Virus record (IMG/VR): IMGVR_UViG_3300030419_006251 | Coordinates: 128,001 to 192,000 of that record | From: a virus | Taxonomy: Duplodnaviria; Caudoviricetes | Strand: one strand, 5' to 3' | Length of the DNA stretch: 64,000 bases | In this document: piece by piece, positions 1-64,000 of the stretch | Layout: each line of letters opens with the position of its first letter | How positions within the stretch are numbered: the stretch's first letter is position 1 | Translations under genes and position numbers: made by a program | The notes under the pieces: model-generated | Seen by the model: the letters and a program-made list of their open reading frames with translations, nothing else | Database searches by the model: none | What the model was told of the DNA's origin: nothing

Positions 1-344
1 GGGCCCAAGCCAGTAGAATTCGCTGGAACAAGCAGGTATAGTGAAATTAGGCCAAAGCTACTTGGGTATCCTGATTGTTTATATCCAAGTTGTCTGCCCA
101 AGCGCACAATATTATTATATTCTACGGCCGTGTCTAAGAAAGTTTCATTAACTTGGTAGTCGATATAGAACGACATAACATCGCCAATATAGGCAACAGT
201 ATCAAGCATTAGGGCGCCGAAAGAAGCTTCATTAAAATCTTGAAAAGTATCTGGATAATATCTCTTTGCATACTGCACTAAATCATTCTTTATTGAATTA
301 AACTCTCTGCTAGTATAATTTATTGGTATTACTTTTGTTGGCAT
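1..344 (-). CDS. Baseplate wedge subunit, T4 gp6-like (runs off the window edge)
   Basis: Manual translation from the ATG at 344 (RBS AGAGGA): MPTKVIPINYTSREFNSIKNDLVQYAKRYYPDTFQDFNEASFGALMLDTVAYIGDVMSFYIDYQVNETFLDTA. This is the characteristic gp6-family N-terminus, and the gene lies next to a gp25-like gene. Confidence 0.85.
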   Translation of the reverse strand, partial: MPTKVIPINYTSREFNSIKNDLVQYAKRYYPDTFQDFNEASFGALMLDTVAYIGDVMSFYIDYQVNETFLDTAVEYNNIVRLGRQLGYKQSGYPSSFGLISLYLLVPANSTGLG

Positions 345-369
345 TTTATCCTCTTTTGATTAATTAATA

Positions 370-966
370 TCATACCCACCATCGTGTCGGAAAATCTTGT
401 AATGAATCTTCAGATTCCGACTCGCTCTCTTCGCCTTCTTCATCATATTCGTCGGCGCCAGTAGAAGAAGGGTGCTCAGAATATCTCGGGCCGGGAGCAT
501 CTGAATCTGCAGTATCGGATACTTCTTCGTCCGTTGGTTCCAATTCTAGTTCGCTTTCAGAGTCTGAAACCTCTAATATATCTGGAGTAGCCTGGAGATC
601 AATCCAGGCAACCTCTCCTGTTGTTAAGATTCTAAAAGTTATATTAATTTTAAGCAGATTTTTATCAACATCGGTGCCTGTAAAATCAACACTTTGGATT
701 TTAATATAGGGAAGATATTCTGCTGCCTGTGCTTTGATCGCGCTTTTTAGGTTATTCCTAACATATGGCAAATTCATTTCAAACAAATATTTTCTCATAC
801 AGACGCCGAACTTGGGTTCCATTATTCGCTCGCCCGGGCAACAAAGAAGAAGATTCATAAAGTTTTGTACAGCCACCTGCTTCAATGACATATTTTGTGT
901 GAATCCCGTATCGGGATCTATTTGAAATGGTAGAATTCTCGGTGAGTATCCGTGAGCTGATGACAT
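370..966 (-). CDS. Baseplate wedge protein, gp25/GPW-like, with acidic C-terminal tail
   Basis: NLLLCCPGERIMEPKFGVCMRKYLFE matches the gp25 pattern (LLTxxGERxxxPxFG); baseplate context. Confidence 0.85.
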   Translation of the reverse strand: MSSAHGYSPRILPFQIDPDTGFTQNMSLKQVAVQNFMNLLLCCPGERIMEPKFGVCMRKYLFEMNLPYVRNNLKSAIKAQAAEYLPYIKIQSVDFTGTDVDKNLLKINITFRILTTGEVAWIDLQATPDILEVSDSESELELEPTDEEVSDTADSDAPGPRYSEHPSSTGADEYDEEGEESESESEDSLQDFPTRWWV

Positions 967-1005
967 TTTAATTCCTCACTAACTAAGTATTAGCTTTTTA
1001 ATAAT

Positions 1006-4000
1006 TTAGCCACTATTATATGCCGCTTTTTCAGCATCGGCGCCCATATCATCGTCGCATTCGGGTCCTTCTAACTGCCTATTGACAAAAAACTTAGGAT
1101 TCCAATCAAAGAAAGGAGGCAAATTAACCTTAAATTTAAACTTAGGAAGAGAGAACTTACCATTTACTTTATTATCCCAATCATAGGCGTGCATAAAAAA
1201 GTCTCTTAGTAGCTCTTTAGTTTCTCCAAAGGGCGGGGCTTTGCCGTATTTATCCCAGTTTCTGTAACTCTTCTTTTTCTGTTGACCTTTAAACCAAAGC
1301 AGCCAATCGCCGGTTTCGAGGCCTGGGCCGGCGCTATGTTGTATATTTCTCATAAATTGGCCGATTCGAGAACCATCGTAAGGATCACCGGGGCCATCGC
1401 CCGGGGCGTTTTCAGGACTAACCTCTTGATACCACCCATCGTCCATTCCAATAGAATCTAAGAAACAGTGCATCATATAGATTGTTGGTAATGACAAAAA
1501 TCTATCTAATGCGAATACATATTCAAATAATGTTCTGAACTCTGTGTCGCTTATAAATTGGTCCAGCATACATTCAAAGTCATAATCTTCTACGATATCA
1601 AAATTATTAATTTTAAGATCTCCAGGAATTTCAATTTCTGTCGATGCTATGGGAATTAAATTAACCGGATCTCCTCCCAAATATTCAATATTAAATGCTT
1701 TATTTTTTAATGATATATCGCTAGAAACTTGGCCGCACAACTGTTGAATATCGGAAGTTCCGTGAAAACTAGGGACATAAGATAATCTAAGGCCATATGA
1801 CCACTTCTCAAATAAGTCAGAAATTTTATAACTGTCTTCTTCATCTCCCTCTTCGGTCGTAGATGTGTAAGTAAAATTATTGTTTTCGGAAAGATAAGTT
1901 TTCCACTCCTCCATATTAACAATTTTAAATAGGTGCTCTGAGCGCGAGCCGGTGTCTAAATCAATAGCGGCTTCAGAAGAATCTTCATAATCTTCAATTT
2001 TTATATATTTTTCAACCACAAATCCTCCGTTTTGTAAATATGCAAAGTTGCCAGAATAATAGCCTTCGCCGCCAAAACGATCTTCCTGCAAATCAACTGC
2101 GACATCTGTCACATAAGCTCCGATAGGTCCTTCTGATAAGTTTAATCCTCCTTGCAGAAAGTGTAGCTGTAAGTTATCAATTTCGGAGCATGCCCAATTT
2201 GCAAATTTTCCCGAACCTTCTTCGAATTCATGTCTGAAAAGTTCTTTTGCTACAGTGGTCATGTATGGTTCGCTATTCTCCCACACCTTTCTTCTCCGAG
2301 CTTTGCGTTTTCTATGAAACCAGTCGGCTTGTGGCTGGTTATATAGTTTAGTATTAATTTCATCAATTTTCTCAACCGCCATAAGAGCTTCTGCTGAACC
2401 TGACATATTTCCAGCCGAAACCTGTCTAGCATACATTGCGCAGCATTGTTCTAAAAATTTATAATCATAGCGATTGTGACCTTTACTTATTCTTCCAAGC
2501 GAGCCAAATATTTTGCTTCTTCTAGAATATTGAAATAAAGATTCTCTTAGATTTGCAAATATATATGCTGCTAATAAGTCTCCAAAACAGCCGGTCGAAG
2601 GATTAAACTTCATAAATGCCGGAACGGCACAAATCATTTTTTCGAATATCGTTGTACGCATTGTGGCCTTAATATAACCCTCTATCTTTGCTTTTGATTC
2701 TCGATCATTAACTCGATCAAACGGAGGATCCCAAACACAACTTGGATCAGAAGACACGCGATCATCAGAATCAATGTTGTCCATTGCTTTCGAGATGTGT
2801 TCTGCTACACCGCTCCAATTAAAGATATCGGCACTTACCTGCTCTTCGCAAGGATTCGCGGGGCCGGGCAAATATTCGTCTGCTATTCTTGCCCAACCTT
2901 TTTGATATTGTTGGTGTACATAGTAAGCCCCTACTCCATACTCTTCTTCTGGCAAATCAACGATCTCTGACAGGCCCTCACTTCCCGGTACCGGGACGGG
3001 CCGGTACCACCCAGTATCCTCATTATTATTTGGATGGTATGGAAATTCTTTGCGGTTTTTCTTCCGGGTACTTCGAGGAAGCGGAATTTCTTTCTTATCT
3101 TCATCATCTCCCTTGAATTTAGATATACCAGCATCCAAACACTCTTCTTCAGAAAGTTCTTTTAAATAAAAATTTAACAGGCCGCTGTCCCACGCATCGT
3201 CATCATCTGAGATTTGCGCAGCATATTCTTCGACAAAACTTTCACATAAGCCTGAGTAATCTTGTCCGTAAAGCTTCTGCCACACTGATTCTAAATTGCT
3301 TTGTTCCGCTTCTTCTCCAGATTCAACAATTGCAGATTCAATAACATTGGTGATGTGTGTTGCCCATATAGTAGGCTTTTGCTGTCTATTAGCCACATCT
3401 AATTCCATCGAAGATATGTGGTCTAATATGTCTGAGTCTAAAGCGCGGACGACTCTGATTATTGGATCCAGCGCGGATTTGGAGCGACTTGAGTTTGGCG
3501 CGCCGTTTGATAGCGGACCGAATCCTTTGAAAAAAGAATCAAAATTTCCTCTCCGATCTTTATCAAACTGCATTGTATATTCTCCGACTGAGCTGGCCGC
3601 CTGACTACTTCTGCTGACTCCAATTGCGTTTGGCACTAGTCTGAAAATATGAAGCTTTCCAACATCCTTAGTTAATTCTTCTTCGTCATAAAGCGCTGTG
3701 TCAGTATATCCCTCGGGTATAAAGTCTAATTCATTTCTTTCTTCATTCCAAAAATGAAAATGATATGCTGGCTGGCCAGCCTCCTTGTGTGAGTTAGCAC
3801 CCATAGATGGATCCGTACCCATAAATTGCATCCTAGCATGCGGTTCTGGATAATAGTGGAACTTCTCTTTTCCTATTTTATATTTGCGATATATAACATA
3901 TCTGGGATCATATTCATATTCTACTCCCCAATCAGTAGCAATTCTTTTATAAGCTTCATTAACTTCCCAAACATCATAAGCTGTTGATTCATCCTTATCG

Positions 4001-7000
4001 AGTTTTCGATCGTTTGAGTCTAATTCGTGATAATACTTTTTAGTATCCTCCCATACGCGACCATAGGAAGAAACATATACATTTTTTCCTTGATAAGTGC
4101 CTAAAGAATTATCCCACGATTTTGAAAATCCGCCGTCAAGAGCACCATAACCAACACCTTCGACTGGATCAAAATTTAAAAATGTAAAATTTCTACCGTA
4201 ATTATCGATTACAGTGCTAGAGGCGATCTCCCTATGAACTCTAATTGTGGCGCCTTCTTCTGTAGCGCCTGAACGCATGATGTCTCGAAGATATTTTCCA
4301 ACTGTTTCTGGGTTTCCAGCAATTGCTTTTTCTAACAAATCGACCAATCTTCTATCGTGTTCTTGTTTTCCTCGGCCGTCCATGTCTGACTGGATTCTAT
4401 CCATTAATCCGCCGGGACCGATAAGCTCTCTTTCATATGTTATTTGCAAGAACTGAATATCATCTCCCACATCATTGGCGAACATACTACGATCAAAAGC
4501 AGTATCTCTAGGAAGAAAGCTGCCATCATCCATATTCTCACAAGGTATTAAAGAGCCTGTCGGCAGAAGATTACTAATATCTCCACCAGACTGCGCTAAT
4601 TTTAAAGCCTCATCAAGTGTAGAATCTAAATCTGCTAAAGTAGAATCCGTCAAATGCTCACATGCTTCTTCCGGGATTCCTAAATTACAAAATGCATCCT
4701 TAATAGGTTCTCGAACTCCACAAAACGGAATTACAGGCCCACAACCATCTTCGTCAACGCAACTCTTACTTTCCAAATAAGAATCTCTTAATGCGTCAAT
4801 AGTTTTGGTTCCAATAAAAGTTTGACCAATAGTTTTGTAAAGAGCGCGAAGATTGTTTGCATTTCCAAGTGTACCCGCCAAAGGTGTCTCGCTGTATCTA
4901 TAAAAGTCTGCTGCATCTCTTAATGCACGAGTTGATGGTGAACCACCGAGCAATTCTAAAGAGTCCCTTACTGATGCCACTTCCATATAGCTACCCATAG
5001 ATGTCAGGGCGATTTCGCCGATTGCAAGTAGCTCTTCTTCCGTCTGAGCGCCGGTGGCGCCTAAAGCAGATAAGATAGTCGCCATTGCTGTTGCTATTTC
5101 ATTGTCTGTAGCATTCGTGCCACACATAGTATCTTTTAACAAATTAGAGAACTCGCCGGCGCTCATTAAGCCAGTGGCCGTAAGTGCGGCTGAACCTAAA
5201 ACATTCATCAAAGAACAAAGTACTCCGAATATCCATTCAAGTATTTTTTTCAACATAGTCATTAAAGCTTGTACAATTGCTGCTTCCAAAGCGGCGAGTA
5301 TTAAATTGCCAATGGCTTTCATGGCATCCCAAAATCTATATGGTCTATTGAAAACAATTCTAGGAATTATAAGTGGTTTTCCAGATCTACAAAATCCGAA
5401 GTCCCACTGAGATATCGCCCTCGTCAGATCATTATACCAGCCCTTGATCGGCGGATGAAAAATTGCAACGCCAGGGCACTTAGTTAAGTCAATCAAATTT
5501 CTTAAAAATGTGAATCCAGGAATATTTTCTAATAAATCTAAAATTTCATCCGGTTGAAGCAAGTCCATTAAAGCTTTAATGTATGCGTCTTTGATATCTT
5601 TTACGGCGCCGGAATCTACTAAAACAGAACCTAATGTTTTTGTCTTGCTAGCATCATCTGTCCCTTGGTATGATGGGGTTATTGTTGCCGCATCGGCCAA
5701 ACCTTCTTCATAAGCTTCTTGTTTTGCAGCACTATTTACTGGATCGTCTATGCTGCTGTGTGAGGTTGTCCATCGAAGCGTTTCTGTCTGAGTAGTCGTG
5801 GTATAATCGTCGGGGCCCAAGCCGGTCTGTTCTGTAGTGGTTAAAGTGACTTCTTGTTCTCGATTCATGGTTGTCGGATTTTCATTCAACTGTTCTTGTG
5901 CGGCTTCATAGTGCTTTTGTATTGCCGCGTCTTGTAGTACCTGGGCTGTTCTTTGCTGCCTCTCCAGTGAAGGTTCCTTGTCCCATGGTCTCCAATCTTG
6001 AAGATTCTCAGAAAGGCCTGCGGTAGCGTTGGCAGCTATCTCATTCTGCACATGAGGAGGTAAACCTACCAGAAGCCTTTTAAACAAATTCATGTCCATA
6101 TTCTGAAGTGCGCTTATTAAGGCTTTTTCAAGAATGTCACCAAAATCTACACCATTGAACAGACATTGAAATAAAGTTTCCAAAAAGTCCAACAGACCAC
6201 AAACACCTAATTGGCCTAAAATCTTACGCCACAAGTCATCAGCCGATCTAATATAATCCAAACTATCAATCATTTGTGACATAAACGGATCATTAGTTAG
6301 TACTTGATTAACCGCGGCTTTTGTTGCCTCTTCTAAGTCTTGCCCAAATGGTGATTTAACGAGTTTCCCCTCGGGATCCCCCCGGGGATCACGAAGTCTA
6401 GTTCCGGTGTTTTCCGGGTCATCTGGTGTGTGGTATTTTGTCCAATAATCTGCCCACGCCTCAGAGCCTTCTTCGATCGTTTGGCAAAGCTGTTGATCGA
6501 ATTTGCTTGTTAAAGTTTCAATAAATACATTTACACCGCTCTGTAGGATTCCTTCTAAAGCGCTTGAGGTGGAATTGCAAGCAGGGTCGTTGTCCGCTAA
6601 TTCGTTAAAGTTCGCAATTCTTACTTTTGGATATGTCCATAATGTAATAAAGTCTTGCCACTCCATAGGAGTTGTGGCTTTTGCAACATCATCCATATAT
6701 GTAATCGAAGCAACATAAGCCATCGTTCGCGGATCTGTTTGAGGATAGGTATTAGCAAAATCATCCCATCCTTTTGCAATTTTAAACTCAGGATTAACAA
6801 ATGGGTTCATTAAATATTCTTCGTCATCATATTTTTCTTGCAACAATGTCTTATAATAGTCTTGCCCAGTAAGAGTGATGGGTGGGCAGCCCCGAAGATT
6901 ATATGTCACGCTTTGGATAGAATATGTTGGAGAAAATTCTATTTTTATATTCTCAATTCCATTTTTCTTGTTGTGTTCGCCCAAATAAGTAAATTGCCAT

Positions 7001-8970
7001 CCATCCGTATTTTCATTTAGAAAGTCTAATAAATTATTTTTAAAATCTCTTAAATTAGTGGCCTGTTGCACTAAATCTGAAGATGCAAGTATCTTCTTAT
7101 AGTTCGGCGGCTGTTCTTCGCCATATTTGGTATTTAACCATGTATTCCAAGCATTGAGTCGCTTAGTACTTACAGCAGGTTCGTAGGAGTCAATATTATC
7201 CTCTAGGTTTACAGACTCTGCATCTGAATATTCATCATCGTCAACCACCTCATCAACTTCCGGTACACCGGTATCTTCTAAGGTTTCGATAACGCACATT
7301 CGATTGTCTTCGTAGGCCATCGGCACTCGCTTTTTTCCATAATGATTAATTAACCATCTAACGCGAGTAAACATACCATCTGCCACATCTTCCGTTGTAA
7401 ATTCTACTTCATAAGGTAGACTTACATCAACGCCTTCTTCGCTAGTTACAGAATATGGTTGGTCTTCTCCGGGGGCGGCCTCTGGTATTTGACTAAATAT
7501 TAATGATGGTATGCATATTAATACTTTGATTCTGGAGCCTGCTGTATTTGAAACATACCAATCTGTGGCCATAACCTGATCATAAGTTAGTAAATATTGA
7601 CCAGCAGGACTCTGCTCAACATCGTACTGCCATGCCTTAGATGGTGTAGCAATACCCACATCTGCCGAAGGACCGCTAGAAACTTGTTGTTCTTCTTGTT
7701 CATGACTAATAAACTCTATATCTGCAGCTTCTTCCTCCTCCTCTTCGATCGCGGTTTCTTCCGTTACTTCTTCTTCATATTCAATAACCATAGTAGCCCA
7801 ATCTTCAAAAGTTTTGGGGTCATCATCGCTCAAGTATTCTTCATTGTGCGTCCGATTGCCAGTAACAAGATACATGCTCTCTATTTGATATAACACTGTA
7901 CTTTGTGATGAGGTTGCTTTATGGTATGATTCGTTATCGGCGTCCCAAACCCATAAGTTGCCAGCAAGATCTATGCGCAATCCAGTGGTAGATTTTGAAG
8001 TTGGTATGTATTCTGTTAAAGCGTCAGCCTTAGTAAGACTGGTTTCGTCAAATGCAATACCCTCTGCTTCGACATAATCTCTATATGTGCGCCAAGCGCT
8101 TGGCGCATCCTCATCTTCCGGGTCAGAAGAGACTTTAAAAAATGATGTCTCTGAATTCCAACCATATGGACTATTTGATCCATCCTCATTATCGGCATCG
8201 TAATACCAATCCTTTCCAGACGACGGGCTTCTGCTGACAGTTCCATGTTCAATAGGCTCGTTGTTCTCAGTCATATTGCCTTCGATGTCAAAATAGACGC
8301 GTTCTTTGCTAGCTGGGTCTATGGTTTCATAATCAGATGTATCTTCTGCATCTGCTGATCTAGTTGCACCCCCGCCTAGGCGCGCGCAGCCACTTTCTAT
8401 TGGAGATTCAAGAGAGCCTGGAGCAGGGATGGAGCCGTCCGGGCGACAGAGATCTAAAGGACCAACCCAATTAAGATCTTTTGCATAAAATCGAATTAAT
8501 TTAGCAAGGCCAGTGACTTTTGCCGATTCCATTACCGTGTTTTTAATCCAATCATCAAAGAGCGCGTCGGAATCAGTGCTCATCTCTATCCCCGACATGT
8601 CAGTCCAATCCTCAAGTGTATAGTCTGTCCACACAGTAACACAATAATCACAAGTTTTCTTATTTAGAAATGGTCTAACTCTGTTCTTCCAATCGGGAAT
8701 TTGAGATTCCGGATAATCCGGATCCGGAACACACTCCGGGCATAATGGCTCCGTACATATGTCATCTTCGTCTTCATCTTCCTCACAAGGAAAAATATCT
8801 GCTGCTGTTAAGTCAACTTCTTCTTCAGCCTCAGCGGCTTCAGTTTCTAGCTCGGGTGGGATGTCTGTCGGATCTATTGATGAGTCCGGATCTCTGTCGG
8901 TACCGACCTCAAGATCGTCTGCGGTATCTGTTGGATCTGTATCTGCTGTAGGATCTGTAGTCTCTGACAT
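1006..8970 (-). CDS. Very large acidic putative virion/baseplate-associated protein (2654 aa)
   Basis: Uninterrupted ORF between spike-like and gp25-like genes. Acidic, with a Cys-rich N-terminal patch and a central hydrophobic helical segment. No family recognised. Confidence 0.6.
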   Translation of the reverse strand: MSETTDPTADTDPTDTADDLEVGTDRDPDSSIDPTDIPPELETEAAEAEEEVDLTAADIFPCEEDEDEDDICTEPLCPECVPDPDYPESQIPDWKNRVRPFLNKKTCDYCVTVWTDYTLEDWTDMSGIEMSTDSDALFDDWIKNTVMESAKVTGLAKLIRFYAKDLNWVGPLDLCRPDGSIPAPGSLESPIESGCARLGGGATRSADAEDTSDYETIDPASKERVYFDIEGNMTENNEPIEHGTVSRSPSSGKDWYYDADNEDGSNSPYGWNSETSFFKVSSDPEDEDAPSAWRTYRDYVEAEGIAFDETSLTKADALTEYIPTSKSTTGLRIDLAGNLWVWDADNESYHKATSSQSTVLYQIESMYLVTGNRTHNEEYLSDDDPKTFEDWATMVIEYEEEVTEETAIEEEEEEAADIEFISHEQEEQQVSSGPSADVGIATPSKAWQYDVEQSPAGQYLLTYDQVMATDWYVSNTAGSRIKVLICIPSLIFSQIPEAAPGEDQPYSVTSEEGVDVSLPYEVEFTTEDVADGMFTRVRWLINHYGKKRVPMAYEDNRMCVIETLEDTGVPEVDEVVDDDEYSDAESVNLEDNIDSYEPAVSTKRLNAWNTWLNTKYGEEQPPNYKKILASSDLVQQATNLRDFKNNLLDFLNENTDGWQFTYLGEHNKKNGIENIKIEFSPTYSIQSVTYNLRGCPPITLTGQDYYKTLLQEKYDDEEYLMNPFVNPEFKIAKGWDDFANTYPQTDPRTMAYVASITYMDDVAKATTPMEWQDFITLWTYPKVRIANFNELADNDPACNSTSSALEGILQSGVNVFIETLTSKFDQQLCQTIEEGSEAWADYWTKYHTPDDPENTGTRLRDPRGDPEGKLVKSPFGQDLEEATKAAVNQVLTNDPFMSQMIDSLDYIRSADDLWRKILGQLGVCGLLDFLETLFQCLFNGVDFGDILEKALISALQNMDMNLFKRLLVGLPPHVQNEIAANATAGLSENLQDWRPWDKEPSLERQQRTAQVLQDAAIQKHYEAAQEQLNENPTTMNREQEVTLTTTEQTGLGPDDYTTTTQTETLRWTTSHSSIDDPVNSAAKQEAYEEGLADAATITPSYQGTDDASKTKTLGSVLVDSGAVKDIKDAYIKALMDLLQPDEILDLLENIPGFTFLRNLIDLTKCPGVAIFHPPIKGWYNDLTRAISQWDFGFCRSGKPLIIPRIVFNRPYRFWDAMKAIGNLILAALEAAIVQALMTMLKKILEWIFGVLCSLMNVLGSAALTATGLMSAGEFSNLLKDTMCGTNATDNEIATAMATILSALGATGAQTEEELLAIGEIALTSMGSYMEVASVRDSLELLGGSPSTRALRDAADFYRYSETPLAGTLGNANNLRALYKTIGQTFIGTKTIDALRDSYLESKSCVDEDGCGPVIPFCGVREPIKDAFCNLGIPEEACEHLTDSTLADLDSTLDEALKLAQSGGDISNLLPTGSLIPCENMDDGSFLPRDTAFDRSMFANDVGDDIQFLQITYERELIGPGGLMDRIQSDMDGRGKQEHDRRLVDLLEKAIAGNPETVGKYLRDIMRSGATEEGATIRVHREIASSTVIDNYGRNFTFLNFDPVEGVGYGALDGGFSKSWDNSLGTYQGKNVYVSSYGRVWEDTKKYYHELDSNDRKLDKDESTAYDVWEVNEAYKRIATDWGVEYEYDPRYVIYRKYKIGKEKFHYYPEPHARMQFMGTDPSMGANSHKEAGQPAYHFHFWNEERNELDFIPEGYTDTALYDEEELTKDVGKLHIFRLVPNAIGVSRSSQAASSVGEYTMQFDKDRRGNFDSFFKGFGPLSNGAPNSSRSKSALDPIIRVVRALDSDILDHISSMELDVANRQQKPTIWATHITNVIESAIVESGEEAEQSNLESVWQKLYGQDYSGLCESFVEEYAAQISDDDDAWDSGLLNFYLKELSEEECLDAGISKFKGDDEDKKEIPLPRSTRKKNRKEFPYHPNNNEDTGWYRPVPVPGSEGLSEIVDLPEEEYGVGAYYVHQQYQKGWARIADEYLPGPANPCEEQVSADIFNWSGVAEHISKAMDNIDSDDRVSSDPSCVWDPPFDRVNDRESKAKIEGYIKATMRTTIFEKMICAVPAFMKFNPSTGCFGDLLAAYIFANLRESLFQYSRRSKIFGSLGRISKGHNRYDYKFLEQCCAMYARQVSAGNMSGSAEALMAVEKIDEINTKLYNQPQADWFHRKRKARRRKVWENSEPYMTTVAKELFRHEFEEGSGKFANWACSEIDNLQLHFLQGGLNLSEGPIGAYVTDVAVDLQEDRFGGEGYYSGNFAYLQNGGFVVEKYIKIEDYEDSSEAAIDLDTGSRSEHLFKIVNMEEWKTYLSENNNFTYTSTTEEGDEEDSYKISDLFEKWSYGLRLSYVPSFHGTSDIQQLCGQVSSDISLKNKAFNIEYLGGDPVNLIPIASTEIEIPGDLKINNFDIVEDYDFECMLDQFISDTEFRTLFEYVFALDRFLSLPTIYMMHCFLDSIGMDDGWYQEVSPENAPGDGPGDPYDGSRIGQFMRNIQHSAGPGLETGDWLLWFKGQQKKKSYRNWDKYGKAPPFGETKELLRDFFMHAYDWDNKVNGKFSLPKFKFKVNLPPFFDWNPKFFVNRQLEGPECDDDMGADAEKAAYNSG

Positions 8971-8971
8971 T

Positions 8972-9934
8972 TTAGTTTACCTTGTTCCATTTACTTCTAA
9001 TGGCGAATTCGCCATGTTCGTGCAAATAAGTATTTACAAATAAATTCTGTAAGTTCTTGTGCACGGTTTTAGTATCTGTATTTGAAATGGAGAGTTGTTG
9101 ATTACATGCAATAACGGCTCCCGGGAGAGTCGGTGATGGTGAGGTCGGGATCCCAAAAAAAGGCGAATTGTGAAAGTGGGTACCCAAAGCATAGTTCATT
9201 TTTTTTATCACTCCTTGTGTGCGCATCAAATTTGCACACAAAGACATCATCATATCTGCTAATTCTTCAAACGCAAAAACCAAGTTGTCTCCCTTCACCA
9301 TGGGCTGTAAAAGATCTGGATCTGCGCCGGCAATTAAATCTATACCTTGAATTCCGTCGATTGGCTCACTGTGTGAATTTCGAGCTTCAGTTCTGGTCAC
9401 TAGTTTAATACCCTCTCGTCCCACCAGTCTAATTGCGTCTGCTTTTGCAGCTACGCAGGACCGGTCTTTAGAATTAACACATCCCTTTTCTGGTTCGGCA
9501 CCCTCCATAGCTCTCGGATCATATACATCTATTCCCAGATATCGATCGATATCTGCGTTTTGGGAAATATAAACTCTGGCAGCATCTGTAATAAAATTTG
9601 TATCAACAGTGTTATTGGGGTCTGGATCGTAGCTTGATCTACCACATACCAAATCAATGCTGGAGCATCCGTGTGACCCGATACCGCCTTTGCCGCTATG
9701 TGGGCTAGCAAATCGATCCGGGCCCAATATAATCCAAGCATTATTAGAGTTGCCAAGTAACAACTCGCCGCCCGTTCGGCGCCAATTAATTCTAGCTTCG
9801 GGAGTATGTGATCCTCTTATTCCACTAGGATCACTATTGGGGTTAGTACCATACTTGTTTGCAATATTATCGCCGTACTCTTTTTGTCCAGGTGTACCGC
9901 CCTTGCTGGGTATTGTTTTATCGTGACTACTCAT
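8972..9934 (-). CDS. Putative baseplate central spike protein (gp5 C-terminal/gpV-like)
   Basis: Beta-rich repeats (DAARVYISQNADID) and a C-terminal HxH apex-like motif (THFHNSP); baseplate context. Confidence 0.55.
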   Translation of the reverse strand: MSSHDKTIPSKGGTPGQKEYGDNIANKYGTNPNSDPSGIRGSHTPEARINWRRTGGELLLGNSNNAWIILGPDRFASPHSGKGGIGSHGCSSIDLVCGRSSYDPDPNNTVDTNFITDAARVYISQNADIDRYLGIDVYDPRAMEGAEPEKGCVNSKDRSCVAAKADAIRLVGREGIKLVTRTEARNSHSEPIDGIQGIDLIAGADPDLLQPMVKGDNLVFAFEELADMMMSLCANLMRTQGVIKKMNYALGTHFHNSPFFGIPTSPSPTLPGAVIACNQQLSISNTDTKTVHKNLQNLFVNTYLHEHGEFAIRSKWNKVN

Positions 9935-9958
9935 AATTTATTACTTTAGTTTAGTTTA

Positions 9959-10891
9959 TTAATTTGTCGTTTTAGATGGCTTCTCGTCTGGTGCTGTCTC
10001 AACCGCAGAAGTAACCAAAGCGGCAGAGGTGGATGCTACTTGGTTCCATATCCTCCCCTCATCCTTGGCCCATTCACCAGCTTTCTCTTTTAGAGTTTGC
10101 TTTTGCGCTGCTGTTGAGGCCTCATTCGCTTCGCTCATCGTCATTGGTGCGTCGGAAGAAATACCATCTTCAAAAGTATCACTAGAACTCTCTGGTTCTT
10201 GTATTATATTAAAAATTATATCATTTTGTACCACTGTTTCCAAATAATATGCATATCCCTCTGATGCATCCGCATCTGGAAAGCTTACACGAACTTTTGA
10301 ACCTATAGTGGGGAGCGAAGCTGCCTGTGACCTATCTGGCAATCCTATACATAATTTACAGTATTCATGAGCATAGGGGCCGGCAGGTTCGCCGAGGAGG
10401 CTTTTGCCCGGGCCAAGATGGCCCGATGTTAAGGGTCCAGGCTGCATAGGTTGAATCTCTGCAATATAAACCCAAAAAACTGGCACTATCAAGCCTTTAA
10501 GTGCGTCTGGACCTCTTAATTCTATATATTCTCGCAATATTGGGAAAGCGTTACTCAAATGATGCTTTTTTATGAAGTTTTCATTAAAATAATGTAAGTC
10601 TTGCATCGCGATTGGAAAATGTTTAGTAACCGTTCCAATATAAGTGTCTTGATTAAATGGCGCCCAGACTGCTTCGCCAGTTTTCCTCATGTTTAACTCA
10701 AACTGCTTTGCTTGACGCACTAATGATTTAAACGGATACCTAGCTGGCTCAAGACTACCTTCATTTTGCATAAAGAACGAGTCGCCGGTACCACAGGAAT
10801 AGTTATGAGGACTACGAAGATCTAATTTTGAATTATTATAAAATAGATTTTCGAATTTTACTGGTGTTTTCGTTGGATCTGAATCGCTCAT
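9959..10891 (-). CDS. Putative baseplate hub/spike N-terminal OB-fold-like protein
   Basis: LPTIGSKVRVSF resembles the gp5/VgrG OB-fold (PxxGxxVxVxF); adjacent to the spike gene. Confidence 0.4.
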   Translation of the reverse strand: MSDSDPTKTPVKFENLFYNNSKLDLRSPHNYSCGTGDSFFMQNEGSLEPARYPFKSLVRQAKQFELNMRKTGEAVWAPFNQDTYIGTVTKHFPIAMQDLHYFNENFIKKHHLSNAFPILREYIELRGPDALKGLIVPVFWVYIAEIQPMQPGPLTSGHLGPGKSLLGEPAGPYAHEYCKLCIGLPDRSQAASLPTIGSKVRVSFPDADASEGYAYYLETVVQNDIIFNIIQEPESSSDTFEDGISSDAPMTMSEANEASTAAQKQTLKEKAGEWAKDEGRIWNQVASTSAALVTSAVETAPDEKPSKTTN

Positions 10892-11196
10892 TCTTCTTCT
10901 CCGCTATCTTTAATTAGATCAAATATCTTTTCTTTGTCAATAGAAAAATCTTGTGACTGATGTTCCTTTTTTTGTATCAATGCAGAGACTTTTACCAACT
11001 GTTCGTTTGATCTTTGCAATGTCTCAACATACTTGGCCGCCACAGGGCCAACCTCTCTGTGGTGTGATTCGTTTCTGCTCAAATACTTAAATACATCGTC
11101 TAAAAGCTCTTTTGTAACTTCGCGATCTGCTCTTATATTATCAATAGCTTCTTGAAGATATTTGTCTAATTTGCTCATATATCGCCCTTGTTCCAC
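10888..11196 (-). CDS. Hypothetical helical protein
   Basis: ORF coupled by overlaps to both neighbours; no motif recognised. Confidence 0.55.
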   Translation of the reverse strand: MEQGRYMSKLDKYLQEAIDNIRADREVTKELLDDVFKYLSRNESHHREVGPVAAKYVETLQRSNEQLVKVSALIQKKEHQSQDFSIDKEKIFDLIKDSGEEE

Positions 11197-11933
11197 TTTT
11201 CCCTAAAATTCTTGTATTTTATTCTAAGTTTTTTTAGATTATTAACGACCTGTTTTGTATTAAGACCGGTTATTTCTCTAAGGTATAAGTAAATAGCCTT
11301 TTTGTTAAAAATTTCTATATCATCAGTATTCGAAAGTAAAATTTTTACAGCCTCTAAAACCTTTTTTTCATTTTCTTTTAGATTTCCAGTATCCCATGTA
11401 TCGATCTCTTTCCACAAAAATTCCCAAAATTCTTGTTCTTTTCTCTTGTCATAATACCCATGTTGAGCCACCAAATTTTCATATTCATATTCTTCTCGAC
11501 TCGTAATATCTTCTAAATGAACTTCTCGTTTCATTTGAGATGAATTTTTCTTAACTTTATGAATAAACCAGTTTTTTGTTATAACACTAAAATAAGAAAA
11601 GGCCTTAGAGCCTTTATTTGGATCATATTTGTCTAGTATCATAGTTAACCACACCTTACATTCAGCCCTTAAATCATCTATATTTGGAAGTGTAGTAAAT
11701 TTATAAGTATAAACAATTTTGTCAACCATTTCGTCAAACGCCGGCTGTATTAGATTAACATATAATTCTGTTCTTTCTTTCATGCATTGTGTATTGGCGT
11801 ATTTTATTATGGCATCTTCGTGCTCTTGAGTAAAATAGTGTCTTCCTTTTTTGCTGCGTCGGCGACGGCGGCGTTTAGGCGCTTCGTTCTTCTTCGTCAT
11901 CGTATGGTAATTCCTCTTCATCATCAGGCTCAT
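11175..11933 (-). CDS. Putative phage late-transcription sigma factor-like protein
   Basis: YFTQEHEDAIIKY...YDPNKGSKAFSYFSVITKNW resembles sigma region 2 of phage (gp55-like) sigma factors. Confidence 0.55.
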   Translation of the reverse strand: MSLMMKRNYHTMTKKNEAPKRRRRRRSKKGRHYFTQEHEDAIIKYANTQCMKERTELYVNLIQPAFDEMVDKIVYTYKFTTLPNIDDLRAECKVWLTMILDKYDPNKGSKAFSYFSVITKNWFIHKVKKNSSQMKREVHLEDITSREEYEYENLVAQHGYYDKRKEQEFWEFLWKEIDTWDTGNLKENEKKVLEAVKILLSNTDDIEIFNKKAIYLYLREITGLNTKQVVNNLKKLRIKYKNFREKWNKGDI

Positions 11934-12231
11934 CTTGTTCTGCCTCCAGATCCGTAGTTAGTGTGTATATAGATTCAAACTGCTCTATTTCCTCAACAAC
12001 AGCAGCTGTATGTTGCAATAGAGATTGAAGCGTTTCATCGCCATAAAATGTTTCCATATTATATACGGTATCTAGATGATTTGCATAATTGTCAACGACA
12101 ATCATAAAATCTCCCATACTTTCTGACACATAAAGAAGTTTACTCAGTATTCCTCTTATGTACCAAACTAAAAACGCTGTGGTGCTAAAGAAAAAGAAAC
12201 ACAATACACTTAATATAATAACCGTTTTCAT
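11875..12231 (-). CDS. Hypothetical membrane-anchored protein
   Basis: N-terminal hydrophobic helix, acidic tail. Confidence 0.55.
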   Translation of the reverse strand: MKTVIILSVLCFFFFSTTAFLVWYIRGILSKLLYVSESMGDFMIVVDNYANHLDTVYNMETFYGDETLQSLLQHTAAVVEEIEQFESIYTLTTDLEAEQDEPDDEEELPYDDEEERSA

Positions 12232-12488
12232 TCTTTGTATTCCTCTTCTTTGTATTGCCTCTTTTCGGCCTTGATCTCTTCTGAAGCTTCTTTGATAAAC
12301 CTATCAACAAGTTCTCCTGGCTTCTGCTTTTGATTGGGCTTCTTAGATATAGTGGTCACAGGAAATGGAATCCTGTTTAAAGAACCGCTAACCTCACAAG
12401 CCTCACAATCATATTTTTTATCTGTGATGGGGTGGATTATTTCAATCGCAACATCACAGTTCTTACATTCATAATAATATTTGGGCAT
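12228..12488 (-). CDS. FmdB-family zinc-ribbon protein
   Basis: MPKYYYECKNC...CEAC, the typical MPxYxYxCxxC-CxxC pattern. Confidence 0.8.
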   Translation of the reverse strand: MPKYYYECKNCDVAIEIIHPITDKKYDCEACEVSGSLNRIPFPVTTISKKPNQKQKPGELVDRFIKEASEEIKAEKRQYKEEEYKE

Positions 12489-12497
12489 ATATTCCTA

Positions 12498-12695
12498 TTA
12501 GGTCTTTACAGTGTCGGCAAAATTTACTTTAACTGTCGGAGGGTTTGTTACCAAAAGCTCTTCTTCTGCTCCATCAGTTGGAGTTAACTCAAATGCTTTT
12601 AATACCGGCACAATATCCGATTGCTCTAATAAAGACTTTTGCAGGGCCATCATAATAGCTCCCAAAGCCTGATCGCTAAGTTTGAAAGTTGTCAT
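12498..12695 (-). CDS. Hypothetical protein
   Basis: RBS AAGGAG upstream; 65 aa. Confidence 0.6.
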   Translation of the reverse strand: MTTFKLSDQALGAIMMALQKSLLEQSDIVPVLKAFELTPTDGAEEELLVTNPPTVKVNFADTVKT

Positions 12696-12721
12696 ATTAT
12701 TCTCCTTTTTTATATTTTAGG

Positions 12722-13714
12722 CTATATGCCTCTTTGAAATAAATCTTTTAAATCCGCTTCATACATCATAGCAGCTAACTCTTTGAAATTAACTTTTGGC
12801 TGCCATCCTAAAACTTCCTTCGCTTTAGTAGGATCTCCTAATAGAAGCGGAACTTCGTGTGGTCTAAATAGTCGCTCATCTATTTTAACATGTTTCTCTA
12901 TGCTTAAGCCGGCCTCTTCAAACACTGTCTCTAGAAATTCTCTAACAGTATGTGTTTCACCCGTTGCGATTACAAAATCATCAGGGGTTTCCTGTTGCAA
13001 CATGAGCCACATGGCTTCAACATAATCGCCGGCGAAACCCCAGTCTCTTTTTGCATCTAGGTTTCCTAAATATAGTGTATCTTCTAAACCAAGCTTAATT
13101 CTTGCAGCTGCTCTTGTAATCTTGCGTGTAACAAATGTTTCTCCTCTTCGTGGAGATTCGTGATTAAACAAAATTCCATTTGCTCCAAAAATATTGTAAC
13201 TTTCTCGATAATTCCGCACAATATTGTAAGCAAAGACTTTAGAACAAGCATATGGTGATGCCGGCATTAACCTAGTATCTTCATCTTGTGGATGAGCTGG
13301 ATTGTCTCCATACATCTCAGAGGACGATGCCTGATAAAACTTTGCCCATGGGCAAACATTTCTTACAGCTTCTAATAACCTGAGTGTTCCCATAGCAACA
13401 TAATTTGCTGTTTCTTCTGGAGTGTCAAAAGAGACTCGTACATGCGACTGTGCCGCTAAATTGTATACCTCGTCTGGTTTATATTTTGCCAATATTCTAT
13501 GCAAACATCCAGAATCGTTCACATTGCCGTATACTAAATCAAAATTTTCTATTTTGTCCGAGCTTTCAAATATATGATCGATCCGGTCTGTCGAAATTAG
13601 AGAAGTTCTTCTCTTCATCCCAATAACTCGATATCCTTTATCTATTAAAAAGTCTGCCAAATAAGAGCCGTCCTGTCCTGTAACTCCCGTAATTAATGCT
13701 TTTTTTTGTGTCAT
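12722..13714 (-). CDS. gmd: GDP-mannose 4,6-dehydratase
   Basis: [61 protein letters not shown]. Confidence 0.97.
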
Positions 13715-14637
13715 TTTGTTCCTCTAATGTTTGGATAATTTGTTAAAAACCAATCACATGAATTTTTAAGTGCTGTTTCGAAGTTTGTATACATGTTTTT
13801 ACGCCATCCTAACTGTAATAAGCTTTGATTGGTTGATGGCTTTCGAAACTGTCCTGACGGCTTAGATGTGTCCCATATAATTGAATTATGGTACTCAAGA
13901 TTGTGCGCTATCATCTGAGCTATAGTGCCGATTGAATATTCTCCCGTGTCTCCCACATTGATTGGGGCGCGGCCATCGTAATGTTCTAATAGAAATAATA
14001 AAATATTTGCTAAATCGACCGAATATGTAAATTCTCTCAGAGGAGTGCCATCACCCCATAATACAACATTCTCATTCTTTTGTTTAGCATTATACATTTT
14101 ATGTATTAAGGCAGGAATTACATGCGAGTCGTTTAAATCGTAATTGTCGTTTTCTCCGAATAAATTATTCGGTACCGCAGTAATAAAATTACAACCATAT
14201 TGATCGCGATAGGCCTGCGATTGTATATCCAACATACGCTTTGCGTGCGCATACGCATAATTTGACTTGTGCGGAGATCCACTATGAATTTGTTCTTCGG
14301 TTAAAGGATACATAACATTGTCTGGGTATATACATGTGCTCAAAAGTGACAGAACTTTTTCTGCTTTATGTTTATGTGCACTATCAAGCACATTTGTATT
14401 AATCCTAATATTATCAGAATAAAAATCTCCTAGATTCTCCATATTTGCTTTGATGCCACCGACTTTTGCTGCCAAATGAATCACTTGTTCTGGCTGATGT
14501 GTCCTAAACATTTCTTCGGCTTGTCGACGATCTCGTAAATCATAATCTGTAGAAGCTACAAAGGTTGCTTCTGGGATCAAGCGCTTAAGAGCGTGACCGA
14601 CCATACCCGAACCTCCAGTTACAAGAATTCTTTTCAT
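13711..14637 (-). CDS. fcl: GDP-L-fucose synthase
   Basis: [51 protein letters not shown]; coupled to gmd. Confidence 0.93.
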
Positions 14638-15561
14638 TTATTCACTCGCATATTCCATAATAGTTGGGTAGTAGTATTTATCGAAATAAACATCAGGTTT
14701 GTGATTTTCATTATAATCCTTATATGCTCTTTCTCCATAATCTTTATATCTTTCGTTCTCTAACATATACACAATTTTATCTTCTAAATCTTGAAAATCA
14801 TCTTGTATAACACAATAGTCTGTAAATGGCATATGCTCTTCCGATACCGACTTATTTCTCATCTTTGGCATTATTATTCCAGCTTTGCAACTAGCTAATT
14901 GCCAAATTCTCCATGCATCGTATGAATTCCCAAAATAGTGTAGTCCTATTTTACATCGATTTGCAGAATATTTAAAGGCATCCGACTGTAAGCCTCCGTG
15001 CGGATTCCAATCCTCAAAATTTAAAGCCCAATTTAAATGCTTTAGATTTCCTTCGGATAATTTTAAAACATGCTCATTAAACGGGCGACGACGAATATTG
15101 GTCATATTTGCCATAAAAAATATATCTATTGGACGGCCGTCTTTTTCTGCTTCAGGGTCTCTTAGTGAGTCAATAACAAAATGGAAAGGTTCTATTGGCG
15201 TATGTGGCCACATATTTACAGTCTGATCCGTTAATTCTCGCTGCATAATTAAGTCTGGTTTTCTATTACTCCAAATTTGCACATGTTCATGGTCTGTGGT
15301 ATCGTGCTGAATTAGAAAGGCGTCTTGAAAATAGTTGTTAATTAAGTGATTTGTGATTGGTATCGTATCGTTTTCGTGCAAATATAATACTACATTCTTA
15401 TATGTGTGTTCTGGGCCATGTTTTAATATATTGTCTGCGAATGGTCTTAGGGTTTTTTCATCTATGATATCAATCGTGTGACCCTTTTTGGCAAATGATT
15501 CAAACAAGAAAGTAGAATTTTTGACAAACGAATAATTAAAAAATAAAAAATCTTTATGCAT
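14638..15561 (-). CDS. Putative glycosyltransferase (GT-B, CgeB/YkvP-like C-terminus)
   Basis: C-terminal CKIGLHYFG...RIWQLASC...DLEDKIVYML pattern. Start moved to the ATG at 15561 (RBS GGAG). Confidence 0.55.
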   Translation of the reverse strand: MHKDFLFFNYSFVKNSTFLFESFAKKGHTIDIIDEKTLRPFADNILKHGPEHTYKNVVLYLHENDTIPITNHLINNYFQDAFLIQHDTTDHEHVQIWSNRKPDLIMQRELTDQTVNMWPHTPIEPFHFVIDSLRDPEAEKDGRPIDIFFMANMTNIRRRPFNEHVLKLSEGNLKHLNWALNFEDWNPHGGLQSDAFKYSANRCKIGLHYFGNSYDAWRIWQLASCKAGIIMPKMRNKSVSEEHMPFTDYCVIQDDFQDLEDKIVYMLENERYKDYGERAYKDYNENHKPDVYFDKYYYPTIMEYASE

Positions 15562-15982
15562 ATTTTCTCCATAATAAAGCATAATCTGTACACACTCCGT
15601 ACAGATTAGGATAAGTTTCAGTTGGGGCATTTAAATGAACTGTTATTCCATTTTGAATATAGTTTTCCGGATAACACCAAATATGACCTTTGCTTGTCTG
15701 TGTCATAACATCACTTTCATGCCAAAACCAATTAAAGTTAGTTTTTTGTAGCTGTTCTACAGCTTCAATGTTTTTACAGTGCAACCACATTCGCGGATCA
15801 AAAAAGTTTTGACTAACTTCATATGTTGGTAAATCGTGACCTAAAAACCATTTTTCGCTGGTAAACCACACATCTACCTCTACATCGAACCCCAAAGCTA
15901 TAGCTGTTAACAAATATTCTGGCCTGTTCTCTTTGCTCGGATCAGCGCCACTTATGTTTCCTCGGTGTGATATTATATGCAC
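15554..15982 (-). CDS. PLC-like/glycerophosphodiester phosphodiesterase-like protein
   Basis: IISHRGN, DVEVDV, FLGHD, WLHCKN motifs. Confidence 0.7.
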   Translation of the reverse strand: MHIISHRGNISGADPSKENRPEYLLTAIALGFDVEVDVWFTSEKWFLGHDLPTYEVSQNFFDPRMWLHCKNIEAVEQLQKTNFNWFWHESDVMTQTSKGHIWCYPENYIQNGITVHLNAPTETYPNLYGVCTDYALLWRKYA

Positions 15983-15983
15983 C

Positions 15984-16709
15984 CTATCTCCTGTGTCTCC
16001 AGTTATTTAAAAATTTTGTAAGATCTTCTGGCGTTCCCAGGCCCCACATTTCAGATACATAAAATGGGATCAATGACTTACCATCTTGGATTAGTTCGTT
16101 ATAAACTGGAGCAATATAAAATTCATTATTGACTCGTATATCTTTCTCAATCATTTGTTTCGCATATTTAACAAAATCTGAGCCTTTACGATACCAATAA
16201 ATTCCACAAGTCGCAATATTTGAAATTGGTCGCTTTTCTGCTACCTCTGTAATAAATCCACGAGAATTTGTTTTTACAAAAGACCATTTTGGATGTACAG
16301 CATTGAAAGTAAACACAATCCCATCAACACTTGTAAGGCTCTTAAGTGTATCAAAATTATCTGGCTCATATTGAATAAACTGATCCGAATTTGCAATTAA
16401 AAGACTTTCATCGTTGTCAATATATTTTTCAGCTAAAAGCGCTGTGCAGGCGGCCCCTTCGGTTAATCCATTAACTGTTACATAATTGAAACGACCATTT
16501 GTAATTCTATCCAGCGTATCTAAAAGTCCAGAGTATTTCTGTACATGCTCTTCTCTAACAAGAAAAATATAATCACAATCAAAATCTAAATTTTCTACAA
16601 CGGATTGTATCATAGGCTTGCCAGCAACATCAATTAATGGCTTTGGAAAAGTATATCCCTCTTTTGCAAACCTGCTGCCTTCACCGGCCATTGGAATCAA
16701 GATCTTCAT
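15984..16709 (-). CDS. Sugar-phosphate nucleotidyltransferase
   Basis: ILIPMAGEGSRF...PKPLIDV (GxGxR/PKP motif). Confidence 0.88.
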   Translation of the reverse strand: MKILIPMAGEGSRFAKEGYTFPKPLIDVAGKPMIQSVVENLDFDCDYIFLVREEHVQKYSGLLDTLDRITNGRFNYVTVNGLTEGAACTALLAEKYIDNDESLLIANSDQFIQYEPDNFDTLKSLTSVDGIVFTFNAVHPKWSFVKTNSRGFITEVAEKRPISNIATCGIYWYRKGSDFVKYAKQMIEKDIRVNNEFYIAPVYNELIQDGKSLIPFYVSEMWGLGTPEDLTKFLNNWRHRR

Positions 16710-17316
16710 TTAAATACTCCTTAAATAATTTTATACATACATCATCAGGATTTTTGACCTGTATGATATTACAGCCAGAGGCAAGTGCCGCGGCCATTCC
16801 TTTGGGCGAATCCTCTACAATCAGCATAGAAGACTTGTCTATTTGAAAATGTTCCAAAACTTTAAGATACCCTTCTGGATGTGGTTTTGGATTTTTCACA
16901 TCTTGGTTAGTGATCACCAATTCAAACAAGTCAAAAATGCCGGTTTTTTGCAGCATTAAATCAGCAGTCATTCTGATACTGTTAGTATAGCATGCCACAT
17001 GTAATTGTCTATCTTTTAGCCAATTAATTAAATCTACTTTTTCTTGTCGTAATTCGGCATTTTCAGAAATAATTTTAACTGTCTTCTCTTGCTTCAAATC
17101 ATATACTCGCTCATGTTGTTCTTTGTTTAATATTCCCATTTCTGTTAGTTTGTTTAATTTTACTTTTGTAGGAATTCCATTAAAAGTTTTATAATGATCT
17201 TCGAGAGATATCTCATAATTGCATATTTCTTTTAACGATTCGTTCAAAGCAACTCGATGCCATTCACATGCGTCGACAAGCACCCCATCTAAATCGAATG
17301 TAACTAACCTAATCAC
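16681..17316 (-). CDS. HAD-family phosphatase (beta-PGM-like)
   Basis: FDLDGVL, KPHPEGY, VEDS motifs. Confidence 0.88.
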   Translation of the reverse strand: MIRLVTFDLDGVLVDACEWHRVALNESLKEICNYEISLEDHYKTFNGIPTKVKLNKLTEMGILNKEQHERVYDLKQEKTVKIISENAELRQEKVDLINWLKDRQLHVACYTNSIRMTADLMLQKTGIFDLFELVITNQDVKNPKPHPEGYLKVLEHFQIDKSSMLIVEDSPKGMAAALASGCNIIQVKNPDDVCIKLFKEYLNEDLDSNGR

Positions 17317-17668
17317 CTTTCATAATCCTGTGGCTGTCGCTGTCAAAGTGTTGTGTAGAAAATTCAAAAAGCTCTGTATCTTCTAATGCTATCATTTGAT
17401 GTCGAAGGCCACGATATACATGAAAGTTGTCGCCGCGCTCCAATATTAGCTCTTCTGCTTCTGCTATGTCATCTTTCTCAGAATATTTTACCAGCATTTT
17501 TCCAGATTGTATATAAAAAACCTCGTCTTTTAACTTATGATAATGCCAAGAGCAGCGCTTTCCCTTTACAAAATAAAGAAGTTTGCCACAGTATTCGTCA
17601 TTATTAACAATCCATTTTTCAAAGCCCCAACCTTTAGGGACAAAATTCATTTCTAAAGAAGTCTTCAT
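17309..17668 (-). CDS. Cupin-fold sugar isomerase-like protein
   Basis: VPKGWG, SWHYHKLKDEVFY, HQM cupin metal motifs. Confidence 0.8.
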   Translation of the reverse strand: MKTSLEMNFVPKGWGFEKWIVNNDEYCGKLLYFVKGKRCSWHYHKLKDEVFYIQSGKMLVKYSEKDDIAEAEELILERGDNFHVYRGLRHQMIALEDTELFEFSTQHFDSDSHRIMKGD

Positions 17669-17975
17669 CTCTTATTCCTCTGTCATCGACATAAATATCG
17701 CCGGCAGGTTTTCCCAAAAAGAGCATATGGTGTTTTACGCCCCATTCTTTTAGCTGCGCAGCTGTTTTATCATATAAATCTTTAATGGCCTTTTCGGCAT
17801 CATTGTTGTGTCTTCCCATTCCGCGGGCAGTCTGCATTATAATTGTGTTGCCCTGTTCATATAAAGCGTTAACAACCTTTACTCTTTCGACTATAGGCAT
17901 TGCTTTTTCGTATTCACCATAAGTGTTTGTACATATAGTTCCATCGATATCAAAAACATATGTCATTTTATCCAC
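17634..17975 (-). CDS. HAD-like capsule-biosynthesis phosphatase
   Basis: FDIDGTIC, TARG, GKPAGDIYVDDR. Confidence 0.8.
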   Translation of the reverse strand: MDKMTYVFDIDGTICTNTYGEYEKAMPIVERVKVVNALYEQGNTIIMQTARGMGRHNNDAEKAIKDLYDKTAAQLKEWGVKHHMLFLGKPAGDIYVDDRGIRDEDFFRNEFCP

Positions 17976-18631
17976 CTTTCAAAGTCTTTCATAAAGCCCT
18001 CTACAGATTCATCAGTTTTAACATGCGAGGTAGCCTTTTTAATAACAGAATACCCTGCTGTTACTATGTGGCATCCTTGGTTCCAACAATTAGATAAATC
18101 ATATGCATTGCGTATAGAGCCTGCGATGATTTCGCAATCTAATTTGTTATCATCGATAAACTTACGAGTTCTTCGAAGTACTTCGAGCGGATCTCCACCA
18201 ACATCTATTAGTCGGTTATAAAATAGTGAAACATATCGAGCCCCGGAAAGGGCTGCTAGTTGCAATTGTGTATCGCTAAAACAACAAGTACAATTAACTC
18301 GGATTCCTTGTTTTTTAAGTTGATCTATTACTCTTAATTCTTCAAAGCCTACAGGAATCTTAATATTCAAGTTCTTATAATCTATTCTTTCGCATATTTC
18401 AACAGCTTGTAATATCATGGAATCCGGCTCAGTAGCAAATACTTCAACCGAGACCGGGATGTCTACGCCGTACTGTACACACAAATCACAAATTTTTTGT
18501 ATGTGGTCATAAAAGTCTGTTTTTGGTTCTTTAGCCAAAAGGGAAGGATTAGTAGTTATCCCTTGTATGACTCCCTTTTGTAATAAGCTTTCTATTTCTT
18601 TCAAATTAGCAGTATCTGCAAATAATTTCAT
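17963..18631 (-). CDS. tal: Transaldolase (TalC/FSA family)
   Basis: FADTAN, GITTNPSLL, Schiff-base lysine in IKIP, VNCT, IIAGSIR. Confidence 0.9.
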   Translation of the reverse strand: MKLFADTANLKEIESLLQKGVIQGITTNPSLLAKEPKTDFYDHIQKICDLCVQYGVDIPVSVEVFATEPDSMILQAVEICERIDYKNLNIKIPVGFEELRVIDQLKKQGIRVNCTCCFSDTQLQLAALSGARYVSLFYNRLIDVGGDPLEVLRRTRKFIDDNKLDCEIIAGSIRNAYDLSNCWNQGCHIVTAGYSVIKKATSHVKTDESVEGFMKDFERWIK

Positions 18632-18632
18632 T

Positions 18633-19043
18633 TTATTCCTCGATGTGTTTATAGGTTTTGCCGTCTTCTACGATATGTGAGTCTCCATCGTCGTCCAGTG
18701 TTGAAAACTCAATAATTACGGTATCTTCTAATGCGATTCTCATATGCATAAATCCAACAGGTATATGAAAGACATCTCCTTCATTTAAGATAAGCGAGGT
18801 GTTCTTGGCGCGACCTATCCTTGTTCCCACTTTAAGTTTTCCAGACTCTATGTAATATGATTCTTCTTTTTTTATATGATATTCCATACTACTTTGAGTG
18901 CCCTTCTTCATAAAAATTCTTTTAACTGTATAGTGTTCATTTTCGAAAAGAGTCTTCATATTTCCCCAATATTTATCGACCTCTTTTATAACTCCATGAA
19001 TTGGAGGCAATTCTTGTCTTCCATATTTTATATCATTGGCCAT
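18633..19043 (-). CDS. Second cupin-fold protein
   Basis: VDKYWG, SMEYHIKKEESYYI, FMHMR. Start moved to the ATG at 19043. Confidence 0.75.
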   Translation of the reverse strand: MANDIKYGRQELPPIHGVIKEVDKYWGNMKTLFENEHYTVKRIFMKKGTQSSMEYHIKKEESYYIESGKLKVGTRIGRAKNTSLILNEGDVFHIPVGFMHMRIALEDTVIIEFSTLDDDGDSHIVEDGKTYKHIEE

Positions 19044-19716
19044 AATATTTTTCTTTTCCATTCTTGCGAAAAAAGTGTTTATCAATAACATATTTTGGTA
19101 TACGCATACTGCTTGCTCCAATTAAAGTTAAACTCTTGTACGCCATCTCCGCAACCAACTCTAAAACATAGGCCGTTTCTAATGTTTGTTCTATCGATGG
19201 CCCCCAAATAAAAGCGCCGTGGCCGGAAACCAACGAACAAGGCATTCTTTTGTAGTCAATGCCAGATGATTTAAAATATTTACAAATTTCTACACCTGTT
19301 TCAAGTTCATAATTGGTTTCTATCTGTCGTCTGTTCGGGTGTGGAACACAGGGTATATCTCCATAAAAATAATCTGCGTGTGTTGTTCCCAAGCAGGGTA
19401 TTTGCCTATTAGCTTGTGCAAATGTAGTGCTGTATTTGGAATGTGTATGTACTATGCAATTAATATTATTGAAATTCTTATAGATCTCCAAATGTGTAGG
19501 TGTATCGACGGATGGTTTTTTGCCATCAATTTTTTGACCGTATATTGTCAAAACAGATATATCCTCTTCTGTCGCAGCATCTAAATCAACTCCAGATGGT
19601 TTTATATAGATTATATCTCCTTGCCTGTAACTCACATTTCCCCAAGTTAACTCTACCAAGTCTTTTTCGACAATCCACCTATTGGCCTTTAAAACTTCTT
19701 TCTTAATTGAGCGCAT
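19033..19716 (-). CDS. araD: L-ribulose-5-phosphate 4-epimerase-like (class II aldolase family)
   Basis: TWGNVS, IKPSGV, KPSVDTPTH, IVHTHS, GTTHADYF, GHG. Confidence 0.88.
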   Translation of the reverse strand: MRSIKKEVLKANRWIVEKDLVELTWGNVSYRQGDIIYIKPSGVDLDAATEEDISVLTIYGQKIDGKKPSVDTPTHLEIYKNFNNINCIVHTHSKYSTTFAQANRQIPCLGTTHADYFYGDIPCVPHPNRRQIETNYELETGVEICKYFKSSGIDYKRMPCSLVSGHGAFIWGPSIEQTLETAYVLELVAEMAYKSLTLIGASSMRIPKYVIDKHFFRKNGKEKYYGQ

Positions 19717-20635
19717 AGAAATCCTCGTATGTAGGAGGCTTAGTGCCCATATTCAATGTTGATGCAGCTGCCCATTTGTTGCAGAATTCAAGATCAAAAT
19801 CGGGATATTTTACAGCAAATGCTGCGAGGAACGAGTCGCCGGCGCCGCAAGAATCTTTCGCTTCTATTGGATATCCGCCATGATGAATTACTCTGTTGCC
19901 ATCATATAAAACGCTGCCGCGAGATCCTAAAGTAACACAGATTCCCGCTCTTAAATTTTCCGAAAGTTCTTTCAATTGATTTAATACTGGTTTAAATGAA
20001 TTTGATGGACAATACAAAGATTTAAGATTATTAGTTGCCTCAGTTTCGTTCATACAAATAAGATTCGAGCCGGCGAAATGAAAATATTGATTTTTTCCGT
20101 CTGATATTTGCGAACTAGCGATGACTTTTATATCCCTCTCTTTCAAAAGTGATATTAATTCTTGAGTTTGTTTGGCATTATTGAAGAACCCCTTTCTGTA
20201 ATCTACTAGTAGTGCTGTTTCAAAACTTTCATTGTTTATTTTGTCTTTTATTTGCTGGATGTGCTCATTAGTCAACGAAACCTGTTGACCTCTATTAACT
20301 TGTAAAAATTTATACTTATTATCACCCTTACTTATCCAATATCTTGATTTAACGGTATTTTTACCACTGTGTTCTATCAAATATAAATCAAGATTTTCCG
20401 ATTTCCAAGAATTGAGAACATCTTTGTGTGCATCTTGCCCATTAGCTGTAATAAAAGTGACCTTTGCTGATAGAGATAACAAGTTACTAACCACATTGGC
20501 CGCTCCTCCAAAAGTGTATTCTTCTTCTACGAACTCGGTTTTCATAGTCGGAGTTTCTAGCGATATACCTATTGGGTTGCAAAAAATAGAATGATCTATG
20601 ATTGTATCGCCTATAACCAATATATTATCTTTCAT
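19703..20635 (-). CDS. PfkB-family sugar kinase, HldE/RfaE kinase-domain-like
   Basis: ILVIGDTIID, GGAANV, DSCGAGDSF. Confidence 0.82.
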   Translation of the reverse strand: MKDNILVIGDTIIDHSIFCNPIGISLETPTMKTEFVEEEYTFGGAANVVSNLLSLSAKVTFITANGQDAHKDVLNSWKSENLDLYLIEHSGKNTVKSRYWISKGDNKYKFLQVNRGQQVSLTNEHIQQIKDKINNESFETALLVDYRKGFFNNAKQTQELISLLKERDIKVIASSQISDGKNQYFHFAGSNLICMNETEATNNLKSLYCPSNSFKPVLNQLKELSENLRAGICVTLGSRGSVLYDGNRVIHHGGYPIEAKDSCGAGDSFLAAFAVKYPDFDLEFCNKWAAASTLNMGTKPPTYEDFYALN

Positions 20636-21491
20636 GCTTATCCCAATGTTGCTTTTCGTGAATTTTCTTTATTACACTTGTGGTGGAATAATTTTCCAAA
20701 AATGGATAAATTTTGATATCAATATGTCGTGGGATTCCATCTCTGGCCCTGACTTCTTCGGAAGTCCACTCTCCACCTTTGACAACAATAGATGGATCAA
20801 TCGCCTCAATAATACCAATACTCTTTGTATTATCAAATATAACCACCTCATCGACACAATGCAAGGATTCTAGTATTTTTTTTCTGTCATTTTGATTATT
20901 AATCGGCCGATCTGGCCCTTTAAGTTGCCGAACACTATTATCAGAATTGATTCCTACCACCAATTTATCTCCGAGAGATTTAGAAAAATTCAGTAATTCA
21001 ATATGACCTGTGTGTAGGATATCGAAGACCCCGTTTGTAAAGACCACTCTTTTCTTCTTAGAAGATAGTTTTTCGACTCTCTTAACATGGCGACCTTCTC
21101 CAAACTTAGTTTGCAGCCACAAATCTAAAATTTTAAAGTTTTCTTCTTCAGAGGTAGTCCAGTGTCCTAAACATAATATATTTGAATCATTGTGTTCTCT
21201 GCATTTAGGGGCCGTAGTAACATTATGCACCAATGCTGCTCTGACTTTTTCAAATCGGTTTGCCGCTATGCTCATTCCGACTCCGGTGCCACATATCAAT
21301 ATACCACTCTGTATATCGTCGTTAGTCAACATTTGACTTAACTGGTTCGCATAGTCTACATAATCTACTTTTCTTGCCTCGTCAAATGGTCCAATATCTA
21401 CAGCAATAAAATTGTTTTCTTTGAGATATTTTCGTATTTTATTTTTTAATGCTATTCCGTTATGATCGGAGGAAAGTCCTATTATTTTCAT
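20625..21491 (-). CDS. Fusion of RpiB/LacAB sugar-phosphate isomerase and HldE/RfaE domain II nucleotidyltransferase
   Basis: N-half: SDHNG, ILICGTGVGMSIAANR, REHNDSNIL, FGEGRH. C-half: FTNGVFDILHTGH, VVGINSD, KGGEW, YSTT. Confidence 0.9.
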   Translation of the reverse strand: MKIIGLSSDHNGIALKNKIRKYLKENNFIAVDIGPFDEARKVDYVDYANQLSQMLTNDDIQSGILICGTGVGMSIAANRFEKVRAALVHNVTTAPKCREHNDSNILCLGHWTTSEEENFKILDLWLQTKFGEGRHVKRVEKLSSKKKRVVFTNGVFDILHTGHIELLNFSKSLGDKLVVGINSDNSVRQLKGPDRPINNQNDRKKILESLHCVDEVVIFDNTKSIGIIEAIDPSIVVKGGEWTSEEVRARDGIPRHIDIKIYPFLENYSTTSVIKKIHEKQHWDKHER

Positions 21492-21501
21492 ATCGCTCTC
21501 T

Positions 21502-22182
21502 TTAGGATTTTGTATATTTTACTATATTCCATTTATCTGAAAATTTAAACGATGTCGGCTTGATTGTGTGAAAAAATAATTTATCTGTTTTATGTGTCAT
21601 GCCATCAATAAGGTTGATAACACTACTATCAATACAATGTATTTCTGATGCATTTTGGATAATTTTTACATAATCGAGCAAGTTCTCCGTCAATCCGGGG
21701 CGAATTTCTATTACTGGTAATTTTGATTTTATATCCACAAAAAACTTTCCTATGCTGGACTGTTGGTGTAATAAAACATAATCCTTTTTGGTGTGCACTA
21801 AAGTCTCGTATAGTTTATCAGAATTTGGTATGTGGCTCGGCAGTTTAAAGTTTGAATATCTGATGGAAAAATCTAGGTTTAATTGTTCATAAAAGCATAT
21901 ATTACATTCTAATTCGCAAGTATCTAAATATTCAAATCCAACTCTAAGTACCGGTAGCTTCTTAGTATTACAGTAGTCTATAACATCCCTGTGTTCTACG
22001 GCCACAGGAAACACTGTTATATTATCCCAATCTTGATATAGGCACTGTACAGTATTAAAGTTGTGAAGCTTGGCTGGTAAATGAATTTTATCGTATGTTG
22101 TTGCAACTTGATGTACTAAGCCGTTGCATACGAAATGATCGCCCAAACCTAAGTGGTGATGTAGAACAACTTCTTTATTCAT
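21502..22182 (-). CDS. Hypothetical glycosyltransferase-like protein
   Basis: HLGLGD and IHCIDSS motifs reminiscent of GT-B sugar transferases; island context. Confidence 0.4.
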   Translation of the reverse strand: MNKEVVLHHHLGLGDHFVCNGLVHQVATTYDKIHLPAKLHNFNTVQCLYQDWDNITVFPVAVEHRDVIDYCNTKKLPVLRVGFEYLDTCELECNICFYEQLNLDFSIRYSNFKLPSHIPNSDKLYETLVHTKKDYVLLHQQSSIGKFFVDIKSKLPVIEIRPGLTENLLDYVKIIQNASEIHCIDSSVINLIDGMTHKTDKLFFHTIKPTSFKFSDKWNIVKYTKS

Positions 22183-23068
22183 CTTTAAGCCAATTTTCTA
22201 ATTTAATTTTTGGCGTCCAGTTGAGCAAATTCTGCGCTTTTGTATTATCAGCCAATGAAATTTCAGCTTCCGCTGGGCGAGGCGGAATGAAAGTATATTC
22301 TCCTCCGACAAGTTTTGCTAGCTCAACAATGCTGTGATTTTCTCCCGTTCCTATGTTTATAAGTTGGCCAATTGGCTTCTTATTTTCTAAATCTGCTGCT
22401 AATATATTAGCGGCGACTACATCAAGCACATTGGTAAAGTCTCTTCGCTGCCTTCCTGAGCCTATTATAGTCATCGGCAGACCCGCACCCTTCTGTCTTA
22501 GAAAGAGACCTACTACGGGTGCATATTGTCCTCTTACGGGCTGCCTTTTTCCATATACATTAAAATATCTGAAGACAACGGTTTCAAGCCCATATAAATC
22601 CATATACATTTTACACAAATCTTCGCCGGCACATTTCGAAATTGAATAAGGATTTAAACAATCTCGCGGCATATCCTCGTGGAGTGGAGGAATGTTTTTA
22701 AGTCCATAAGCAGCAGAAGTAGAGGAATAAACTACCCGTTTAACACCAGCTTCGCGTGATGCTTGAAGTATGTTGCATGTGCCGACAGTGTTTACGGTTG
22801 TTGCATAAATAGGATTGTGAATAGCTGGCTGGATTCTTGACTCAGCTGCTAGATGAAAAACAACATCGATATCTGTAAATAAGTGTCGTATTGCATCATA
22901 TTCGCAGATATCATATTTATAGTTTTTTGCATTCTCGTTCCAGTAAAATTGTTCATGTGCATCGGAAGACTCATTATCAATAACTATTACCTCATGTTCT
23001 AAATTGATCAATTCGTCAACTAAATTGCTTCCAATAAATCCAGCGCCGCCCGTAACTAAACATCTCAT
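22175..23068 (-). CDS. NAD-dependent epimerase/dehydratase (extended SDR)
   Basis: VTGGAGFIG, YSSTS, YSISK (YxxxK), RYFNVYG. Confidence 0.92.
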   Translation of the reverse strand: MRCLVTGGAGFIGSNLVDELINLEHEVIVIDNESSDAHEQFYWNENAKNYKYDICEYDAIRHLFTDIDVVFHLAAESRIQPAIHNPIYATTVNTVGTCNILQASREAGVKRVVYSSTSAAYGLKNIPPLHEDMPRDCLNPYSISKCAGEDLCKMYMDLYGLETVVFRYFNVYGKRQPVRGQYAPVVGLFLRQKGAGLPMTIIGSGRQRRDFTNVLDVVAANILAADLENKKPIGQLINIGTGENHSIVELAKLVGGEYTFIPPRPAEAEISLADNTKAQNLLNWTPKIKLENWLKDE

Positions 23069-24024
23069 TTTGCGTTCCCTTCAATAAACACATCATTAAA
23101 TTTTTTCATAACATTCTCTGGCGTGTATTTATCTACTAATACACTGTACTTTCCACCATGCGTTTCTCGTCTGACATTTACCAGATGTGTATATAACTCT
23201 TCTGGTTCGTTATACCATAGACCTTCTTCGCCAAGCATCTTAAGGTGATTTTGATCGCCCCCTCCTGGCCAAGCAATTACTGGCTTATCGTGATACAAAA
23301 ACTCTCCTATTGCTAAACCAAAACTTTCTCCCATGGCCCGGGCATGAATCATCGCATCGCACATTCCAATAAAATTTGATTTTTCTTGTAAATCGTAAAT
23401 CGGATCTAAATGAATAATATTGGGCAAAGGCATACAAAATCGATCTGTATTTAAAAATACAAAATATAAAAATCTATTATTTAAAGCTGCTCGTTCAATA
23501 ATCGAACCAATGGGCAAATTAAATTGATCTCTTCCGCCGTGTCGGCCAATAACAACTGCGTGTTCTGGAATATTCAATTGTGCGCGCATATCTGCATTTG
23601 GTTGTGGCATATTGATCATGTGAGGTACATACGGAGAATTACCAGAGGTCATCTTATCTGACAACCACTCCGACACATACGCATATATATCGCCGTGCGG
23701 CTCATAGTTTTGGAAAACTGCATGGACACCTGTTTTACACGCATCTGTTATTTTTCCATCTTTTTCTCCGCCTTTGATCATATAAAGTAAATCCGCCTGC
23801 TCTGCTTTAATAATTGCATCAACTTCGGACCAGTCATCGTATCCAAAAATCTCAAAATGTTTTTTGTACTTTTCAATCCCTAAAGGATGATTGGCGGTAG
23901 AACCCTTCCAGTGTAAAACAATAGATTCATTTCCTAATATTTTTCTATTAAAATATGCATAATCAAACATGGCTACAGAGGCGCCTCGCAAGCATATTTC
24001 ATTTGAGTGAAAGGCAATTTTCAT
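23065..24024 (-). CDS. Glycosyltransferase, GT4-like
   Basis: GESFGLAIGE donor-binding motif. Confidence 0.75.
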   Translation of the reverse strand: MKIAFHSNEICLRGASVAMFDYAYFNRKILGNESIVLHWKGSTANHPLGIEKYKKHFEIFGYDDWSEVDAIIKAEQADLLYMIKGGEKDGKITDACKTGVHAVFQNYEPHGDIYAYVSEWLSDKMTSGNSPYVPHMINMPQPNADMRAQLNIPEHAVVIGRHGGRDQFNLPIGSIIERAALNNRFLYFVFLNTDRFCMPLPNIIHLDPIYDLQEKSNFIGMCDAMIHARAMGESFGLAIGEFLYHDKPVIAWPGGGDQNHLKMLGEEGLWYNEPEELYTHLVNVRRETHGGKYSVLVDKYTPENVMKKFNDVFIEGNAK

Positions 24025-24698
24025 TTTAATATCTCACTGTTATAAAGGCCGCATTGCGAACCTTGTCTTGTAATTGGTGGCTCCCACCAATATACTTTCA
24101 TATCCGCCTCCTTCATATGATAATTGATCTCGAAATCAATTGGAAGCGTAAATGGTTTTGTATTCTTGTTTATTATAGCAGCTGCTTCATAGTTTATTAA
24201 ATACGAATCTACACATTTGCTAGCCGGATGTTCTTTGCGATATGCCACAACTCCGTCTTTCACCTTTCTTTTAGGAATTCTTAAATTACAACCATTGCCT
24301 ATAAAAATCAAATCCCAATCTTTTGGAGTCGATAGCAAATTAAAATTAAACACTTCAACAAATCTATCACTAAATAACAAATCATCTTCTAAAATAAGGG
24401 CGGTAGATATTTTATTATTTACAATATCTTCCCAGATTTTAATATGTTTATATGCAATTGATTTTTCAGATTTAGTAAGTTCTTTCCAAGGTATTGGGCC
24501 GCCATAATCTAAACTAAAAATTTTTTTATACCACAAATCACAATTACTATCATAGATCTCACCTAACTGCTTCTCAGTTGGCTCACACTCAATCCATGTT
24601 ACATCAATATTAAACTCTTGAAGTGTTTTGAGTAATTTTTCTTTTCTTTCTCGCAGCGGAGTATAATGAGCTACATAAATCTTATCAACCATCAACAT
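24021..24698 (-). CDS. Glycosyltransferase, GT25-like
   Basis: YKHIKIW, ALILEDD, SYLIN, LPID. Confidence 0.75.
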   Translation of the reverse strand: MLMVDKIYVAHYTPLRERKEKLLKTLQEFNIDVTWIECEPTEKQLGEIYDSNCDLWYKKIFSLDYGGPIPWKELTKSEKSIAYKHIKIWEDIVNNKISTALILEDDLLFSDRFVEVFNFNLLSTPKDWDLIFIGNGCNLRIPKRKVKDGVVAYRKEHPASKCVDSYLINYEAAAIINKNTKPFTLPIDFEINYHMKEADMKVYWWEPPITRQGSQCGLYNSEILK

Positions 24699-25573
24699 AT
24701 TATATTCTCCTCAAAAAACTTAAGCACTGATTCGGGCTTAACCGAGTCTGGAATTTTTCCTGATGGGAAAACCGGGGCTGTGATGTATTGTTCATATAAA
24801 CTATCGTCTGATTCAATTTCCTCAATTAAATCGACTACTTCAACCAAATCATTAAATTTATGTACATCAATAAATGCGTCTTTGTTGAAGTCCAAATGAG
24901 CAATCGGAGATCCCCAATAGATAGGAATACTACCAATCGACAATGGGTGCAACAACTTTTCTGTTGTATATCCCGGATGCGATGAATTTTCTGCCGCAAT
25001 TGTAAACCGGTAATTTGAAATAAAATCTACTTTGGGCTTCTGATCTCCTCGACCCGGAATTCGTTGACCCATATTGTTTAAAAGACTGCCGGCAGAGTCA
25101 ACTCGCTCGTACATTGAAATTTCATTTAACAGTGGTACTCGAATTCCCGTATGGTTGGAAAAAATAAAATTACAAAACTTTGGTTTCTTCCTTATTTTTC
25201 GAGGGCCAATTAAATTATTTAAAGGAGTTAAATAAGAAACATCTCGCTCTTCTGAGTGGGGTACATTGAACCAATTAATCCACAGCACCCAGAGAGGTAG
25301 GCGATAGTTTTTTGGGTTGTCCGAAAAATCAAATGAAAATGCAAATTCGCATTCATCGAAATTGGGCCTTTTATTCTCGCCAGTATAATAAACCTTTCGC
25401 GTCGTGCTGTGCGCTTTGTGCGAAGTTCCGAAATCTGCATAAAAAAGAATATCTGGAGTTTCGCTTATCTCCACATCGTACTTGGTCGAAAGAAGATGAT
25501 AAAAATAATTGTCCGTTGCAACAAAGTTTGGCCAAAAGTCAGCAAAGTTAATTTTTAACTTCATATATCCCAC
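24692..25573 (-). CDS. Alpha-1,3-fucosyltransferase-like (GT10)
   Basis: YTGENKRP, KFCNFIFSN, YRFTIAAENSSHPGYTTEK, IPIYWG (GT10 motif). Confidence 0.88.
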   Translation of the reverse strand: MGYMKLKINFADFWPNFVATDNYFYHLLSTKYDVEISETPDILFYADFGTSHKAHSTTRKVYYTGENKRPNFDECEFAFSFDFSDNPKNYRLPLWVLWINWFNVPHSEERDVSYLTPLNNLIGPRKIRKKPKFCNFIFSNHTGIRVPLLNEISMYERVDSAGSLLNNMGQRIPGRGDQKPKVDFISNYRFTIAAENSSHPGYTTEKLLHPLSIGSIPIYWGSPIAHLDFNKDAFIDVHKFNDLVEVVDLIEEIESDDSLYEQYITAPVFPSGKIPDSVKPESVLKFFEENIIC

Positions 25574-26223
25574 ACCCTGCTGTCGACATCATTTTCGTCA
25601 AATACTTGTCCTATAAAGTTAACAGGATATCCACCCTCGTCCAAACCTCCTTCTCGTTTTACGGGAAAAGGTTTCTTTTCAAAATAATCATCATGTACGC
25701 AAGATTCTTCGCGGACGATTGGGTATATTACATTTCTCAAAAAATCTTGATCAATCTGCCATCTGTCTTCTTTCGGAAATCTACTAATCAAACGCGACAT
25801 GTTAGATAAAAGACTATTTCTTACGCCCCACATTCCGCCCATGATTGGTGCTGCGTGACATGGGTGATCTCTCATAATATGAAAATCCTTATCTCCAGCC
25901 AACCAATCATCAACTGCTGCTTTCTCTCTTTGTGTTAGACGACTATCTGTGTCCCGCGAGATCATGACATCGACATTAGGATCTGATGCCGCATAAAACC
26001 TCCAAAACATTCCGTTCCAATCGCCGGGATCCTGCATGATGTATAATTCAGTATTATTCATCATGAATAAGTTGTTGATGATTCCCATGGGAACACATTT
26101 GGCAATATAAAATCGACATACCCAATCAGGATAAATTTCTTTTGCCAGTTGTGCATTTTTTATTGCACCAACAGTATATCTCGGATTCGAACCCCACAAA
26201 CAAAAACTAATGACCTTTTTCAT
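25561..26223 (-). CDS. Uncharacterised GT-A-like protein (KKVISFxLWG family)
   Basis: KKVISFCLWG, MFWRF, ISRDTDSR (DxD), IMGGMWG, DQDFL. Confidence 0.55.
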   Translation of the reverse strand: MKKVISFCLWGSNPRYTVGAIKNAQLAKEIYPDWVCRFYIAKCVPMGIINNLFMMNNTELYIMQDPGDWNGMFWRFYAASDPNVDVMISRDTDSRLTQREKAAVDDWLAGDKDFHIMRDHPCHAAPIMGGMWGVRNSLLSNMSRLISRFPKEDRWQIDQDFLRNVIYPIVREESCVHDDYFEKKPFPVKREGGLDEGGYPVNFIGQVFDENDVDSRVWDI

Positions 26224-27017
26224 AAACTCTCCACAATTCTTTTTGTTGTTTCAAACGAGCCTAGTCTAGAACAATTACGCTCGTACCATTGCCTGCCGTA
26301 GTAAGACAGGTATTGCCATTGCGCCTCAGAGCAGCCTTTGACCGCCTGCTGAACCTCTTGTGGCGTCTCAGCCCTTAAATAGTGCTTTCCCTCTATTAGA
26401 GGGTCGTGATAGGCCGTACAGACGCCTTCTGTAATTACCGGGACAACTCCAAGGCCCAAATATTCAATTTCTCTATTACATTTGGGCCCGTACCCCGGAA
26501 GGCACAACCCAAATTTTGTACTAGCAACTTTTTCTAAATATTCGTCTTGTGTAAATGGCCAATTAAAGCTATCACCCATCGCAATGGGCATGTTGAACAG
26601 CTCTATGGCTTCAAACCAGTTGTGAGCAGTTCTGTTTGCCAACTGAACTCTATTTTCGACTTTTCCGAGGAATATAGATTCAATTTCTCGCTCTGCATAT
26701 GTTTTAATTCCATTGTGAATCTTTTCCTCTAATTTTCGAGGATGTCTGGCCCAATAAATCCAAGGATGAGCGTTTGGCCATCGGTGCTGCATACCGGCAA
26801 ATAGGCCGCTCTTCCAGTGGCCAGGAAGATTCGGGTAAACATCATAACGATCATACTCATAAAGCAAAATATCTCCAGGTTCGTTAGCCCAAAGAAATAC
26901 ATCACCAGCATCGTCATCTATTATTTCGCAATAACCAGATTCTTGCCACATATCTAATAGTTCTCTTGATGTGTCACCTTTGTGTTCTGGAGTTTGTACG
27001 CCTCTGTGGATTTTCAT
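26220..27017 (-). CDS. Exostosin/GT47-like glycosyltransferase
   Basis: KFGLCLPGYGPKCNREIEYLGLGVVPV resembles the GT47 C-terminal motif. Confidence 0.55.
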   Translation of the reverse strand: MKIHRGVQTPEHKGDTSRELLDMWQESGYCEIIDDDAGDVFLWANEPGDILLYEYDRYDVYPNLPGHWKSGLFAGMQHRWPNAHPWIYWARHPRKLEEKIHNGIKTYAEREIESIFLGKVENRVQLANRTAHNWFEAIELFNMPIAMGDSFNWPFTQDEYLEKVASTKFGLCLPGYGPKCNREIEYLGLGVVPVITEGVCTAYHDPLIEGKHYLRAETPQEVQQAVKGCSEAQWQYLSYYGRQWYERNCSRLGSFETTKRIVESL

Positions 27018-27880
27018 GCTGCTCCGTAGAAGTTTTTAAGCTCGTTATTCTCAAACAGCTTGTTTCTTATTTCGGGAAACCGGTTTAACAAGTGTTTTGT
27101 GTATTTTCCACGAGAATCAACCGGTTCCCCTGCCCAATTATCTAGATCACACTGTTTTTGAAGCAAAAATACCATTTTTTGCTCATTATTCATTTTTATC
27201 TGCGATATTTGCTCTTTTGAGGCCTCAATACACGGAAAATCTTGAGAATTCGCCTGATTATACGCCTTATGGTCAAAAAAGTGATTTTTTGTGAATTCTG
27301 GGCTATTTGTGAATCTTTCTATCATTAAATCCTGATCTGAGCCATAATTTCCGTGTTTCATTGCATAATATGTATAAAAACTATCAAATTTCATTATATA
27401 TGGCACTTTTTGAGGTTTAAAGCTCGATAATCCTGCTAGCATGCGACATTTTATGCCATAATGGTTCTGATGTGTTCTTAAAGTACCAATTGCGCACGAA
27501 GATTGTTCAAATGCGCTTGTATATCGATATTCTGTCTCTGTTGGGATTGAATCTATATCTCTGGTATGAAAAACTTCAATATCCCTCTCCCACAATGGCA
27601 TCATACGCCAAATAGCCGGCTCGGTACCGGCATATTCTAGCTCAATTGTTTCATATGTCTGCGATAAGGCTTCAAATACCGGAAATAAGCGATGTTCCAT
27701 AATATTTGGAGTAATATAGACGCGCATTTCATGGTTTGGGTATAATATTCGGTTTGTTAACACTACTGAAGGGAGGTTAAACCAATATCTATCCCTATTA
27801 GCCCTATGTTTGTCGTGTGTTCTGTGTTGTGGTAGAATTTTTGGACTGAACAGACTGTACGAAAGCACCTTCTTCAGCAT
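27014..27880 (-). CDS. Uncharacterised GT-A-like protein, paralog of 25561-26223
   Basis: KKVLSYSLF, AIWRM, HTRDIDS, MLAGL, DQDLM. Confidence 0.5.
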   Translation of the reverse strand: MLKKVLSYSLFSPKILPQHRTHDKHRANRDRYWFNLPSVVLTNRILYPNHEMRVYITPNIMEHRLFPVFEALSQTYETIELEYAGTEPAIWRMMPLWERDIEVFHTRDIDSIPTETEYRYTSAFEQSSCAIGTLRTHQNHYGIKCRMLAGLSSFKPQKVPYIMKFDSFYTYYAMKHGNYGSDQDLMIERFTNSPEFTKNHFFDHKAYNQANSQDFPCIEASKEQISQIKMNNEQKMVFLLQKQCDLDNWAGEPVDSRGKYTKHLLNRFPEIRNKLFENNELKNFYGAA

Positions 27881-29855
27881 TTTCCCTCTCTTTCTCCATC
27901 ATAGTCTTATACTTTGTATAAATTTCCTTTTCTTCTTCCTGTTTCCAGGCAAAATTTTCAAAATTTGTAGAAATACCCTTTGGATTAAAATAGTATAAGC
28001 CTAAAATATCATTAATTTTCTTAAATTCTGCTCCTCCAAAAGTGCAGCGAAGAAAAAACTCCCAATCACCAGCCGATTTATAGTCGCTATTAAACTCTCC
28101 ATGTTGTTCGTGTAAAGATTTTCTCCACATTGGATTATTATGAGGCTGATTACCTCTTAACATAGCATCTTTTGAAAACTGTTCGAAATTATACCTGCGA
28201 TCTTGTGAAGTATTGTTATCGAATGTTTCGTTTGGTGCGTTTGTAATATAAGAATCTGCATATACGAGATCAATATTTGGATTTGTATATAATTCGCGTG
28301 CATGAACTTCTAAGGAATTAGATGCTTTTCTATCATCTAAATTGGCATTAGTTACATATTCGCCAGTAGCCAATTTTAGAGCCTCATTCCAAGTACCGTA
28401 TATGCCCGGATCTTCATCTAGCTTTTTATAGATAATGTTGTCGTATTTTTGCATATACTTTTCAATTACTTCCTCCTCATTCCCGGGAGAATTTGCATTA
28501 ACCAATATTAATTCACACTTATCGAACACAGTTTGATTAGTCATATCATTTAAGAATGGTTCGATGAATTCTTCGCCATCATAAACAGAAGTTATGATTG
28601 AAATCTTTGGCAATTCATCAGTATCAAATCTAATAATTTCTTGTCCCAATACAGATTCGGCAAACAATTTGTATTGCCTCTCTTCTGTGAAGGTTTTCAT
28701 AATATGTTTGTATAGCTTGTTTGCCATTCCAACATATTTGGTATAATCTTTCTTTACATTTCGTATAGTAGACTTATAACTTTTTTCAATTGGATAACAC
28801 CACATAGAATCGGGCTGCACAACTCCATCCCATACTGCTTCAGGCTGTACATGGTTTAGATTATAATCAACTCTTCCAAATAAGGGTCTAACTCTGCTTT
28901 TCTTGGATTTTTTATTAACAACTGGTGCATATAAGAAATCGCAATGTCCGCTCCAGGCCGGGGCAATCACTGGCAGCTTATGCTGTGCTGCTTCAAACAT
29001 AGGCAGGCCGAACCCTTCTCCATGTGCTAAGTTAATGAAGGCCTTAATTTTATCATTCGAATATAATCCAGCTAATTCCTCATTTGTCATAGAGCCGTGC
29101 AAAAAGTAAATTTTACACTTTCGCTCTCCATAGGGCTCTAAAAGTGCCTTAAGTTTCTTAGAAGTATAAAAGTGATCAATATTTGAATTTGTTTTCTGGA
29201 ATGTTTTGACCACTAGGCCGACTTCCTCATCTTTAAACTCCTCAACGAACCACTTAATTGTATTATCGAGATTTTTTCTAGGACCCCATTGTGACATTGT
29301 TAAAAAATTAAAATCATATTCTAAATCTAATTCCAACGGTTCAATATCATGCTGTTTGGTACAATAATTTACAGCTGTAACTGGCTTTTCACACTTTATT
29401 TTGAGTGGCGCGCCGGTACGACGATCAGTAGCATCATAACTAGTAATATCGAAGCCGGTTTTTGCAAACTCGGAAACAACAATAATTCTATCCATTAAAA
29501 AGCTTTTTTCTACCCATTGTGGAGCTATTTTAGTAGTTTCAATACCAGCAGTATATCCCACATCAACAGCAGCGATCTTTTCCCACTCATTAGGAATTGT
29601 TACTTGCAACGAAAGATCGAATTGACCACCAGACGAAATATATTCGATAGTCTTGGCTAATGTTGCATCAATCCATTTCCTTTCTTCTGAGACATCTGTG
29701 ATAAATCCAGTGTGGCCCCATGAAATGTTAATCAAATAGATATCAAATATATCTTCATATGCCCTAAGAGCGCGTAGAGCGAACCTACATTGCTCGCCAT
29801 ATCCAGAAAGTGACATGGCGGGGCCTTTTACTAAAATCTTCTTCTTGTTCGTCAT
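27804..29855 (-). CDS. Bifunctional glycosyltransferase (GT4 + GT2)
   Basis: GEGFGLPMFEA (GT4), then ISIITSVY...NANLDD (GT2). Probable start at the ATG at 29855, overlapping the upstream stop. Confidence 0.85.
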   Translation of the reverse strand: MTNKKKILVKGPAMSLSGYGEQCRFALRALRAYEDIFDIYLINISWGHTGFITDVSEERKWIDATLAKTIEYISSGGQFDLSLQVTIPNEWEKIAAVDVGYTAGIETTKIAPQWVEKSFLMDRIIVVSEFAKTGFDITSYDATDRRTGAPLKIKCEKPVTAVNYCTKQHDIEPLELDLEYDFNFLTMSQWGPRKNLDNTIKWFVEEFKDEEVGLVVKTFQKTNSNIDHFYTSKKLKALLEPYGERKCKIYFLHGSMTNEELAGLYSNDKIKAFINLAHGEGFGLPMFEAAQHKLPVIAPAWSGHCDFLYAPVVNKKSKKSRVRPLFGRVDYNLNHVQPEAVWDGVVQPDSMWCYPIEKSYKSTIRNVKKDYTKYVGMANKLYKHIMKTFTEERQYKLFAESVLGQEIIRFDTDELPKISIITSVYDGEEFIEPFLNDMTNQTVFDKCELILVNANSPGNEEEVIEKYMQKYDNIIYKKLDEDPGIYGTWNEALKLATGEYVTNANLDDRKASNSLEVHARELYTNPNIDLVYADSYITNAPNETFDNNTSQDRRYNFEQFSKDAMLRGNQPHNNPMWRKSLHEQHGEFNSDYKSAGDWEFFLRCTFGGAEFKKINDILGLYYFNPKGISTNFENFAWKQEEEKEIYTKYKTMMEKERENAEEGAFVQSVQSKNSTTTQNTRQT

Positions 29856-31123
29856 ACTTCCTCCATTGTCCACGACTGATAATTTTTTCTTGCATCCCAA
29901 GAACCATGAGTATTAATAATGTGCGTCATTACCTCATCCCATTTCTTTGTATAAGAATCAAATGAATAATTCTTTAAAACATGTTTTCGACCTTTAGCTC
30001 CCATTTTTTTCCTTTCTTCGCGAGTCATGTGGTACATTTTCTTCAAGGCATTAATAAAATCGTCCTTGCTAATTCTATCTTCATAGATATACGGTACATC
30101 CTGAGAGCCTATAATTGCCTTAGAAGAAGGCTCTATCCCTACTCCGAAATATTCCTTACCGTCTGTAACTTGTTCTTGCAATCCTCCAGTCATGTTTACA
30201 ATTACTGGGGTTCCGCAACTTAAAGATTCCAATGTTGATAACCCAAATCCTTCCGCATCTGAAATATTGATCGTACAGTCCGCCACATTATAAATCATTG
30301 CCAATTCTTTCAAATCAACCTTATTGACAGAAAGTAGCACTTGACCGTCGGTAATATCTAATTCTTCCAATATGGCCTCTAAGTCTTGCCCATGCGGATC
30401 TTTAGGTTCTGTGTGCATAATCAAAGTGGCATTATCATGTCCTACTTCGTCTAAAAATTCTTTAAACCACCAAATTAAAGTTCCGCTCTGCTTTCTTCGA
30501 GCGTTTCGATTATTCCAAAAGAAAACTACCTTTTCTTTTCCATTGACAATTAGTTTGTCATGTTTTTCTTTATATTCTTGTACCACTTGCTCAGATAATG
30601 GGCAATATGCAGATGACGGAACAGCGTGTGGAACATGGATACACTCAACATCAGGAGATACTGTTCTAACAATATCATCAGTAACTTTGGAAATTGTGCA
30701 CACAACATCATTAGAATCATAAAATTTCTTATTAAATGTCGGATAAGGATAATTATCCCACACATGATAGTACACCATTGGAACATGTGGACGAATTTCG
30801 TTTTCTATCATCCAAAGCCAAGTCCAAAACCTAGGATCAGTCATAAACCAGACAACATCTGGCCTCTCGTTGATTACTATAGAGCGCACCTGATCTTCAG
30901 TGCCATATCCATCGACCGGATATATGATCCAATCTTCGCCATATTCTTCAGTATATACTGGATTATGATTTTCGTGCCTGATGGCGCCGCCAAGCGAAAT
31001 AACTTTGTATTTGCCAGTATCAAGCAAGCCCTCGATCATAAATCTAGTCTGTGTGCCCACACCCGAGGGAGAGAGTGGATGGTCTGATAGTGTTAGTATT
31101 AGTGTTTTTTTGTCTTCTGTCAT
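29852..31123 (-). CDS. Glycosyltransferase, GT4
   Basis: NARRKQ, EGFGLSTLESLSCGTPVI. Confidence 0.88.
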   Translation of the reverse strand: MTEDKKTLILTLSDHPLSPSGVGTQTRFMIEGLLDTGKYKVISLGGAIRHENHNPVYTEEYGEDWIIYPVDGYGTEDQVRSIVINERPDVVWFMTDPRFWTWLWMIENEIRPHVPMVYYHVWDNYPYPTFNKKFYDSNDVVCTISKVTDDIVRTVSPDVECIHVPHAVPSSAYCPLSEQVVQEYKEKHDKLIVNGKEKVVFFWNNRNARRKQSGTLIWWFKEFLDEVGHDNATLIMHTEPKDPHGQDLEAILEELDITDGQVLLSVNKVDLKELAMIYNVADCTINISDAEGFGLSTLESLSCGTPVIVNMTGGLQEQVTDGKEYFGVGIEPSSKAIIGSQDVPYIYEDRISKDDFINALKKMYHMTREERKKMGAKGRKHVLKNYSFDSYTKKWDEVMTHIINTHGSWDARKNYQSWTMEEV

Positions 31124-31134
31124 TTTATTCCTTT

Positions 31135-31914
31135 TTACGGACAGTGTTCTGTTTTATAAAAATCGCAACCATATCCGCTAGTACACGAAAGGCGATTTTT
31201 TATGCATGAGCCCTTTTTTATATTGTGCAATGCTTTTTTCAACAACTCAAGTGCATTATTTGTTTTCTTATTTCCGCTTGAAACTTTAAAGAATTCGACG
31301 CGTTCATTTTTTGCTGTTCTTTTTAAAAGAGCAAAATGAGTATCTACAATTGCTGGATCTATATCGTGCTTTTTACACCAATAGTATTTATACAATGTAA
31401 GTTGGTATGTTGTCATTGGCTCTGTTCGCCGGCGGAAATTCCATCCCCATGAACAAGTTTTCCAATCTACTATATGATATCTTCCATCGTTTGTTTTTAA
31501 AACAGCATCGATAAAACCTTTAAACTTATAATCTTTAAAATCCTCTATCTCTTCGTAAAGTTGTTCTTCAGTCGAAGCAACCTCAAATTCACCAAAATAA
31601 TTATTTAATGCTTCTTCGACTTCCGGAAGTATAGCCAAGCCTTGTCCCACCATTTGATCAACAAGTCGGCGATCCACAGACACACCGTCTCCGAGAGCAG
31701 CAATGTGATTAGAAAAACTATCAATAAAAACTCTTGCATCGTCAATATTCTCCTTTAATAGTTTCTTTTCACAAACATCATGAATTGCTGTTCCAAAAGC
31801 AGTAAATTCATTACCCTTAAAGCCGTCAATCTTGTCAATATGTACCAACTTGTGATAAAAAGAACAAAAATTCCAGTTCTTTAATTCCGAATAGGAAATG
31901 TGTGACATTTTCAC
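31135..31914 (-). CDS. PD-(D/E)XK nuclease superfamily protein (RecB-like)
   Basis: SYSEL, FGTAIH, GFIDAV, IVDWKT, YQLTLY, C-terminal Cys cluster. Confidence 0.85.
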   Translation of the reverse strand: MKMSHISYSELKNWNFCSFYHKLVHIDKIDGFKGNEFTAFGTAIHDVCEKKLLKENIDDARVFIDSFSNHIAALGDGVSVDRRLVDQMVGQGLAILPEVEEALNNYFGEFEVASTEEQLYEEIEDFKDYKFKGFIDAVLKTNDGRYHIVDWKTCSWGWNFRRRTEPMTTYQLTLYKYYWCKKHDIDPAIVDTHFALLKRTAKNERVEFFKVSSGNKKTNNALELLKKALHNIKKGSCIKNRLSCTSGYGCDFYKTEHCP

Positions 31915-32243
31915 TCCACAGCTTTAGTTGTTGTTTTTTTTCTTGATGAGCGACGACTTTTCTTCGGTGGCTCTTTTTCTTCTGGCGGTGGTGCTGACGC
32001 GTCTAAATCAACAAAAACCCATGTACCGGCAACTGCAGCTGCTGCATTATTAATTGTACAACTTTCTGTAACTACTTCTCCTGGATTTAGTCCCTTTTCG
32101 AGTAAGAGCGCTCTTGCGTTTCTAGTTGCAATTTTTTTCCAGGGCACACTACGAGTAGTGTGATCGGAATATTGTTGTTCAAGGCGTATAGTAATCGATA
32201 GCGTACCACTTTCCTGTTTAATTTCTTGCTTCATATAACTCAT
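31911..32243 (-). CDS. Hypothetical protein
   Basis: Coupled ORF with a basic tail. Confidence 0.5.
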   Translation of the reverse strand: MSYMKQEIKQESGTLSITIRLEQQYSDHTTRSVPWKKIATRNARALLLEKGLNPGEVVTESCTINNAAAAVAGTWVFVDLDASAPPPEEKEPPKKSRRSSRKKTTTKAVE

Positions 32244-32972
32244 TTATTTCTCCATAATTATCTGTTCAATTTTTTGATATATAGAAGGACTCATCTGTCT
32301 CAAACTCTCACGGTCGCCCGTCGGCATAAAGTACTCTTCAAAACCAGTTGCAAAATATTCTCTAAGAGAAGTTAAACCATATGGCGAAACTACTAATCCC
32401 ATTGTTAAGAATATTAATTTTTCATATCCAATTTCTCGATATAGAAACATATCAAATTCTTCATCGTAAGATACATTTAAAAATGTATTTAAATCTACTT
32501 CATATCCATGAGATTTTAGAATATCATAAAAATGGCGCCTTTTAAGCAAAAACTCATTTTCAATTAGATCATCTGAATATAGCTCTAATCCGTATCTATC
32601 TTCTAAAGCATGTGCAAATTCATGTACAATATCATCCATCATATCATGTTGCGATGACTGTTCGTTTGTTACATATATAGAATCGTCCATATAAAGAGAC
32701 TGGATCTCTCGTCTTTCCAATTCTTCAAACTGGCCTACTAGAATCATTTCAATTCCGGCCTCTCTTATTAAGTTCTCAGGAATAAATTCCGTGATCTTTT
32801 GCAAAATTTCTATTAAATCTACATTATCCGGTAATGGATTTCTTATATAGATTTGAATAGAATTAAATAAGAAATAGTCTTTTTCCGGATGGTGTGCGCC
32901 GGGAGGCGCATTAAGGCTGTCGTTGGTTGCCCTTATATAATCAGTTAACCTATTCCTGTTCCCGTTCTGCAT
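32244..32972 (-). CDS. Zincin-like (HExxH) metallopeptidase domain protein
   Basis: IVHEFAHALE with a downstream REYFA. Confidence 0.65.
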   Translation of the reverse strand: MQNGNRNRLTDYIRATNDSLNAPPGAHHPEKDYFLFNSIQIYIRNPLPDNVDLIEILQKITEFIPENLIREAGIEMILVGQFEELERREIQSLYMDDSIYVTNEQSSQHDMMDDIVHEFAHALEDRYGLELYSDDLIENEFLLKRRHFYDILKSHGYEVDLNTFLNVSYDEEFDMFLYREIGYEKLIFLTMGLVVSPYGLTSLREYFATGFEEYFMPTGDRESLRQMSPSIYQKIEQIIMEK

Positions 32973-33303
32973 TTTCTGCTTGTTCCGCCTTTTGTTGCTC
33001 GCGACGAGCTACTTGTTCTCGAATGGCTTTTGTTCCCTCTTCTACATCAATCATAGCTTGATAATATCCACGAATCCAGTTTTCTTCAGCAATTACCATT
33101 AAAAATTCAGGAAATTCTTCTGCTACTGTTTCTACAATCATTTCAACAGTAACATCGCCATCATTGGGTTCTTGTTGGGAACCAACATAATTAACCAACC
33201 ACTTTTTTAATTCGGTGTCAGTATCAACAGTCGAAGCTAGCGTCGGGTTTACAACGGCATCCTTTTCTTTTATCACCTTAGTATCGGTGTTATCTTCACT
33301 CAT
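32950..33303 (-). CDS. Hypothetical protein
   Basis: RBS AAGGAG and a sigma70 promoter upstream. Confidence 0.6.
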   Translation of the reverse strand: MSEDNTDTKVIKEKDAVVNPTLASTVDTDTELKKWLVNYVGSQQEPNDGDVTVEMIVETVAEEFPEFLMVIAEENWIRGYYQAMIDVEEGTKAIREQVARREQQKAEQAENAEREQE

Positions 33304-33321
33304 TTTTTACTCCTTGTATAC

Positions 33322-33350
33322 AGTATAACTAAATTATACAGCTTTGTCAA
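33322..33350 (-). promoter_or_regulatory. Sigma70-type promoter
   Basis: TTGACA-17 nt-TATACT on the minus strand. Confidence 0.75.
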
Positions 33351-33356
33351 ATTAAT

Positions 33357-34697
33357 TTATAATATTTTCGCTGCCAGGGTGGCCACATCTGATCTTTCAC
33401 CACGCTTTAAAGTAATATGCCCTGTCAAATCATATTCCTTTAACATTTCTACCGCATATGTAAGGCCGTTTGTTGTAGCGTCAACATATACATTATCGAT
33501 CTGCTCAATATCGCCCGTAAAGATGATTTTTGTACCATCTCCTACACGAGTTAAAATAGTTTTAATTTCATGTGCAGTAAGATTTTGTGCCTCATCGATT
33601 ATAATAAATGCATTTGAAATTGAGCGACCTCGTATATAGGTTAGTGCTTCTATTTCAATTAGACCTTTTTCCATATACATTTCTAATGTCGATTTAGAAT
33701 CTCCCATAAGAAATTGTAAGTTATCTTGTATCGGCATTAACCAGGGTGCCATTTTTTCCTGCATAGTTCCCGGCAAGAAACCGATATCCTTTCCTAGCGG
33801 CTGAACCGGTCTAGAAACTATTAATCTTTTATACCTATTCTCTGTCTTTACAGCTTGCTCGCCAGGAGTATTTAATATTTGCTCTAATCCAGCAGCTATA
33901 GCACATAGAGTTTTCCCTGAGCCAGCTTTCCCAATCAGAGACACAACTGGAATGTTCGGATCCATCAACAATTCCAAGGCATATACTTGTTCTTTGTTTC
34001 TTGGCTTTATACCCCATACTCCATTGCGATTATGTTCCAGTGTGCGCAACGGTTGGTGGGGGGCTATATATCTGGCCAGAGCTGTCTTTTTATCATTTGC
34101 ATTAGATATCATCATGATCATTTGGTTTGTATATAGCTCTTTTGTGGCTTCTTCTTCTAGTGTAATTTTTTCGCCTTCATAATATCGATCAACAATCTGA
34201 TCATCAACTAATATTTCGGCAAATCCACTGTATATGCTGTCTCCTGACTTAACCAATTGTTTTGGACTATAGTCTTCACATCCCAAACCAAGAGAATCAC
34301 ATATAACTCTCATATTAATGTCGCGAGTAACAACAAAAACCTTTCTATTTGCTAATCGCGATTTTTCAGTTAAAGCAGTCGCAATAATAATATGATCTGC
34401 ATGGCCTGATTCTAGATCGTGAGGGATGAGGGACTTATCACAAGCCTTAACACTTACTATTCCTTTTCCCTTTTCTAATCTAACGCCTTTATTTAAATTT
34501 CCCTTTTCTCTTAGGCCATCGAATATTCTAATAATATGGCGCGCATTAACGCCAACACTATCTTGCCTTTTTTTATGATTGTCTATCTCTTCCAAGACTT
34601 TTAATGGCACAACGATATCGTTATTACCATAGCTATAAATAGCATTTGCATCTGATAGATAGACGCTAGTGTCAATGACATATGTTTTTTTAGCCAT
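33357..34697 (-). CDS. phoH: PIN-domain PhoH-family ATPase
   Basis: YVIDTSV (PIN), GKAGSGKT, IGFLPG, YIRGRSI, IIDEAQN, GDIEQID. Confidence 0.95.
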   Translation of the reverse strand: MAKKTYVIDTSVYLSDANAIYSYGNNDIVVPLKVLEEIDNHKKRQDSVGVNARHIIRIFDGLREKGNLNKGVRLEKGKGIVSVKACDKSLIPHDLESGHADHIIIATALTEKSRLANRKVFVVTRDINMRVICDSLGLGCEDYSPKQLVKSGDSIYSGFAEILVDDQIVDRYYEGEKITLEEEATKELYTNQMIMMISNANDKKTALARYIAPHQPLRTLEHNRNGVWGIKPRNKEQVYALELLMDPNIPVVSLIGKAGSGKTLCAIAAGLEQILNTPGEQAVKTENRYKRLIVSRPVQPLGKDIGFLPGTMQEKMAPWLMPIQDNLQFLMGDSKSTLEMYMEKGLIEIEALTYIRGRSISNAFIIIDEAQNLTAHEIKTILTRVGDGTKIIFTGDIEQIDNVYVDATTNGLTYAVEMLKEYDLTGHITLKRGERSDVATLAAKIL

Positions 34698-34748
34698 ATT
34701 TTTACTTAAAACGCTCTGTATTGTAAATAGTAAAATGTTATTAATTAT

Positions 34749-34991
34749 TCAATTTATTATAACATACTTCTTTTCGGTCCAAATAATATTTTTTTGACCT
34801 ATCACCTTAAAGGCTGTTAGATTGCCTCCACCAATCCAGTTTAATTGTTGCACTTTGACATCTTCAGTTAAAATAGTACATTCATTAAGCGTTGGATAAT
34901 AAAAATTATTATGTCCCCTTTCCGAACGACATATACTTGTTCCTTTTGGAATTATGGTATCTTTTTTGCTCATATCTTCTCCTTTTATCAA
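34749..34991 (-). CDS. Hypothetical protein
   Basis: Short ORF with an RBS-like AAAGGAG near an internal ATG. Confidence 0.5.
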   Translation of the reverse strand: MIKGEDMSKKDTIIPKGTSICRSERGHNNFYYPTLNECTILTEDVKVQQLNWIGGGNLTAFKVIGQKNIIWTEKKYVIIN

Positions 34992-34997
34992 TTTAAA

Positions 34998-35246
34998 TTA
35001 TTGTGGTAACACCCAAATATCTTGACCGCTTGAGCTAGTACACACACATTTCCCACTGGTGACAGAACTCATGTGCGAACCGGTTTTATTGCATGAAGCT
35101 TCGCAACTTGCTATAGTTTCGGCATCAAGCTTGCAATTAGACAAATACATGCCAGAAAGTATAGTACAGCATACAACAAATACTACTTTAACAATAGTAG
35201 AAGCTCCAGCTTGGATTAAATATTTATCGGAGTCTTGTTCATTCAT
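34998..35246 (-). CDS. Small Cys-rich membrane/secreted protein
   Basis: Hydrophobic helix followed by CxxxC...CVC. Confidence 0.5.
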   Translation of the reverse strand: MNEQDSDKYLIQAGASTIVKVVFVVCCTILSGMYLSNCKLDAETIASCEASCNKTGSHMSSVTSGKCVCTSSSGQDIWVLPQ

Positions 35247-35257
35247 TTTTTTGTCTC

Positions 35258-35334
35258 TGGAGCCATCTTTCGGATTCGAACCGAAGACCTGATGCTTACA
35301 AGGCAGCTGCTCTGACCAACTGAGCTAAGATGGC
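35258..35334 (-). tRNA. tRNA-Thr(UGU)
   Basis: GCCATCT/AGATGGC acceptor stem, loop CTTGTAA, TTCGAAT T-loop, encoded CCA. Confidence 0.93.
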
Positions 35335-35435
35335 AAACCCGGTTTTCGTCGCGAACTAGGATAACCGGAAACCCCTGCCTGCGTGTGGGTCGGGCAGCCC
35401 CCTACCGTTATTATTTTCCGACGATACAGCGGAAA
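35335..35435 (-). ncRNA. Candidate structured RNA upstream of tRNA-Thr (unassigned)
   Basis: Three GC-rich hairpins (TTTCCG/CGGAAA, CTGCC/GGCAG, CCGGTT/AACCGG) in an intergenic gap. Confidence 0.4.
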
Positions 35436-35439
35436 TAGA

Positions 35440-35628
35440 TTATGATGGCATCTGATTTTCGCCACTTTCATCATCAACTATAACGCCCCCTTGTTTTAGC
35501 GCTGTTATAAGTGTTATTAATACATCTTCATAATATTGAATTCGTTGCTCTAAAGTTTCTACTGCTTGTTGAGTTAATTGCATTTGCCTTGTCAAGCCTT
35601 CAACATGATCTTCCCACAAATTTCTCAC
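35440..35628 (-). CDS. Small coiled-coil hypothetical protein
   Basis: Heptad-like ORF, 62 aa. Confidence 0.55.
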   Translation of the reverse strand: MRNLWEDHVEGLTRQMQLTQQAVETLEQRIQYYEDVLITLITALKQGGVIVDDESGENQMPS

Positions 35629-35638
35629 CTACTTCTCC

Positions 35639-36214
35639 TCAAGGTAACGAATACCATCCTTGTTCATCCCAACTAGTTTCTGCTTTTTCAAAATTTTGCA
35701 AAAATCTTTCATATTGTCTAACAGCCTCAAATAATATTATATTAGCAGTTTGAGAAGTATTTAAACAATATCCAACTCCAGGCATTGGAATGTATATCTT
35801 TTCACTATTTTTAAGAAGTTCCACTGGTATACCTAATTCTTCGTTACCCACGACCAAAGCCAAAGGCTTACTAAAATCGAAATTATAAGAAGTAATGGGC
35901 TGCGCACCTTCACAAATCTCTGCAGATATAAGTCTAATCTCGTTGCTTCTAATATAATCGAGAAAAGCCACTGGCGAGCTATGCTTTTCAATCTTGACAT
36001 AATCATATAGACTTCCGGAAGACGGCTCCAAGATAGAACGCGGCGGCACAGAACCTATTACATGGATACATTCAGCGCCGAAACAAGCAGCGGCTCTAAT
36101 AAGATAACCAAGATTACCATCGCACTGAAAATTAACGCACACGAGGCTAATAGGAAAAACTTTAGCATGTCTCGTTTTTTCATCGTACCTCTCCCTTCTT
36201 GTTTTGTCTCGCAT
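35639..36214 (-). CDS. SpoU/TrmH-family RNA 2'-O-methyltransferase
   Basis: GNLGYLIRAA, LVVGNEELG, IPMPG, CLNTSQTANI (SPOUT motifs). Confidence 0.88.
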   Translation of the reverse strand: MRDKTRRERYDEKTRHAKVFPISLVCVNFQCDGNLGYLIRAAACFGAECIHVIGSVPPRSILEPSSGSLYDYVKIEKHSSPVAFLDYIRSNEIRLISAEICEGAQPITSYNFDFSKPLALVVGNEELGIPVELLKNSEKIYIPMPGVGYCLNTSQTANIILFEAVRQYERFLQNFEKAETSWDEQGWYSLP

Positions 36215-36729
36215 TATATCACCTGATATTCATGATCGGCACGATATTTCACAAACCACTGTGGTATTTTATCTTTTGGATAACGAATTCTTGGCTTTGA
36301 AGCATAAAATTTACGATACGACTCGATAATATCGTCGCTTTGATATTCAATAGGCATAGCTAACGGTAATTTTGTCAAACTATGGTTGGAAAAAAGCGAG
36401 GGTGTATATAATACTTTACATCTATCAAGCACAGCTTGACATTTATGTATCTTATCAAAGCGCTCAGTATATTCTTCTAATAAAGCTTCCGTATGTTCAA
36501 TTAAAGCTTCAAAATTTGCAGACGATGACATAACCCACTTAGTGCTTGGATGATACTTGTGCGTTGAGCGATATGGTGCTACATGTGCTCCGGAGAGTTC
36601 ATTAATTGCTGTACATAACATTTGACACGATTCTAATATCATTTTAACTACACGATAGTTGTCTTGAGACTTTGCAGAAGCAACCCAATCTATGTTATTG
36701 TTATTGCCTTCTATTGCAAATATATTCAT
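36214..36729 (-). CDS. Pyrimidine-dimer DNA glycosylase-like (DenV-related) protein
   Basis: MNIF, VVKMILESCQML, YRSTHKYHP, SYRKFY pattern. Confidence 0.7.
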   Translation of the reverse strand: MNIFAIEGNNNNIDWVASAKSQDNYRVVKMILESCQMLCTAINELSGAHVAPYRSTHKYHPSTKWVMSSSANFEALIEHTEALLEEYTERFDKIHKCQAVLDRCKVLYTPSLFSNHSLTKLPLAMPIEYQSDDIIESYRKFYASKPRIRYPKDKIPQWFVKYRADHEYQVI

Positions 36730-37001
36730 TCTCTCTTCCTTTTTCTTACTATATCGCGTTCATAAACAAATGTCAAGTCTTTTTCAGGCTCCGTAAAGGG
36801 AATATTCCACTGTTTTTTCAAAATATCTATCTCATTTTGATATACAGGTGTAGCCTCCCATCCACTATATCCCGGCCAATCCATCGAATTTCCCATGCTA
36901 GCTAACACAACTATTCGTTTAAGTAACCTTACATGAATAAGAGGAATGACCGTTCCAGCAGAAGAGCGCACAACAACAATATCGCCTTCTTTATAGTTCA
37001 T
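36726..37001 (-). CDS. Hypothetical SH3-like protein
   Basis: YKEGDIVVV N-terminus. Confidence 0.5.
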   Translation of the reverse strand: MNYKEGDIVVVRSSAGTVIPLIHVRLLKRIVVLASMGNSMDWPGYSGWEATPVYQNEIDILKKQWNIPFTEPEKDLTFVYERDIVRKRKRE

Positions 37002-37043
37002 AATAAAATAGTCTCTACAATATATAGAGATTAGCTATTACTT

Positions 37044-37244
37044 CTATACACCAGGAACCATATTTGCACGAACATTTTTAGAAACATGCTTCATATCACT
37101 AGCAACCTTAGTCTTAAAAGACTCTAGTTCTTGCTTTGTGCTATGTAACTCGTCAACCAATGTGCTTACTCGATTTTGTAATCTTGTAAGTTCCTGTTGC
37201 TGCCGTTCAAGCAGGCCAGTAACTTCTTTAATTGTTGTAGCCAT
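37044..37244 (-). CDS. Small coiled-coil protein
   Basis: RBS AAGGAG; heptad repeats. Confidence 0.6.
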   Translation of the reverse strand: MATTIKEVTGLLERQQQELTRLQNRVSTLVDELHSTKQELESFKTKVASDMKHVSKNVRANMVPGV

Positions 37245-37258
37245 TATTATCTCCTTTT

Positions 37259-37735
37259 TTATTGTTTTAAATCAAACAAATCAATTTGTTTGATAGTTTG
37301 TTTTTGATTATTCACCAAATCACTACTACTTTGAATTTTGCCGCCCCCAATATTCCACAACATTTGAATATCTAATTCCTTACATACCTGTACTTCTGGG
37401 GTATTATCGGATTTACGATCTCCACCGTTTGCAAAATAGTCTGGGTTTACTCTCTTTAAAGCCTCACACACGGTACCATCCCTATCATCAACCGAAACAA
37501 CAGACATAACACCATTTATAGCTTCTATGATTTCACAGCGCTCTTCCCACGGCATAAAAACATAACCTTTTTTTCTTAGAAGCCAATCATCGCTGTTCAA
37601 TACAACATATAAGCCATCGCCGTATTGAGCGGCTTCCTGAATCATTCTAACATGTCCAACATGGATTGGATCGAATCCGCCGGATATCATCACATATTTT
37701 CTTTTTTTCATAAAATCTCCATAATGATGCGCCAA
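37259..37735 (-). CDS. Cytidylyltransferase-like (HxGH) nucleotidyltransferase
   Basis: SGGFDPIHVGH, NSDDWL, NGGDR, QSSS. Confidence 0.88.
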   Translation of the reverse strand: MAHHYGDFMKKRKYVMISGGFDPIHVGHVRMIQEAAQYGDGLYVVLNSDDWLLRKKGYVFMPWEERCEIIEAINGVMSVVSVDDRDGTVCEALKRVNPDYFANGGDRKSDNTPEVQVCKELDIQMLWNIGGGKIQSSSDLVNNQKQTIKQIDLFDLKQ

Positions 37736-37778
37736 GTCATTTTCTCCTTAATATTCTATATATTTTCTTACACATATA

Positions 37779-38384
37779 CTACAGTATCTCATCAACTAAG
37801 CCATATTTTAAGCAAGTTTCTGCATCAAACCATAAATCTTTTTTAAGAATCTGATTGAGTGTCTTTTTAGGAATTTTAGTGTGCTCTGTATATATATTGC
37901 GAATTGTCTCCATCAATAAATCACAATTTTCCATCTCATCTTTAAGTGATTCATAGTTTCCCCACATACCCGAAGATAATTGATGTATTAACATAAAAGC
38001 ATGCTTATTAATATATCTTTTTTCTGCAACTACGCTAAAGAGAGTAGCTGCCGATGCTGCACATCCATCAATAATAGAATGTACCGGTACCGGACACTTT
38101 AAGACATAATCAACTGATGAAAATCCTGCAAATAAGCTGCCACCATAGCTATTAATGTGCAGTTTAATTGGCGCGGGACTGTCTAAGCCCAGAGAGTTGT
38201 TTCGATTAACTAATTGAGTACCTATACTAATCAACTTTTTATTTAATTCTAAATTTTTAACTCTGCTTACCTCAGAATAAAAATATATATTATTATTTAT
38301 ACTGGATACCACATTGTTATCATCAGACGAGCCACCGGTAGGACCGTCTTCAGTACTGGCTTTAAGCCATTTAATATCTTTCAT
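37779..38384 (-). CDS. clpP: ClpP-like serine protease
   Basis: HINSYGG, AASAA (catalytic Ser), MLIHQ (His), DLWFDA, GLVDEI. Confidence 0.85.
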   Translation of the reverse strand: MKDIKWLKASTEDGPTGGSSDDNNVVSSINNNIYFYSEVSRVKNLELNKKLISIGTQLVNRNNSLGLDSPAPIKLHINSYGGSLFAGFSSVDYVLKCPVPVHSIIDGCAASAATLFSVVAEKRYINKHAFMLIHQLSSGMWGNYESLKDEMENCDLLMETIRNIYTEHTKIPKKTLNQILKKDLWFDAETCLKYGLVDEIL

Positions 38385-38402
38385 GTTTTTTTCCTTTTAA
38401 AA

Positions 38403-38479
38403 TGGTACTCCGAGCAGGATTCGAACCTGCGACCCTCGGCTTAGAAGGCCGATGCTCTATCCAGCTGAGCTATCGGAGC
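38403..38479 (-). tRNA. tRNA-Arg(UCU)
   Basis: Canonical cloverleaf, loop CTTCTAA, encoded CCA. Confidence 0.95.
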
Positions 38480-38484
38480 AAAGA

Positions 38485-38569
38485 TGGTAGGGGCGACGGG
38501 ACTTGAACCCGCATGCACCAGTTACCCAAGTTTAATGCACCGCTTATAAGACGGCTGGGATACGCCCCC
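38485..38569 (-). tRNA. Atypical tRNA-like RNA, anticodon UAU (Ile), no D-arm, long variable arm
   Basis: Acceptor GGGGGCG/CGCCCCT + ACCA; anticodon arm GCCGT-CTTATAA-GCGGT; T-arm GCGGG-TTCAAGT-CCCGT. Only 7 nt (TATCCCA) lie between the acceptor and anticodon stems; the variable region is 26 nt. Confidence 0.75.
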
Positions 38570-38581
38570 TGAACTATACTT

Positions 38582-38610
38582 AATATATCAGTATTCAGGG
38601 AGTGTGTCAA
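38582..38610 (-). promoter_or_regulatory. Sigma70-type promoter for the atypical tRNA/tRNA-Arg/clpP unit
   Basis: TTGACA-17 nt-TATATT; the -10 box ends 12 nt before the first G of the tRNA-like gene. Confidence 0.8.
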
Positions 38611-39094
38611 TAGGCTTTTCATTTATTTCTCTTCTTTCTTCCGTAACTATATTATACAATACACCTGGCGATAGATCACATCGATCATATATTTTAATTG
38701 TTCTCCAATTTATTATATCAGCAATTCTTAGTGCATAAGCAATCCATTCACTACAATACCATCTATTTTTTCTTTTTATATTAAAAGGTATCAACTGTGA
38801 CATTATCATGCCTATCCAATCATATGTGCATCCTTTCGTATCTTCATAAAATTCTAATAATATGTTATGTTGTTCCTGCGATATATCAAATTCTATGAAG
38901 TCCCATTTTTGCAAATCAAAATCTGTTTTTATTCTAGAGGAGACAGTCGATGATAAGAGCGGGCTTATGCTAATCCATGTATAATTATCAGGCATTATTA
39001 ATTCGGCATGACTATACGGACTTTTGGTCCACCAACGGATAATTTTGTTTTTCCAATTTCCCTTGCCTTTGTAAAAGGCAATCCGTATTTTCAT
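38588..39094 (-). CDS. Permuted papain-like (YiiX/YebB-type) amidase
   Basis: SPYSHAELI (His) precedes WYCSEWI (Cys). Confidence 0.72.
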   Translation of the reverse strand: MKIRIAFYKGKGNWKNKIIRWWTKSPYSHAELIMPDNYTWISISPLLSSTVSSRIKTDFDLQKWDFIEFDISQEQHNILLEFYEDTKGCTYDWIGMIMSQLIPFNIKRKNRWYCSEWIAYALRIADIINWRTIKIYDRCDLSPGVLYNIVTEERREINEKPIDTLPEY

Positions 39095-39132
39095 ACCATA
39101 TTTCTCCTGCTTATAATATAAGTATACTATAA

Positions 39133-39357
39133 TCAGCTATTATCTTTTAGAAATTGTATAAGATCTGTTTTTTTTAATGTTGAGTAACCTTTAAGGCCCT
39201 TTTCTTTTGCCATGGCTTTGAGATCTACTACAGTCATAGAATCATAATCTACAGTAACTTCTGTTATTTTTTTACCTCTGGCTTTTGCCAAAAGTTCCAT
39301 TAACTGTTCATGTGTTCCAGAAAACCAAGATGCAATTTTTGTGTGTTTTGTTCCCAT
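39133..39357 (-). CDS. Rho N-terminal (HeH)-like nucleic-acid-binding protein
   Basis: MTVVDLKAMAKEKGLKGYSTLKKTDLI. Confidence 0.8.
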   Translation of the reverse strand: MGTKHTKIASWFSGTHEQLMELLAKARGKKITEVTVDYDSMTVVDLKAMAKEKGLKGYSTLKKTDLIQFLKDNS

Positions 39358-39365
39358 TTTTTCTC

Positions 39366-39518
39366 CTATGCTTTTAAATAATTGTTATAACAAAAGCCAG
39401 CTAACGCTGCAGAAAAAACTGCCCAGCCCCAGCTGCCCTCTAATAAAGATACTCCGGCAATCATTACATTAATTACTGCACATGTTAAACTCACATTCTT
39501 TGATGCTAAAAATTTCAT
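39366..39518 (-). CDS. Small membrane protein
   Basis: Probable start at 39518 (RBS AAGGAG), downstream of the tmRNA; two hydrophobic segments. Confidence 0.55.
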   Translation of the reverse strand: MKFLASKNVSLTCAVINVMIAGVSLLEGSWGWAVFSAALAGFCYNNYLKA

Positions 39519-39533
39519 ATCTTCTCCTTTAAA

Positions 39534-39869
39534 TGGTGGAGACGGCGGGAGTCGAACCCGCGTCCACAATAAGTCCAATTGTAGTCATTCACAAGTTTAG
39601 TCAGTTTCTATCAGTTACTGACAAAGGTAGATGGCGTTTAGATACCGCTTACCATCCTATTGCGATAAATTTGTTGATTTTTACAACTTATCTGTTGTTT
39701 TTGCTCAAATTGGATAGAAGGCTTTGAGCGGCCTCCCGATTAAGCCGCTAAGCGAACAGAATCGAAGTGATTGTTGTTATTTGCAACTATTGTTTTTGAA
39801 CTGTCAAGGTCGTATCTAACCTACTTGCACTATTCTTTTTTCTTACTCTGTCGAAGCCGTTTCGTCCCC
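39534..39869 (-). ncRNA. ssrA: tmRNA, tag ANNNNHFDSVRLAA*
   Basis: 5' GGGGACG pairs with 3' CGTCTCC-ACCA (G3:U wobble); T-loop GGTTCGACTCC. Tag ORF 39784-39740 is preceded by ATAGTT and ends in LAA-TAA. Confidence 0.95.
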
Positions 39870-40072
39870 TTTATAGATTTTGTGATAACTCCCATGGGCG
39901 TACCATCTTCGTCATCTAGCCAAATAATTATCTCATCTTTGTTCTTTTCTTTAACTATTTTTTTATGACCAACTTCCTTTTTCGCTTTTTTTAAAGCAGC
40001 AGATTCGCTTGAATGTTTACTGATCATATCACCTTGAATAAAGCGACCATTCCATTTCCATACTTTATACAT
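39830..40072 (-). CDS. Hypothetical protein (3' end overlaps the tmRNA 5' end)
   Basis: 80-aa ORF; its last ~13 codons lie in the tmRNA. Confidence 0.55.
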   Translation of the reverse strand: MYKVWKWNGRFIQGDMISKHSSESAALKKAKKEVGHKKIVKEKNKDEIIIWLDDEDGTPMGVITKSIKGTKRLRQSKKKE

Positions 40073-40076
40073 ATTT

Positions 40077-40736
40077 TTAATAACCGTTAACTAAAGATTC
40101 AATCCAATTGCGTATCATGGATTCACTCCATCCATTTATACCGTATCTGAGTACCATGTTTTGATCAATTACAACTAAAGTAGGCCAGGAACTTATTGGA
40201 TATCCTGTTTGTGCTGTTGAATCTATCATTGTACGATCGCCAGCAAGTACTGGGGTATTAATACCATATGTTGTAACCCAATACTGTAGATCTGTCAAAT
40301 CAGGCGCCTCACCGGTGGCATCATCAATTAACACCGTTATCCAAATAAGGTTCTCGGCGCCATAGTCATTTACCAGCTCATCTCCTTTAGAGGCGATATT
40401 ATTACATACTCCACACCACATAGCCGATAAATCTAAAATAATCACCTTTTCATGAAAATCATATAGTTCAACCATTTCACCATTTTGGTCCATTAGTTCA
40501 AAATTGCACGGATGGTTGCCAGGGATTTGGCTACATGTGTCCCAAGTAATCCATGCATCTTCGGCTGGTTCTTCTTCAACAACTTCCGGGGGTGAAGTAT
40601 CTGCTTCTGCGGGATCCGCTTCTAATTCTGGTGCACATGCTGTATTACAGCCAACTACTAGTAATATAATTGCCATACATGTTAGCCACATTGTTGCCGC
40701 CGCCGCGGCTTTTATTAATATATTTTTTGTATTCAT
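40077..40736 (-). CDS. TlpA/redoxin-family thioredoxin-fold lipoprotein
   Basis: Signal peptide with lipobox-like LLVVGC; LDLSAMWCGVC (CxxC); WPTLVVID. Confidence 0.82.
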   Translation of the reverse strand: MNTKNILIKAAAAATMWLTCMAIILLVVGCNTACAPELEADPAEADTSPPEVVEEEPAEDAWITWDTCSQIPGNHPCNFELMDQNGEMVELYDFHEKVIILDLSAMWCGVCNNIASKGDELVNDYGAENLIWITVLIDDATGEAPDLTDLQYWVTTYGINTPVLAGDRTMIDSTAQTGYPISSWPTLVVIDQNMVLRYGINGWSESMIRNWIESLVNGY

Positions 40737-40753
40737 AATTTCCTTAATTTTGA

Positions 40754-40884
40754 GCCCATAGTGGGTGTATTACTCGCTCCAACACCATACTATCCCCTCT
40801 TTAATTTACCTTTTTAAAGCTCACCTCCCTAAAGGTCCGGCTCGTTAGAGGCATAGAACCGCAACTACCATTTGCACTATGGAC
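40754..40884 (-). ncRNA. Candidate structured RNA A (131 nt, multibranch with pseudoknot)
   Basis: Closing stem GTCCATAGTG/CACTATGGGC and internal stems CGGTTC/GAGCCG, ACCTTT/AAAGGT, GGTGT/ACACC. Two G:U pairs favour the minus strand. Confidence 0.6.
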
Positions 40885-41249
40885 TATTTTATTTTTAAAT
40901 CAGTAAAATATTCCTCAGTCTCATATTTTTTCTGCAATAAGTAAAGTGTTTTAAGATCGATTCCTAGAAACAATGCTGCTTCTTTTTTTGTACTGCATGC
41001 ACTTAAAGCATACTTAAAAGTTGCATCTTTAGCAATGTCTGTTAAAGAATTCCACAAAGGAATTCCGTATAATTTACCACCAGCTGCCTTGGCTGCTAGT
41101 TCTAATTTGAGACCTATAATTTCTTCTAAGCTCAAATTATTAAGCATAATTTCAAATTCAGTATTACTTTTTTTTGATTTCCTAAGCTTCGAAGCTATAC
41201 TATAGTTTGTATTAGCTCCTTTTCTTTTATTTTTTCTTTTAAAGCTCAT
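40884..41249 (-). CDS. Hypothetical protein with Fis-like HTH C-terminus
   Basis: TKKEAALFLGIDLKTLY. Confidence 0.55.
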   Translation of the reverse strand: MSFKRKNKRKGANTNYSIASKLRKSKKSNTEFEIMLNNLSLEEIIGLKLELAAKAAGGKLYGIPLWNSLTDIAKDATFKYALSACSTKKEAALFLGIDLKTLYLLQKKYETEEYFTDLKIK

Positions 41250-41311
41250 AATGCCACCTACCCACCCAGATTATCATATAAGTTAAGATCATTTAAGAAT
41301 TATTTAATTAT

Positions 41312-42220
41312 TTACAACCCCGGAGGCGGCGGAAGAGGTGGCATGCCTTCTTCTTCGGGCGGAGGCTCTAATCCTGGGGGCGCTTCTAAGCCCGGCGGAG
41401 GTGGAAGCTCATCTTCCATGGGAGGCCCACCAGCGCCAAGTCCAGCCTGTTCTTCATACGAAGGAGTTGTCGGTTCTTCCGGATTGCCCATTTCTTCTTC
41501 AAATGCATCAAAATGTAGTTTTAAGTTTGTAATTAAATATTCGTAGAATAGTTCTGCATCTTCTCCGCGCAAATCTTTATAAGCATTTTTAATTGTAGAG
41601 TCCGGACCATTAAAAGCTGCTTGCGCGCGCAAAGCTCCAGTTTCTTGATCATCAGTCAGATCACCTTCTAGACCACGGCGAAACTCCGCCTTTTCAGCCT
41701 CTAAAGTATCTTCTTCTGTAGGTTTCTTGCTTTTTCCGCGCACATCTATAAAGCGAGGATCCTCTTGAGGTGCACCAGTAGGTTCACCAATATCAAGTTC
41801 CAGTTGTTCACTAACCGGCACTTCTTCATTTTCTGGAGGCGCTTGCAACAAAGTTTCACTGTTTCCTGCGTCAGCTGAAGCTTTTAATGGTTTAATCAAA
41901 TTTTCAACTGCATTTAGAATGTGTACACGAAATGAGTCTCTTTGTTCACGACTAGAAGTTAATTTTTTATAATATGTTTCAAATATTTCTACAATATTGT
42001 CTAAAACTTCTTCTAAAATATTTATACCAGTGGCTCTACTTGGATCACCCACTGCTTCCATTTCATCTTGCTCAGATATTAATTGGCGAATTACTAATCT
42101 TAATTGCTCTTCTTCTCGTTGCTCTGTGAGTTTTTTCTTTGCCTTAACAACTTTGATAATTTTTCTAATCTGTTCTCTAAGGTGCAGTTCTTCTAGAAAT
42201 TGTTCTCGTTTGATGATCAT
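41312..42220 (-). CDS. Acidic putative internal head protein with Pro-rich tail
   Basis: LxE motifs, LRLVIRQLISE, C-terminal poly-Pro. Confidence 0.5.
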   Translation of the reverse strand: MIIKREQFLEELHLREQIRKIIKVVKAKKKLTEQREEEQLRLVIRQLISEQDEMEAVGDPSRATGINILEEVLDNIVEIFETYYKKLTSSREQRDSFRVHILNAVENLIKPLKASADAGNSETLLQAPPENEEVPVSEQLELDIGEPTGAPQEDPRFIDVRGKSKKPTEEDTLEAEKAEFRRGLEGDLTDDQETGALRAQAAFNGPDSTIKNAYKDLRGEDAELFYEYLITNLKLHFDAFEEEMGNPEEPTTPSYEEQAGLGAGGPPMEDELPPPPGLEAPPGLEPPPEEEGMPPLPPPPGL

Positions 42221-42243
42221 TTTAGTACCTCATTTATAAATAG

Positions 42244-44634
42244 TTATCTAGCAATCGTTTGTAAAAAATAATTTAATATTTCCTCAGTCAAGTCTTCTCT
42301 AAAAATTGTAGGCTCTTCGTCTTCGTCGTCCTCATCTCGCTTAGCAGAACCTACATAACCTTGAACAGCTCCTCCGCCAGCAGATGATATCTCATTTACA
42401 GCATCTGCTTGACCTTGTTGAAATTCTTTGTTTTTCTTTTCTTTTGCCTCTGCTTCCATAGCTTGTGCTAATTGTTTTTGAAACTGACCTAATGGTTCCA
42501 TAGTTCTAGCGGTAGCTTGTTGAGCGACTCCTCCTACAATTTCTCCGGTCTGTCCGGTAAGATTGTCAACAAATCCTCTTCCCATATCAGAAAACATTGG
42601 CGCTAATTGATCCATCAACTCTTTTGGTATATTACTCAATCCGCCTTCAATATTTTGTAAGATTTCCGGAAATTGCCCGGCCACATTACCTGCAGGACTT
42701 CGAGGATCTCCAAGTGCTTCTACAACCATCTCATATAAAGTATCAGAATTTCTTCTACCCGGGGCTTGAGACACACCTAGTGTTTGTAATATTTTATTAA
42801 CACTTCCGTAGCTTTTTTCCGGAATAAATTTGGTGATGTCCAACCCTTGTTCTATAGCTTCTCTAAAAGTGGTGGCACTCATTGGCTTTTGTGTATCAGG
42901 ATCTATAATGTTTGGAACTGGATCTACTTCCAAATCAACGCCTTCGGGCTTATATTGTTCAGCTTGACCTCTAAAGCGATTTCCATCCTTGGCTCCAGCT
43001 ACCATATTAACCCTTTGTCCGGGTTTTGCATTTTGTAAAATATCATATGCAATGTGCATAGGGTTTCCGCCCGGCGGTGCTTGCAAAATATAAAAATTCA
43101 CTCCGGCATCATTAGCATAAATTTCCCATATTTTCGCAGCAGTATCAAAGTCAATAGGTACATCGTTTATACTTCGCGGCCTAGTTTTTGCTGCGCCACC
43201 CATAATAACAATTGGGAACTCAACTTCGGAAGCCATTGTTTCGGCAGCTTGGAAATGTCCTTTATGTGGAGGCTTAAATCCTCCGGGAAACACACCAATT
43301 GATTCATAACCAGATAAAAGTTCGTACAGATCTGCTGGAGATGGCGAATCAACCATTTTAACGCCCTCAGACAGCTGCTGACTGCCTTGTGACATAATTG
43401 CCGGGGCTGTACCCCGACCATACTTGAAGAGGCCTAGAAGCTGGTTTATGGGCGCAAAATTGCCTGTGAACTTATACATTTGATCGCCTAGTTGAAATAC
43501 AAATCCTTCGACTGTTGTATTAATATTATCGTGGCTCTTGAGTTTTTTAAGTTGTTTCTTTAATACTTCATGTGCCTCTTCTGCGCCGGGCCCGCCATAT
43601 CTAGAAATTTGTTCTATTGCATTTTGAACCTCTTTTCTTAATCTTTGCAATTCGGCTTTGTTATCTAAAATATATGCACTTTCCATTCCCTTGAGCATCT
43701 CTACGGAAAAATCGTGAATTGCATCTTCGATTGGAAATATAATTTTACTTAGTATTTTTGATCCGTCCTTGATTATATCGCGAATCGAAGTTTTTTCTTC
43801 GTCTCTCATTCCTTGATAAATCAATCTTAAATTTTTTGCTCCCGGAAGATTTAAGATTTTATCTTTTATATCTTTTTGGGTCTGCGCGCCAAAATAAGAC
43901 ATTTCGCTTCTTAAAAATTCTTCTAATCCTTTCTCTAAATAATTTCCGATAGTCATTGAACCGGAAAAGCCAGCATCTTTTAATTTTTCAATTGCCTCTT
44001 CATACGGCCTATCATCACTTAAGGCCTGTAATTGCATCACCGCAGTTCGTCTAACAGAAAAATCTGTACCACTGCCAGACTCTTCAAATCGATTTAAAAG
44101 TGCGTCTAACATTCTAGAATTTTGTTCTGCGTCAACTACTTCTACTTTATTTGTATCTGGTATATATCTTTTGTGGCCACCGTGATGAATCGATAGTACA
44201 TTTGCATCATAATTAACAACATTAGAAGCCCCTGGTCCTTGAATTTCTGTGTTATAAAATATTTCGCCATTTTGACCAAAAACAGCTGCTTGTTCTTCTG
44301 GCCTCATTGAATCGATCGCCTTTTGAAAAGAACGAAAAGCTCGAAGATAAACATCCTTAATTGCATCTCCGCCGGCGAACTGCCTCATTTTTAAATCGCG
44401 AATTGTCCGACCGCCGGCAGCCATATCACCTTTATTTCTAGCATATAGAGCTAATCCTCCACGAGAGCCGAGATAAATATTGAAACCATCAGTTTTTTCA
44501 GTACCTACCAACTTACCGCCAGCAGCTTTTCTCAAAATAGAGCTAATTTCATTAAATGTTAATTCTCTATTATCATACAAGTGAGATAAGTGGCCGGCCA
44601 CGCCGCCCTCTAATAACAAATAAAGCTTTTTCAT
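42244..44634 (-). CDS. RNA-ligase-like (KxDG) domain fused to an HxGH nucleotidyltransferase
   Basis: EKTDG (motif I), NTEI, VEGFVF (IV), MYKF (V); then PGGFKPPHKGH and MSATTFRE. Confidence 0.7.
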   Translation of the reverse strand: MKKLYLLLEGGVAGHLSHLYDNRELTFNEISSILRKAAGGKLVGTEKTDGFNIYLGSRGGLALYARNKGDMAAGGRTIRDLKMRQFAGGDAIKDVYLRAFRSFQKAIDSMRPEEQAAVFGQNGEIFYNTEIQGPGASNVVNYDANVLSIHHGGHKRYIPDTNKVEVVDAEQNSRMLDALLNRFEESGSGTDFSVRRTAVMQLQALSDDRPYEEAIEKLKDAGFSGSMTIGNYLEKGLEEFLRSEMSYFGAQTQKDIKDKILNLPGAKNLRLIYQGMRDEEKTSIRDIIKDGSKILSKIIFPIEDAIHDFSVEMLKGMESAYILDNKAELQRLRKEVQNAIEQISRYGGPGAEEAHEVLKKQLKKLKSHDNINTTVEGFVFQLGDQMYKFTGNFAPINQLLGLFKYGRGTAPAIMSQGSQQLSEGVKMVDSPSPADLYELLSGYESIGVFPGGFKPPHKGHFQAAETMASEVEFPIVIMGGAAKTRPRSINDVPIDFDTAAKIWEIYANDAGVNFYILQAPPGGNPMHIAYDILQNAKPGQRVNMVAGAKDGNRFRGQAEQYKPEGVDLEVDPVPNIIDPDTQKPMSATTFREAIEQGLDITKFIPEKSYGSVNKILQTLGVSQAPGRRNSDTLYEMVVEALGDPRSPAGNVAGQFPEILQNIEGGLSNIPKELMDQLAPMFSDMGRGFVDNLTGQTGEIVGGVAQQATARTMEPLGQFQKQLAQAMEAEAKEKKNKEFQQGQADAVNEISSAGGGAVQGYVGSAKRDEDDEDEEPTIFREDLTEEILNYFLQTIAR

Positions 44635-44888
44635 TTTTGCTTAGATTCCTCTAAAACTTTTACTTGCTCCTCTAATACTCTAACTTGTTCTTCGAGCTTT
44701 TTAGTGCGTCTTTTAATTTCCTTTAATTGACTTTTTGCAATTTCTACTCTTCTTTGTCCTGTCTGAGTTTTAGGATTTAATTTAGATAATGTCTCTCCAA
44801 GAGCTTGAATATAACTATGTACACTAGGAGACTTGTCTTCTCCTAAAAGAAATCTTCTTGTAATAAAGTTTAATTTACTGTAATTCAT
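44631..44888 (-). CDS. Small coiled-coil protein
   Basis: Heptad repeats with LEE motifs. Confidence 0.55.
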   Translation of the reverse strand: MNYSKLNFITRRFLLGEDKSPSVHSYIQALGETLSKLNPKTQTGQRRVEIAKSQLKEIKRRTKKLEEQVRVLEEQVKVLEESKQK

Positions 44889-44892
44889 TTTT

Positions 44893-45441
44893 TTATCCTA
44901 TGTGTGTTTTATAAGCTTTTGGATTAATTCTTAATCTTATGCCTTTTGTGGCGTAGCTAAACGGTACGCCTCTTCTAGAACCTCCCGCAAATTCAGTTGT
45001 CAAAGTATTACTAGTAACTCCATTCCAATGAGAATAGTTATTATATGAAATTGTTGTATTTCCGACAATACCAATAACATCAGAAGTTAAAGTTAGTGTT
45101 GCGCTTGATTGTGTTGCGGTAATTGATAAAGAAGAAGCATTAATTTTAGCTGCAAGATCAGTAGCGGTGCCTGTACCGCCGCCACCGCTAGCAGCAATAT
45201 TATTAACAGCAATATTGCCGCTCGTTACTCCATTGTTCTCGTTATCGATCTCGAATGTAGCTGAAGTTCCATCAGAATCAACTAGCGTGATTGTAGAGGC
45301 ATCGTTTGGCGTATCCGTAAATGTAATAACAGCTGTTGCTTTCCCAGTATAACCCGACGCAAATTCAAAGTCTTGTGACAATCGTTCGTAATGGTTCATT
45401 ACAAAATTATCTTCATAATAGTGTTTCTTCTTATATGCCAT
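44893..45441 (-). CDS. Putative virion structural protein (Ser/Thr-rich beta domain)
   Basis: KATAVITFTDTPNDASTITLVDSDG..., typical of phage structural beta-sandwich modules. Probable start at 45441. Confidence 0.45.
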   Translation of the reverse strand: MAYKKKHYYEDNFVMNHYERLSQDFEFASGYTGKATAVITFTDTPNDASTITLVDSDGTSATFEIDNENNGVTSGNIAVNNIAASGGGGTGTATDLAAKINASSLSITATQSSATLTLTSDVIGIVGNTTISYNNYSHWNGVTSNTLTTEFAGGSRRGVPFSYATKGIRLRINPKAYKTHIG

Positions 45442-45634
45442 ATTATCTCCTAAAATCGCTAGATTCACATTTATGTATAGTTATTTTTTTTGGTATACAT
45501 GCCCATAACCCACAAGACAATTTTTCAAGCATAAAATTATATGCTAAATTTTTATTTTTAAATGGTGTGTAATTTCTTTCTCCCATTGTATTTTTCCAAA
45601 CGACATAAGTCTCTTTCATACTTCATGTTATCCT

Positions 45635-46423
45635 CTACTTGGTCCATTTACGAACTAGTCTCTCATAAAGACCTTTTTCATACCACTCTTTGTCTGATAA
45701 ATTTTCATCTATTCCGGTGTCCAAGGTTCCTAGCTCCCAGCCGAGTTCCTCTTCTCCAGGTGAAGCAGACGGAGGGGCAACTATTCCAGTGTCCAAGGTT
45801 CCTGGCTCCCAGCCGAGTTCCTCTTCTTTGCCCCAGGGCGCACGCCCACTCGGCGGAGCAGCCGGCGTAGCCGTTTCCGGAGGGCGAACCTCCGGCGGAG
45901 GGCTCGTAACCAATCCTCGTCTGTCAGCTTCGCGCTGCAGCGCGTTTTCAGCTTCGTCTTCAACCTGCAATATGCGTAAGAGGTCCTCATCGCTCATCAT
46001 AGCAATAGCGGCGCCTTCGCCCACGGACTTTCCTGCTTTTGCCAAAGCGCCTCCGCCGGCGGCAATCAACGGCTCTAATACCGCATCGAGCCATGATTGA
46101 TCGTCAGAAGGATCGTCAGAAGCTCTCGACGCCAAGTGTGCGGCTCCTCCATCAGATTGTGACTCTTGTTGTTCTCTCAAAACATCGTTAATTATTTGTC
46201 TAATAAGAGCTTCTGGAAGAGCTTCCGATTCCGGATAAGCCGCTTCATCCGCATCACCGTCGCGATTCGCCGGCGACAGAGTTGACTCCATTTTTTTAGC
46301 CAGCGTTTCTGCTCGTTCGTCTCGATTTGCAGGGCTTGGTAAATCTCCGCGCATTCCCCAACCTTCGTTTAGTTGTCTCCTGATTATCGATTCAATTTGT
46401 TTTCTTGTTAATTTTTTAGACAT
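45635..46423 (-). CDS. Acidic putative internal head protein with an internal duplication
   Basis: IESIIRRQLNE motif; EELGWExGTLDTGI twice. Confidence 0.55.
   Translation of the reverse strand: MSKKLTRKQIESIIRRQLNEGWGMRGDLPSPANRDERAETLAKKMESTLSPANRDGDADEAAYPESEALPEALIRQIINDVLREQQESQSDGGAAHLASRASDDPSDDQSWLDAVLEPLIAAGGGALAKAGKSVGEGAAIAMMSDEDLLRILQVEDEAENALQREADRRGLVTSPPPEVRPPETATPAAPPSGRAPWGKEEELGWEPGTLDTGIVAPPSASPGEEELGWELGTLDTGIDENLSDKEWYEKGLYERLVRKWTK
45709..45827. repeat. 47-bp direct repeat, 72-bp period, in frame
   Basis: 45709-45755 and 45781-45827 differ at 2 positions. Confidence 0.9.
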
Positions 46424-46424
46424 A

Positions 46425-49400
46425 TTATTTTGCTCCTTTTAATTTTGCTATAATTTGTTCTCGAATAACGCTCTCAAGATTAGTTCTCGATAATCTAATG
46501 GACTTTCCAACGAAAGCTTTATTAACTTGTTCTATAATTAGTTGTTTGATCGGGTCTTCGCTATAAATTCGATTATAATTTCTATTTTCGCGTAGATCTC
46601 TCTTCGGTACACCAGACTGGCCAGTAGTTCCGGTACGATTTTCTTCTGGTCTCATAAATCTAATCTCTGGAGGTTCTGTAAGATTCCATGCTTCTATAAG
46701 AGCGTTAAGAGATCTTTGCCATTCGCCCGACTCACTATCAAAGAAAGAATCTGGAATTCCACCGGTTGCACCCCTAACTCCAGTGGCCGAAGCCATAAGA
46801 TCTCCTGGGAAGACATTGATCACATTCGTGTGTGGATTATAAAATCCAATTTGCACAACATCGCCAATAACCAGACCCTGGGGACCAGTGTCTTGAATAT
46901 AGAATTTGGTTCGATCGCGTGTCCCTCCTTGTTCAATTTCCCACCGAAACATATTAGCATCTGAAGCAAAGGTCTCCGCCAAAGCAGCCTGCGCTGCCGA
47001 ATCAACTTCAGTTTGTGCGTTTAATGACCCAACGACATTACCTTGTGTATTTGTATATCGAGGATTGACGCTGGAAGTTTCCGGATTACCTTCAGAAGCA
47101 GCTTCAGAGTTATTGGCTAACCAATCTTCTAGCGATATGCCGGCCCGAGATGCCCTGTATCTTTCAACAGAATCCGGTGCTTCTGGATTTCCTCCAACAA
47201 CGACATATCGTCTACCCCGGCTTTCTGCTCCAGGTCCATACCACACATCATTAATTGGTACAGTTTCTGGCTGTTGGCCTCTGAGGTGTGCGGGAATACG
47301 CTCTCGACGCATTGAACCATCAGCTTGAGTAACAAGCCTATACTCTCCTTCTTGTGAGCCTATAAGTGGCGCGCCTGGAGTTCCTCCGCCTTGAGCCATA
47401 CGAGTAATATCTTCACCAGTTTGAGAACTAGGCAACTGTGCCCACATTGCTGCAACTATTGCTTCGGCCGGCGAGGGCATATCTTCAAGACCTTCTATAT
47501 TTCCAATAAGTGGTCTTGCGTCACGCAAGCTTTCTGTTGCATATAATAGTTCTGGTGCATACTGTAACATCCAGCGCTGAGTCTCCGCGTCTGCTCCTCT
47601 TTTAGGATCCCACCAACCTCGATAGAAAGTTGCAGCAATATCGTCTCCAAATTTTCCATGAAGCATATCTTTTCTTCTGCCGTGTACCGCCTGATCCTCT
47701 AATACTTGTGAGTAACCATCCCAAAGTACTTTTTCGTCTTCAGTGGCTACATAATTATACCAATAAGAGATAAAATCTGATGCATTTCCAATTGGGTCTA
47801 AGCCTCCAAGAGCCATTTCAACGCTGGTCATAGGAATGTTTTCTCCTTCTGGTATCGTATCTGATCCTAAAGTAAACAAAGGTTGATCACCGTATTTTGT
47901 TTGCAAGCCGGCAGCATAATTTTCGCCTGAACCACCATGTAATTCAATAGATTCGTCATATATGCTGATCATCTCTTCATCAGATGCCATAGGTCCTCGG
48001 CGTACCGGCTGTGAAGATGCATCAGCCCTGAATTCAGTCGGCCCTCCGAGACCCATAAGATCCATCACGCCGGCTCCAATAGTAGGAATCATTCCCACAT
48101 CACCGCCGGCATTGTGATAAAGAATCGTGTAATGTTCACCTTGGCGAAGAGTTCGAACCTGCAAGGCAGTCTGAGCTATATCAATATCTGCCACACCATC
48201 ACCGTCATGATCATCTGGTAATAGGCCAGCCTCTTGCCATCGTCTTAACATATTGAGCCTAAATTCCATTTGGGTTGCAATACCCTCTTCACCCAAAACT
48301 CCAGCGCCAGGATCTCCAATTGCAGACATCATAATCGTCTCATATAGACTACGGCCGGCATGCTTAACCATATCTGCATCAACCAAACCGATGCCTTGTA
48401 TCTCTACAACATTCGTCGGCGCAGCAGCAATGCCAGTTTCCGGATCTACTTCCCCGGGTGCCGGCGCCCATGGCCTCTCTCGATTCTCCGGGTCTGACTC
48501 ATCTAAAGACCAGGAACTTAATAAGCTAGTACTGTAGGCTGTCGCACGATCGGGATCTAACATATCTCCCCGGGGAGTGAAGTTAGCTACAAATTCAAAA
48601 ACAATATCTCTGTAGCTATTAAGTTGTTCATGATTCTCTCTTCCTTGATTAAAAAATCCCAAATGATGGCCAATATGAGCAGTAGTTCTACCCTCACTAT
48701 AAACTCCACCATAATCAATCAAATACTGTGTAGTAGAAATGGGCTGAGCTTCCCCTGTTTCCGGATCAACATCATAATGATCTCTATAGAGAACCATATC
48801 ACCCATAATATCAACAAATCCGGCGCCTAATTCTGTTTCAGATAAAGCTGTAAAATATTCTTGTTCAAATTCACTAGCATGCTCAGGCGGCCTAAGAATG
48901 TCTTCTGGCATAAAAGGACGATACATCGGTTCGTTTGGTGTATCTGGATTACCGTCTGTATCAACTCCTTCTGGTGCCGCATCGTTTGCGATACATCCAA
49001 CGGATTCGGGAGTCGACAGACCCATATTACTCATCGCTAGCGAACAAGCATCGTTTAGATCAGCAACAGTTCTACTCTCCCCTGCCAACTCTCTAGCGGT
49101 AGCAGATTTCATTAATAATAGCTGATTCATTCTGTGAAGCATTTCAACTCTTTCAAATTCTTCGGCACGGCTTTCTATTAAATTTGCGCTTGGATCTGCA
49201 GATCCAATAACTTCTGTATTGATAATTCTTCTAAGCGCCGGCCCGTATCTTGGGTCCTCAGAAGCACTGGTTAAGAGTTCTGTGTTTTCTAAAATTTGTG
49301 CGTCATCTAAATCGCTTAGATCTTCTGCTTGATATAGACCACTTTGAACAGCATATGTGCGTAATTGATTAGTGAACTCTCTTCTTTGTTCAGTTATGGT

Positions 49401-52400
49401 TGCAAACGGAGGAGAAATCATTGCTACGATATTTGCGGCGCTTTGCGAATTTACTCGACCAAGCTGATCAAATGTTGTTTCATATACTTCGCCCGTTGGT
49501 TGACCTCCTATCGTAACTTCTCCGCTGACACTAGCATCTTCAAGCTCAGGATAATCTACCAACACCTCTTCCCGGGGAACGCCCATAGTCATTAACATTA
49601 ATACTGCAGATTGTGTGTCGGCGCCCATATCAGAAAACCTTGCATCACCGCTAGCAAGTTGTTGAAATGCTTCGCGTACTCCTGGCTGTGATATTGCGGC
49701 TCTAATAGCCGGGTCTAAAGTACTAGGATCACTTTCAAATATTTGTTGATATAAGTCGCTCGTATTAACTCGCGGTCTATCCTCACCAAAAATAGTATCT
49801 AGAGCAGTGGTCGCATATCTGTTGAAGGCAGTATCTGCAATATATTCTCTATCAAAAGCTTCACCAGTAAATGCTCTTGTTTGAGACATAAACTGTGCTC
49901 TTCTTCCTGCAAGAGATGTTGAAATATTATCATTAAAAGTGAGGTAAATTTCATCTGCCCTTTGTTCGCTATTATAACTTAAAATATTTTGCTCGCCACA
50001 AATATAATCAGCGCCGTCAGCTAAACCGGGTGTATATTGATTTGTTGATGTTCTGTGCACCGCGCCAAGCTCTCTTATTCCGCCGCTTTTTTTACTTGAG
50101 GTTTGGCCGGCCGAGAAACCACTTACAGAAGGATTATAACAATTTATATTATTAACCAGTTCATTATAAGCAATTGCTGCATCAGAACCCTGTCTTTTAT
50201 CAAACAAGTCTGGTCCGAAGGCTAGATTCCGTGCTTCAGGGTTTGACCAGTAGGAAGCGGGAATATCTATGCCGGCCTCATGTGCTTTAGTATATGCAGG
50301 AATATTTGCCGCGGCAACACCTTCTTCTCGAAAACGCGCCAACGCTTCTTCATCTTGGTTGGCTATAGCTCCCTGAACGCCACCAATTGTTATATTTTGA
50401 GTTCCCGGAGTGTCAGGATCCGCGTCCCACCACGGTATTTCTATGCCCTCTCGATCTCCTGCCATGTCAGCCGCGGCCATAGAGCCCCAAATGCCTGCCC
50501 GGGCCAAATCACCAGCAGACAGAACACCTCTAGTAAGGTTGGTAACTCTTCCGGCACCTTCTCCGGTAGCGTGCCTCGCGAGACCGGTCCATCCGCGGCT
50601 TCCGGGCATAACGCGACTAGAATGAATTCCTCCTCTTTCTAATGCCCGGGCAGTCGATCCGCGAGTACCTGTTGCGAGGCCTCTACCTCCTGTTTGGCCT
50701 AAAAATCGTGTTGCAGACTCCGAACCTTTCGTAGCTAATTGACTTGCTGCCGGCGTCATTCGAATAACATTTCCACCTCCTACCGCTGCACCACCTGCTG
50801 CTGTTCCTCCTCTGCTGGCAGCCACTCCTCCACGGCCGACCACTCCTAACTTTCCAACCGCCAGTGGCCCAAGGTTAAGAGCTGTTTGGCCTGCAACATC
50901 ACCCATCATACTCCAGAAAGGATCACCCTCTTCATCAAGCTCCCAGTGAGCAGATTGTCGCTCTAGATCGCCAATTAAGTTACCTCCCAGGTCTTCTATA
51001 GCGCCGGCATATAAATCACTACCATATTCAATTTCTCCGCTAGCTAATTGTCGAGCCAAGCGCCGCTGCCCAGCATCGTATTGTTCGCGTTCGGTACTAA
51101 TGAGATTCTCAATCTCATCGTCATCCGTTACCATGTGGTACGCCGCGGTACCGAGCATTTCTCCGCCGGCCACGAAGGCGCTTGGAGAGCATGTAGTGTT
51201 AGTTGGAACAAAATTTTGCCAGCTGTACCAGCTACATTCTTCGGTTAATAAATCTTTATTCTCGGTTAGAATTTTACTGTTTGCTTTCTTATTTTCTTCA
51301 AATTTGCTCGCGTCTATAGTAAAAGGATCAATACCAGCCAGCTTCATCATTCTTTGGGCTTCATTTAAAGTAATTTTTTTATTCTTTTTAATTTTAGTAT
51401 TTGAAGGTTTTTTATCTTTCATATGAGGTTTTCCTTTGGTATTATTAATCGCTTGCTGAACTGCCGCCCTTATTTGTAATTCTTCCGATAATGTTAATGA
51501 TTCCGATAGTCCTGTACCATCTCCCTCTTCTTCCCAATAAAACTTTATTCGTTTATCGATGGACTCCAACTGCTTTGCCAATTCATCTATAAGAGATATT
51601 GCTTTAGGATCAGGCCGGCCGGCCGCGTCTCCGGGAAACGCACCGCTATTAATTAGTGCTTTTTTAAAGTCTACTATATCAATATATGGACTTGTAGCCA
51701 AAACTTGCTTTACTGTCCTATATAGTATGCCCTTATTTACACTAGCGTTATTTGGAAATCCAGCATTTTTTAAAGCTCTTGATATCTGAGAATTATTAAG
51801 CTGCACTGTTCTTGTCGGCGCGCCACTGCTTAAATCTGGCGCTGGTGCCTGTTGTGTCTCAATGCCAGGATCAATATTCTCAACTTTATACCAATTAAAC
51901 TTTTTTTCTGGGTCTCCGCCAGGAATGGGCCCAAAATTATTTCTTCCTAAATTACCTTTCCCTTCTATAACCTCTAAAATTTTAAATATTTCGGATGTAG
52001 AATATCCATATACTGCTATGCTCAATTCTTCAGCTGTTATTATTGGTTTTTTCCAGTTATCTATTACCTGTTTTGCTGTAGATAAATGTTCAGGATTTAT
52101 AGAAGCTTCTTCGGGCTCTGCAGGCTGGCCGTCCTCATCCCAATCAACCTCAACTGGCAAAGTAGAGGGACTTGCTCTGGGATCTGGCCTGTCAGTAATA
52201 CTTGCAGGAGGTGTTCCTGTAGGGGCTTCACTTGAATCTATAGGAAATCCATAATATTCTTCTGCGCTTAGTGATTCTGGCGGCGTTTCTACCTTAAGGC
52301 TTTCAGGTCCAGGCTCAGGTTCAACTGGATCTTCGCCATAGCCTTGCTTATTAATGATATCTGAATATTTTCTATAGATATTCATTTTTTTATTCATATT

Positions 52401-53246
52401 AATTTCATCTTCATATAAAGCAGAATAGAATGCTTTTTTAAGCTGCTCTTTGCCTTTATGTAGAAAGATCCACTTGATCCAACCTTGCACATTATCCGGA
52501 AATCTTTTAGTTTCCGATTCTTCATTTAATATTCTTAAAATTGTTTCGAAAAGATCATCACTATCATCGTCATCTTTTTTCTTTTTCTCTGTTCCGGATA
52601 CAGAAATATCATCGCCCTGCCCTTCTGGTTGTGGTCTTCTATCCCAATGTGGGCCAGGGTCTTCTTCATTATAGTGTTCTTGAGATTTTTCCTTAAGATC
52701 AACATTTTTAAGACTATAATTATAGCCAAGAGAAGACGGATTAATCCCAAGAGGACTCCAACCTTTCCGGCCGGCCCGTTTGGCCATCAAATCCTCAATA
52801 ACGCCTTCGTTTAAAGTCCACTGTTGTTTCTGCTTATATTCATCTTCCCAGTCTCGAAAGCATAAGTTACCCAACTCATAAGCTTCTCGCTCCATCTCTC
52901 GCAAATGATCGTCTTCTTGAGCATACCCTAAGCTCATTTCGCCGATATCATCGAACATTCCATTGCAATTTTGTGTATGGTGTACTAATTCGTGTGAAAG
53001 AGAGCGTAATATATCTTTTATATGTCTTCCGTCGACAAAAATACTAATAGCCATCTCACCTGGGTCATAATAGCCAGTTTTTCCAAGAGGATTTAGAGAA
53101 TTTTCTTCATCTGAAAGCAACGAAACAGAGACAGGTTCAGAAAAACCCATAACAGATTGTGCATGAGGCAAAAATTCGTTTGCTAAATCGATTAAATCAG
53201 TTAAATCGATATCAGATTCATTAGTTATATCAACATTACAGGGCAT
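46425..53246 (-). CDS. 2273-aa protein with an N-terminal HExxH metallopeptidase; putative internal/ejected virion protein
   Basis: RSLSHELVHHTQN...EREAY at the N-terminus; many LxE motifs, AQRMMKLAGI, and a Gly-rich hydrophobic segment. Confidence 0.6.
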   Translation of the reverse strand: MPCNVDITNESDIDLTDLIDLANEFLPHAQSVMGFSEPVSVSLLSDEENSLNPLGKTGYYDPGEMAISIFVDGRHIKDILRSLSHELVHHTQNCNGMFDDIGEMSLGYAQEDDHLREMEREAYELGNLCFRDWEDEYKQKQQWTLNEGVIEDLMAKRAGRKGWSPLGINPSSLGYNYSLKNVDLKEKSQEHYNEEDPGPHWDRRPQPEGQGDDISVSGTEKKKKDDDDSDDLFETILRILNEESETKRFPDNVQGWIKWIFLHKGKEQLKKAFYSALYEDEINMNKKMNIYRKYSDIINKQGYGEDPVEPEPGPESLKVETPPESLSAEEYYGFPIDSSEAPTGTPPASITDRPDPRASPSTLPVEVDWDEDGQPAEPEEASINPEHLSTAKQVIDNWKKPIITAEELSIAVYGYSTSEIFKILEVIEGKGNLGRNNFGPIPGGDPEKKFNWYKVENIDPGIETQQAPAPDLSSGAPTRTVQLNNSQISRALKNAGFPNNASVNKGILYRTVKQVLATSPYIDIVDFKKALINSGAFPGDAAGRPDPKAISLIDELAKQLESIDKRIKFYWEEEGDGTGLSESLTLSEELQIRAAVQQAINNTKGKPHMKDKKPSNTKIKKNKKITLNEAQRMMKLAGIDPFTIDASKFEENKKANSKILTENKDLLTEECSWYSWQNFVPTNTTCSPSAFVAGGEMLGTAAYHMVTDDDEIENLISTEREQYDAGQRRLARQLASGEIEYGSDLYAGAIEDLGGNLIGDLERQSAHWELDEEGDPFWSMMGDVAGQTALNLGPLAVGKLGVVGRGGVAASRGGTAAGGAAVGGGNVIRMTPAASQLATKGSESATRFLGQTGGRGLATGTRGSTARALERGGIHSSRVMPGSRGWTGLARHATGEGAGRVTNLTRGVLSAGDLARAGIWGSMAAADMAGDREGIEIPWWDADPDTPGTQNITIGGVQGAIANQDEEALARFREEGVAAANIPAYTKAHEAGIDIPASYWSNPEARNLAFGPDLFDKRQGSDAAIAYNELVNNINCYNPSVSGFSAGQTSSKKSGGIRELGAVHRTSTNQYTPGLADGADYICGEQNILSYNSEQRADEIYLTFNDNISTSLAGRRAQFMSQTRAFTGEAFDREYIADTAFNRYATTALDTIFGEDRPRVNTSDLYQQIFESDPSTLDPAIRAAISQPGVREAFQQLASGDARFSDMGADTQSAVLMLMTMGVPREEVLVDYPELEDASVSGEVTIGGQPTGEVYETTFDQLGRVNSQSAANIVAMISPPFATITEQRREFTNQLRTYAVQSGLYQAEDLSDLDDAQILENTELLTSASEDPRYGPALRRIINTEVIGSADPSANLIESRAEEFERVEMLHRMNQLLLMKSATARELAGESRTVADLNDACSLAMSNMGLSTPESVGCIANDAAPEGVDTDGNPDTPNEPMYRPFMPEDILRPPEHASEFEQEYFTALSETELGAGFVDIMGDMVLYRDHYDVDPETGEAQPISTTQYLIDYGGVYSEGRTTAHIGHHLGFFNQGRENHEQLNSYRDIVFEFVANFTPRGDMLDPDRATAYSTSLLSSWSLDESDPENRERPWAPAPGEVDPETGIAAAPTNVVEIQGIGLVDADMVKHAGRSLYETIMMSAIGDPGAGVLGEEGIATQMEFRLNMLRRWQEAGLLPDDHDGDGVADIDIAQTALQVRTLRQGEHYTILYHNAGGDVGMIPTIGAGVMDLMGLGGPTEFRADASSQPVRRGPMASDEEMISIYDESIELHGGSGENYAAGLQTKYGDQPLFTLGSDTIPEGENIPMTSVEMALGGLDPIGNASDFISYWYNYVATEDEKVLWDGYSQVLEDQAVHGRRKDMLHGKFGDDIAATFYRGWWDPKRGADAETQRWMLQYAPELLYATESLRDARPLIGNIEGLEDMPSPAEAIVAAMWAQLPSSQTGEDITRMAQGGGTPGAPLIGSQEGEYRLVTQADGSMRRERIPAHLRGQQPETVPINDVWYGPGAESRGRRYVVVGGNPEAPDSVERYRASRAGISLEDWLANNSEAASEGNPETSSVNPRYTNTQGNVVGSLNAQTEVDSAAQAALAETFASDANMFRWEIEQGGTRDRTKFYIQDTGPQGLVIGDVVQIGFYNPHTNVINVFPGDLMASATGVRGATGGIPDSFFDSESGEWQRSLNALIEAWNLTEPPEIRFMRPEENRTGTTGQSGVPKRDLRENRNYNRIYSEDPIKQLIIEQVNKAFVGKSIRLSRTNLESVIREQIIAKLKGAK

Positions 53247-53256
53247 TATATAATAA

Positions 53257-53535
53257 TTAGTTGCTTTTTTTGCGTTTGGAAAGTAATTTTAACCTAATAA
53301 TAAGTACTTCTTGTTCACTGTATCCGTCACCTTGCAAAAAAAAGACCCGTGCATACGCAACGGGCCTTGAGCCTTTTATCTTAGTATAAAATTCTTTTAT
53401 AATTCCATAATTGTTTTTTGAATGTTTACCTAAGTCTTTCCATGTTACTAAATCGCCAATACATAAATCATCAGCAAACTTAATTCCAAGCGCTTTTTCT
53501 TTCTTTTCTTCGATGCCGCTCATAATACAGTACAT
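53257..53535 (-). CDS. Small SH3-like hypothetical protein
   Basis: LCIGDLVTW...YGII. Confidence 0.55.
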   Translation of the reverse strand: MYCIMSGIEEKKEKALGIKFADDLCIGDLVTWKDLGKHSKNNYGIIKEFYTKIKGSRPVAYARVFFLQGDGYSEQEVLIIRLKLLSKRKKSN

Positions 53536-53613
53536 TAAAATACACGCCGGCGCTTATAATAGCTACCGCACCTATAAATAGACCATATTCAATTGTCTTA
53601 TGTATTTTTTTTC

Positions 53614-53820
53614 TCATATTCCAATTCCATATAATATAAGATATCGCTCGTCTGATTCTATGATTCCGCCTTTCCGTGTCAATACTTTGCATCGCCGGCT
53701 TATCTGATCTAACTCAAGCAATAGACCAACAATACTACCATAAGTTGTCCGAATTTCAACTAAATTACCAATTTCAAATATCATTTTGAATGCTTGTCCG
53801 CAATTGATGAAGACGCCCAC
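53614..53820 (-). CDS. Small SH3-like hypothetical protein
   Basis: FEIGNLVEI...VGLL; probable start at MIFEIG. Confidence 0.5.
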   Translation of the reverse strand: MGVFINCGQAFKMIFEIGNLVEIRTTYGSIVGLLLELDQISRRCKVLTRKGGIIESDERYLILYGIGI

Positions 53821-54248
53821 GAATCCGGCTTGACTTTACACGAAAATCCGCTACTTTTAGCATATCCAGTCAACATATCGGAATATTGCGCAGTTGCTCC
53901 TTCAGCGGTGGACGCCCCAATATCTAAATGCAATTCAATATTGGCTTTTGGACAATCTTCATGTATTTTAAGCGCAAAATAAATTGTTTTTTCGACTTCA
54001 GCCATAATTCTAGACAACAGTACTTTAAACTTTTTTGCGCTAGGCTTATTTTTTTGTATAAAATACCTTCCACCCTCAAGTTTTCCACCATGAAGACATA
54101 TAGCAGTAGCGAACACACAGTGTTTTTTTGTTAAAAAAGAATCAGTACCAATATACACAGTACCACCAGCTTTCGTGTGGTTTTCGACAACTTTAATTAA
54201 GTCCTTATACTCTATTTCATATCCCGTACCGGTATACCAAATACTCAT
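53781..54248 (-). CDS. RNase H-like YkuK/DUF458-family protein
   Basis: VYIGTDS, FATAI, IELHLDI, KPDSWASSSIAD. Confidence 0.75.
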   Translation of the reverse strand: MSIWYTGTGYEIEYKDLIKVVENHTKAGGTVYIGTDSFLTKKHCVFATAICLHGGKLEGGRYFIQKNKPSAKKFKVLLSRIMAEVEKTIYFALKIHEDCPKANIELHLDIGASTAEGATAQYSDMLTGYAKSSGFSCKVKPDSWASSSIADKHSK

Positions 54249-54266
54249 ACTATTAATATATAGCGT

Positions 54267-55307
54267 TTAAACGGTCATGTCAACAGTATTTTCAAGTTCT
54301 TTAAGGGCGTCTTCCATATTTTTTTCAACATCTTCCATTTCCGCATCAAAATTAGCATCCGCCACAGCGCCCTCGCCGGTTATCATGCCTTCTTCTTCAT
54401 TAGGCAACTCAGTTTCAATATCCCCTTCTCCCGCTGCAGCCGCGGCTGCATCGGTATTTTGTGCGTCAATGGTGTCGTCGTCTGGCATAAACTCATCCAT
54501 ATCCATTTGCTCTTTTATTCCAGCTATTTTTCTCCATCGGCGGAGAGTTGACTCTTCAATCGGCTCATCAGTAGCTACAGGAATTCCAGGAACGCCGGAA
54601 ATTTTTCCATCTTCATGGTCACTTAATGTATCAACACCAAAGACTTCCTTATCAGAAGACTTAGCTTCTTCTTTCAATAACTGTAATAACTCTTGTCTGA
54701 TTATTTGTTCAAGCGTTTTCTCTTTCTGTGTTTTTGGGATGGACTCGGTTGCAGCTGCGCGGACGGCTTCAGGCGTCTCTTCGCCTCGCTCAAAGGCATC
54801 CATGGCTGACTTCATATCTCTAACCTCACTCGGAGATCGACCGCCGGGGAGCCAGCCGCCCATTTTATAGTCGGCGGACCGATACCGACGGGAACGCAGA
54901 CCTGTATCCCCCGTGTCTCCGGTGTCTCCTGTGTCTTGTTCATTCAAAGAATCGACAACGGATTTAGGCCTTCGCTGACCGCGGAAGCGTTGTATGGGTT
55001 CTCCCAATTCGTCGACACCTTCTTTTTCGTGAGGCCCTAGGGATTCGACAAAATGATGTTTTAAACCGGGCGGGTCGATACATCCACCAGAATCAGATTC
55101 GACGCATGTTTGTTCACGGCCGGCCGCCGGTTCTGGCATTGTCGCGGATCCGCCTCGTGCACCCATGCCTTGTGTAAATCCAGCTTCGACGCCGTTACGG
55201 TGCATGCCCGCGCCCCTAGCTTCGCGTAAAATTTTTCTTTTGTTAGCTAATAATTCTTCGCGGATAATTTTTTCTACTTGTTGCCTACGCTTACTTTCTC
55301 TACTCAT
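54267..55307 (-). CDS. Acidic putative internal head protein
   Basis: VEKIIREELL, LEQIIRQELLQLLKEE, LRRWRKIAGIKE; GDT x3 repeat. Confidence 0.55.
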   Translation of the reverse strand: MSRESKRRQQVEKIIREELLANKRKILREARGAGMHRNGVEAGFTQGMGARGGSATMPEPAAGREQTCVESDSGGCIDPPGLKHHFVESLGPHEKEGVDELGEPIQRFRGQRRPKSVVDSLNEQDTGDTGDTGDTGLRSRRYRSADYKMGGWLPGGRSPSEVRDMKSAMDAFERGEETPEAVRAAATESIPKTQKEKTLEQIIRQELLQLLKEEAKSSDKEVFGVDTLSDHEDGKISGVPGIPVATDEPIEESTLRRWRKIAGIKEQMDMDEFMPDDDTIDAQNTDAAAAAAGEGDIETELPNEEEGMITGEGAVADANFDAEMEDVEKNMEDALKELENTVDMTV

Positions 55308-55340
55308 TGAATAGTATGCCTCCGTTGCATATAATTAGTT

Positions 55341-55481
55341 TTATTTTAGTCTTTTGGCAATAATTGCTAGCAAAATTATAACAGAAGCCTCGAAGCCAAT
55401 AGCCCAGTAGCCAAAAAGGATTAACGCAAACCACAACGCGTCACGCAATAGCGGGTTAATAACTTGGTCCAAGGGCTCCAT
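55341..55481 (-). CDS. 46-aa membrane protein (below the ORF-track cutoff)
   Basis: Manual translation: MEPLDQVINPLLRDALWFALILFGYWAIGFEASVIILLAIIAKRLK*. Confidence 0.5.
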   Translation of the reverse strand: MEPLDQVINPLLRDALWFALILFGYWAIGFEASVIILLAIIAKRLK

Positions 55482-55795
55482 TAATTAAAGCCTAGGTCTA
55501 TTATTTCATCTCCAGGCACCATAAAATACTGGCCTTGAAGATTGACAACATGATATCTACCATCTTTATCTGGTTCAAGCGGTAATACATATACTTCCGT
55601 CCCCCGGCTAATGGTAATAATGCGGCGCTTTTCCGGTGCAAAGTAATATCCGGGCCCGCTTCCACTTATTACTTGATAGGGTACAAGATCGGTACTACCC
55701 TTCCTCTTAGAACCAGCTTTCATAAGGTTCTTGATATAATCATTAATATCATATGATCCGGATATTGACAGTGCCACTTGTTTATCTCCAATCAA
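55481..55795 (-). CDS. Hypothetical protein
   Basis: 104-aa ORF in a co-oriented run. Confidence 0.55.
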   Translation of the reverse strand: MIGDKQVALSISGSYDINDYIKNLMKAGSKRKGSTDLVPYQVISGSGPGYYFAPEKRRIITISRGTEVYVLPLEPDKDGRYHVVNLQGQYFMVPGDEIIDLGFN

Positions 55796-55816
55796 AAGTA
55801 ACTATAACGCTAAGCA

Positions 55817-56080
55817 TCAAATATCATATTTCTGCGCATTTTTCTGTGCAGCCTTAGCCACCAAGTCTAGCGAATGATCTGCATACCAGTGTTGGCCAAC
55901 CTTATCCATTCGCTGAATCAGATATAGTTCATGCGCGAAATAGCTATGCGTATGTGGCGGGTCTGGCCTCTCTATTATGCGCAATACTATACCTAGGCCG
56001 GCATCCTTAACAATATCACCATCGGCATAATAGTCAAACCACTTAACCAAATCGCCTACATCTACCTTCTCACTCTGCAT
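55817..56080 (-). CDS. Small SH3-like hypothetical protein
   Basis: VDVGDLVKW...GIVL; promoter TTGTAA-17-TATATT at 56118-56090. Confidence 0.6.
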   Translation of the reverse strand: MQSEKVDVGDLVKWFDYYADGDIVKDAGLGIVLRIIERPDPPHTHSYFAHELYLIQRMDKVGQHWYADHSLDLVAKAAQKNAQKYDI

Positions 56081-56112
56081 ATCACCTACAATATAACATA
56101 TTATTCATATCT

Positions 56113-56445
56113 TTACAATTTTTTCTGGGAATTTTTTGGCAACTTGGCCCTCGACAATAACTTAAGTTCTTTACGAAGGTATAGCCCGGGCTTTATATCT
56201 CTATCTAACCACTTCACTTTAAGATATATGTTATTCCTAACCTCGATTACTATACCTGCACCATCTATAATCCTTAAGTCTTCCGGAATCGGATCGACAT
56301 ACTGCACTAAATCGCCTACTCTAATCAGTTCAAGCTGCACTTCCGGTTCTTTTACTTTCACTCTTTTAATTAGCGAGAATGTAAAAATCTGGAAAAATGG
56401 CTTAGGGATCGCGAATGTATCTGCGCGCAGCTTAAGAATCCCCAA
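56113..56445 (-). CDS. Small SH3-like hypothetical protein
   Basis: IRVGDLVQY...GIVIEV; true start uncertain. Confidence 0.5.
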   Translation of the reverse strand: MGILKLRADTFAIPKPFFQIFTFSLIKRVKVKEPEVQLELIRVGDLVQYVDPIPEDLRIIDGAGIVIEVRNNIYLKVKWLDRDIKPGLYLRKELKLLSRAKLPKNSQKKL

Positions 56446-56459
56446 TGATTCCGCGGACT

Positions 56460-57035
56460 TAGATTCCCCGGAGGGGGAGGGGGGGTACCTGGTAAGTGCT
56501 TGTTATTGCTTGGGTTTTGTGTAGCATATACATTGTTATACGGTGTTAAATGTATGTCAAGTCTTTGTTAGTACTGTGTAGTATATTCTTTTACTTGTTC
56601 TTTACATTTATTCTTTTATTACCCTCGTTAAATGTTTCACTCCTCCGTAACACAGGTTATACCTGCCATATGCTGTCGCATGTATCACATACTGTAGCAT
56701 ATATTCTTTTATACCCCTCGGCGTATACCTTTTGATACGGTAGATGCGCCGCGTATACTTTATGATACGGTGGCTTGTAGCATGTGTCGCATGTATTTGT
56801 TACACTGATGCATTTATTACCCTCGCTCATATTGGGCTTGTAACCTGCGTTATCGTGTCGCATAAATATACATTAAATGTTACACCGTATACTTTATGAT
56901 ACGGACAATAAATGACTTGACAAGCAAGGCGTATATGTACTAGTTCCTTCCCCTGGTTTGCTCCCTTCTCATTAAATGTTAATACATGTATACAATGTTG
57001 CAACTATTATACGATCAGATGGTAGTACCCCTAAG
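56460..57035. repeat. Non-coding region with several interspersed short repeat families
   Basis: (C/G)CGTAT-N8-ATACGG x3, TTA(T)TAC(C)CCTCG x3, TGTCGCAT x3, TTAAATGT x4; G-run at ~56471-56485. Confidence 0.7.
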
Positions 57036-57039
57036 ACAT

Positions 57040-57318
57040 TTATACTTCATGTAGTACGGCACTGAGGGATTGCATTAAAGCTACTGCAAGTTGTTCACTC
57101 TCTGTAGACAATGTAGACAATCCTGTTACACTTTTATTATCATTGGCCTCGGTGGTTTTCCGTTGCAACTCATTGAGCCCGTTAGCTAGTGTCACAAAGG
57201 TGGCAGACAAAGCGAGGTTGTCACCGAATGCCATGGCTCTGCAAGTGTGTCGCTCAAAGAGTGTAACATTATTTATAACTGGAATACCCTTGATCATATC
57301 CTCTTCTGTGTAATACAT
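57040..57318 (-). CDS. Hypothetical protein
   Basis: RBS-like AGGAGAG upstream; 92 aa. Confidence 0.45.
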   Translation of the reverse strand: MYYTEEDMIKGIPVINNVTLFERHTCRAMAFGDNLALSATFVTLANGLNELQRKTTEANDNKSVTGLSTLSTESEQLAVALMQSLSAVLHEV

Positions 57319-57693
57319 TTACTTTATTCTCTCCTTTATACCCTCGATGTGTTTGCATTTACGACGATAGCTATACCCAATGCAAGTACAACTGAAAAAA
57401 ATCTGGCGCGAATCGCTCTGATACTCGGTCACGATATATTCACTCCCTCTCGACCCCATCACCTTCCACTCTCGACCCTCGCGCGGGGCGGCTGGCTGCT
57501 TCTCTCGGCGCTTCACCACCATGTATCGGGGCAAGTCCTCAAAGGTGGTGCTCGGAGGCACTGAGAGCCATTCTGAGCCGCTGACTGCATAAGTGCCTGA
57601 TGGTAGTCTCGTGATGCACGGAGGCCAGTCAACCTCGATGGGGCTGACCGGCGGAGTGTGCAAAGGTTTATTATCAATCGCAGTCAATGGCAA
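57319..57693 (-). CDS. SWIM zinc-finger protein
   Basis: FSCTCIGYSYRRKCKHI (CxC-x7-CxH). Confidence 0.72.
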   Translation of the reverse strand: MPLTAIDNKPLHTPPVSPIEVDWPPCITRLPSGTYAVSGSEWLSVPPSTTFEDLPRYMVVKRREKQPAAPREGREWKVMGSRGSEYIVTEYQSDSRQIFFSCTCIGYSYRRKCKHIEGIKERIK

Positions 57694-58918
57694 TAATCCT
57701 CTCGTTGGTCTGGAAGTACGGACGCTGGGCGTAATACTTAGTCGTCATCCACATACGCTGACACTTGGATGGAATGGGCTTGGGAGCCATGAGATCCGTC
57801 AGGACGATGTGACCGTCGAACCCGTGATCGTTGACATACTTGGTCGGAGGGTTGAAGTCGGTGCCGCCGTAGCGCACACGGACCCACTTGCGCTTCTCGT
57901 TACGCTTCCACACATGAATAAAATCTTCTGCAACCTCGGTATCAAAGGGGATTACCGTGAACTCAGCTAGCTCGGCCAGCTTGTTCAACTCAGAGAAGAA
58001 CGCGGCCAGCATGCCATCATCAACAGAACCGGACTGATCGATGCTGATCGCGATACGAGCTTGACGACGGACCTTAGAGCCTGCATGGATGTAGGGGTAA
58101 CGCTTATTCAGGCGCTTCACCGTGCGAGTCTTGTTGGACCGTTGAGAGGTTTTAATGAAGTACCGCAGCACTTTGCGCCAATCAACCTTAGAGGCGATAC
58201 GGTCAAGGATGTCGCGACGGCACTCACCAGACACGGAACCCCAGCTATTGGCCTTCTGAGCCTCTTCTGCAGCCTTCTTGACTGATTCCTTTAGACGCTC
58301 CTTCGCGATGTCCTGAGCGGCCCCCTGGCCCTCGCCCCAGCCACTATGATCATCAAAGCTGTCGCCAAGCTGATCGGATGGGTCGCCGGATCCTCCACCT
58401 TCGCCGTCGCCCTGCTGTTCGTCCTGCTCTTCCTGCTTCTTCTTGAGAGCAGCAAAATAATGCTCCGCGCTCTTGCCCTTTTCCATATCCGCAAATGGGC
58501 CCTCACCGGGCATGCAGCACTGTTCGGGCAACTCGCCGACAAGGTGAGAGTTGATCGCAAGATCCGTGGCGATGTTCCACATTTTAGACATGCCACCATC
58601 GGGCAAACGACCAGTGACATGCTCAAAGACAAGATGATAGAACTCATGCTTGAGCACTCCAGCACGCTGGACATCTGGCAGCTTCGCAAAGAAGGCCGGA
58701 TTGTAGAGCATTTCAAAGTGACCATCATCAGTCACGCGAACACCAGCAGTCGGGATCGCGCCCGATGCCTTCTTGTTGATGCGTCGAGAGAGGGCCGCAA
58801 AGAACGGCTCGTCAACGAGTAGACGCGCGGTGTGACGATTCAAGTCAAACTCTGCCACTGCAGCGGCTAGCTCCTCGGGAGTCATTTCGGGCGCGGGGGA
58901 TGAAACGGGCTGGGTCAT
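57674..58918 (-). CDS. DUF2201-type zincin metallopeptidase + vWA-like protein
   Basis: IPTAGV, LKHEFYHL (HExxH), WNIATDLAIN, acidic Gly linker, IDQSGS (MIDAS DxSxS), GGTDF, LTD. Confidence 0.88.
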   Translation of the reverse strand: MTQPVSSPAPEMTPEELAAAVAEFDLNRHTARLLVDEPFFAALSRRINKKASGAIPTAGVRVTDDGHFEMLYNPAFFAKLPDVQRAGVLKHEFYHLVFEHVTGRLPDGGMSKMWNIATDLAINSHLVGELPEQCCMPGEGPFADMEKGKSAEHYFAALKKKQEEQDEQQGDGEGGGSGDPSDQLGDSFDDHSGWGEGQGAAQDIAKERLKESVKKAAEEAQKANSWGSVSGECRRDILDRIASKVDWRKVLRYFIKTSQRSNKTRTVKRLNKRYPYIHAGSKVRRQARIAISIDQSGSVDDGMLAAFFSELNKLAELAEFTVIPFDTEVAEDFIHVWKRNEKRKWVRVRYGGTDFNPPTKYVNDHGFDGHIVLTDLMAPKPIPSKCQRMWMTTKYYAQRPYFQTNERIIAIDCD

Positions 58919-58941
58919 AGAAATCTCCTTGCTATACTATA

Positions 58942-58996
58942 AATATAGCATGGTGAGGCGAAAAGGTCAAGGCTCAAGCTGTCAAGAGAATGTCAA
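58942..58996 (-). promoter_or_regulatory. Early-type promoter 1 with an upstream 11-bp direct repeat
   Basis: TTGACA-5-TTGACA-9-TTGACC-17-TATATT. Confidence 0.85.
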
Positions 58997-59295
58997 ATGT
59001 CCTCTTCACACGCTCTCGCCTCCTTATCAAGCTCTGCGAGGTCTTCAGCGACATCGGCGACGGTCATGGGCCGGTCCTTTCGTCGCTTGGCAGCTTCTCG
59101 ATCCAACCTCCCCCATCGACGCGATCCGTTTGGATGCTCGCACAAGTGGAGATCGGTGATTCCAAGGGCTGTGTAGCGTTTCAGGGCCGTCTGAGTGGCT
59201 CGGAGGGTGTCGGGACGGGTTAGCACTGTCTCGTACCCTGAGAGCCGTCCTGCGGCGTCTAAGTTGACATGCGTGCGGCTGATATAGTATTTCAC
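58993..59295 (-). CDS. Hypothetical protein
   Basis: Probable GTG start at 59295, overlapping the stop of an upstream small ORF. Confidence 0.5.
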   Translation of the reverse strand: MKYYISRTHVNLDAAGRLSGYETVLTRPDTLRATQTALKRYTALGITDLHLCEHPNGSRRWGRLDREAAKRRKDRPMTVADVAEDLAELDKEARACEEDI

Positions 59296-59387
59296 TATCG
59301 GCCCTCGTAGAAAGCGCAGACGGGGATCCCGACGAGTGCGGTGCTCCAAAGAGCGATGATGATGGATGATGCGATGATTGCTGTCAT
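59295..59387 (-). CDS. 30-aa hydrophobic peptide
   Basis: RBS AGGAGG; MTAIIASSIIIALWSTALVGIPVCAFYEGR*. Confidence 0.5.
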   Translation of the reverse strand: MTAIIASSIIIALWSTALVGIPVCAFYEGR

Positions 59388-59424
59388 GATATGCCTCCTA
59401 TGGCGATTGAGTAAAGGTTTAATA

Positions 59425-59500
59425 TGGTGGGCCCTGTCGGATTTGAACCGACGACTATCCCGTTATGAGCGGGGCGCTCTTACCACTGAACTAAAGGCCC
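59425..59500 (-). tRNA. tRNA with CAU anticodon (probably Ile2, lysidine type; Met not excluded)
   Basis: GGGCCTT/AGGGCCC acceptor stem, loop CTCATAA, CCA. Lacks the initiator GGG/CCC anticodon stem; resembles ileX-type tRNAs. Confidence 0.88.
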
Positions 59501-59504
59501 GGAA

Positions 59505-59580
59505 TGGTGGGTCAACTGGGACTCGAACCCAGAACCTACGGCTTAAAAGGCCGGTGCTCTACCCGTTGAGCTATTGACCC
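59505..59580 (-). tRNA. tRNA-Lys(UUU)
   Basis: Canonical cloverleaf, loop CTTTTAA, CCA. Confidence 0.95.
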
Positions 59581-59582
59581 GA

Positions 59583-59668
59583 TGGTAGCTGCGGCGGGAG
59601 TCGAACCCGCATGCTCATTGGAGCGAGAGATTTTAAGTCTCTTGTGTCTACCGTTCCACCACGCAGCC
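59583..59668 (-). tRNA. tRNA-Leu(UAA)
   Basis: Class II cloverleaf, loop CTTAAAA, long variable arm, CCA. Confidence 0.95.
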
Positions 59669-59677
59669 AAGGTTTAT

Positions 59678-60745
59678 TTACTGCTGGGACTCTCCAGTCA
59701 ATAGTTCGACAAGATAGCCACTGACGGATGTACCATCTGCGGCAGAGGACTGGTGAAGCTCAACAGTATTCTGGATCTCACCGTTGCCCAGAACAACCCA
59801 CAGCTTCATGGCTACCTCGGATGGCAGCGTGACGAAATAGTTAGCAAGGTTCTGTACCTGCTCGGCGGGCAGAGCCTCTGCGAAAGCTGCGGTAGCCTCC
59901 ATCTTCTCGACTAGTGCGCTGTGATCGTTGATCGTGAAATCACTGGTGCGGTCAATCTCACCCTTGACCAAAATATCCTCGACCGTCACCTGACGGGAAT
60001 AGTTGGTGAAGAAGTCCTGCAGTGCAACGGCAGCTTCAAAGCCAACAAACGCTGCAGCGAGGTTAAAGATCGTACCCGCGTCTGCGTCCTCACCAAGGAG
60101 ATCCGCGCCGGTCGCTGCCTGATTCAGGCGATCCCAGGAACGACGAGAAGGGTATACCTTGTTCGGCTCAAAATCGCCGGTGTGCTCAAGGTGATTACGG
60201 TTCTGATTGATGAAATCCCAGACCAGACCATCAACCTCGGTCTTGGCCCAATCAAGCCAGTCCTCGTGGGAAGGCTCGACATCGAAGACCGTGTAGCGGT
60301 CAAGCTCCGCAGGATCCATTTCGCCGACCTGATACTGTGCGCCGTGCTCGCCACCGTTGACGGCTGCGACAATGATGGTGTCAGCGTGGAGGCTGAAACC
60401 GGCCAGCTTGCGACTGTCGGTCAACTCAAAGATGCCTTGACGGACCTCGGGAGTCGCACGGTCAACCTCATCGAGGAAGAGCACCACAGGCTCATCACAG
60501 GCAGTCTTGAACCACGCGGGCGGGTTCCAAGTGGTGACAGCACCGTCAGTGCTCGGAAGGCCAAGAAGATCGCCCTCAGTCATCTGAGAGGCGCGGCGCT
60601 CCACAACCGGGAGTCCGAGATCGCCCGCCAACTGGTAGACAACCTGAGATTTGCCCACACCGTGACGGCCACGGAGCAGCACGGGAAACCGTGCAGCGGT
60701 GACATGAGGGACGATAGCGCGAAAGGTCTTGAAATCAACTGCCAT
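59678..60745 (-). CDS. MoxR/AAA_5-family ATPase
   Basis: GRHGVGKS (Walker A), LFLDEVDR (Walker B), VAAVN, MDPAELDRY, PSRRSW. Confidence 0.9.
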   Translation of the reverse strand: MAVDFKTFRAIVPHVTAARFPVLLRGRHGVGKSQVVYQLAGDLGLPVVERRASQMTEGDLLGLPSTDGAVTTWNPPAWFKTACDEPVVLFLDEVDRATPEVRQGIFELTDSRKLAGFSLHADTIIVAAVNGGEHGAQYQVGEMDPAELDRYTVFDVEPSHEDWLDWAKTEVDGLVWDFINQNRNHLEHTGDFEPNKVYPSRRSWDRLNQAATGADLLGEDADAGTIFNLAAAFVGFEAAVALQDFFTNYSRQVTVEDILVKGEIDRTSDFTINDHSALVEKMEATAAFAEALPAEQVQNLANYFVTLPSEVAMKLWVVLGNGEIQNTVELHQSSAADGTSVSGYLVELLTGESQQ

Positions 60746-60796
60746 GATAGGACTCCTTAGTCGAGGGGGCGAGGGTTCATCCCTCGCTACATTATA

Positions 60797-60851
60797 AATA
60801 TAGCACAGTGGGGGGAAAAGGTCAAGGACATTCTTGTAAAGAGAATGTCAA
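60797..60851 (-). promoter_or_regulatory. Early-type promoter 2
   Basis: TTGACA-5-TTTACA-9-TTGACC-17-TATATT. Confidence 0.85.
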
Positions 60852-60859
60852 GAAGATGT

Positions 60860-61384
60860 TTAACTTACCAGCGTGAAGGCATCGGCCCGGTCGCTGATCT
60901 CAGAAATCGAGGTTGTAGGCGCGGTTTGAGAAGGCTTAAGAAGTTTAATCCTGAAGCCACCCCAGTCACCATCCCACATGAAGTGGTCGATCACCAGACC
61001 TTCGCCGTGATGCTGATGGCACACAAGCGATCCTATGCCGATGGGCTTGGGACGCTCAGAAATCAGTTCCATGGCCTCGCTGCGCTCGATAGGCTCACCG
61101 TCCAAGAAGACCGTATCGGAGGGCTCAGAAGGGCTCTCAGGGGCCTTAAACACAAAGTCATCCCAGTCGAGGACGAAATCAATCGCGTTGCAGGCTTCGT
61201 GACCAGCCTCGGTCAGATCCCATTCGGGCGGGTGGATGCTGGTTCGCACGGCAAGTCCAGCCAGCACGAGCATATCCAGATGAGCGCGATTCGGCTCAAG
61301 CTCGCCCATGTGCATAAGTGCGTGCCATTCGTCCTCGGTCAGCTTGAGGGCGCGAAGGTCAGAAGTGGTCGGGGTGTCAGTCAT
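60860..61384 (-). CDS. Hypothetical two-domain protein (wHTH-like + SH3-like)
   Basis: WDLTEAG wing-like motif, then IGIGSLVCH...GLVI. Confidence 0.55.
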   Translation of the reverse strand: MTDTPTTSDLRALKLTEDEWHALMHMGELEPNRAHLDMLVLAGLAVRTSIHPPEWDLTEAGHEACNAIDFVLDWDDFVFKAPESPSEPSDTVFLDGEPIERSEAMELISERPKPIGIGSLVCHQHHGEGLVIDHFMWDGDWGGFRIKLLKPSQTAPTTSISEISDRADAFTLVS

Positions 61385-61413
61385 CGGGTAGCTCCTTGCT
61401 CGATTACCCCTGT

Positions 61414-61468
61414 ATTATCTCACAGGGGAGAGGGAAAGTCAATAGAAAGTTTGTCAAGAGAATGTCAA
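61414..61468 (-). promoter_or_regulatory. Early-type promoter 3
   Basis: TTGACA-5-TTGACA-9-TTGACT-17-GATAAT. Confidence 0.82.
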
Positions 61469-61470
61469 GA

Positions 61471-62199
61471 CTACTCGTCACCCTGTTCACGCCAGAACCA
61501 GTAGTCGCGCTTTGCGCCCTTCTCAAAAATATCCACGCTGGCATAATCGAGGTTGGAAGCCGCTTCCCAGCCTGCTGGTGGCGTCGGCACAACATGGGCA
61601 CGACTCAGGATAGTCACCGTGTTCCATCGGCTGGAAGACTGCGTGACTTCGCTCGGGAACGAGAGCACACAAGGTTTATTATCCGTCACTCGACGCGCGA
61701 TGATGGCAGCGGGCCACTTGGCTTTGCGGTGAATCGTGTCCCACTTGATGCCCGTGACGATACACGGAGTCACCGTGCCATACTCATCATGCGACAGGAG
61801 AGTGCCGGGACCGACGCCATGTTCACGCATCGCATCCAACACGGTGCGTCGAGTCTCGACGGTCAGAGCAGCGTAACGCTCACGATCTGCCTTTTGCTGC
61901 GGGCATGTGCGTCGGTTATGTCCGTTCTCCCCGCAATAGCCGCACACGCGGCCTCCGTGGGTCGCTCGGCGACGGCGTTTGCTTTCGCCCGTGATTGGAT
62001 CTTCTCCGATGCGCTTGGCTAGCTTTTCGCGAGTGCGCTGATAGGTATAGTCGTCTTCTGGTCGGGATCCATTCTCGACCTCTTTCCGTAGTCGTTCAAA
62101 GCGGTGAGCCATTTGCTCCGTCAACTTCTCGCAGCTTGCGCGGTTGTGGCCTCGCTCGTAGCAGTGGCCGCATCGAATAGTTCCAGAATAGTTACCCAT
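61471..62199 (-). CDS. Double CCHC zinc-knuckle protein
   Basis: CGHCYERGHNRASC and CGYCGENGHNRRTC (Cx2Cx4Hx4C). Confidence 0.8.
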   Translation of the reverse strand: MGNYSGTIRCGHCYERGHNRASCEKLTEQMAHRFERLRKEVENGSRPEDDYTYQRTREKLAKRIGEDPITGESKRRRRATHGGRVCGYCGENGHNRRTCPQQKADRERYAALTVETRRTVLDAMREHGVGPGTLLSHDEYGTVTPCIVTGIKWDTIHRKAKWPAAIIARRVTDNKPCVLSFPSEVTQSSSRWNTVTILSRAHVVPTPPAGWEAASNLDYASVDIFEKGAKRDYWFWREQGDE

Positions 62200-62244
62200 G
62201 TAAAATCTCCAGTGTCAGAGGGTTCAACTCGTTCTTACCCTATA

Positions 62245-62299
62245 AATATAGCCGATATAAACGAGGAAGTCAAGGTTAAAGTTGTAAAGAGAATGTCAA
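62245..62299 (-). promoter_or_regulatory. Early-type promoter 4
   Basis: TTGACA-5-TTTACA-9-TTGACT-17-TATATT. Confidence 0.85.
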
Positions 62300-62309
62300 G
62301 AGAGGTTAA

Positions 62310-62485
62310 AGAGTGAGTCCGGTCGATGATCGCTGTCCTTGCCGCGTCTTCCTCACCAGCTTTGTTTTAACTCCCTCGCGGGTTCGCACGCGCATCTACC
62401 GTGTTCGGTGACTCTCGCCGTGCAGTGGGTTCATTCAAAGCGTTGAACCCCACCTTTAGTTTACTATTTCGACCGGACTCACTCT
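62310..62485 (-). ncRNA. Candidate structured RNA B (176 nt, closed by a perfect 17-bp inverted repeat)
   Basis: AGAGTGAGTCCGGTCGA (62310-62326) and TCGACCGGACTCACTCT (62469-62485); internal hairpins with GNRA loops (GGC-GAGA-GTC, CCC-GCGA-GGG). Confidence 0.65.
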
Positions 62486-62493
62486 AGAAAGGT

Positions 62494-63327
62494 TTATTTT
62501 ACTTTTCGCGCTGCTTTAAGGTGGCGTTCCTCGATAATCACGGGGCGTGCCCCACCGACCGGCAACACGCTATACTTCTTCGCGCCACGGGCTGCGCTAG
62601 TCACTGGTGCAGCGTCGGTCTTGATGACAACGCAAGGCTTATTTCCAGTGCCCCAACGGGCGCTAGAGGGCGCGGAAGCCCTAAGAGCGACAAATGACCC
62701 TGCCGCGTATTTCGGGGCGCTCAGAGTGGCCTCAATGACCTTCTGGGCGTACTTGTTCTCGACCATCTTACGGTACTGCTTTTGGGTCGGAACGCCATCG
62801 GCCAGCACCTTTGTGACAACACCTTGAAAATAGCTTGTCGTCTGGTAGTAACGCGCGGCGATGACAGCGCGGTCACGCGGAGACACACCCTTCTCGTCTG
62901 GCGAGGTATAATCAGTCGCCCATGTAGCTGCTGCAGCCATGGCCTCATCACTGTTTTCGCGCTCGATCTTCTCAAGAATCTGTACCTGCTTGGGACTGAG
63001 ATCACGCCCACCCTGTACCTGTAGGCTCAGACTCATCACAAAGCGGCTAGCCCATGCATCATCGCTTACACGCTCTGACAGTGCGCTCAGACGCTTGATC
63101 ATGGTGCCGCCGCGCTTTGCTGCCTCGGCCAGCTTCTCGGCGCTATAGCGGTCCTCAAGCTCTCTAACGCAACGCGCTCGGCCAGAGGTCAGGCGACCTT
63201 TGCTCTTATAGTAGTGCTGCAAGCTCTCGCAGAACTGACGATCCCGCTGTGAGAGCGGGCGGGCGAGAAGAGCGATGAAGCGGTCGGCGTAAGTCAGACG
63301 GGGCATAGAATCTCCTTGGTTACGCAT
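62494..63327 (-). CDS. Hypothetical protein
   Basis: RBS AAGGAG; two similar LSxR/KQxxxLE helical repeats and an SH3-like C-terminus. Confidence 0.7.
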   Translation of the reverse strand: MRNQGDSMPRLTYADRFIALLARPLSQRDRQFCESLQHYYKSKGRLTSGRARCVRELEDRYSAEKLAEAAKRGGTMIKRLSALSERVSDDAWASRFVMSLSLQVQGGRDLSPKQVQILEKIERENSDEAMAAAATWATDYTSPDEKGVSPRDRAVIAARYYQTTSYFQGVVTKVLADGVPTQKQYRKMVENKYAQKVIEATLSAPKYAAGSFVALRASAPSSARWGTGNKPCVVIKTDAAPVTSAARGAKKYSVLPVGGARPVIIEERHLKAARKVK

Positions 63328-63329
63328 AT

Positions 63330-63384
63330 AATATAGCCTATGCGCGGGCAGAAGTCAAGTCAGGAAATGTCAGGGAAATGTCAA
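63330..63384 (-). promoter_or_regulatory. Early-type promoter 5
   Basis: TTGACA-5-CTGACA-9-TTGACT-17-TATATT. Confidence 0.82.
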
Positions 63385-63590
63385 ATCGTAAAATCAATGA
63401 TTGCAACTCCTCTTTCGGGCTGCTCATCTTCATCGACTTTATGCATGGGCGATTCATAATCGCGTGGATCGTGGAGCGGTTCGATGGGATCGGGGGCGCG
63501 TAGCTGCAGTGGCGGCTGTCCATCTGGGTGCTCGCGGCGCATAAGGTCGAGGATGACACTGATCGGAAGGGTCGGATGCATATGATTCAC
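63381..63590 (-). CDS. Hypothetical protein
   Basis: RBS AAGGAG; 69 aa; preferred over the overlapping frame 63338-63559. Confidence 0.65.
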   Translation of the reverse strand: MNHMHPTLPISVILDLMRREHPDGQPPLQLRAPDPIEPLHDPRDYESPMHKVDEDEQPERGVAIIDFTI

Positions 63591-63605
63591 TCCTTGCTTG
63601 CCTAT

Positions 63606-63660
63606 AATATATAGTATTCTGGGGCTGAAATCAACCCTTTTCTTGTAAAGGATTTGTCAA
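63606..63660 (-). promoter_or_regulatory. Early-type promoter 6
   Basis: TTGACA-5-TTTACA-9-TTGATT-17-TATATT. Confidence 0.8.
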
Positions 63661-63828
63661 CGCCTGCAAGAGCCCGCCAGTACACCATCGCTTGACACCA
63701 GTATCAGCAAAACAAATCAGATATTGATCGGTTCCTTCTGAAACCTTTAATATGATACCGGGCGGCTGACTGCCTAGTCCTCGACTCCACATCGCCAAAT
63801 CGCCTACCTTAAATCTTCTATTTCTCAT
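63631..63828 (-). CDS. Small SH3-like hypothetical protein
   Basis: FKVGDLAMW...PGIIL; ATGA coupling to the upstream ORF. Confidence 0.55.
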   Translation of the reverse strand: MRNRRFKVGDLAMWSRGLGSQPPGIILKVSEGTDQYLICFADTGVKRWCTGGLLQALTNPLQEKG

Positions 63829-64000
63829 GCTGCAACCTTTGTTTTAAGAATCTCGCACTCATACATGAAGTCATCCCATGTCTTCTCAACCCATTCGCCA
63901 AAGATGCCGTATAGCTCTCCTGCTGTCATCTTTCGCAGCTTTTCATGATGCCACTCGGGAGGTTCGACAGCAGCGTCTTCCTCGATGCCGCTACGGTCGT
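63825..64000 (-). CDS. Partial hypothetical protein (5' end outside the window)
   Basis: Open frame ...DRSGIEEDAAVEPPEWHHEKLRK...KVAA* ending at the TGA at 63825-63827. Confidence 0.5.
   Translation of the reverse strand, partial: DRSGIEEDAAVEPPEWHHEKLRKMTAGELYGIFGEWVEKTWDDFMYECEILKTKVAA

What the first reader, a model, noticed from the sequence alone, without database searches (positions are those of the whole stretch)
17309..21491. GmhA-less heptose-like pathway with an RpiB-HldE nucleotidyltransferase fusion
Seen, consecutively: cupin, HAD phosphatase, transaldolase, cupin, AraD-like epimerase, HldE-like kinase, and an RpiB isomerase fused to an HldE domain-II nucleotidyltransferase. No GmhA (SIS-fold) gene is present in the window. 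Known: ADP-heptose is made as Tal (sedoheptulose-7-P) > GmhA isomerase > HldE kinase > GmhB HAD phosphatase > HldE adenylyltransferase, and RpiB is an aldose-ketose phosphate isomerase. Inference: the RpiB domain replaces GmhA. Together with the AraD-like epimerase and cupins it may yield an NDP-heptose or other sugar of non-standard stereochemistry, i.e. a variant nucleotide-sugar route.
Basis: partly seen in the sequence, partly recalled or inferred. Interest (0 to 1): 0.7.

Follow-up and report, generated by a model that had tools for sequence, protein, structure and literature searches.

The report
Phage cassette for activated higher sugar
A 200-kb uncultured phage carries a conserved, uncharacterised gene set that probably builds an ADP-heptose-like seven- or eight-carbon sugar without the usual first enzyme GmhA.

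Summary
All seven genes are real, co-oriented and have intact catalytic motifs. No GmhA/SIS gene exists in the whole 200,760-bp virus genome. The genes form a conserved cassette: RpiB::HldC-like fusion, PfkB kinase, AraD, cupin A, transaldolase, small HAD. It occurs in about 50 viral contigs and in at least four bacterial loci, usually beside a GT9 or GT9-like transferase.

A sister cassette (PfkB, HldC-like nucleotidyltransferase, small HAD, cupin B) is found in 29 viral loci and in cultured cyanophage S-SSM7. It has no RpiB, no transaldolase, no AraD and no GmhA. There the cupin is the only candidate isomerase, so a cupin, not RpiB, most likely takes GmhA's place.

RpiB and transaldolase occur only with cupin A (48/48 against 0/29). 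RpiB and AraD keep canonical pentose-5-phosphate active sites. The simplest reading is a feeder module that makes octulose-8-phosphate from ribose-5-phosphate plus a C3 unit, as LmbR does in lincomycin synthesis. The product would then be an ADP-octose. A heptose product is not excluded.

No paper describing this cassette was found. Earlier notes of this scan flagged it on other DNA.

The parts
20625..21491 (-). RpiB (res. 4-142) :: HldC/HldE-domain-II-like nucleotidyltransferase (res. ~146-279) fusion, 288 aa
   Evidence: Pfam and NCBIfam matches. PDB matches: HldC 5x9q 1.4e-30, T. cruzi RpiB 3k7o 1.7e-30. D9, H10, C67, T69, R98, H100, N101, R134, H135 and R138 are invariant in 116 homologues. 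The STT motif reads FLENYSTT (Tyr, not Arg, before STT).
19703..20635 (-). PfkB-family sugar-phosphate kinase, HldE-domain-I-like (predicted anomeric kinase)
   Evidence: PF00294 90.5 bits. Best NCBIfam match is rfaE_dom_I at 117 bits, against ribokinase at 66.5. GD..ID and GAGDSF motifs are present. It is the least conserved cassette member, 27-53% identity.
19033..19716 (-). AraD-type L-ribulose-5-phosphate 4-epimerase (optional member of the cassette)
   Evidence: NF006047 is above its cut-off. Matches E. coli AraD 1jdi at 189.8 bits, E 5.7e-55, with His95/97/171, Asp120 and Tyr229 kept. Only Ser75 of the phosphate pocket changes, to Val, in 14/15 cassette AraDs. AraD is absent from 4 of 48 type-1 viral loci and from L001.
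18633..19043 (-). Cupin A, PMI-type-II-like small cupin (136 aa); proposed ketose-P to aldose-P isomerase in GmhA's place
   Evidence: PF01050 is above its cut-off. WG, E-x-H-x4-E and H100 motifs are conserved. AF2 pLDDT is 89.8; Foldseek top hits include D-lyxose isomerase and archaeal PMIs among generic cupins. It is present in every cassette copy.
17963..18631 (-). Short transaldolase (222 aa) with altered substrate-site motif
   Evidence: Closest PDB entries are the true transaldolases 3r8r, 1vpx and 3s0c. The Glu (SVEV), Schiff-base Lys (IKIP) and Phe (not the Tyr of FSA) are kept. The canonical YVSPF[VL]GR motif reads YVS[LFIV]F.[NC]R in about 40 of 42 cassette transaldolases; two outliers keep Gly before the Arg. 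The housekeeping Tal of a cassette-bearing bacterium keeps YVSPFVGRLDD.
17634..17966 (-). Small HAD phosphatase (about 110 aa), not GmhB-type; proposed distal (7- or 8-) phosphatase
   Evidence: TIGR01689 40.7 bits. PDB 9iqw 'capsule biosynthesis protein' 4e-12. DIDGT, T49, K88 and DD motifs present. It is shared by both cassette types at 40-67% identity and is 47% identical to S-SSM7 SSSM7_130.
17309..17668 (-). Cupin B (119 aa), paralogue of cupin A; hallmark of the RpiB-less sister cassette
   Evidence: 39% identical to cupin A with a full HxH..E..H site. Orthologues at 65-91% identity sit in 29 viral loci beside PfkB/NT/small HAD without RpiB, Tal or AraD. 64% identical to S-SSM7 SSSM7_131.
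21502..22182 (-). Compact GT9-like (heptosyltransferase-fold) protein, 226 aa, directly upstream of the fusion; probable transferase for the product
   Evidence: No Pfam hit. AF2 pLDDT is 95.5. Five of the six Foldseek PDB hits with E <= 0.001 are GT9 or ADP-heptose transferases: 3tov 1.4e-5 (two chains), WaaC 2h1h, WaaF 1psw, TibC 4rap. A profile built from its family hits the L002 GT9 protein and an ORF directly upstream of the L089 fusion.
22175..23068 (-). SDR nucleotide-sugar epimerase/dehydratase; possible tailoring of the NDP-sugar (not a conserved cassette member)
   Evidence: PF01370 190 bits; galE 149.6, heptose_epim 109.4, both below cut-offs. A 64% orthologue lies near the cassette in L093 and L172.

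Best explanation
The cassette is a self-contained route to an ADP-heptose-like activated higher sugar, handed to an adjacent GT9-like transferase. Every enzyme assignment below is inferred from family, motifs and context; none is shown biochemically.

1. The RpiB domain makes ribose-5-P from ribulose-5-P.
2. The cassette transaldolase moves a dihydroxyacetone unit from fructose-6-P or sedoheptulose-7-P onto that pentose phosphate. The product is an octulose-8-P. LmbR does exactly this in lincomycin biosynthesis.
3. Where present, AraD changes the stereochemistry. It acts either on the pentulose-5-P pool or at C4 of the ketose.
4. Cupin A, a phosphomannose-isomerase-like metal enzyme, converts the ketose phosphate to the aldose phosphate. 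This is GmhA's role.
5. The PfkB kinase phosphorylates C1.
6. The small HAD removes the distal phosphate.
7. The HldC-like domain adenylylates the sugar-1-P.

The predicted product is an ADP-octose, a one-carbon-longer homologue of ADP-D-glycero-beta-D-manno-heptose. Cupin B could let the same kinase, phosphatase and nucleotidyltransferase also process a host ketose phosphate such as sedoheptulose-7-P.
For: (a) The sister cassette gives a complete four-activity pathway with the cupin as the only isomerase. It comprises PfkB, HldC-like NT, small HAD and cupin B. It has RpiB in 0/29 loci, Tal in 0/29 and AraD in 0/29. No SIS_2 gene was found in the five type-2 records searched, including a complete 195-kb phage; no RpiB or Tal in the three searched for those. 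It is also in cultured S-SSM7.

(b) RpiB and Tal occur only with cupin A (48/48 viral loci). Each occurs once per type-1 phage genome, inside the cassette. RpiB's product ribose-5-P is a documented transaldolase acceptor that gives octulose-8-P (LmbR: PMC5854111, PMC4351081).

(c) RpiB keeps all canonical ribose-5-P catalytic and phosphate residues in 116/116 homologues and passes the rpiB equivalog cut-off. AraD keeps all catalytic residues. Both look like pentose-5-P enzymes.

(d) Tandem loci carry both cassette types, with a separate cupin and a separate NT (L085, L164/L165) and, in L085, a separate PfkB, but one shared HAD. This implies two different products.

(e) Nearly all cassette transaldolases carry a changed motif next to the catalytic Phe and the Arg that, from my memory of the T. 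acidophilum structures, binds the phosphate. Two outliers of 42 keep the Gly. The same bacterium's housekeeping Tal is canonical. Two of three cassette-bearing bacterial genomes have separate housekeeping Tal, and all three have a separate RpiB.

(f) A GT9 or GT9-fold transferase lies next to the cassette in the window, L089, L161 and L002.

(g) The enzymes that touch the distal phosphate end are replaced or strongly diverged: the isomerase, the kinase at 117/345 bits, and the phosphatase. The NT, which acts after that phosphate is removed, stays close to HldC.
Against: - No biochemistry exists for any member. Chain length (C7 or C8) cannot be read from sequence.
- Ribose-5-P is abundant in every cell, and the lincomycin route needs no RpiB. 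A dedicated, fused RpiB may therefore mean it acts on a pathway-specific substrate.
- One bacterial locus (L162) has the fusion but no transaldolase within 10 kb.
- The cupin A fold match is generic and does not identify its substrate.
- The loci are not all independent; several are near-identical contigs.
- I know of no aldo-octose reported in a bacterial surface glycan (own knowledge).
Confidence: 0.4

Rival explanations
1. The product is a heptose. Cupin A isomerises sedoheptulose-7-P in GmhA's place. RpiB and transaldolase, with host transketolase, only boost the sedoheptulose-7-P supply in infected or metabolically reduced cells. AraD, if present, epimerises the heptulose at C4 and so changes the ring configuration.
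For: The NT is HldC-like, the kinase HldE-I-like and the neighbouring transferase GT9-like. Transaldolase normally makes or uses sedoheptulose-7-P. Phages are known to carry talC as a metabolic gene (own knowledge). L161 has split transketolase genes 6 kb upstream. The SAR11 genome shows no transaldolase other than the cassette copy.
Against: The sister cassette does without RpiB and Tal. Tandem loci keep two sets of cupin and NT, and in L085 two PfkB genes, which argues for two different products. Two cassette-bearing bacteria already have housekeeping Tal and all three have RpiB. The cassette Tal has a changed substrate-site motif.
Confidence: 0.25
2. The RpiB domain itself isomerises sedoheptulose-7-P (or another pathway ketose phosphate) to the aldose phosphate and replaces GmhA. 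The cupins are epimerases or accessory enzymes.
For: The fusion of RpiB to the NT implies that RpiB belongs to the pathway, like the GmhA-HldE trifunctional enzymes mentioned in PMC11461863. Housekeeping RpiB copies exist in all three cassette-bearing bacteria, so the fused copy may have a special substrate. gmhA is absent from the phage. E. coli RpiB also accepts a six-carbon substrate, allose-6-P (own knowledge).
Against: All phosphate-binding and catalytic residues sit as in ribose-5-P isomerases in 116/116 members. The RpiB-less sister cassette works with a cupin only. A GmhA-like SIS gene lies about 1.7 kb upstream of the fusion in the SAR11 locus. This model leaves the PMI-like cupin A, present in every cassette, without a role.
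Confidence: 0.12
3. The cassette activates a pentose, for example an NDP-ribofuranose or NDP-L-arabinofuranose. RpiB and AraD act first, then 1-kinase, 5-phosphatase and NT. Transaldolase and cupin serve other purposes.
For: RpiB and AraD have canonical pentose-5-P sites. The small HAD resembles capsule-locus phosphatases (TIGR01689, 9iqw). The PfkB family includes ribose-phosphate kinases.
Against: Transaldolase and cupin A are invariant core members, while AraD is optional. The NT is closest to heptose-1-P adenylyltransferases, and the neighbouring transferase has a GT9 fold.
Confidence: 0.07

Closest known systems
ADP-L/D-glycero-beta-D-manno-heptose pathway (GmhA, HldE or HldA+HldC, GmhB, HldD; GT9 heptosyltransferases)
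   Same: The logic is the same: ketose-P isomerase, anomeric PfkB kinase, distal phosphatase, cytidylyltransferase-fold adenylyltransferase. The NT domain matches HldC 5x9q at E 1.4e-30. A GT9-fold transferase is adjacent.
   Different: There is no SIS-fold GmhA; a PMI-like cupin is present instead. There is no GmhB-type HAD-IIIA phosphatase; a roughly 110-aa HAD of another subfamily is present instead. The kinase is far below the HldE-I cut-off. The NT is fused to RpiB rather than to the kinase. Transaldolase and AraD are added. No clear HldD is present.
[quoted passage not shown]
   Same: A pathway-dedicated transaldolase precedes isomerase, kinase, phosphatase and NT. Ribose-5-P is the acceptor that would link RpiB to the transaldolase.
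   Different: None of the downstream enzymes is of the Lmb type. Per the cited papers LmbN is an isomerase, LmbP a kinase and LmbO a guanylyltransferase. From my own knowledge, not checked here, these are SIS-, GHMP- and NTP_transferase-type; here the fold types are cupin, PfkB and HldC-like. Similarity of the cassette Tal to LmbR could not be tested because no sequence was available here. The context is a surface glycan, not an antibiotic.
RpiB-less sister cassette of marine myophages, e.g. Synechococcus phage S-SSM7 SSSM7_126-131 (NT, carbohydrate kinase, small HAD, cupin)
   Same: The small HAD is 47% identical and cupin B 64% identical. NT and PfkB are of the same type. No GmhA is present.
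   Different: It lacks RpiB, transaldolase and AraD, and its NT is stand-alone. In RefSeq the HAD is labelled 'phosphoheptose isomerase' and the cupin 'cysteine dioxygenase'. Both labels look wrong.
Housekeeping RpiB, AraD and short transaldolases (including cyanophage talC-type metabolic genes)
   Same: Catalytic residues are fully conserved. RpiB and AraD pass NCBIfam cut-offs.
   Different: Here they sit in a glycan operon. RpiB is fused to an NT. The transaldolase has a changed YVS[LFIV]F.[NC]R motif. Cassette-bearing bacteria keep separate housekeeping copies.

Membership tests
ADP-heptose pathway | SIS-fold sedoheptulose-7-P isomerase GmhA | tested here: not met
   No TIGR00441 or PF13580 match in the 200,760-bp genome. 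No TIGR00441 match in related phages G004 and G005. No PF13580 match in G008.
ADP-heptose pathway | HldE domain I / HldA heptose-7-P kinase (TIGR02198 equivalog) | tested here: inconclusive
   Best NCBIfam hit, but 117 bits against a cut-off of 345. PDB HldA 4e84 scores only 29 bits. PfkB motifs are intact.
ADP-heptose pathway | HldE domain II / HldC heptose-1-P adenylyltransferase (TIGR02199) | tested here: inconclusive
   158.4 bits against a cut-off of 181.5. HldC 5x9q 1.4e-30. HxGH and STT motifs are present.
ADP-heptose pathway | GmhB-type HAD-IIIA bisphosphate phosphatase | tested here: not met
   The small HAD matches TIGR01689 (40.7 bits) and only weakly HAD-SF-IIIA (21 bits against 44.6). 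It is about 110 aa.
ADP-heptose pathway | GT9 heptosyltransferase using the product | tested here: inconclusive
   No PF01075 hit in the genome. The 226-aa neighbour has a GT9 fold by Foldseek and weak profile similarity to a GT9 protein.
RpiB (ribose-5-phosphate isomerase B) | Family model above cut-off and catalytic Asp/His/Cys/Thr plus phosphate-binding Arg/His residues | tested here: met
   PF02502 157 bits; TIGR01120 138.9 against 138.65. Residues are invariant in 116 homologues. Activity on ribose-5-P itself is not testable here.
AraD (L-ribulose-5-P 4-epimerase) | Zn ligands His95/97/171, Asp120, Tyr229, phosphate pocket | tested here: met
   NF006047 259.5 against 257. All residues are kept except Ser75, which is Val.
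Transaldolase (short type) | Schiff-base Lys, Glu, Phe (not the Tyr of FSA), SPF.GR phosphate-site motif | tested here: inconclusive
   Lys, Glu and Phe are kept. The SPF.GR motif is changed in about 40 of 42 cassette copies. All NCBIfam equivalog scores are below cut-off.
Lincosamide-type octose pathway | Transaldolase that uses ribose-5-P as acceptor to give octulose-8-P | not testable with these tools
   Needs an enzyme assay. The only support is indirect, from RpiB-Tal co-occurrence.
Lincosamide-type octose pathway | LmbN isomerase, LmbP kinase, LmbO guanylyltransferase (fold types SIS, GHMP, NTP_transferase from own knowledge) | tested here: not met
   No SIS gene is present. The isomerase candidates are a cupin and RpiB. 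The kinase is PfkB and the NT is CTP_transf_like. The Lmb fold types themselves were not checked here.
Type II phosphomannose isomerase cupin | PF01050 above cut-off; WG motif; Gln/His/Glu/His-type metal site | tested here: inconclusive
   Cupin A scores 29.9 against 23.6 on PF01050. The WG and E-x-H-x4-E...H motifs are conserved. The fold search is not specific.

The most novel reading that the evidence does not exclude
Phages and marine, soil and candidate-phylum bacteria make an ADP-activated aldo-octose for surface glycans. The pathway would combine a dedicated RpiB-transaldolase carbon-extension module with a cupin isomerase that is a non-homologous replacement of GmhA. This would be the first nucleotide-octose pathway outside lincosamide antibiotics and a new monosaccharide class in cell envelopes.
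Probability: 0.35. Interest if true: 0.8.

Novelty: new variant of a known kind. Interest (0 to 1): 0.62.

Why it matters
ADP-heptose chemistry underlies Gram-negative envelope assembly and is an innate-immune agonist. This work points to a widespread, unannotated variant that swaps the first enzyme for a cupin and adds a carbon-building module. That would mean current annotation misses a class of envelope sugars. RefSeq already mislabels members of the sister cassette.

For phage biology, it shows that jumbo marine phages carry a full precursor-to-transferase route beside their tail genes. The route probably remodels the host surface or decorates the virion.

The two-cassette comparison gives a clear experiment. 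Cupin A or B against the RpiB domain on C6, C7 and C8 ketose phosphates would settle both the isomerase and the chain length.

Tried and rejected
- The '34% identical fusions' L100, L103, L105 and L107 are not RpiB fusions. L107, the one checked, carries a canonical HldE (PfkB+NT) in a T4-like phage. They were dropped from the family.
- Literature searches found nothing on this cassette: RpiB+heptose+nucleotidyltransferase; ribose-5-phosphate isomerase+HldE+phage; sedoheptulose+GmhA+RpiB; sedoheptulose+cupin+isomerase+heptose; octose+transaldolase+ribose 5-phosphate+nucleotidyltransferase.
- The 9IQW and bcbF/ecbF searches gave only irrelevant hits.
- The fold search of cupin A returned hundreds of cupins with similar E-values, so it cannot assign a substrate.
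- Pfam at E<=1 gave nothing for the 226-aa protein. Only the fold search placed it.
- No cultured phage in INPHARED carries the full fusion. A PhoH search gave no close cultured relative, so the host remains unknown.
- I considered a methionine-salvage-like reading (class II aldolase family, HAD, cupin, kinase, isomerase). I rejected it because the aldolase-family protein scores as AraD (259 bits), not MtnB (77 bits), and an NT is present.
- I could not obtain the LmbR sequence, so I made no direct comparison with the cassette transaldolase.

Full report
**Setting**

The window is bases 128001-192000 of a 200,760-bp IMG/VR virus record that CheckV rates 100% complete. Nearly all long ORFs are on the minus strand. 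Neighbouring genes include a PhoH-like protein and an exonuclease. No close cultured relative was found.

The finding lies inside an 18-kb glycan region. That region also holds GDP-mannose 4,6-dehydratase (482 bits, above its equivalog cut-off), a GDP-fucose-synthase-like gene, a GT10 fucosyltransferase, GT25, GT2 and GT4 genes.

**Observation**

- The fusion protein passes the RpiB equivalog cut-off narrowly (138.9 against 138.65). Its C-terminal half matches B. pseudomallei HldC (5x9q) at 109.7 bits, E 1.4e-30.
- The transaldolase is of the true transaldolase type (Glu and Phe), not the FSA type.
- AraD keeps His95/97/171, Asp120 and Tyr229.
- No gmhA or SIS_2 gene exists anywhere in the virus genome, nor any gmhA in two related phages of 171 and 197 kb.

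**It is a conserved cassette**

The two-domain fusion defines a large family. More than 115 clusters at 90% identity have the same architecture, mostly from marine metagenomes.

In 15 viral contigs the order is the same: RpiB::NT, PfkB, [AraD], cupin A, transaldolase, small HAD. The same order holds in a deltaproteobacterial MAG and an Acidobacteriaceae MAG. A SAR11 single-cell genome carries the same genes in a different order (Tal, fusion, PfkB, bicupin, AraD, HAD). The flanking genes differ between loci. In the bacteria the cupin is a bicupin of 240-276 aa.

A GT9 gene lies directly upstream of the cassette in the deltaproteobacterial locus, and upstream of its transaldolase in the SAR11 locus. 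In the window the gene directly upstream of the fusion (21502-22182) has no Pfam match. It models with pLDDT 95.5. Five of its six Foldseek PDB hits with E <= 0.001 are GT9 or ADP-heptose transferases: Veillonella GT9 (two chains), WaaC, WaaF and TibC. Its family profile also finds the ORF directly upstream of the fusion in L089, and the SAR11 GT9 protein. So the product is very probably an ADP-heptose-like donor.

**Which enzyme replaces GmhA?**

Searching viral contigs with a cupin alignment gave 79 loci, of which 77 fall cleanly into two types; two (L211, L212) carry a divergent cupin, 37% identical to cupin A.
- *Type 1* (cupin A at 56% identity or more, 48 loci) always has the RpiB domain, NT, PfkB and transaldolase. 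It has the small HAD in 47 of 48 loci and AraD in 44.
- *Type 2* (cupin B at 65-91% identity, 29 loci) has PfkB, a stand-alone HldC-like NT, the small HAD, cupin B and SDR genes. None of the 29 has RpiB, transaldolase or AraD.

A complete type-2 phage of 195 kb with terminal repeats has no RpiB, no transaldolase and no SIS gene anywhere. Cultured Synechococcus phage S-SSM7 carries type 2. Its HAD is 47% and its cupin 64% identical to the window's.

Type 2 therefore has exactly four activities that parallel GmhA, HldA, GmhB and HldC, and the cupin is the only possible isomerase. Cupins A and B are paralogues (39% identity). They share phosphomannose-isomerase-type motifs, and PF01050 is above its cut-off for cupin A. 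By homology, cupin A is the best candidate for the ketose-phosphate to aldose-phosphate step in the window's cassette.

PMI converts fructose-6-P to mannose-6-P. That is the same stereochemical change as GmhA's reaction on sedoheptulose-7-P (established chemistry). The fold search is compatible with this: D-lyxose isomerase and archaeal PMIs are among the top hits. It is not specific, however.

**What then are RpiB, transaldolase and AraD for?**

They form an add-on module strictly tied to cupin A.
- RpiB's catalytic and phosphate-binding residues are invariant in 116 homologues.
- AraD's residues are equally canonical, apart from Ser75 changed to Val.
- So both look like pentose-5-phosphate enzymes, not enzymes re-tooled for a seven-carbon substrate.

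RpiB makes an aldose phosphate, and a transaldolase needs an aldose phosphate acceptor. With ribose-5-P the product is D-glycero-D-altro-octulose-8-P. This is the documented first step of the lincosamide octose pathway. There it is followed by an isomerase, a kinase, a phosphatase and a nucleotidyltransferase (PMC5854111, PMC4351081).

Further indirect support:
- Tandem loci keep both cassette types, with a separate cupin and NT (L085, L164/L165) and in L085 a separate PfkB, but one shared HAD. This implies two different products.
- About 40 of 42 cassette transaldolases replace the canonical YVSPF[VL]GR motif with YVS[LFIV]F.[NC]R; two outliers keep the Gly. The housekeeping transaldolase of a cassette-bearing bacterium stays canonical.
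- Two of three cassette-bearing bacteria have housekeeping transaldolase, and all three have a stand-alone RpiB.
- The members that handle the distal phosphate end are replaced or highly diverged, whereas the NT stays HldC-like.

The window adds cupin B directly after the small HAD, with the same overlapping junction as in type 2. It has no second kinase or NT. It may therefore make two related sugars with one set of downstream enzymes. Alternatively, cupin B may serve the adjacent GDP-mannose/fucose genes. This is unresolved.

**Caveats**

- Chain length is an inference.
- One bacterial locus has the fusion without a nearby transaldolase.
- In the SAR11 locus a GmhA-like SIS gene sits about 1.7 kb upstream of the fusion, and an HldE-like pair sits about 8.5 kb upstream. 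This suggests the cassette runs alongside the standard heptose route rather than replacing it.
- The nucleotide is predicted to be ADP. The residue before the STT motif is Tyr in 104/116 members, not the Arg that reportedly allows CDP- and UDP-heptose synthesis (PMC11461863).

**Novelty**

No paper describing the fusion or the cassette was found in five searches. No cultured phage record carries the fusion. Earlier AI notes of this scan flagged the same cassette on other genomes and reached similar C7-or-C8 readings. I treated them as leads only.

- the clean type-1/type-2 split as an argument for the cupin as isomerase;
- the strict RpiB-transaldolase coupling;
- the changed transaldolase motif;
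- the GT9 fold of the upstream gene.

Noticed in passing
window 12722-17316 and 24692-25573: The region could hold a complete GDP-L-fucose branch: GMD (TIGR01472 482 bits, above cut-off), a GDP-fucose-synthase-like gene, a generic sugar-1-P nucleotidyltransferase (15984-16709), a beta-phosphoglucomutase-like HAD (16681-17316) and a GT10 alpha-1,3-fucosyltransferase. Together with cupin B, the HAD and NT could form a PMI/PMM/GMP set for GDP-mannose.
   Followed up: partly
L242 (Synechococcus phage S-SSM7 NC_015287) 7067-7781: RefSeq labels the small HAD phosphatase homologue 'phosphoheptose isomerase' (47% identical to the window's, DxD motif). It labels the cupin B homologue 'cysteine dioxygenase' (64% identical). 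Both labels look wrong.
   Followed up: partly
P0002, P0004, P0049; L162 10001-11410: Longer family members (441-469 aa) have the architecture NT-RpiB-NT, with two cytidylyltransferase-like domains flanking RpiB.
   Followed up: no
L107 9195-12656: A T4-like phage contig carries a canonical bifunctional HldE (PfkB+NT, 413 aa) flanked by NUDIX, a 2OG-Fe(II) oxygenase, an SDR and a cupin. No HAD and no GmhA were seen within the ORFs scanned; this may be another GmhA-less variant. L100, L103 and L105 gave the same kind of match but were not examined.
   Followed up: partly
L161 3020-4740: Split transketolase genes (N-terminal plus pyrimidine-binding/C-terminal parts) sit in the same deltaproteobacterial glycan cluster, 6 kb upstream of the cassette. 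They lie among methyltransferases and SDRs.
   Followed up: no
window 1006-8970 and 46425-53246: Two giant minus-strand ORFs of 2654 and 2273 aa flank the glycan and tail region.
   Followed up: no
window 58001-64000: GC content rises to 0.53-0.57 from 0.34-0.45 in the rest of the window, and GC skew flattens. ORFs there occur on both strands.
   Followed up: no
window 19033-19716 (AraD residue 70): Ser75 (E. coli numbering) of the AraD phosphate pocket is Val in 14 of 15 cassette AraDs. All other pocket and catalytic residues are kept. This could hint at an altered substrate.
   Followed up: partly

Follow-up and report, generated by a model that had tools for sequence, protein, structure and literature searches.

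Few features in biology are as conserved as the order of the arms in the tRNA cloverleaf. To our knowledge, the exceptions are truncations in mitochondria, stem-length variants in tRNA-Sec and allo-tRNAs, and gene permutations that are repaired in the RNA. On the minus strand of the phage DNA analysed here, from 38569 to 38485 of a 64-kb stretch that we refer to as the window, lies an 85-nt gene of the tRNA type in which the D-arm hairpin (positions 10-25) is absent between the acceptor and anticodon stems, with 7 nt in that place. This raises the question of whether such a gene can give a working tRNA and, if so, how the core of the molecule is built and what it decodes. On the strength of comparative sequence analysis, we suggest that the gene probably encodes a functional elongator tRNA of the phage, isoleucine-type and with a UAU anticodon, that reads AUA and has a core wired unlike that of the cloverleaf.

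Organization of the gene

Read on the minus strand, the gene is parsed as GGGGGCG-UAUCCCA-GCCGU-CUUAUAA-GCGGU-GCAU-UAAACUUGGGUAACUG-GUGC-AU-GCGGG-UUCAAGU-CCCGU-CGCCCCU-ACCA, and a previous parse, proposed from the sequence alone (hereafter the sequence-only reading), matches the minus-strand sequence exactly. Outside the core the canonical tRNA features are all present. These are a 7-bp acceptor stem followed by A73 and CCA, a 5-bp T-stem with a UUCRANY loop, and an anticodon arm with a 5-bp stem, a 7-nt loop, U33 and a purine at position 37. The acceptor/T branch is of the 7/5 type and both of its stems covary. The segments are as follows, from the 5' end of the gene.

38563..38569, minus strand: 5' strand of the acceptor stem, GGGGGCG (r1-7), pairing with 38489-38495; the 1:72 pair is G.U, and 7 of 7 pairs are changed on both sides among 90 variants
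38560..38562, minus strand: connector U8-A9-U10, the proposed equivalents of canonical U8, A21 and N22
38556..38559, minus strand: 5' strand of helix X, CCCA (r11-14), which runs straight into the anticodon stem and replaces the 3' strand of the D-stem and position 26
38539..38555, minus strand: anticodon arm (r15-31), a covarying 5-bp stem and the loop CUUAUAA, with the anticodon UAU at 38548-38546
38529..38538, minus strand: linker GCAUUAAACU (r32-41), which joins the anticodon stem to the 3' strand of helix X and whose GCAU might form a variable-arm-like stem with GUGC at 38515-38518
38525..38528, minus strand: 3' strand of helix X, UGGG (r42-45), which replaces position 44 and the 5' strand of the D-stem
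38513..38524, minus strand: D-loop-like segment UAACUGGUGCAU (r46-57), in which AACUGGU resembles A14 R15 Y16 Y17 G18 G19 U20
38496..38512, minus strand: T-arm GCGGG-UUCAAGU-CCCGU (r58-74), 100% paired, with covariation at 4 of 5 pairs and a canonical loop of the UUCRANY type
38485..38495, minus strand: 3' strand of the acceptor stem (38489-38495), discriminator A73 (38488) and encoded CCA (38485-38487)

In the fold that we propose, the CCC(A) that follows U8-A9-U10 forms no hairpin after the acceptor stem but pairs with (U)GGG on the 3' side of the anticodon arm. The 5' strand of the resulting helix X (3-4 bp) passes without a break into the anticodon stem, on which the helix would be stacked. 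Together, helix X, the U10.U46 and r14:r42 layers and the anticodon stem would make up about 10 layers, corresponding to the D-stem, the 26:44 pair and the anticodon stem of a normal tRNA. On its 3' strand, helix X continues into UAACUGGU, a D-loop look-alike whose GG (G51 and G52) may make the elbow contact with the unchanged T-loop, and GCAU leads to the T-stem. The L-shape would be kept after folding. The last U of the segment at 38513..38524 is a candidate partner of A48, similar to the 15:48 Levitt pair. In sequence, the D-loop-like segment is similar to the D-loop of the tRNA-Arg next to it and to the consensus for this loop in the Rfam tRNA model.

In a normal tRNA, the 5' strand of the D-stem is followed by the loop, the 3' strand and then the anticodon arm. 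With one strand of helix X on either side of the anticodon arm and the D-loop-like segment after the second, the order in this gene is D-stem 3' strand, anticodon arm, D-stem 5' strand and D-loop. A helix that would stack on the anticodon stem and is followed by a D-loop-like UAAYUGGU thus suggests a D-arm that is present in permuted form. The sequence-only reading had called the gene D-armless, which is a misnomer since a stem and a D-loop-like segment are both there.

Conservation and covariation of helix X

A pattern scan of marine viral and metagenome contigs yielded 91 distinct variants at 133 loci. Although the search pattern left the anticodon unspecified, all 91 variants contained the anticodon UAU along with U33 and A37, within the loops CUUAUAA (62 variants), CUUAUAU (22) and CUUAUAC (7). 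Both U8 and A9, which lie outside the search pattern, were invariant, while U10, which faces U46, varied to A or G only. A73 was found in 89 of the 91 variants, with no pattern forcing it, and CCA was encoded in 76. The linker was 4, 6, 7, 8, 10, 11 or 21 nt long among the relatives. Conservation of UGGUGCAU was partly imposed by the search pattern and the sequence varied in four members found from the 5' half; the GG of the D-loop-like segment was kept in the members recovered with a pattern for the 5' half only.

The homologues were located in tRNA arrays beside genes for Arg(UCU), Leu(UAA), Lys(UUU) and Asn. They retain the rearranged layout, as the sequence-only reading would have it, and among about 170 related loci we observed neither a relative with a normal D-arm nor a canonical tRNA-Ile(UAU). 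In relatives that have no copy next to clpP, including one complete genome of 190 kb, the element was not found elsewhere. No cultured phage in the collection searched contained the long-linker form, for which only T-arm fragments were recovered. The pattern scan of contigs from cellular genomes gave 2 matches, neither of them tRNA-shaped, which we rejected as chance matches.

For the covariation analysis, we compared 90 distinct homologues with 500 shuffles and with slid controls. Changes on both sides were recorded for 20 of the 25 pairs, and 95.8% of the cells were paired as compared to 81% in the shuffles, none of which (0 of 500) reached the observed level of covariation. Pairing dropped from 95.8% to 39-48% in the slid controls. 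The three core pairs of helix X (r11:45, r12:44 and r13:43) were 100% paired, with changes on both sides and at least 4 pair types; at r12:44, for example, the pair was CG in 65 of the 90 variants, UA in 17, GC in 7 and UG in 1. The triplets included CCC/GGG, CUC/GAG, CCU/AGG, CGG/CCG and AGG/CCU, among others. Helix X was also among the top pairs by mutual information, r12:r44 being the third-highest pair overall, and it was predicted independently by RNAalifold. The complementarity between CCCA and UGGG that had been noted in the sequence is thus far above chance, and covariation, mutual information and RNAalifold all agree with the earlier proposal that the linker and the UGGG of the variable region rebuild the D-stem in a rearranged architecture.

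The fourth pair behaved differently from the core. Standard pairing at r14:r42 was seen in only 46% of the variants (AU in 19, CG in 17 and mismatches in 49), as would be expected for a junction pair similar to 26:44. Nearest-neighbour energies do not favour helix X, with -27.6 kcal/mol for a fold that includes it versus -28.7 kcal/mol for a fold with a 6-bp alternative stem.

A pseudoknot with an additional variable-arm stem, GCAU:GUGC, had also been proposed. This stem is possible in the window copy, at an energy comparable to that of helix X, and showed no covariation, with 10 mismatches at one of its pairs. Its 5' strand is absent in 12 short-linker relatives, and there was one possible compensatory case (locus L176). 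We have therefore dropped it as a general feature, given that it is not conserved and does not covary; at most, it may be an optional feature of the long-linker form.

Recognition by tRNA finders

As anticipated in the sequence-only reading, ARAGORN made no call on the native sequence. The Rfam tRNA model (RF00005) did match the gene, with a score of 31.7 bits, slightly above the gathering score of 29, in an alignment that shrank 15 D-arm positions to 4 nt and placed an insert of 23 nt in the variable region.

We then restored the canonical order of the segments in silico. In this arrangement, ARAGORN identified a tRNA-Ile(UAU) in 91 of 91 variants, compared with 0 of 91 in native order. With helix X made unable to pair, only 15 of the 91 re-ordered variants were called, and replacement of the D-loop-like segment abolished the calls (0 of 91).

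A sister group of 77-nt genes

A second set of genes, 77 nt in size, has the same layout, with the UAU connector, a helix X of 3 bp whose strands enclose the anticodon arm, the UAAYUGG segment and A73. They are carried by unrelated phages whose habitats include soil. One member is located at 75237-75313 in the Streptomyces BE1 phage Jay2Jay, where it is unannotated, and the same applies to about 80 related cultured phages. The short genes differ from the window gene in having a linker of 4 nt (NGAA) rather than 10 nt with GCAU, in a D-loop-like segment of 13 nt that ends in ACAU, in that CCA is mostly not encoded, and in the presence of GAU and CAU anticodons besides UAU.

The scan for the short-linker form was agnostic to the anticodon, and 106 sequences passed all stem checks. 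The anticodon was UAU in 55 of these, GAU in 43, CAU in 7 and UAC in 1. Helix X was fully paired in 118 of 118 short-form sequences, with 10 triplet types, and some phage contigs carried GAU and UAU versions together, in the manner of an isoacceptor set. ARAGORN called all 106 sequences after re-ordering and none of the 106 in native form. The shared layout and the near-restriction to UAU, GAU and CAU anticodons indicate, at the sequence level, that the layout marks a phage lineage of tRNA-Ile. The window gene has the traits of this lineage, namely a covarying 3-bp helix, a UAAYUGG-type segment 3' of that helix, an Ile-box anticodon and A73.

The sequence-only reading had linked the architecture to reading of AUA independently of TilS or to an evasion of nucleases. 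The layout is specific neither to UAU nor to an escape from TilS, as shown by the GAU and CAU versions in other phages and by the fact that the phage studied here also encodes a canonical Ile2-type tRNA(CAU), next to which the window gene would be a second reader of AUA.

Genomic context and usage of AUA

The gene is flanked by a promoter-like sequence on one side and by a canonical tRNA gene and clpP on the other, in agreement with the first description of the locus, which placed it after a promoter and 5 nt upstream of tRNA-Arg.

38582..38610, minus strand: putative sigma-70-like promoter, TTGACA-17-TATATT with a TG-extended -10, 11 of 12 matches
38403..38479, minus strand: canonical tRNA-Arg(UCU), called by ARAGORN and scoring 72.9 bits with Rfam, 5 nt downstream of the gene and probably in the same transcript
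38384: start codon of clpP, located after tRNA-Arg; the assignment to ClpP is a Pfam match

TTGACA-17-TATATT was the best promoter-like match in the scanned region of 2.2 kb. In the close relatives L007 and L013 the hexamers are kept while the spacer varies. The gene would thereby be transcribed from a promoter of its own together with tRNA-Arg(UCU) and clpP, and the tRNA is probably excised like any other. In four RNA libraries, only the tRNA-Arg part was covered, through contigs of other organisms.

AUA accounts for 31% of the isoleucine codons of the phage and for 19 per 1000 codons overall. Its only other tRNA genes also read codons that end in A (Thr UGU, Arg UCU, Lys UUU, Leu UAA and the Ile2-type CAU). 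The view that the gene serves to read AUA, as first suggested, fits with these numbers, with the invariance of UAU and with the isoleucine-like behaviour of AUA sites described below, which makes decoding of AUA a plausible function.

If so, the tRNA would be charged by the IleRS of the host, and the AUA-rich genome would be decoded without lysidine. Neither a class Ia synthetase nor TilS is encoded in the 200-kb phage genome, in which a methyltransferase of the SpoU type lies at 35639-36214 of the window. A tRNA-Ile with a UAU anticodon is a poor substrate for the IleRS of E. coli, and on E. coli ribosomes AUG, too, is read by a UAU tRNA (PMC3575796); both findings speak against the role proposed here.

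A more speculative proposal, to which we give only limited credence, is that the rewired core represents an adaptive chassis rather than a frozen accident. As a topological isomer of the L-shape, it might be accepted by the IleRS, EF-Tu and ribosomes of the host and be missed by host enzymes that read the D-arm, such as nucleases of tRNA-targeting defences or enzymes that modify the wobble position. Alternatively, an altered hinge between the substitute for the D-stem and the anticodon stem might tune an unmodified UAU to AUA without misreading of AUG. Phages would in such cases have a private, lysidine-independent route for decoding isoleucine codons.

Alternative roles

The most serious competitor is a mimic or decoy with a role outside translation, which would titrate a host factor that reads anticodon loops of the tRNA-Ile type, for example a modification enzyme, a nuclease that cuts anticodons or a sensor of a defence system, or would act as a regulatory RNA. 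Phage tRNAs are generally thought to counter defences that target tRNAs, the molecule has a non-canonical body, many variants have a poor 1:72 pair (G.U in 35 and a mismatch in 24 of 90), and the phage already has the Ile2-type tRNA(CAU). However, the elements used by EF-Tu and the ribosome have all been kept under covariation (the 7/5 branch, A73, CCA, U33, A37 and the 7-nt loop), three Ile-box anticodons occur on the same layout, with the isoacceptor-like pairs of GAU and UAU on some contigs, and the anticodon matches a codon that is heavily used by the phage. Moreover, a host tRNA with the anticodon UAU that could be imitated is rare in bacteria. We therefore consider a decoy improbable, and a working isoleucine tRNA the better account of the gene.

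A different amino acid might be inserted at AUA if the tRNA body was derived from a class II tRNA-Leu and charged by LeuRS, which is blind to the anticodon in E. coli, or by some other synthetase. The 3' half of the gene, the GCAU before the T-stem, G1.U72, A73 and the pair resembling A15:U48 are similar to the tRNA-Leu(UAA) of the phage, which gave the best stem identity (0.70) among the phage's tRNAs, and non-isoleucine allo-tRNAs with a UAU anticodon have been described (PMC5389517). Across all loci, however, the similarity to tRNA-Leu was only marginally above that to other isotypes, such that an origin from tRNA-Leu is suggested by segment identity in this phage genome and is not decided by it across loci. 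Furthermore, the anticodons of the family are those of the Ile box plus a single UAC, a bias that suggests a link with IleRS.

Codon interchange at AUA sites, examined at the DNA level in comparison with relatives (the PhoH homologues were all from close phage relatives and of no use as an outgroup), speaks against a leucine identity. At 218 AUA sites of the phage, relatives use AUU or AUC in 32-35% of the cases and leucine codons in 13-14%. This pattern is like that of AUU and AUC sites and unlike that of leucine sites, where leucine codons make up 51-68%. By this measure AUA means isoleucine in the phage lineage, and recoding appears quite unlikely.

The position of the gene as the first element after the promoter and upstream of clpP would also fit a tRNA-shaped signal for the processing or stability of the tRNA-Arg/clpP transcript, for example an entry site for RNase P or RNase E, with no role in decoding. 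Given that most loci are found elsewhere, in tRNA arrays or in front of unrelated genes, and that an invariant anticodon loop is not needed for such a role, we regard this as very unlikely. Finally, a decaying pseudogene produced by a deletion that stripped the D-arm from an ordinary tRNA, as the low Rfam score and the miss by ARAGORN might suggest, can be dismissed in view of the compensatory changes that the 91 variants show in each of the stems and also in the long-range helix, the lack of a normal D-arm in any relative among the related loci and the sister group in unrelated phages, which bears out the early argument against random decay and places the layout under selection.

Comparison with known systems

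A description of the rewired layout was not found in full-text searches of the literature. The genes are a blind spot of tRNA finders and are unannotated in deposited phage genomes. A widespread phage lineage thus seems to build the same L-shape from re-ordered pieces of the D-arm, with clear covariation. If confirmed, this would mean that the tRNA core tolerates a changed strand connectivity, and it would offer a natural new scaffold for structural biology and tRNA engineering. It also makes testable how a UAU anticodon is charged, and kept off AUG, in hosts that use lysidine.

The window gene shares with canonical tRNA-Ile (GAU and lysidine-CAU; RF00005) the acceptor stem, A73, CCA, the T-arm, the anticodon arm, an Ile-box anticodon and the location in phage tRNA arrays. 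The difference is that the D hairpin is missing, the strands of the D-stem flank the anticodon arm and a D-loop-like segment takes the place of the variable loop. The tRNA-Ile(UAU) of Mycoplasma mobile likewise reads AUA with UAU in the absence of lysidine, but it is a normal cloverleaf in a bacterium that lacks tilS and has an adapted IleRS (Arg865) and ribosome (PMC3575796), whereas the tRNA of the window is phage-borne, rewired and would have to use the IleRS of the host.

Similarly to class II tRNAs and allo-tRNAs, among which UAU is a predominant anticodon of the latter, the gene has a long segment between the anticodon arm and the T-arm. Allo-tRNAs have an 8/4 or 9/3 acceptor/T branch and a true D-arm, whose long stem is capped by a tetraloop (PMC5389517), in contrast to the 7/5 branch of the window gene, its lack of a D hairpin and the pairing of its extra segment back to the 5' connector. 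Algae and archaea have permuted or split tRNA genes, in which the order of the gene segments also deviates from the cloverleaf, but there a circularised or trans-spliced precursor gives rise to a canonical mature tRNA (PMC3218864). The permutation in the window gene is internal and confined to the pieces of the D-arm, with normal ends and no sign of rearrangement of the RNA.

In D-armless mitochondrial tRNAs of animals, such as tRNA-Ser(AGY/UCU), a short connector likewise leads from the acceptor to the anticodon stem, and an extended anticodon limb keeps the dimensions of the molecule (PMC7609411). D-armless mitochondrial tRNAs are flexible, have neither a D-loop nor a canonical elbow, and work with adapted mitochondrial factors (PMC7609411). 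The window gene, by contrast, retains a covarying substitute for the D-stem and a GG segment beside a canonical T-loop.

The rewired tRNA gene and its genomic setting

The source record, 200,760 bp in size and complete by CheckV rating, of which the window covers bases 128001-192000, encodes a T4-type major capsid protein; among cultured phages, the 'immuto' group of Flavobacterium phages is closest to it, at 45% identity. The whole genome contains six tRNA-type genes, all located within the window: Thr(UGU), Arg(UCU), Lys(UUU), Leu(UAA), a CAU tRNA and the rewired UAU gene. The features of interest are:

38610 to 38582, minus strand: sigma-70-like promoter, best match in a 2.2-kb region
38569 to 38485, minus strand: rewired UAU tRNA gene, 85 nt (r-numbers below are positions along it)
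59425-59500, minus strand: canonical CAU tRNA, labelled Met(cat) by ARAGORN, in a Leu(UAA)-Lys(UUU)-CAU cluster

The rewired gene is identical in sequence to the 85-nt parse of the sequence-only reading, whose observations were borne out in every detail. In front of it lies the promoter TTGACA-17-TATATT with a TG extension, the top match within the scanned 2.2-kb region; downstream, 5 nt separate it from a canonical tRNA-Arg(UCU), which is in turn followed by clpP. As had been expected, the gene is absent from the ARAGORN output. Against the Rfam tRNA model it scores 31.7 bits (threshold 29), in an alignment in which the D-arm is deleted, 15 model positions being reduced to 4 nt, and 23 nt are inserted after the anticodon arm; the D-hairpin that defines the cloverleaf is lacking.

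Directly upstream of the promoter is an ORF of 168 aa (38588-39094, minus strand) with no match in Pfam or NCBIfam, which is kept in 14 related loci and in which AUA accounts for 16 of the 24 Ile codons (9.5% of all codons). A one-piece tmRNA gene (39534-39869, minus strand; Rfam 122.6 bits) with the tag ANNNNHFDSVRLAA is located 1 kb upstream of the rewired gene, and related contigs have the similar tags ANNNNYFEQALAA and ANNNNNFESVRLAA; a tmRNA is also reported for the Streptomyces BE1 phages that carry the sister tRNA. At 58000-64000 the G+C content rises from about 38-44% to 53-57%, and the ORFs, among them those for a MoxR-like AAA_5 ATPase and for a DUF2201 metallopeptidase/VWA protein, have no or nearly no AUA codons (0 in four of the larger ORFs), unlike the remaining phage genome. 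The phage may have acquired this segment, with its deviating codon usage, only recently.

Conservation of the gene and of the long-range helix

A 21-mer of the anticodon region identified 9 viral contigs, and a pattern restricted to sequence 3' of the anticodon arm identified 16 viral and >120 marine metagenome contigs. After removal of chance hits, this long-linker set contained 133 loci with 91 different variants, 79 to 96 nt long, that keep the rewired layout. The anticodon, which was not part of the search pattern, is UAU in 91/91 variants; CCA is encoded in 76/91 and A73 in 89/91. The sequence-only reading had considered a recent deletion pseudogene with close relatives that retain a normal D-arm, and no canonical tRNA-Ile(UAU) was found by ARAGORN at roughly 170 related loci. 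The few 'Ile(tat)' calls at these loci were mis-folds of the rewired gene itself. In relatives without the gene, an Ile2-type tRNA(CAU) occupies the same slot upstream of clpP, and a complete relative of 190 kb lacks the gene altogether. The rewired gene is thus a conserved gene family and not a product of decay.

The long-range helix X pairs r11-14 (CCCA) with r42-45 (UGGG), the two strands flanking the anticodon arm. In the alignment of the 91 variants, r11-13 are paired with r43-45 in 100% of the sequences with changes on both sides, as for r12:r44 (CG 65, UA 17, GC 7, UG 1), for which the mutual information is the third highest in the molecule, behind one anticodon-stem and one T-stem pair. 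Pairing fell to 39-48% when the partner strand was slid as a control. Over the whole structure, 95.8% of the cells were paired vs 81% in shuffles, and the observed covariation was reached by 0/500 shuffles. Helix X was also predicted independently by RNAalifold. The fourth pair, r14:r42 (A-U in the window copy), is standard in only 46% of the variants.

The minimum-energy fold prefers a GCAU:GUGC stem, for which one sequence found from the 5' half contains a possibly compensatory GG/CC. We treat this stem as an optional feature. Of the earlier interpretation, which was partly supported, the rearranged tRNA architecture with its CCCA:UGGG pairing was right, as judged from covariation, mutual information and RNAalifold, and the pseudoknot is not required, since the GCAU:GUGC stem shows no covariation and is missing from 12 short-linker variants of the alignment. 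The long-range helix is real, and we regard it as virtually certain that the gene is a selected, structured tRNA-type gene containing it.

Two further features vary among the 91 variants. The first acceptor pair (columns 1 and 92) is weak or mismatched in most of them (G.U 35, U.U or C.U and similar 24, U.G 6; n=90), with U72 predominant; the phage tRNA-Leu likewise has G1.U72. The linker (r32-41) is 21 nt long in a variant at locus L159 (6631-6723, minus strand), so that this site tolerates large insertions.

A D-arm in permuted order

The 5' strand of helix X is continuous with the anticodon stem, and the helix is flanked by U10 opposite U46, with U10 substituted only by A or G. Together with the r14:r42 layer and the anticodon stem, these elements would form a stack of about ten layers, which would correspond to the D-stem, 26:44 and anticodon stem of a normal tRNA. 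The 3' strand of helix X leads on into UAACUGGU, which fits the D-loop signature A14 R15 Y16 Y17 G18 G19 N20, as in the Rfam consensus and the adjacent tRNA-Arg. U8 and A9, invariant in the alignment and forced by no pattern, may take the roles of U8 (the A14 partner) and A21.

We re-ordered the sequences in silico as acceptor 5' strand, U8, one linker base, 3' strand of X, D-loop-like segment (r46-57), A9, U10, 5' strand of X, r14, anticodon arm, r42, GCAU, T-arm and acceptor 3' strand. ARAGORN called tRNA-Ile(tat) in 0/91 native and 91/91 re-ordered long-linker variants; the calls dropped to 15/91 when X was made non-complementary and to 0/91 when the D-loop-like segment was replaced. The D-arm is thus complete in its parts, which occur in a permuted order. 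The equivalences in three dimensions are what we infer from this re-ordering of sequences.

A short-linker sister group

Scans for the 77-nt short-linker form yielded 106 viral stretches with a GAU-loop pattern and >117 with an anticodon-agnostic pattern; 17 of the 80 loci listed for the latter were already known from the former. Helix X is fully paired in 118/118 distinct 77-nt sequences, using ten different triplets, and in 106 of these all four stems stood up to checking. Among the 106, the anticodon is UAU (55), GAU (43, a number inflated by the GAU-specific scan), CAU (7) or UAC (1); loci found only by the agnostic scan gave UAU 51, CAU 7 and UAC 1. A UAU connector occurs in 103/106 and A73 in 106/106. 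In the CAU members the acceptor stems are of the GGGYCC or GGACYC type, as in Ile2 tRNAs, and rewired GAU and UAU genes occur together on several contigs. ARAGORN recognized 0/106 native and 106/106 re-ordered sequences. The rewired layout thus characterizes a lineage of phage tRNA-Ile genes, in which the gene of the window belongs to a marine long-linker branch. The sole non-Ile-box anticodon among the 106 is UAC (Val), in the loop UUUACAC at L306 (4-80, plus strand).

A cultured example is Streptomyces phage Jay2Jay (KM652554.1, 75237-75313, corresponding to L378:601-677), in which a rewired tRNA with anticodon GAU (Rfam 30.8 bits) has no annotation; a nucleotidyltransferase gene and an FtsK-like gene flank it. 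The rewired tRNA is also present in about 80 related cultured Streptomyces phages, for which the genome announcements mention 39-48 tRNAs, the rewired one not among them. The matching place in the related phage EGole is annotated as tRNA-Leu.

Probable decoding of AUA

All six phage tRNAs are predicted to read A-ending codons preferred by the phage (AGA 39%, ACA 37%, AAA 61% and UUA 29% within their families); AUA represents 31% of the Ile codons and 19 per 1000 codons. Since the body of the rewired gene resembles the phage tRNA-Leu, we examined whether AUA might be recoded by comparing codons at aligned sites in this phage and its relatives. The 218 AUA sites align with AUU/AUC in 32-35% and with Leu codons in 13-14%. 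AUU/AUC sites are similar in this respect (39-47% and 9-11%), whereas Leu sites are not (6-11% and 51-68%), which speaks against recoding. AUA therefore means Ile in this phage lineage.

In E. coli genomes, the gene that best matches the canonical CAU tRNA over its full length carries the annotation tRNA-Ile, anticodon CAT, and the phage CAU tRNA is probably a lysidine-dependent Ile2. If so, the phage, which keeps both this tRNA and the rewired UAU tRNA, would have two AUA readers. Neither an IleRS-class synthetase nor TilS is encoded in the phage genome, so host enzymes must act on the rewired RNA. The phage also encodes a SpoU-family 2'-O-methyltransferase of 191 aa (35639-36214, minus strand). 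It scores similarly against the TrmH (G18) and TrmL (position 34) models, well under the cut-off of each, and might modify the phage tRNAs, with G51 or U34 as candidate sites in the rewired tRNA. On the sequence evidence, we consider it likely that the rewired gene encodes a working AUA-reading tRNA-Ile.

Comparison with known tRNAs

A UAU tRNA-Ile is a poor substrate of the E. coli IleRS and, on E. coli ribosomes, binds to AUG as well (PMC3575796), which makes charging and codon specificity the real, and most interesting, question raised by the rewired tRNA; its altered core might be part of the answer. No description of the layout was found in full-text literature searches. The gene differs from animal mitochondrial D-armless tRNAs, which are without a D-stem substitute and elbow (PMC7609411), and from permuted tRNA genes, the RNA of which is repaired (PMC3218864). 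Nor is it an allo-tRNA, since its branch is 7/5 rather than 8/4 or 9/3 (PMC5389517). We class it as a tRNA whose core has a new topology.

What the first reader, a model, noticed from the sequence alone, without database searches (positions are those of the whole stretch)
40754..40884. Structured RNA A: 131-nt four-way junction with a pseudoknot
Seen (minus strand): P1 GTCCATAGTG/CACTATGGGC (10 bp), P2 CGGTTC/GAGCCG with loop TATGCCTCTAAC, P3 ACCTTT/AAAGGT, P4 GGTGT/ACACC. Loop CCTCT (40847-40851) pairs with AGAGG (40796-40800), which follows an AATTAA linker. G:U pairs in P1 and P2 occur only on the minus strand. It fills the gap between an HTH gene stop and the redoxin RBS. Inference: a discrete ncRNA, ribozyme or riboswitch-like leader.
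Basis: partly seen in the sequence, partly recalled or inferred. Interest (0 to 1): 0.62.

Follow-up and report, generated by a model that had tools for sequence, protein, structure and literature searches.

The report
New pseudoknotted small RNA of marine phages
This 131-base stretch encodes a real, strongly conserved folded RNA of a family not in the RNA-family database, found once per genome in many uncultured marine T4-type phages, most often just in front of the phage's ribosome-rescue RNA (tmRNA); what it does is still unknown.

Summary

A single-sequence fold is unremarkable (z = -0.95). Comparative evidence is strong. A covariance model finds the motif:
- once in this 200.8-kb phage genome;
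- in about 19 IMG/VR viral contigs;
- in 65 of 80 marine metagenome loci seeded with a 21-nt loop pattern;
- in none of 19 prokaryote-genome hits to the same pattern.

Over 60 distinct sequences, 95.6% of cells pair and 23 of 28 pairs show double changes. One pseudoknot pair takes all four Watson-Crick forms.

P3 is optional, so the core is a three-way junction with an H-type pseudoknot. No Rfam family matches. T4 rnaC/rnaD and permuted tmRNA were tested and rejected.

Typical context: a near-consensus sigma-70-type promoter, then the motif, then a U-rich tract, then tmRNA 5-61 nt downstream (39 of 74 contexts) or unrelated genes. The window copy lacks the promoter and the U tract. It sits between a Fis-like HTH gene and a redoxin gene.

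Best reading (about 0.42): a discrete, stable small RNA that acts in trans. Rivals are a conditional terminator or riboswitch-like leader, and a ribozyme.

The parts
40754..40884 (-). The whole structured RNA motif (131 nt): P1-J1/2-P2-P3-J3/4-P4-P1'
   Evidence: Covariance-model match of 95.6 bits, E 1e-22, and the only copy in the 200,760-bp genome. Family covariation.
40875..40884 (-). P1 5' strand (GUCCAUAGUG). Its first base is the G of the HTH gene's stop codon.
   Evidence: Pairs with 40754-40763. All 10 P1 pairs show double changes across the family, each with 4-6 pair types.
40862..40874 (-). J1/2, a variable A/U-rich linker (13 nt here, 11-36 nt in the family)
   Evidence: Lengths from alignment A10.
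40838..40861 (-). P2 hairpin (CGGUUC/GAGCCG) with the 12-nt loop UAUGCCUCUAAC. This is the most conserved part of the family (..UC-AWUGNCUCUNNY-GA..).
   Evidence: P2 is 99% paired, and 3 of its 5 modelled pairs show double changes.
40847..40852 (-). Pseudoknot 5' strand (GCCUCU) in the P2 loop
   Evidence: RNAalifold picks this helix on its own.
40808..40836 (-). P3, an optional variable hairpin (ACCUUU/AAAGGU plus an inner GGGA/UUUA-type extension)
   Evidence: Compensatory U-A to A-U change against L023. In the family this segment is 1-53 nt and is absent in 7 of 60 sequences.
40787..40807 (-). J3/4 linker AAAUUAAAGAGGGGAUAGUAU, purine-rich and conserved (ARUURAA-RGAGNC-UAGYNU)
40793..40798 (-). 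Pseudoknot 3' strand in the family register (AGGGGA; 5 of 6 pairs here).
   Evidence: In one search, pair 79/178 takes the forms AU 23, UG 14, GC 13, CG 6.
40764..40786 (-). P4 hairpin (GGUGU/ACACC) with the conserved loop UGGAGCGAGUAAU (family core YGA(A)RRA)
   Evidence: All 5 pairs show double changes and 96% of cells are paired.
40754..40763 (-). P1 3' strand (CACUAUGGGC)
40884..41249 (-). Upstream gene: a 121-aa Fis-type HTH-like protein (C-terminus ..KKEAALFLGIDLKTLYLLQKKY..). This is the usual upstream neighbour of the motif in related phages.
   Evidence: (weak HTH_29 match).
40077..40736 (-). Downstream gene: a 219-aa AhpC/TSA-thioredoxin-fold protein with a lipoprotein-like signal. 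It lies between the motif and tmRNA only here and in L023.
39534..39869 (-). Phage one-piece tmRNA (tag ANNNNHFDSVRLAA). In most relatives it starts 5-61 nt after the motif; here it is 884 nt downstream.

Best explanation
The locus encodes a member of a new family of compact small RNAs (109-154 nt) of uncultured marine T4-type phages.

Fold (shown): a closing helix P1, a hairpin P2 whose loop forms a 6-bp H-type pseudoknot with the linker before hairpin P4, and an optional hairpin P3.

Expression (inferred): in most phages it is its own small expression unit. A near-consensus sigma-70-type (early-type) promoter lies 6-96 nt upstream and a U-rich tract follows P1 directly. Often the tmRNA gene follows with no room for a promoter of its own. 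I therefore infer that the motif and tmRNA are made as one precursor. Host RNase P, cutting at the tmRNA 5' end, or termination at P1 plus the U tract, would release the motif as a stable RNA. In this window the promoter and U tract are missing. The RNA would be transcribed with the HTH-like and redoxin genes and either cut out or act within that transcript.

Function (inferred): it acts in trans through its conserved single-stranded loops (L2, J3/4, L4). These would bind a protein or ribosome-linked partner during early infection, much as the orphan stable RNAs rnaC and rnaD of the T4 tRNA cluster are thought to be processed. The partner is unknown.
For: - Real RNA on this strand: 95.6% of cells paired, 23 of 28 pairs with double changes, and G-U pairs only on this strand. 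RNAalifold recovers P1, the pseudoknot and P4 unaided.
- Single copy per genome.
- Phage-specific as far as tested: 65 of 80 marine metagenome pattern hits carry the full motif, against none of 19 prokaryote-genome hits.
- Own promoter: a match of at least 11/12 to TTGACA-17-TATAAT within 125 nt upstream in 35 of 58 contexts, against 0.5% of shuffles.
- U-rich tract directly after P1 in 40 of 57 contexts, against a 12% background.
- Downstream genes are unrelated to each other: tmRNA, tRNA-Gly, redoxin, tubulin-like, cytidylyltransferase, SH3-like mini-genes. This argues against a gene-specific leader.
- The location moves between genomes. In G004 and G006 it sits inside mini-gene arrays, 42-44 kb from the HTH gene or tmRNA. 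In these mini-gene-array loci, L030 and L031 have the next promoter after the U tract.
- tmRNA starts 5-61 nt after P1 in 33 contexts, plus 6 cut by a contig end, with no room for a promoter. In the motif-less relative L007 the same promoter sits directly before tmRNA.
- The window and L023 copies keep the fold through compensatory changes although they lack the promoter and U tract.
Against: - There are no expression data. No RNA run was listed for this stretch, so the transcript ends, stability and processing are all inferred.
- Promoter, structured RNA, U tract, gene is also the layout of a transcription attenuator or riboswitch.
- A real terminator between the promoter and tmRNA would silence tmRNA. 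The U tract must therefore be leaky, regulated, or not a terminator.
- Highly conserved junction and loop bases plus a pseudoknot are more typical of ligand-binding or catalytic RNAs than of ordinary base-pairing sRNAs.
- No partner protein or target is identified.
- The promoter and U-tract scans are consensus matches, not evidence of function.
Confidence: 0.42

Rival explanations
1. Cis-acting promoter-proximal control element: a riboswitch-like or factor-dependent attenuator, or an antiterminator. The folded domain closes P1 directly in front of the U tract. A ligand, a protein, or a ribosome on the short leader ORF would then decide whether RNA polymerase stops there or reads on into tmRNA or the next early gene. 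Where a Shine-Dalgarno sequence follows P1 within a few bases, as in the window, it could instead modulate translation initiation.
For: - The order promoter, motif, U-rich tract, gene is seen in most contexts.
- tmRNA has no promoter of its own after the motif, so its synthesis depends on passing P1 and the U tract.
- The aptamer-like anatomy is there: a closing P1, a multi-stem junction, a pseudoknot, an optional variable stem and invariant loop bases.
- ORF starts lie only 3-27 nt after P1 in many loci.
- SD-plus-mini-ORF leaders lie between promoter and motif in 17 of 57 contexts.
- Precedent: a glutamine riboswitch reported next to the tmRNA of marine Melnitz-like phages (PMC9004378).
Against: - Downstream genes share no function.
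- No conserved alternative (anti-P1) pairing or separate expression platform was seen.
- The window and L023 copies lack the U tract, and the redoxin SD is not sequestered by the fold.
- In mini-gene-array loci the next gene has its own promoter after the U tract.
- P1 closing a roughly 100-nt multiloop is an untypical terminator hairpin.
Confidence: 0.27
2. A new class of self-cleaving ribozyme, or a dedicated RNase processing module. It would cut the early transcript next to the motif and so separate the upstream mRNA or leader from tmRNA, a tRNA or the next cistron.
For: - The placement is gene-agnostic and intergenic, and the motif is directly 5' of tRNA-like genes: tmRNA at 5-61 nt, and tRNA-Gly at 7 nt in L144.
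- The core is compact, pseudoknotted and highly conserved, with variable peripheral stems.
- From my own knowledge, not tested here: HDV-like 'theta' ribozymes sit next to tRNAs in gut phages.
Against: - No match to any Rfam ribozyme family, even at E <= 10 on 401 nt and E <= 1 on nine loci.
- The topology differs from pistol, where the closing-helix 5' strand lies after the pseudoknot hairpin rather than before it. It also differs from HDV.
- No circularly permuted variants were seen.
- RNase P alone suffices to mature the tmRNA 5' end.
- No invariant candidate cleavage dinucleotide was identified.
Confidence: 0.12
3. A passive structural element: a bulky terminator or 3'/5' stabiliser that protects neighbouring transcripts from exonucleases or marks cassette borders in the hyperplastic regions of T4-type genomes. 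It would have no specific partner.
For: A U-rich tract follows P1 in 40 of 57 contexts.
Against: A simple hairpin would do that job. Here unpaired loop and linker bases and a 6-bp pseudoknot are conserved across sequences whose helices have diverged completely. There is only one copy per genome, whereas cassette border elements recur many times.
Confidence: 0.1
4. Not a functional RNA: chance complementarity, a DNA-level site, or a short protein-coding region.
For: The single-sequence folding energy is not better than shuffles. A 14-codon ORF (AUG at 40786-40788) can be read inside the window copy (direct reading).
Against: There is massive strand-specific covariation. The internal ORF is not conserved: its frame and start are lost in L006 and in the L002-type (GACUCU-loop) sequences (direct reading).
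Confidence: 0.01

Closest known systems
T4 small stable RNAs rnaC (species 1) and rnaD (species 2) in the tRNA gene cluster
   Same: These are orphan structured RNAs of about 120-140 nt in a T4-type phage. They lie among tRNA-type genes on the same strand, are presumably released from a shared precursor by host RNases, and have no known function (annotation).
   Different: There is no sequence or structure homology: model R2 scores at most 8 bits, and never on rnaC or rnaD. rnaC carries a tRNA-like T arm (direct reading), which this motif lacks. This motif has an H-type pseudoknot and usually its own promoter.
SAM-I riboswitch (Rfam RF00162), for architecture only
   Same: Both have a four-helix layout with P1 closing the junction and a pseudoknot between the P2 loop and the J3/4 linker. 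The SAM-I side of this comparison is from my own knowledge.
   Different: No cmscan hit. P3, which is part of the SAM pocket, is dispensable here. J1/2 is long and variable. There is no link to sulfur-metabolism genes. It is not a member.
Glutamine riboswitch (glnA RNA) reported beside the tmRNA gene of marine Melnitz-like and pelagimyophages (PMC9004378)
   Same: Both are structured, pseudoknot-forming RNAs placed next to a phage tmRNA gene in marine T4-like phages.
   Different: No Rfam glnA or Downstream-peptide hit here. The size and fold differ. The tmRNA here is one-piece, and the motif lies 5' of it.
Pistol self-cleaving ribozyme (Rfam RF02679)
   Same: In both, a hairpin loop forms a 6-bp pseudoknot with a downstream linker, which is followed by a second hairpin, and a helix closes the whole. 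The pistol side of this comparison is from my own knowledge.
   Different: The strand order differs: here the closing helix encloses the pseudoknot hairpin. There is no cmscan hit. The motif is about twice as long. Cleavage was not tested.
Unnamed candidate structured RNAs mined from IMG/VR (Fremin and Bhatt 2023, PMC10690425)
   Same: That study used the same data source (IMG/VR intergenic regions) and the same covariation-based approach. It lists 8,495 DNA-virus candidates.
   Different: I could not check whether this motif is among them, because no supplementary files are held. The main text mentions no tmRNA-linked motif.

Membership tests
Any Rfam 15 family | cmscan match at the gathering score or at a permissive E-value | tested here: not met
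   Whole window at gathering score: only tmRNA and tRNAs. On 401 nt at E <= 10: only two chance-level hits outside the motif or on the other strand. Nine related loci at E <= 1: nothing on the motif.
Permuted (two-piece) tmRNA, RF04321 | The motif aligns to the acceptor piece of the model | tested here: not met
   The RF04321 hits in L002, L005, L006 and L011 come from the 5' half of the adjacent one-piece tmRNA. The alignment treats the motif as an insertion.
T4 rnaC/rnaD stable RNAs | Sequence and structure similarity to the T4 genes | tested here: not met
   R2 run with filters off on the T4 tRNA region gave a best score of 8.2 bits, with no hit on rnaC or rnaD.
T4 rnaC/rnaD stable RNAs | Location among tRNA-type genes of a T4-type phage, on the same strand | tested here: met
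   In the window, the tmRNA and tRNA cluster lies 0.9-2.5 kb downstream on the same strand. In 39 of 74 contexts a tmRNA is directly adjacent (33 mapped, 6 cut by a contig end), and in one more a tRNA-Gly follows.
SAM-I riboswitch | Four-way junction with an L2-J3/4 pseudoknot | tested here: met
   This is architecture only.
SAM-I riboswitch | Conserved SAM-pocket sequence (Rfam model), an obligatory P3, and sulfur-metabolism genes downstream | tested here: not met
   No RF00162 hit. P3 is absent in 7 of 60 sequences. Downstream genes are unrelated.
Known self-cleaving ribozyme classes (hammerhead, twister, twister-sister, pistol, hatchet, HDV-like, hairpin) | Match to the class consensus (Rfam models) | tested here: not met
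Self-cleaving ribozyme (any class, including a new one) | Site-specific self-cleavage | not testable with these tools
   Needs an in vitro transcription and cleavage assay.
Riboswitch (any class) | Consistent placement upstream of functionally related genes | tested here: not met
   Downstream genes include tmRNA, tRNA-Gly, redoxin, a tubulin-like protein, a cytidylyltransferase and SH3-like mini-genes.
Riboswitch (any class) | Ligand binding with a structural switch | not testable with these tools
   Needs in-line probing or termination assays.
Rho-independent terminator | A stem directly followed by a U-rich tract | tested here: inconclusive
   In the family, 40 of 57 contexts have at least 5 U in 8 nt within 0-2 nt of P1, against a 12% background. 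In the window copy the tail is UCAAAAUUAAGG, with no U tract, and no terminator-like site was called there.
Stand-alone sRNA gene | Own promoter upstream | tested here: inconclusive
   In the family, 35 of 58 contexts have a match of at least 11/12 to the sigma-70 consensus. In the window there is none on the minus strand between 40737 and 41700. These are consensus scans only.

The most novel reading that the evidence does not exclude
The motif is a new class of ligand- or ribosome-sensing attenuator, or a new self-cleaving ribozyme class. Marine T4-type phages would place it between an early promoter and their own tmRNA gene, so that synthesis or release of the phage ribosome-rescue RNA depends on a signal read by the pseudoknotted domain. 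In many loci this domain sits together with a two- to eight-codon 'minigene' leader.
Probability: 0.3. Interest if true: 0.85.

Novelty: new variant of a known kind. Interest (0 to 1): 0.66.

Why it matters
Phage-encoded tmRNAs are known but poorly understood. Here a second, strongly conserved structured RNA is physically coupled to them in many abundant ocean phages, which gives a concrete handle on how these phages manage host translation early in infection.

The family has a well-defined fold with a proven pseudoknot, dozens of natural variants and no homologue in Rfam. It is ready for Rfam submission and for bench tests of cleavage, ligand binding, termination and partner pull-down.

If it proves to be a regulatory or catalytic RNA, it would add a new class found only in viruses so far. 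If it is a protein-binding decoy, it may point to a new host-takeover or anti-defence mechanism.

Tried and rejected
- **Rfam.** Whole window at gathering score, 401 nt at E <= 10, and nine related loci at E <= 1: no family matches the motif.
- **tmRNA_permuted (RF04321).** The hits next to the motif come from the neighbouring tmRNA 5' half.
- **wcaG.** A sub-threshold hit (30 bits) lies inside the L006 tmRNA, not in the motif.
- **T4 rnaC/rnaD.** Fetched and searched with R2: no match.
- **Cultured phages (INPHARED).** blastn of 2.8 kb and tblastn of the HTH protein gave no match. The 796-aa neighbour gave only distant hits, at most 28% identity.
- **PHROGs.** Nothing for the HTH-like protein, the redoxin, or the 80-aa and 302-aa neighbours.
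- **Prokaryote genomes.** The 19 hits to the loop pattern equal the number expected by chance. None carries the J3/4 partner or the rest of the motif.
- **Sequencing runs.** No RNA holder was listed.
- **Earlier notes of this scan.** No look-alike by sequence.
- **Fremin and Bhatt supplement.** Not held.
- **Literature searches** on tmRNA, phage and structured RNA gave no description of this motif.
- **Coding reading.** The 14-codon ORF inside the window copy is not conserved (direct reading).
- **Weak hits.** L037, L047 and L051 lack the pseudoknot partner or lie inside an ORF, and were left out of the alignments.
- **MAFFT alone** misaligned P1 and L006, so alignments were made with the covariance models.

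Full report
**1. The observation**

The window is part of a 200,760-bp virus record. Earlier notes of this scan call it an uncultured marine T4-type phage.
- P1, 10 bp with one U-G
- P2, 6 bp with one U-G and a 12-nt loop
- P3, 6 bp
- P4, 5 bp
- loop bases CCUCU complementary to AGAGG in the P3-P4 linker

The stop codon of a 121-aa ORF overlaps the first base of P1. The ATG of a 219-aa AhpC/TSA-thioredoxin-fold ORF lies 17 nt after P1.

A single-sequence fold is not remarkable. The MFE is -36.3 kcal/mol, z = -0.95, and it keeps only P1 and P3. The proposed nested fold scores -28.6 to -32.5 kcal/mol, and the pseudoknot adds about -5.5. Energy alone therefore neither supports nor rejects the model. 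Rfam has no match at gathering score or at E <= 10.

**2. Homologues and covariation**

Relatives of the upstream protein in IMG/VR gave 22 loci, and relatives of the redoxin gave 2. L023, the nearest relative, has the RNA at 80% identity. It shows compensatory changes in P1, P3 and P4. By eye, the same motif sits after the HTH gene in L001, L002, L003, L005, L006 and L011/12. Their P1 sequences are entirely different but remain complementary.

I built a two-sequence model (R1) and then an 11-sequence model (R2). R2 finds:
- one copy in the window's own genome;
- about 19 distinct IMG/VR contigs, including ones seeded by loop patterns;
- one copy each in five further records searched whole, and a copy elsewhere in the genome of L007, whose HTH-tmRNA junction lacks it;
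- 65 of 80 marine metagenome loci that contain a 21-nt P2-loop pattern.

The same pattern hit 19 prokaryote-genome contigs, which is the number expected by chance. None has the rest of the motif.

On the 78-row alignment (60 distinct sequences):
- 95.6% of cells form standard pairs, against 68.8% in shuffles and 39-55% in slid controls.
- 23 of 28 pairs change on both sides.
- Every P1 and P4 pair has double changes (smaller set).

The alignment was fitted to the model, which favours the structure. However, RNAalifold run freely on it returns P1, P4 and the pseudoknot helix.

**3. The pseudoknot**

Across the family, the six loop bases after UC+3 nt pair with the six bases just before U[AG][AG] in J3/4. 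These loop/partner pairs are seen:

| L2 loop | J3/4 partner |
|---|---|
| GUCUCU | AGAGGC |
| GACUCU | GGAGUC |
| GCCUCU | GGAGGC |
| GGCUCU | GGAGCC |
| GUCUAU | AUAGGC |
| GAUUCU | GGAAUC |
| GACAAU | GUUGUC |

The second pair occurs as A-U (23), U-G (14), G-C (13) and C-G (6). The pseudoknot is therefore real.

In the window the purine run allows two registers:
- the family's, 40847-40852 with 40793-40798, five pairs including one wobble.

**4. Anatomy of the family**

- Length is 109-154 nt.
- J1/2 is 11-36 nt, A/U-rich and variable.
- P3 ranges from absent (8 nt or shorter in 7 of 60) to 53 nt. It forms a hairpin of at least 4 bp in 48 of 60.

The conserved core is therefore a three-way junction, P1/P2/P4, with an H-type pseudoknot. 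The 'four-way junction' of the window is the common, but not obligatory, form.

The best-conserved bases are unpaired: the L2 flanks (AWU...NNY), J3/4 (ARUURAA...UAGYNU) and the L4 core (YGA(A)RRA). A further P4 variant exists in L124, L126, L130, L135 and L138.

**5. Genomic context**

There are 74 distinct contexts.
- In 33 a tmRNA gene starts 5-61 nt after P1 on the same strand. In 6 more a tmRNA start is cut by the contig end.
- In L144 a tRNA-Gly starts 7 nt after P1.
- Elsewhere the next genes are unrelated to one another: this window's redoxin, a tubulin-like protein, a 217-aa unknown, an HxGH cytidylyltransferase, and SH3-like mini-genes.

Upstream, 35 of 58 contexts have a match of at least 11/12 to TTGACA-17-TATAAT within 125 nt, against 0.5% of shuffles. 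The -10 box ends 6-96 nt before P1. Downstream, 40 of 57 contexts have a U-rich tract directly after P1, against a 12% background.

In motif-less relatives such as L007, the same promoter sits directly before tmRNA. The motif therefore looks like an insertion between an early-type promoter and tmRNA.

Complete genomes show that the two RNAs are not obligately linked:
- G006 has both, 42 kb apart.
- G001 (95% complete by CheckV) has tmRNA but no motif.
- G002 has neither.

The window and L023 are atypical. They have no promoter-like site and no U tract, and a redoxin gene lies between the motif and tmRNA. Even so, the fold is maintained by compensatory changes between them.

**6. What it most likely is**

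Shown:
- a strand-specific, conserved, pseudoknotted RNA fold;
- one copy per genome;
- so far only in viral or marine metagenome DNA;
- usually flanked by a strong promoter-like site and a U tract;
- preferentially 5' of tmRNA.

Inferred: it is transcribed early, together with tmRNA where adjacent, because there is no room for a second promoter. It would be released as a stable small RNA by RNase P cutting at the tmRNA 5' end, or by termination at P1 plus the U tract. It would then act in trans through its conserved loops. This is my preferred reading (0.42). The reasons are that downstream genes are functionally unrelated, the element moves between genomic sites as a self-contained cassette, and the window and L023 copies persist without the promoter or U tract.

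The main rival (0.27) is a promoter-proximal attenuator or riboswitch-like switch in which P1 plus the U tract is a conditional terminator. The layout fits. tmRNA expression must pass through it. A glutamine riboswitch next to phage tmRNA has been reported in Melnitz-like phages (PMC9004378).

A new ribozyme or processing module (0.12) and a passive stabiliser or terminator (0.10) remain possible. Nothing here tests catalysis or ligand binding.

**7. Comparison with known RNAs**

- No Rfam family matches.
- T4 rnaC/rnaD are the closest in kind: orphan stable RNAs in a T4-type tRNA cluster. They are not homologous.
- SAM-I shares the L2-J3/4 pseudoknot architecture, but its defining features are not met.
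- Pistol has a similar pseudoknot-plus-hairpin arrangement but a different strand topology.
- The RF04321 hits are artefacts of the neighbouring tmRNA.
- The motif may be among the 8,495 unnamed IMG/VR candidates of PMC10690425. I could not check this.

**8. Verdict**

The interpretation, a discrete structured RNA, is supported. The family is new to Rfam, and its function is unresolved. It is moderately to highly interesting because of its strong structure, its abundance in ocean phages and its coupling to phage tmRNA.

Noticed in passing
L006, L084, L110, L108, L128, L122, L026, L035, L050, L031, L121 and others: 14-74 nt upstream of the motif: Between the promoter and the motif, 17 of 57 contexts carry a strong Shine-Dalgarno sequence (mostly GGAGG) followed by an ATG mini-ORF of 2-8 codons (4.8% in shuffles). 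Examples are MTFL*, MK*, MI*, MM*, MQ*, MYT* and MLVI*. MTFL* is kept through synonymous TTT/TTC and TAA/TGA changes. From my own knowledge, these resemble the two-codon 'bar' minigenes of phage lambda. Their position in front of a tmRNA gene is striking.
   Followed up: partly
L014:3384-3470, L016 and L015 about 3370-3455, L018 about 3380-3465 (after the HTH gene): In place of a full tmRNA, these phages have an RNA of about 85 nt. It looks like the tRNA-like domain of tmRNA alone (GGGGGUGG...UUCGAC...GGUUCGA(C/U)UCCGUGCACCUCCACCA), with no tag-coding part or pseudoknots.
   Followed up: no
L006:3598-3616 and the same place in about 25 loci (between the motif and tmRNA): The 19-26-nt spacer between P1 and the tmRNA 5' end carries a conserved word, (U)GUUCUUUAAAA. 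It persists across sequence classes whose P1 helices have fully diverged. Its role is not known; it could be an RNase P leader or an RNase E site.
   Followed up: no
L006:3440-3483, L084, L110, L122, L128, L108, L100, L089 (just 5' of P1): In GUCUCU-loop (L006-type) loci, a further small hairpin preceded by AAGGGG and followed by UAGCU lies directly upstream of P1. It covaries between loci (CUGGU/ACCAG, ACUGG/CCAGU, GUUGUU/AACGG). The window copy has coding sequence there instead.
   Followed up: no
L144:490-611, then a tRNA-Gly 7 nt downstream: One metagenome contig has the motif directly in front of a tRNA-Gly gene rather than tmRNA, after GUUUUUU.
   Followed up: no
L050 (G004:31644-31762), L030, L031, L035, L111, L151: In a second group of phages the motif sits inside arrays of SH3-like mini-genes (M[KE]VGDLV... 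...EVIS).
   Followed up: partly
L006:3785-3881: A sub-threshold match to the marine-phage wcaG RNA motif (30.3 bits against a gathering score of 42) falls inside the pseudoknot region of the phage tmRNA.
   Followed up: no
window 40786-40788 (AUG) to about 40742: Inside the window copy, an AUG 6 nt after the purine run AGAGGGG opens a 14-codon frame, MVLERVIHPLWAQN*. The frame is not conserved in other family members.
   Followed up: yes
window 42244-44634 (-): The N-terminal half of the 796-aa protein is distantly similar (26% identity, E 1e-33) to a 'cytidylyltransferase like protein' of Microcystis phage Mel-JY01. Its residues 439-606 are similar to the NMN adenylyltransferase of Flavobacterium phages (28% identity, E 1e-6).
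   Followed up: no
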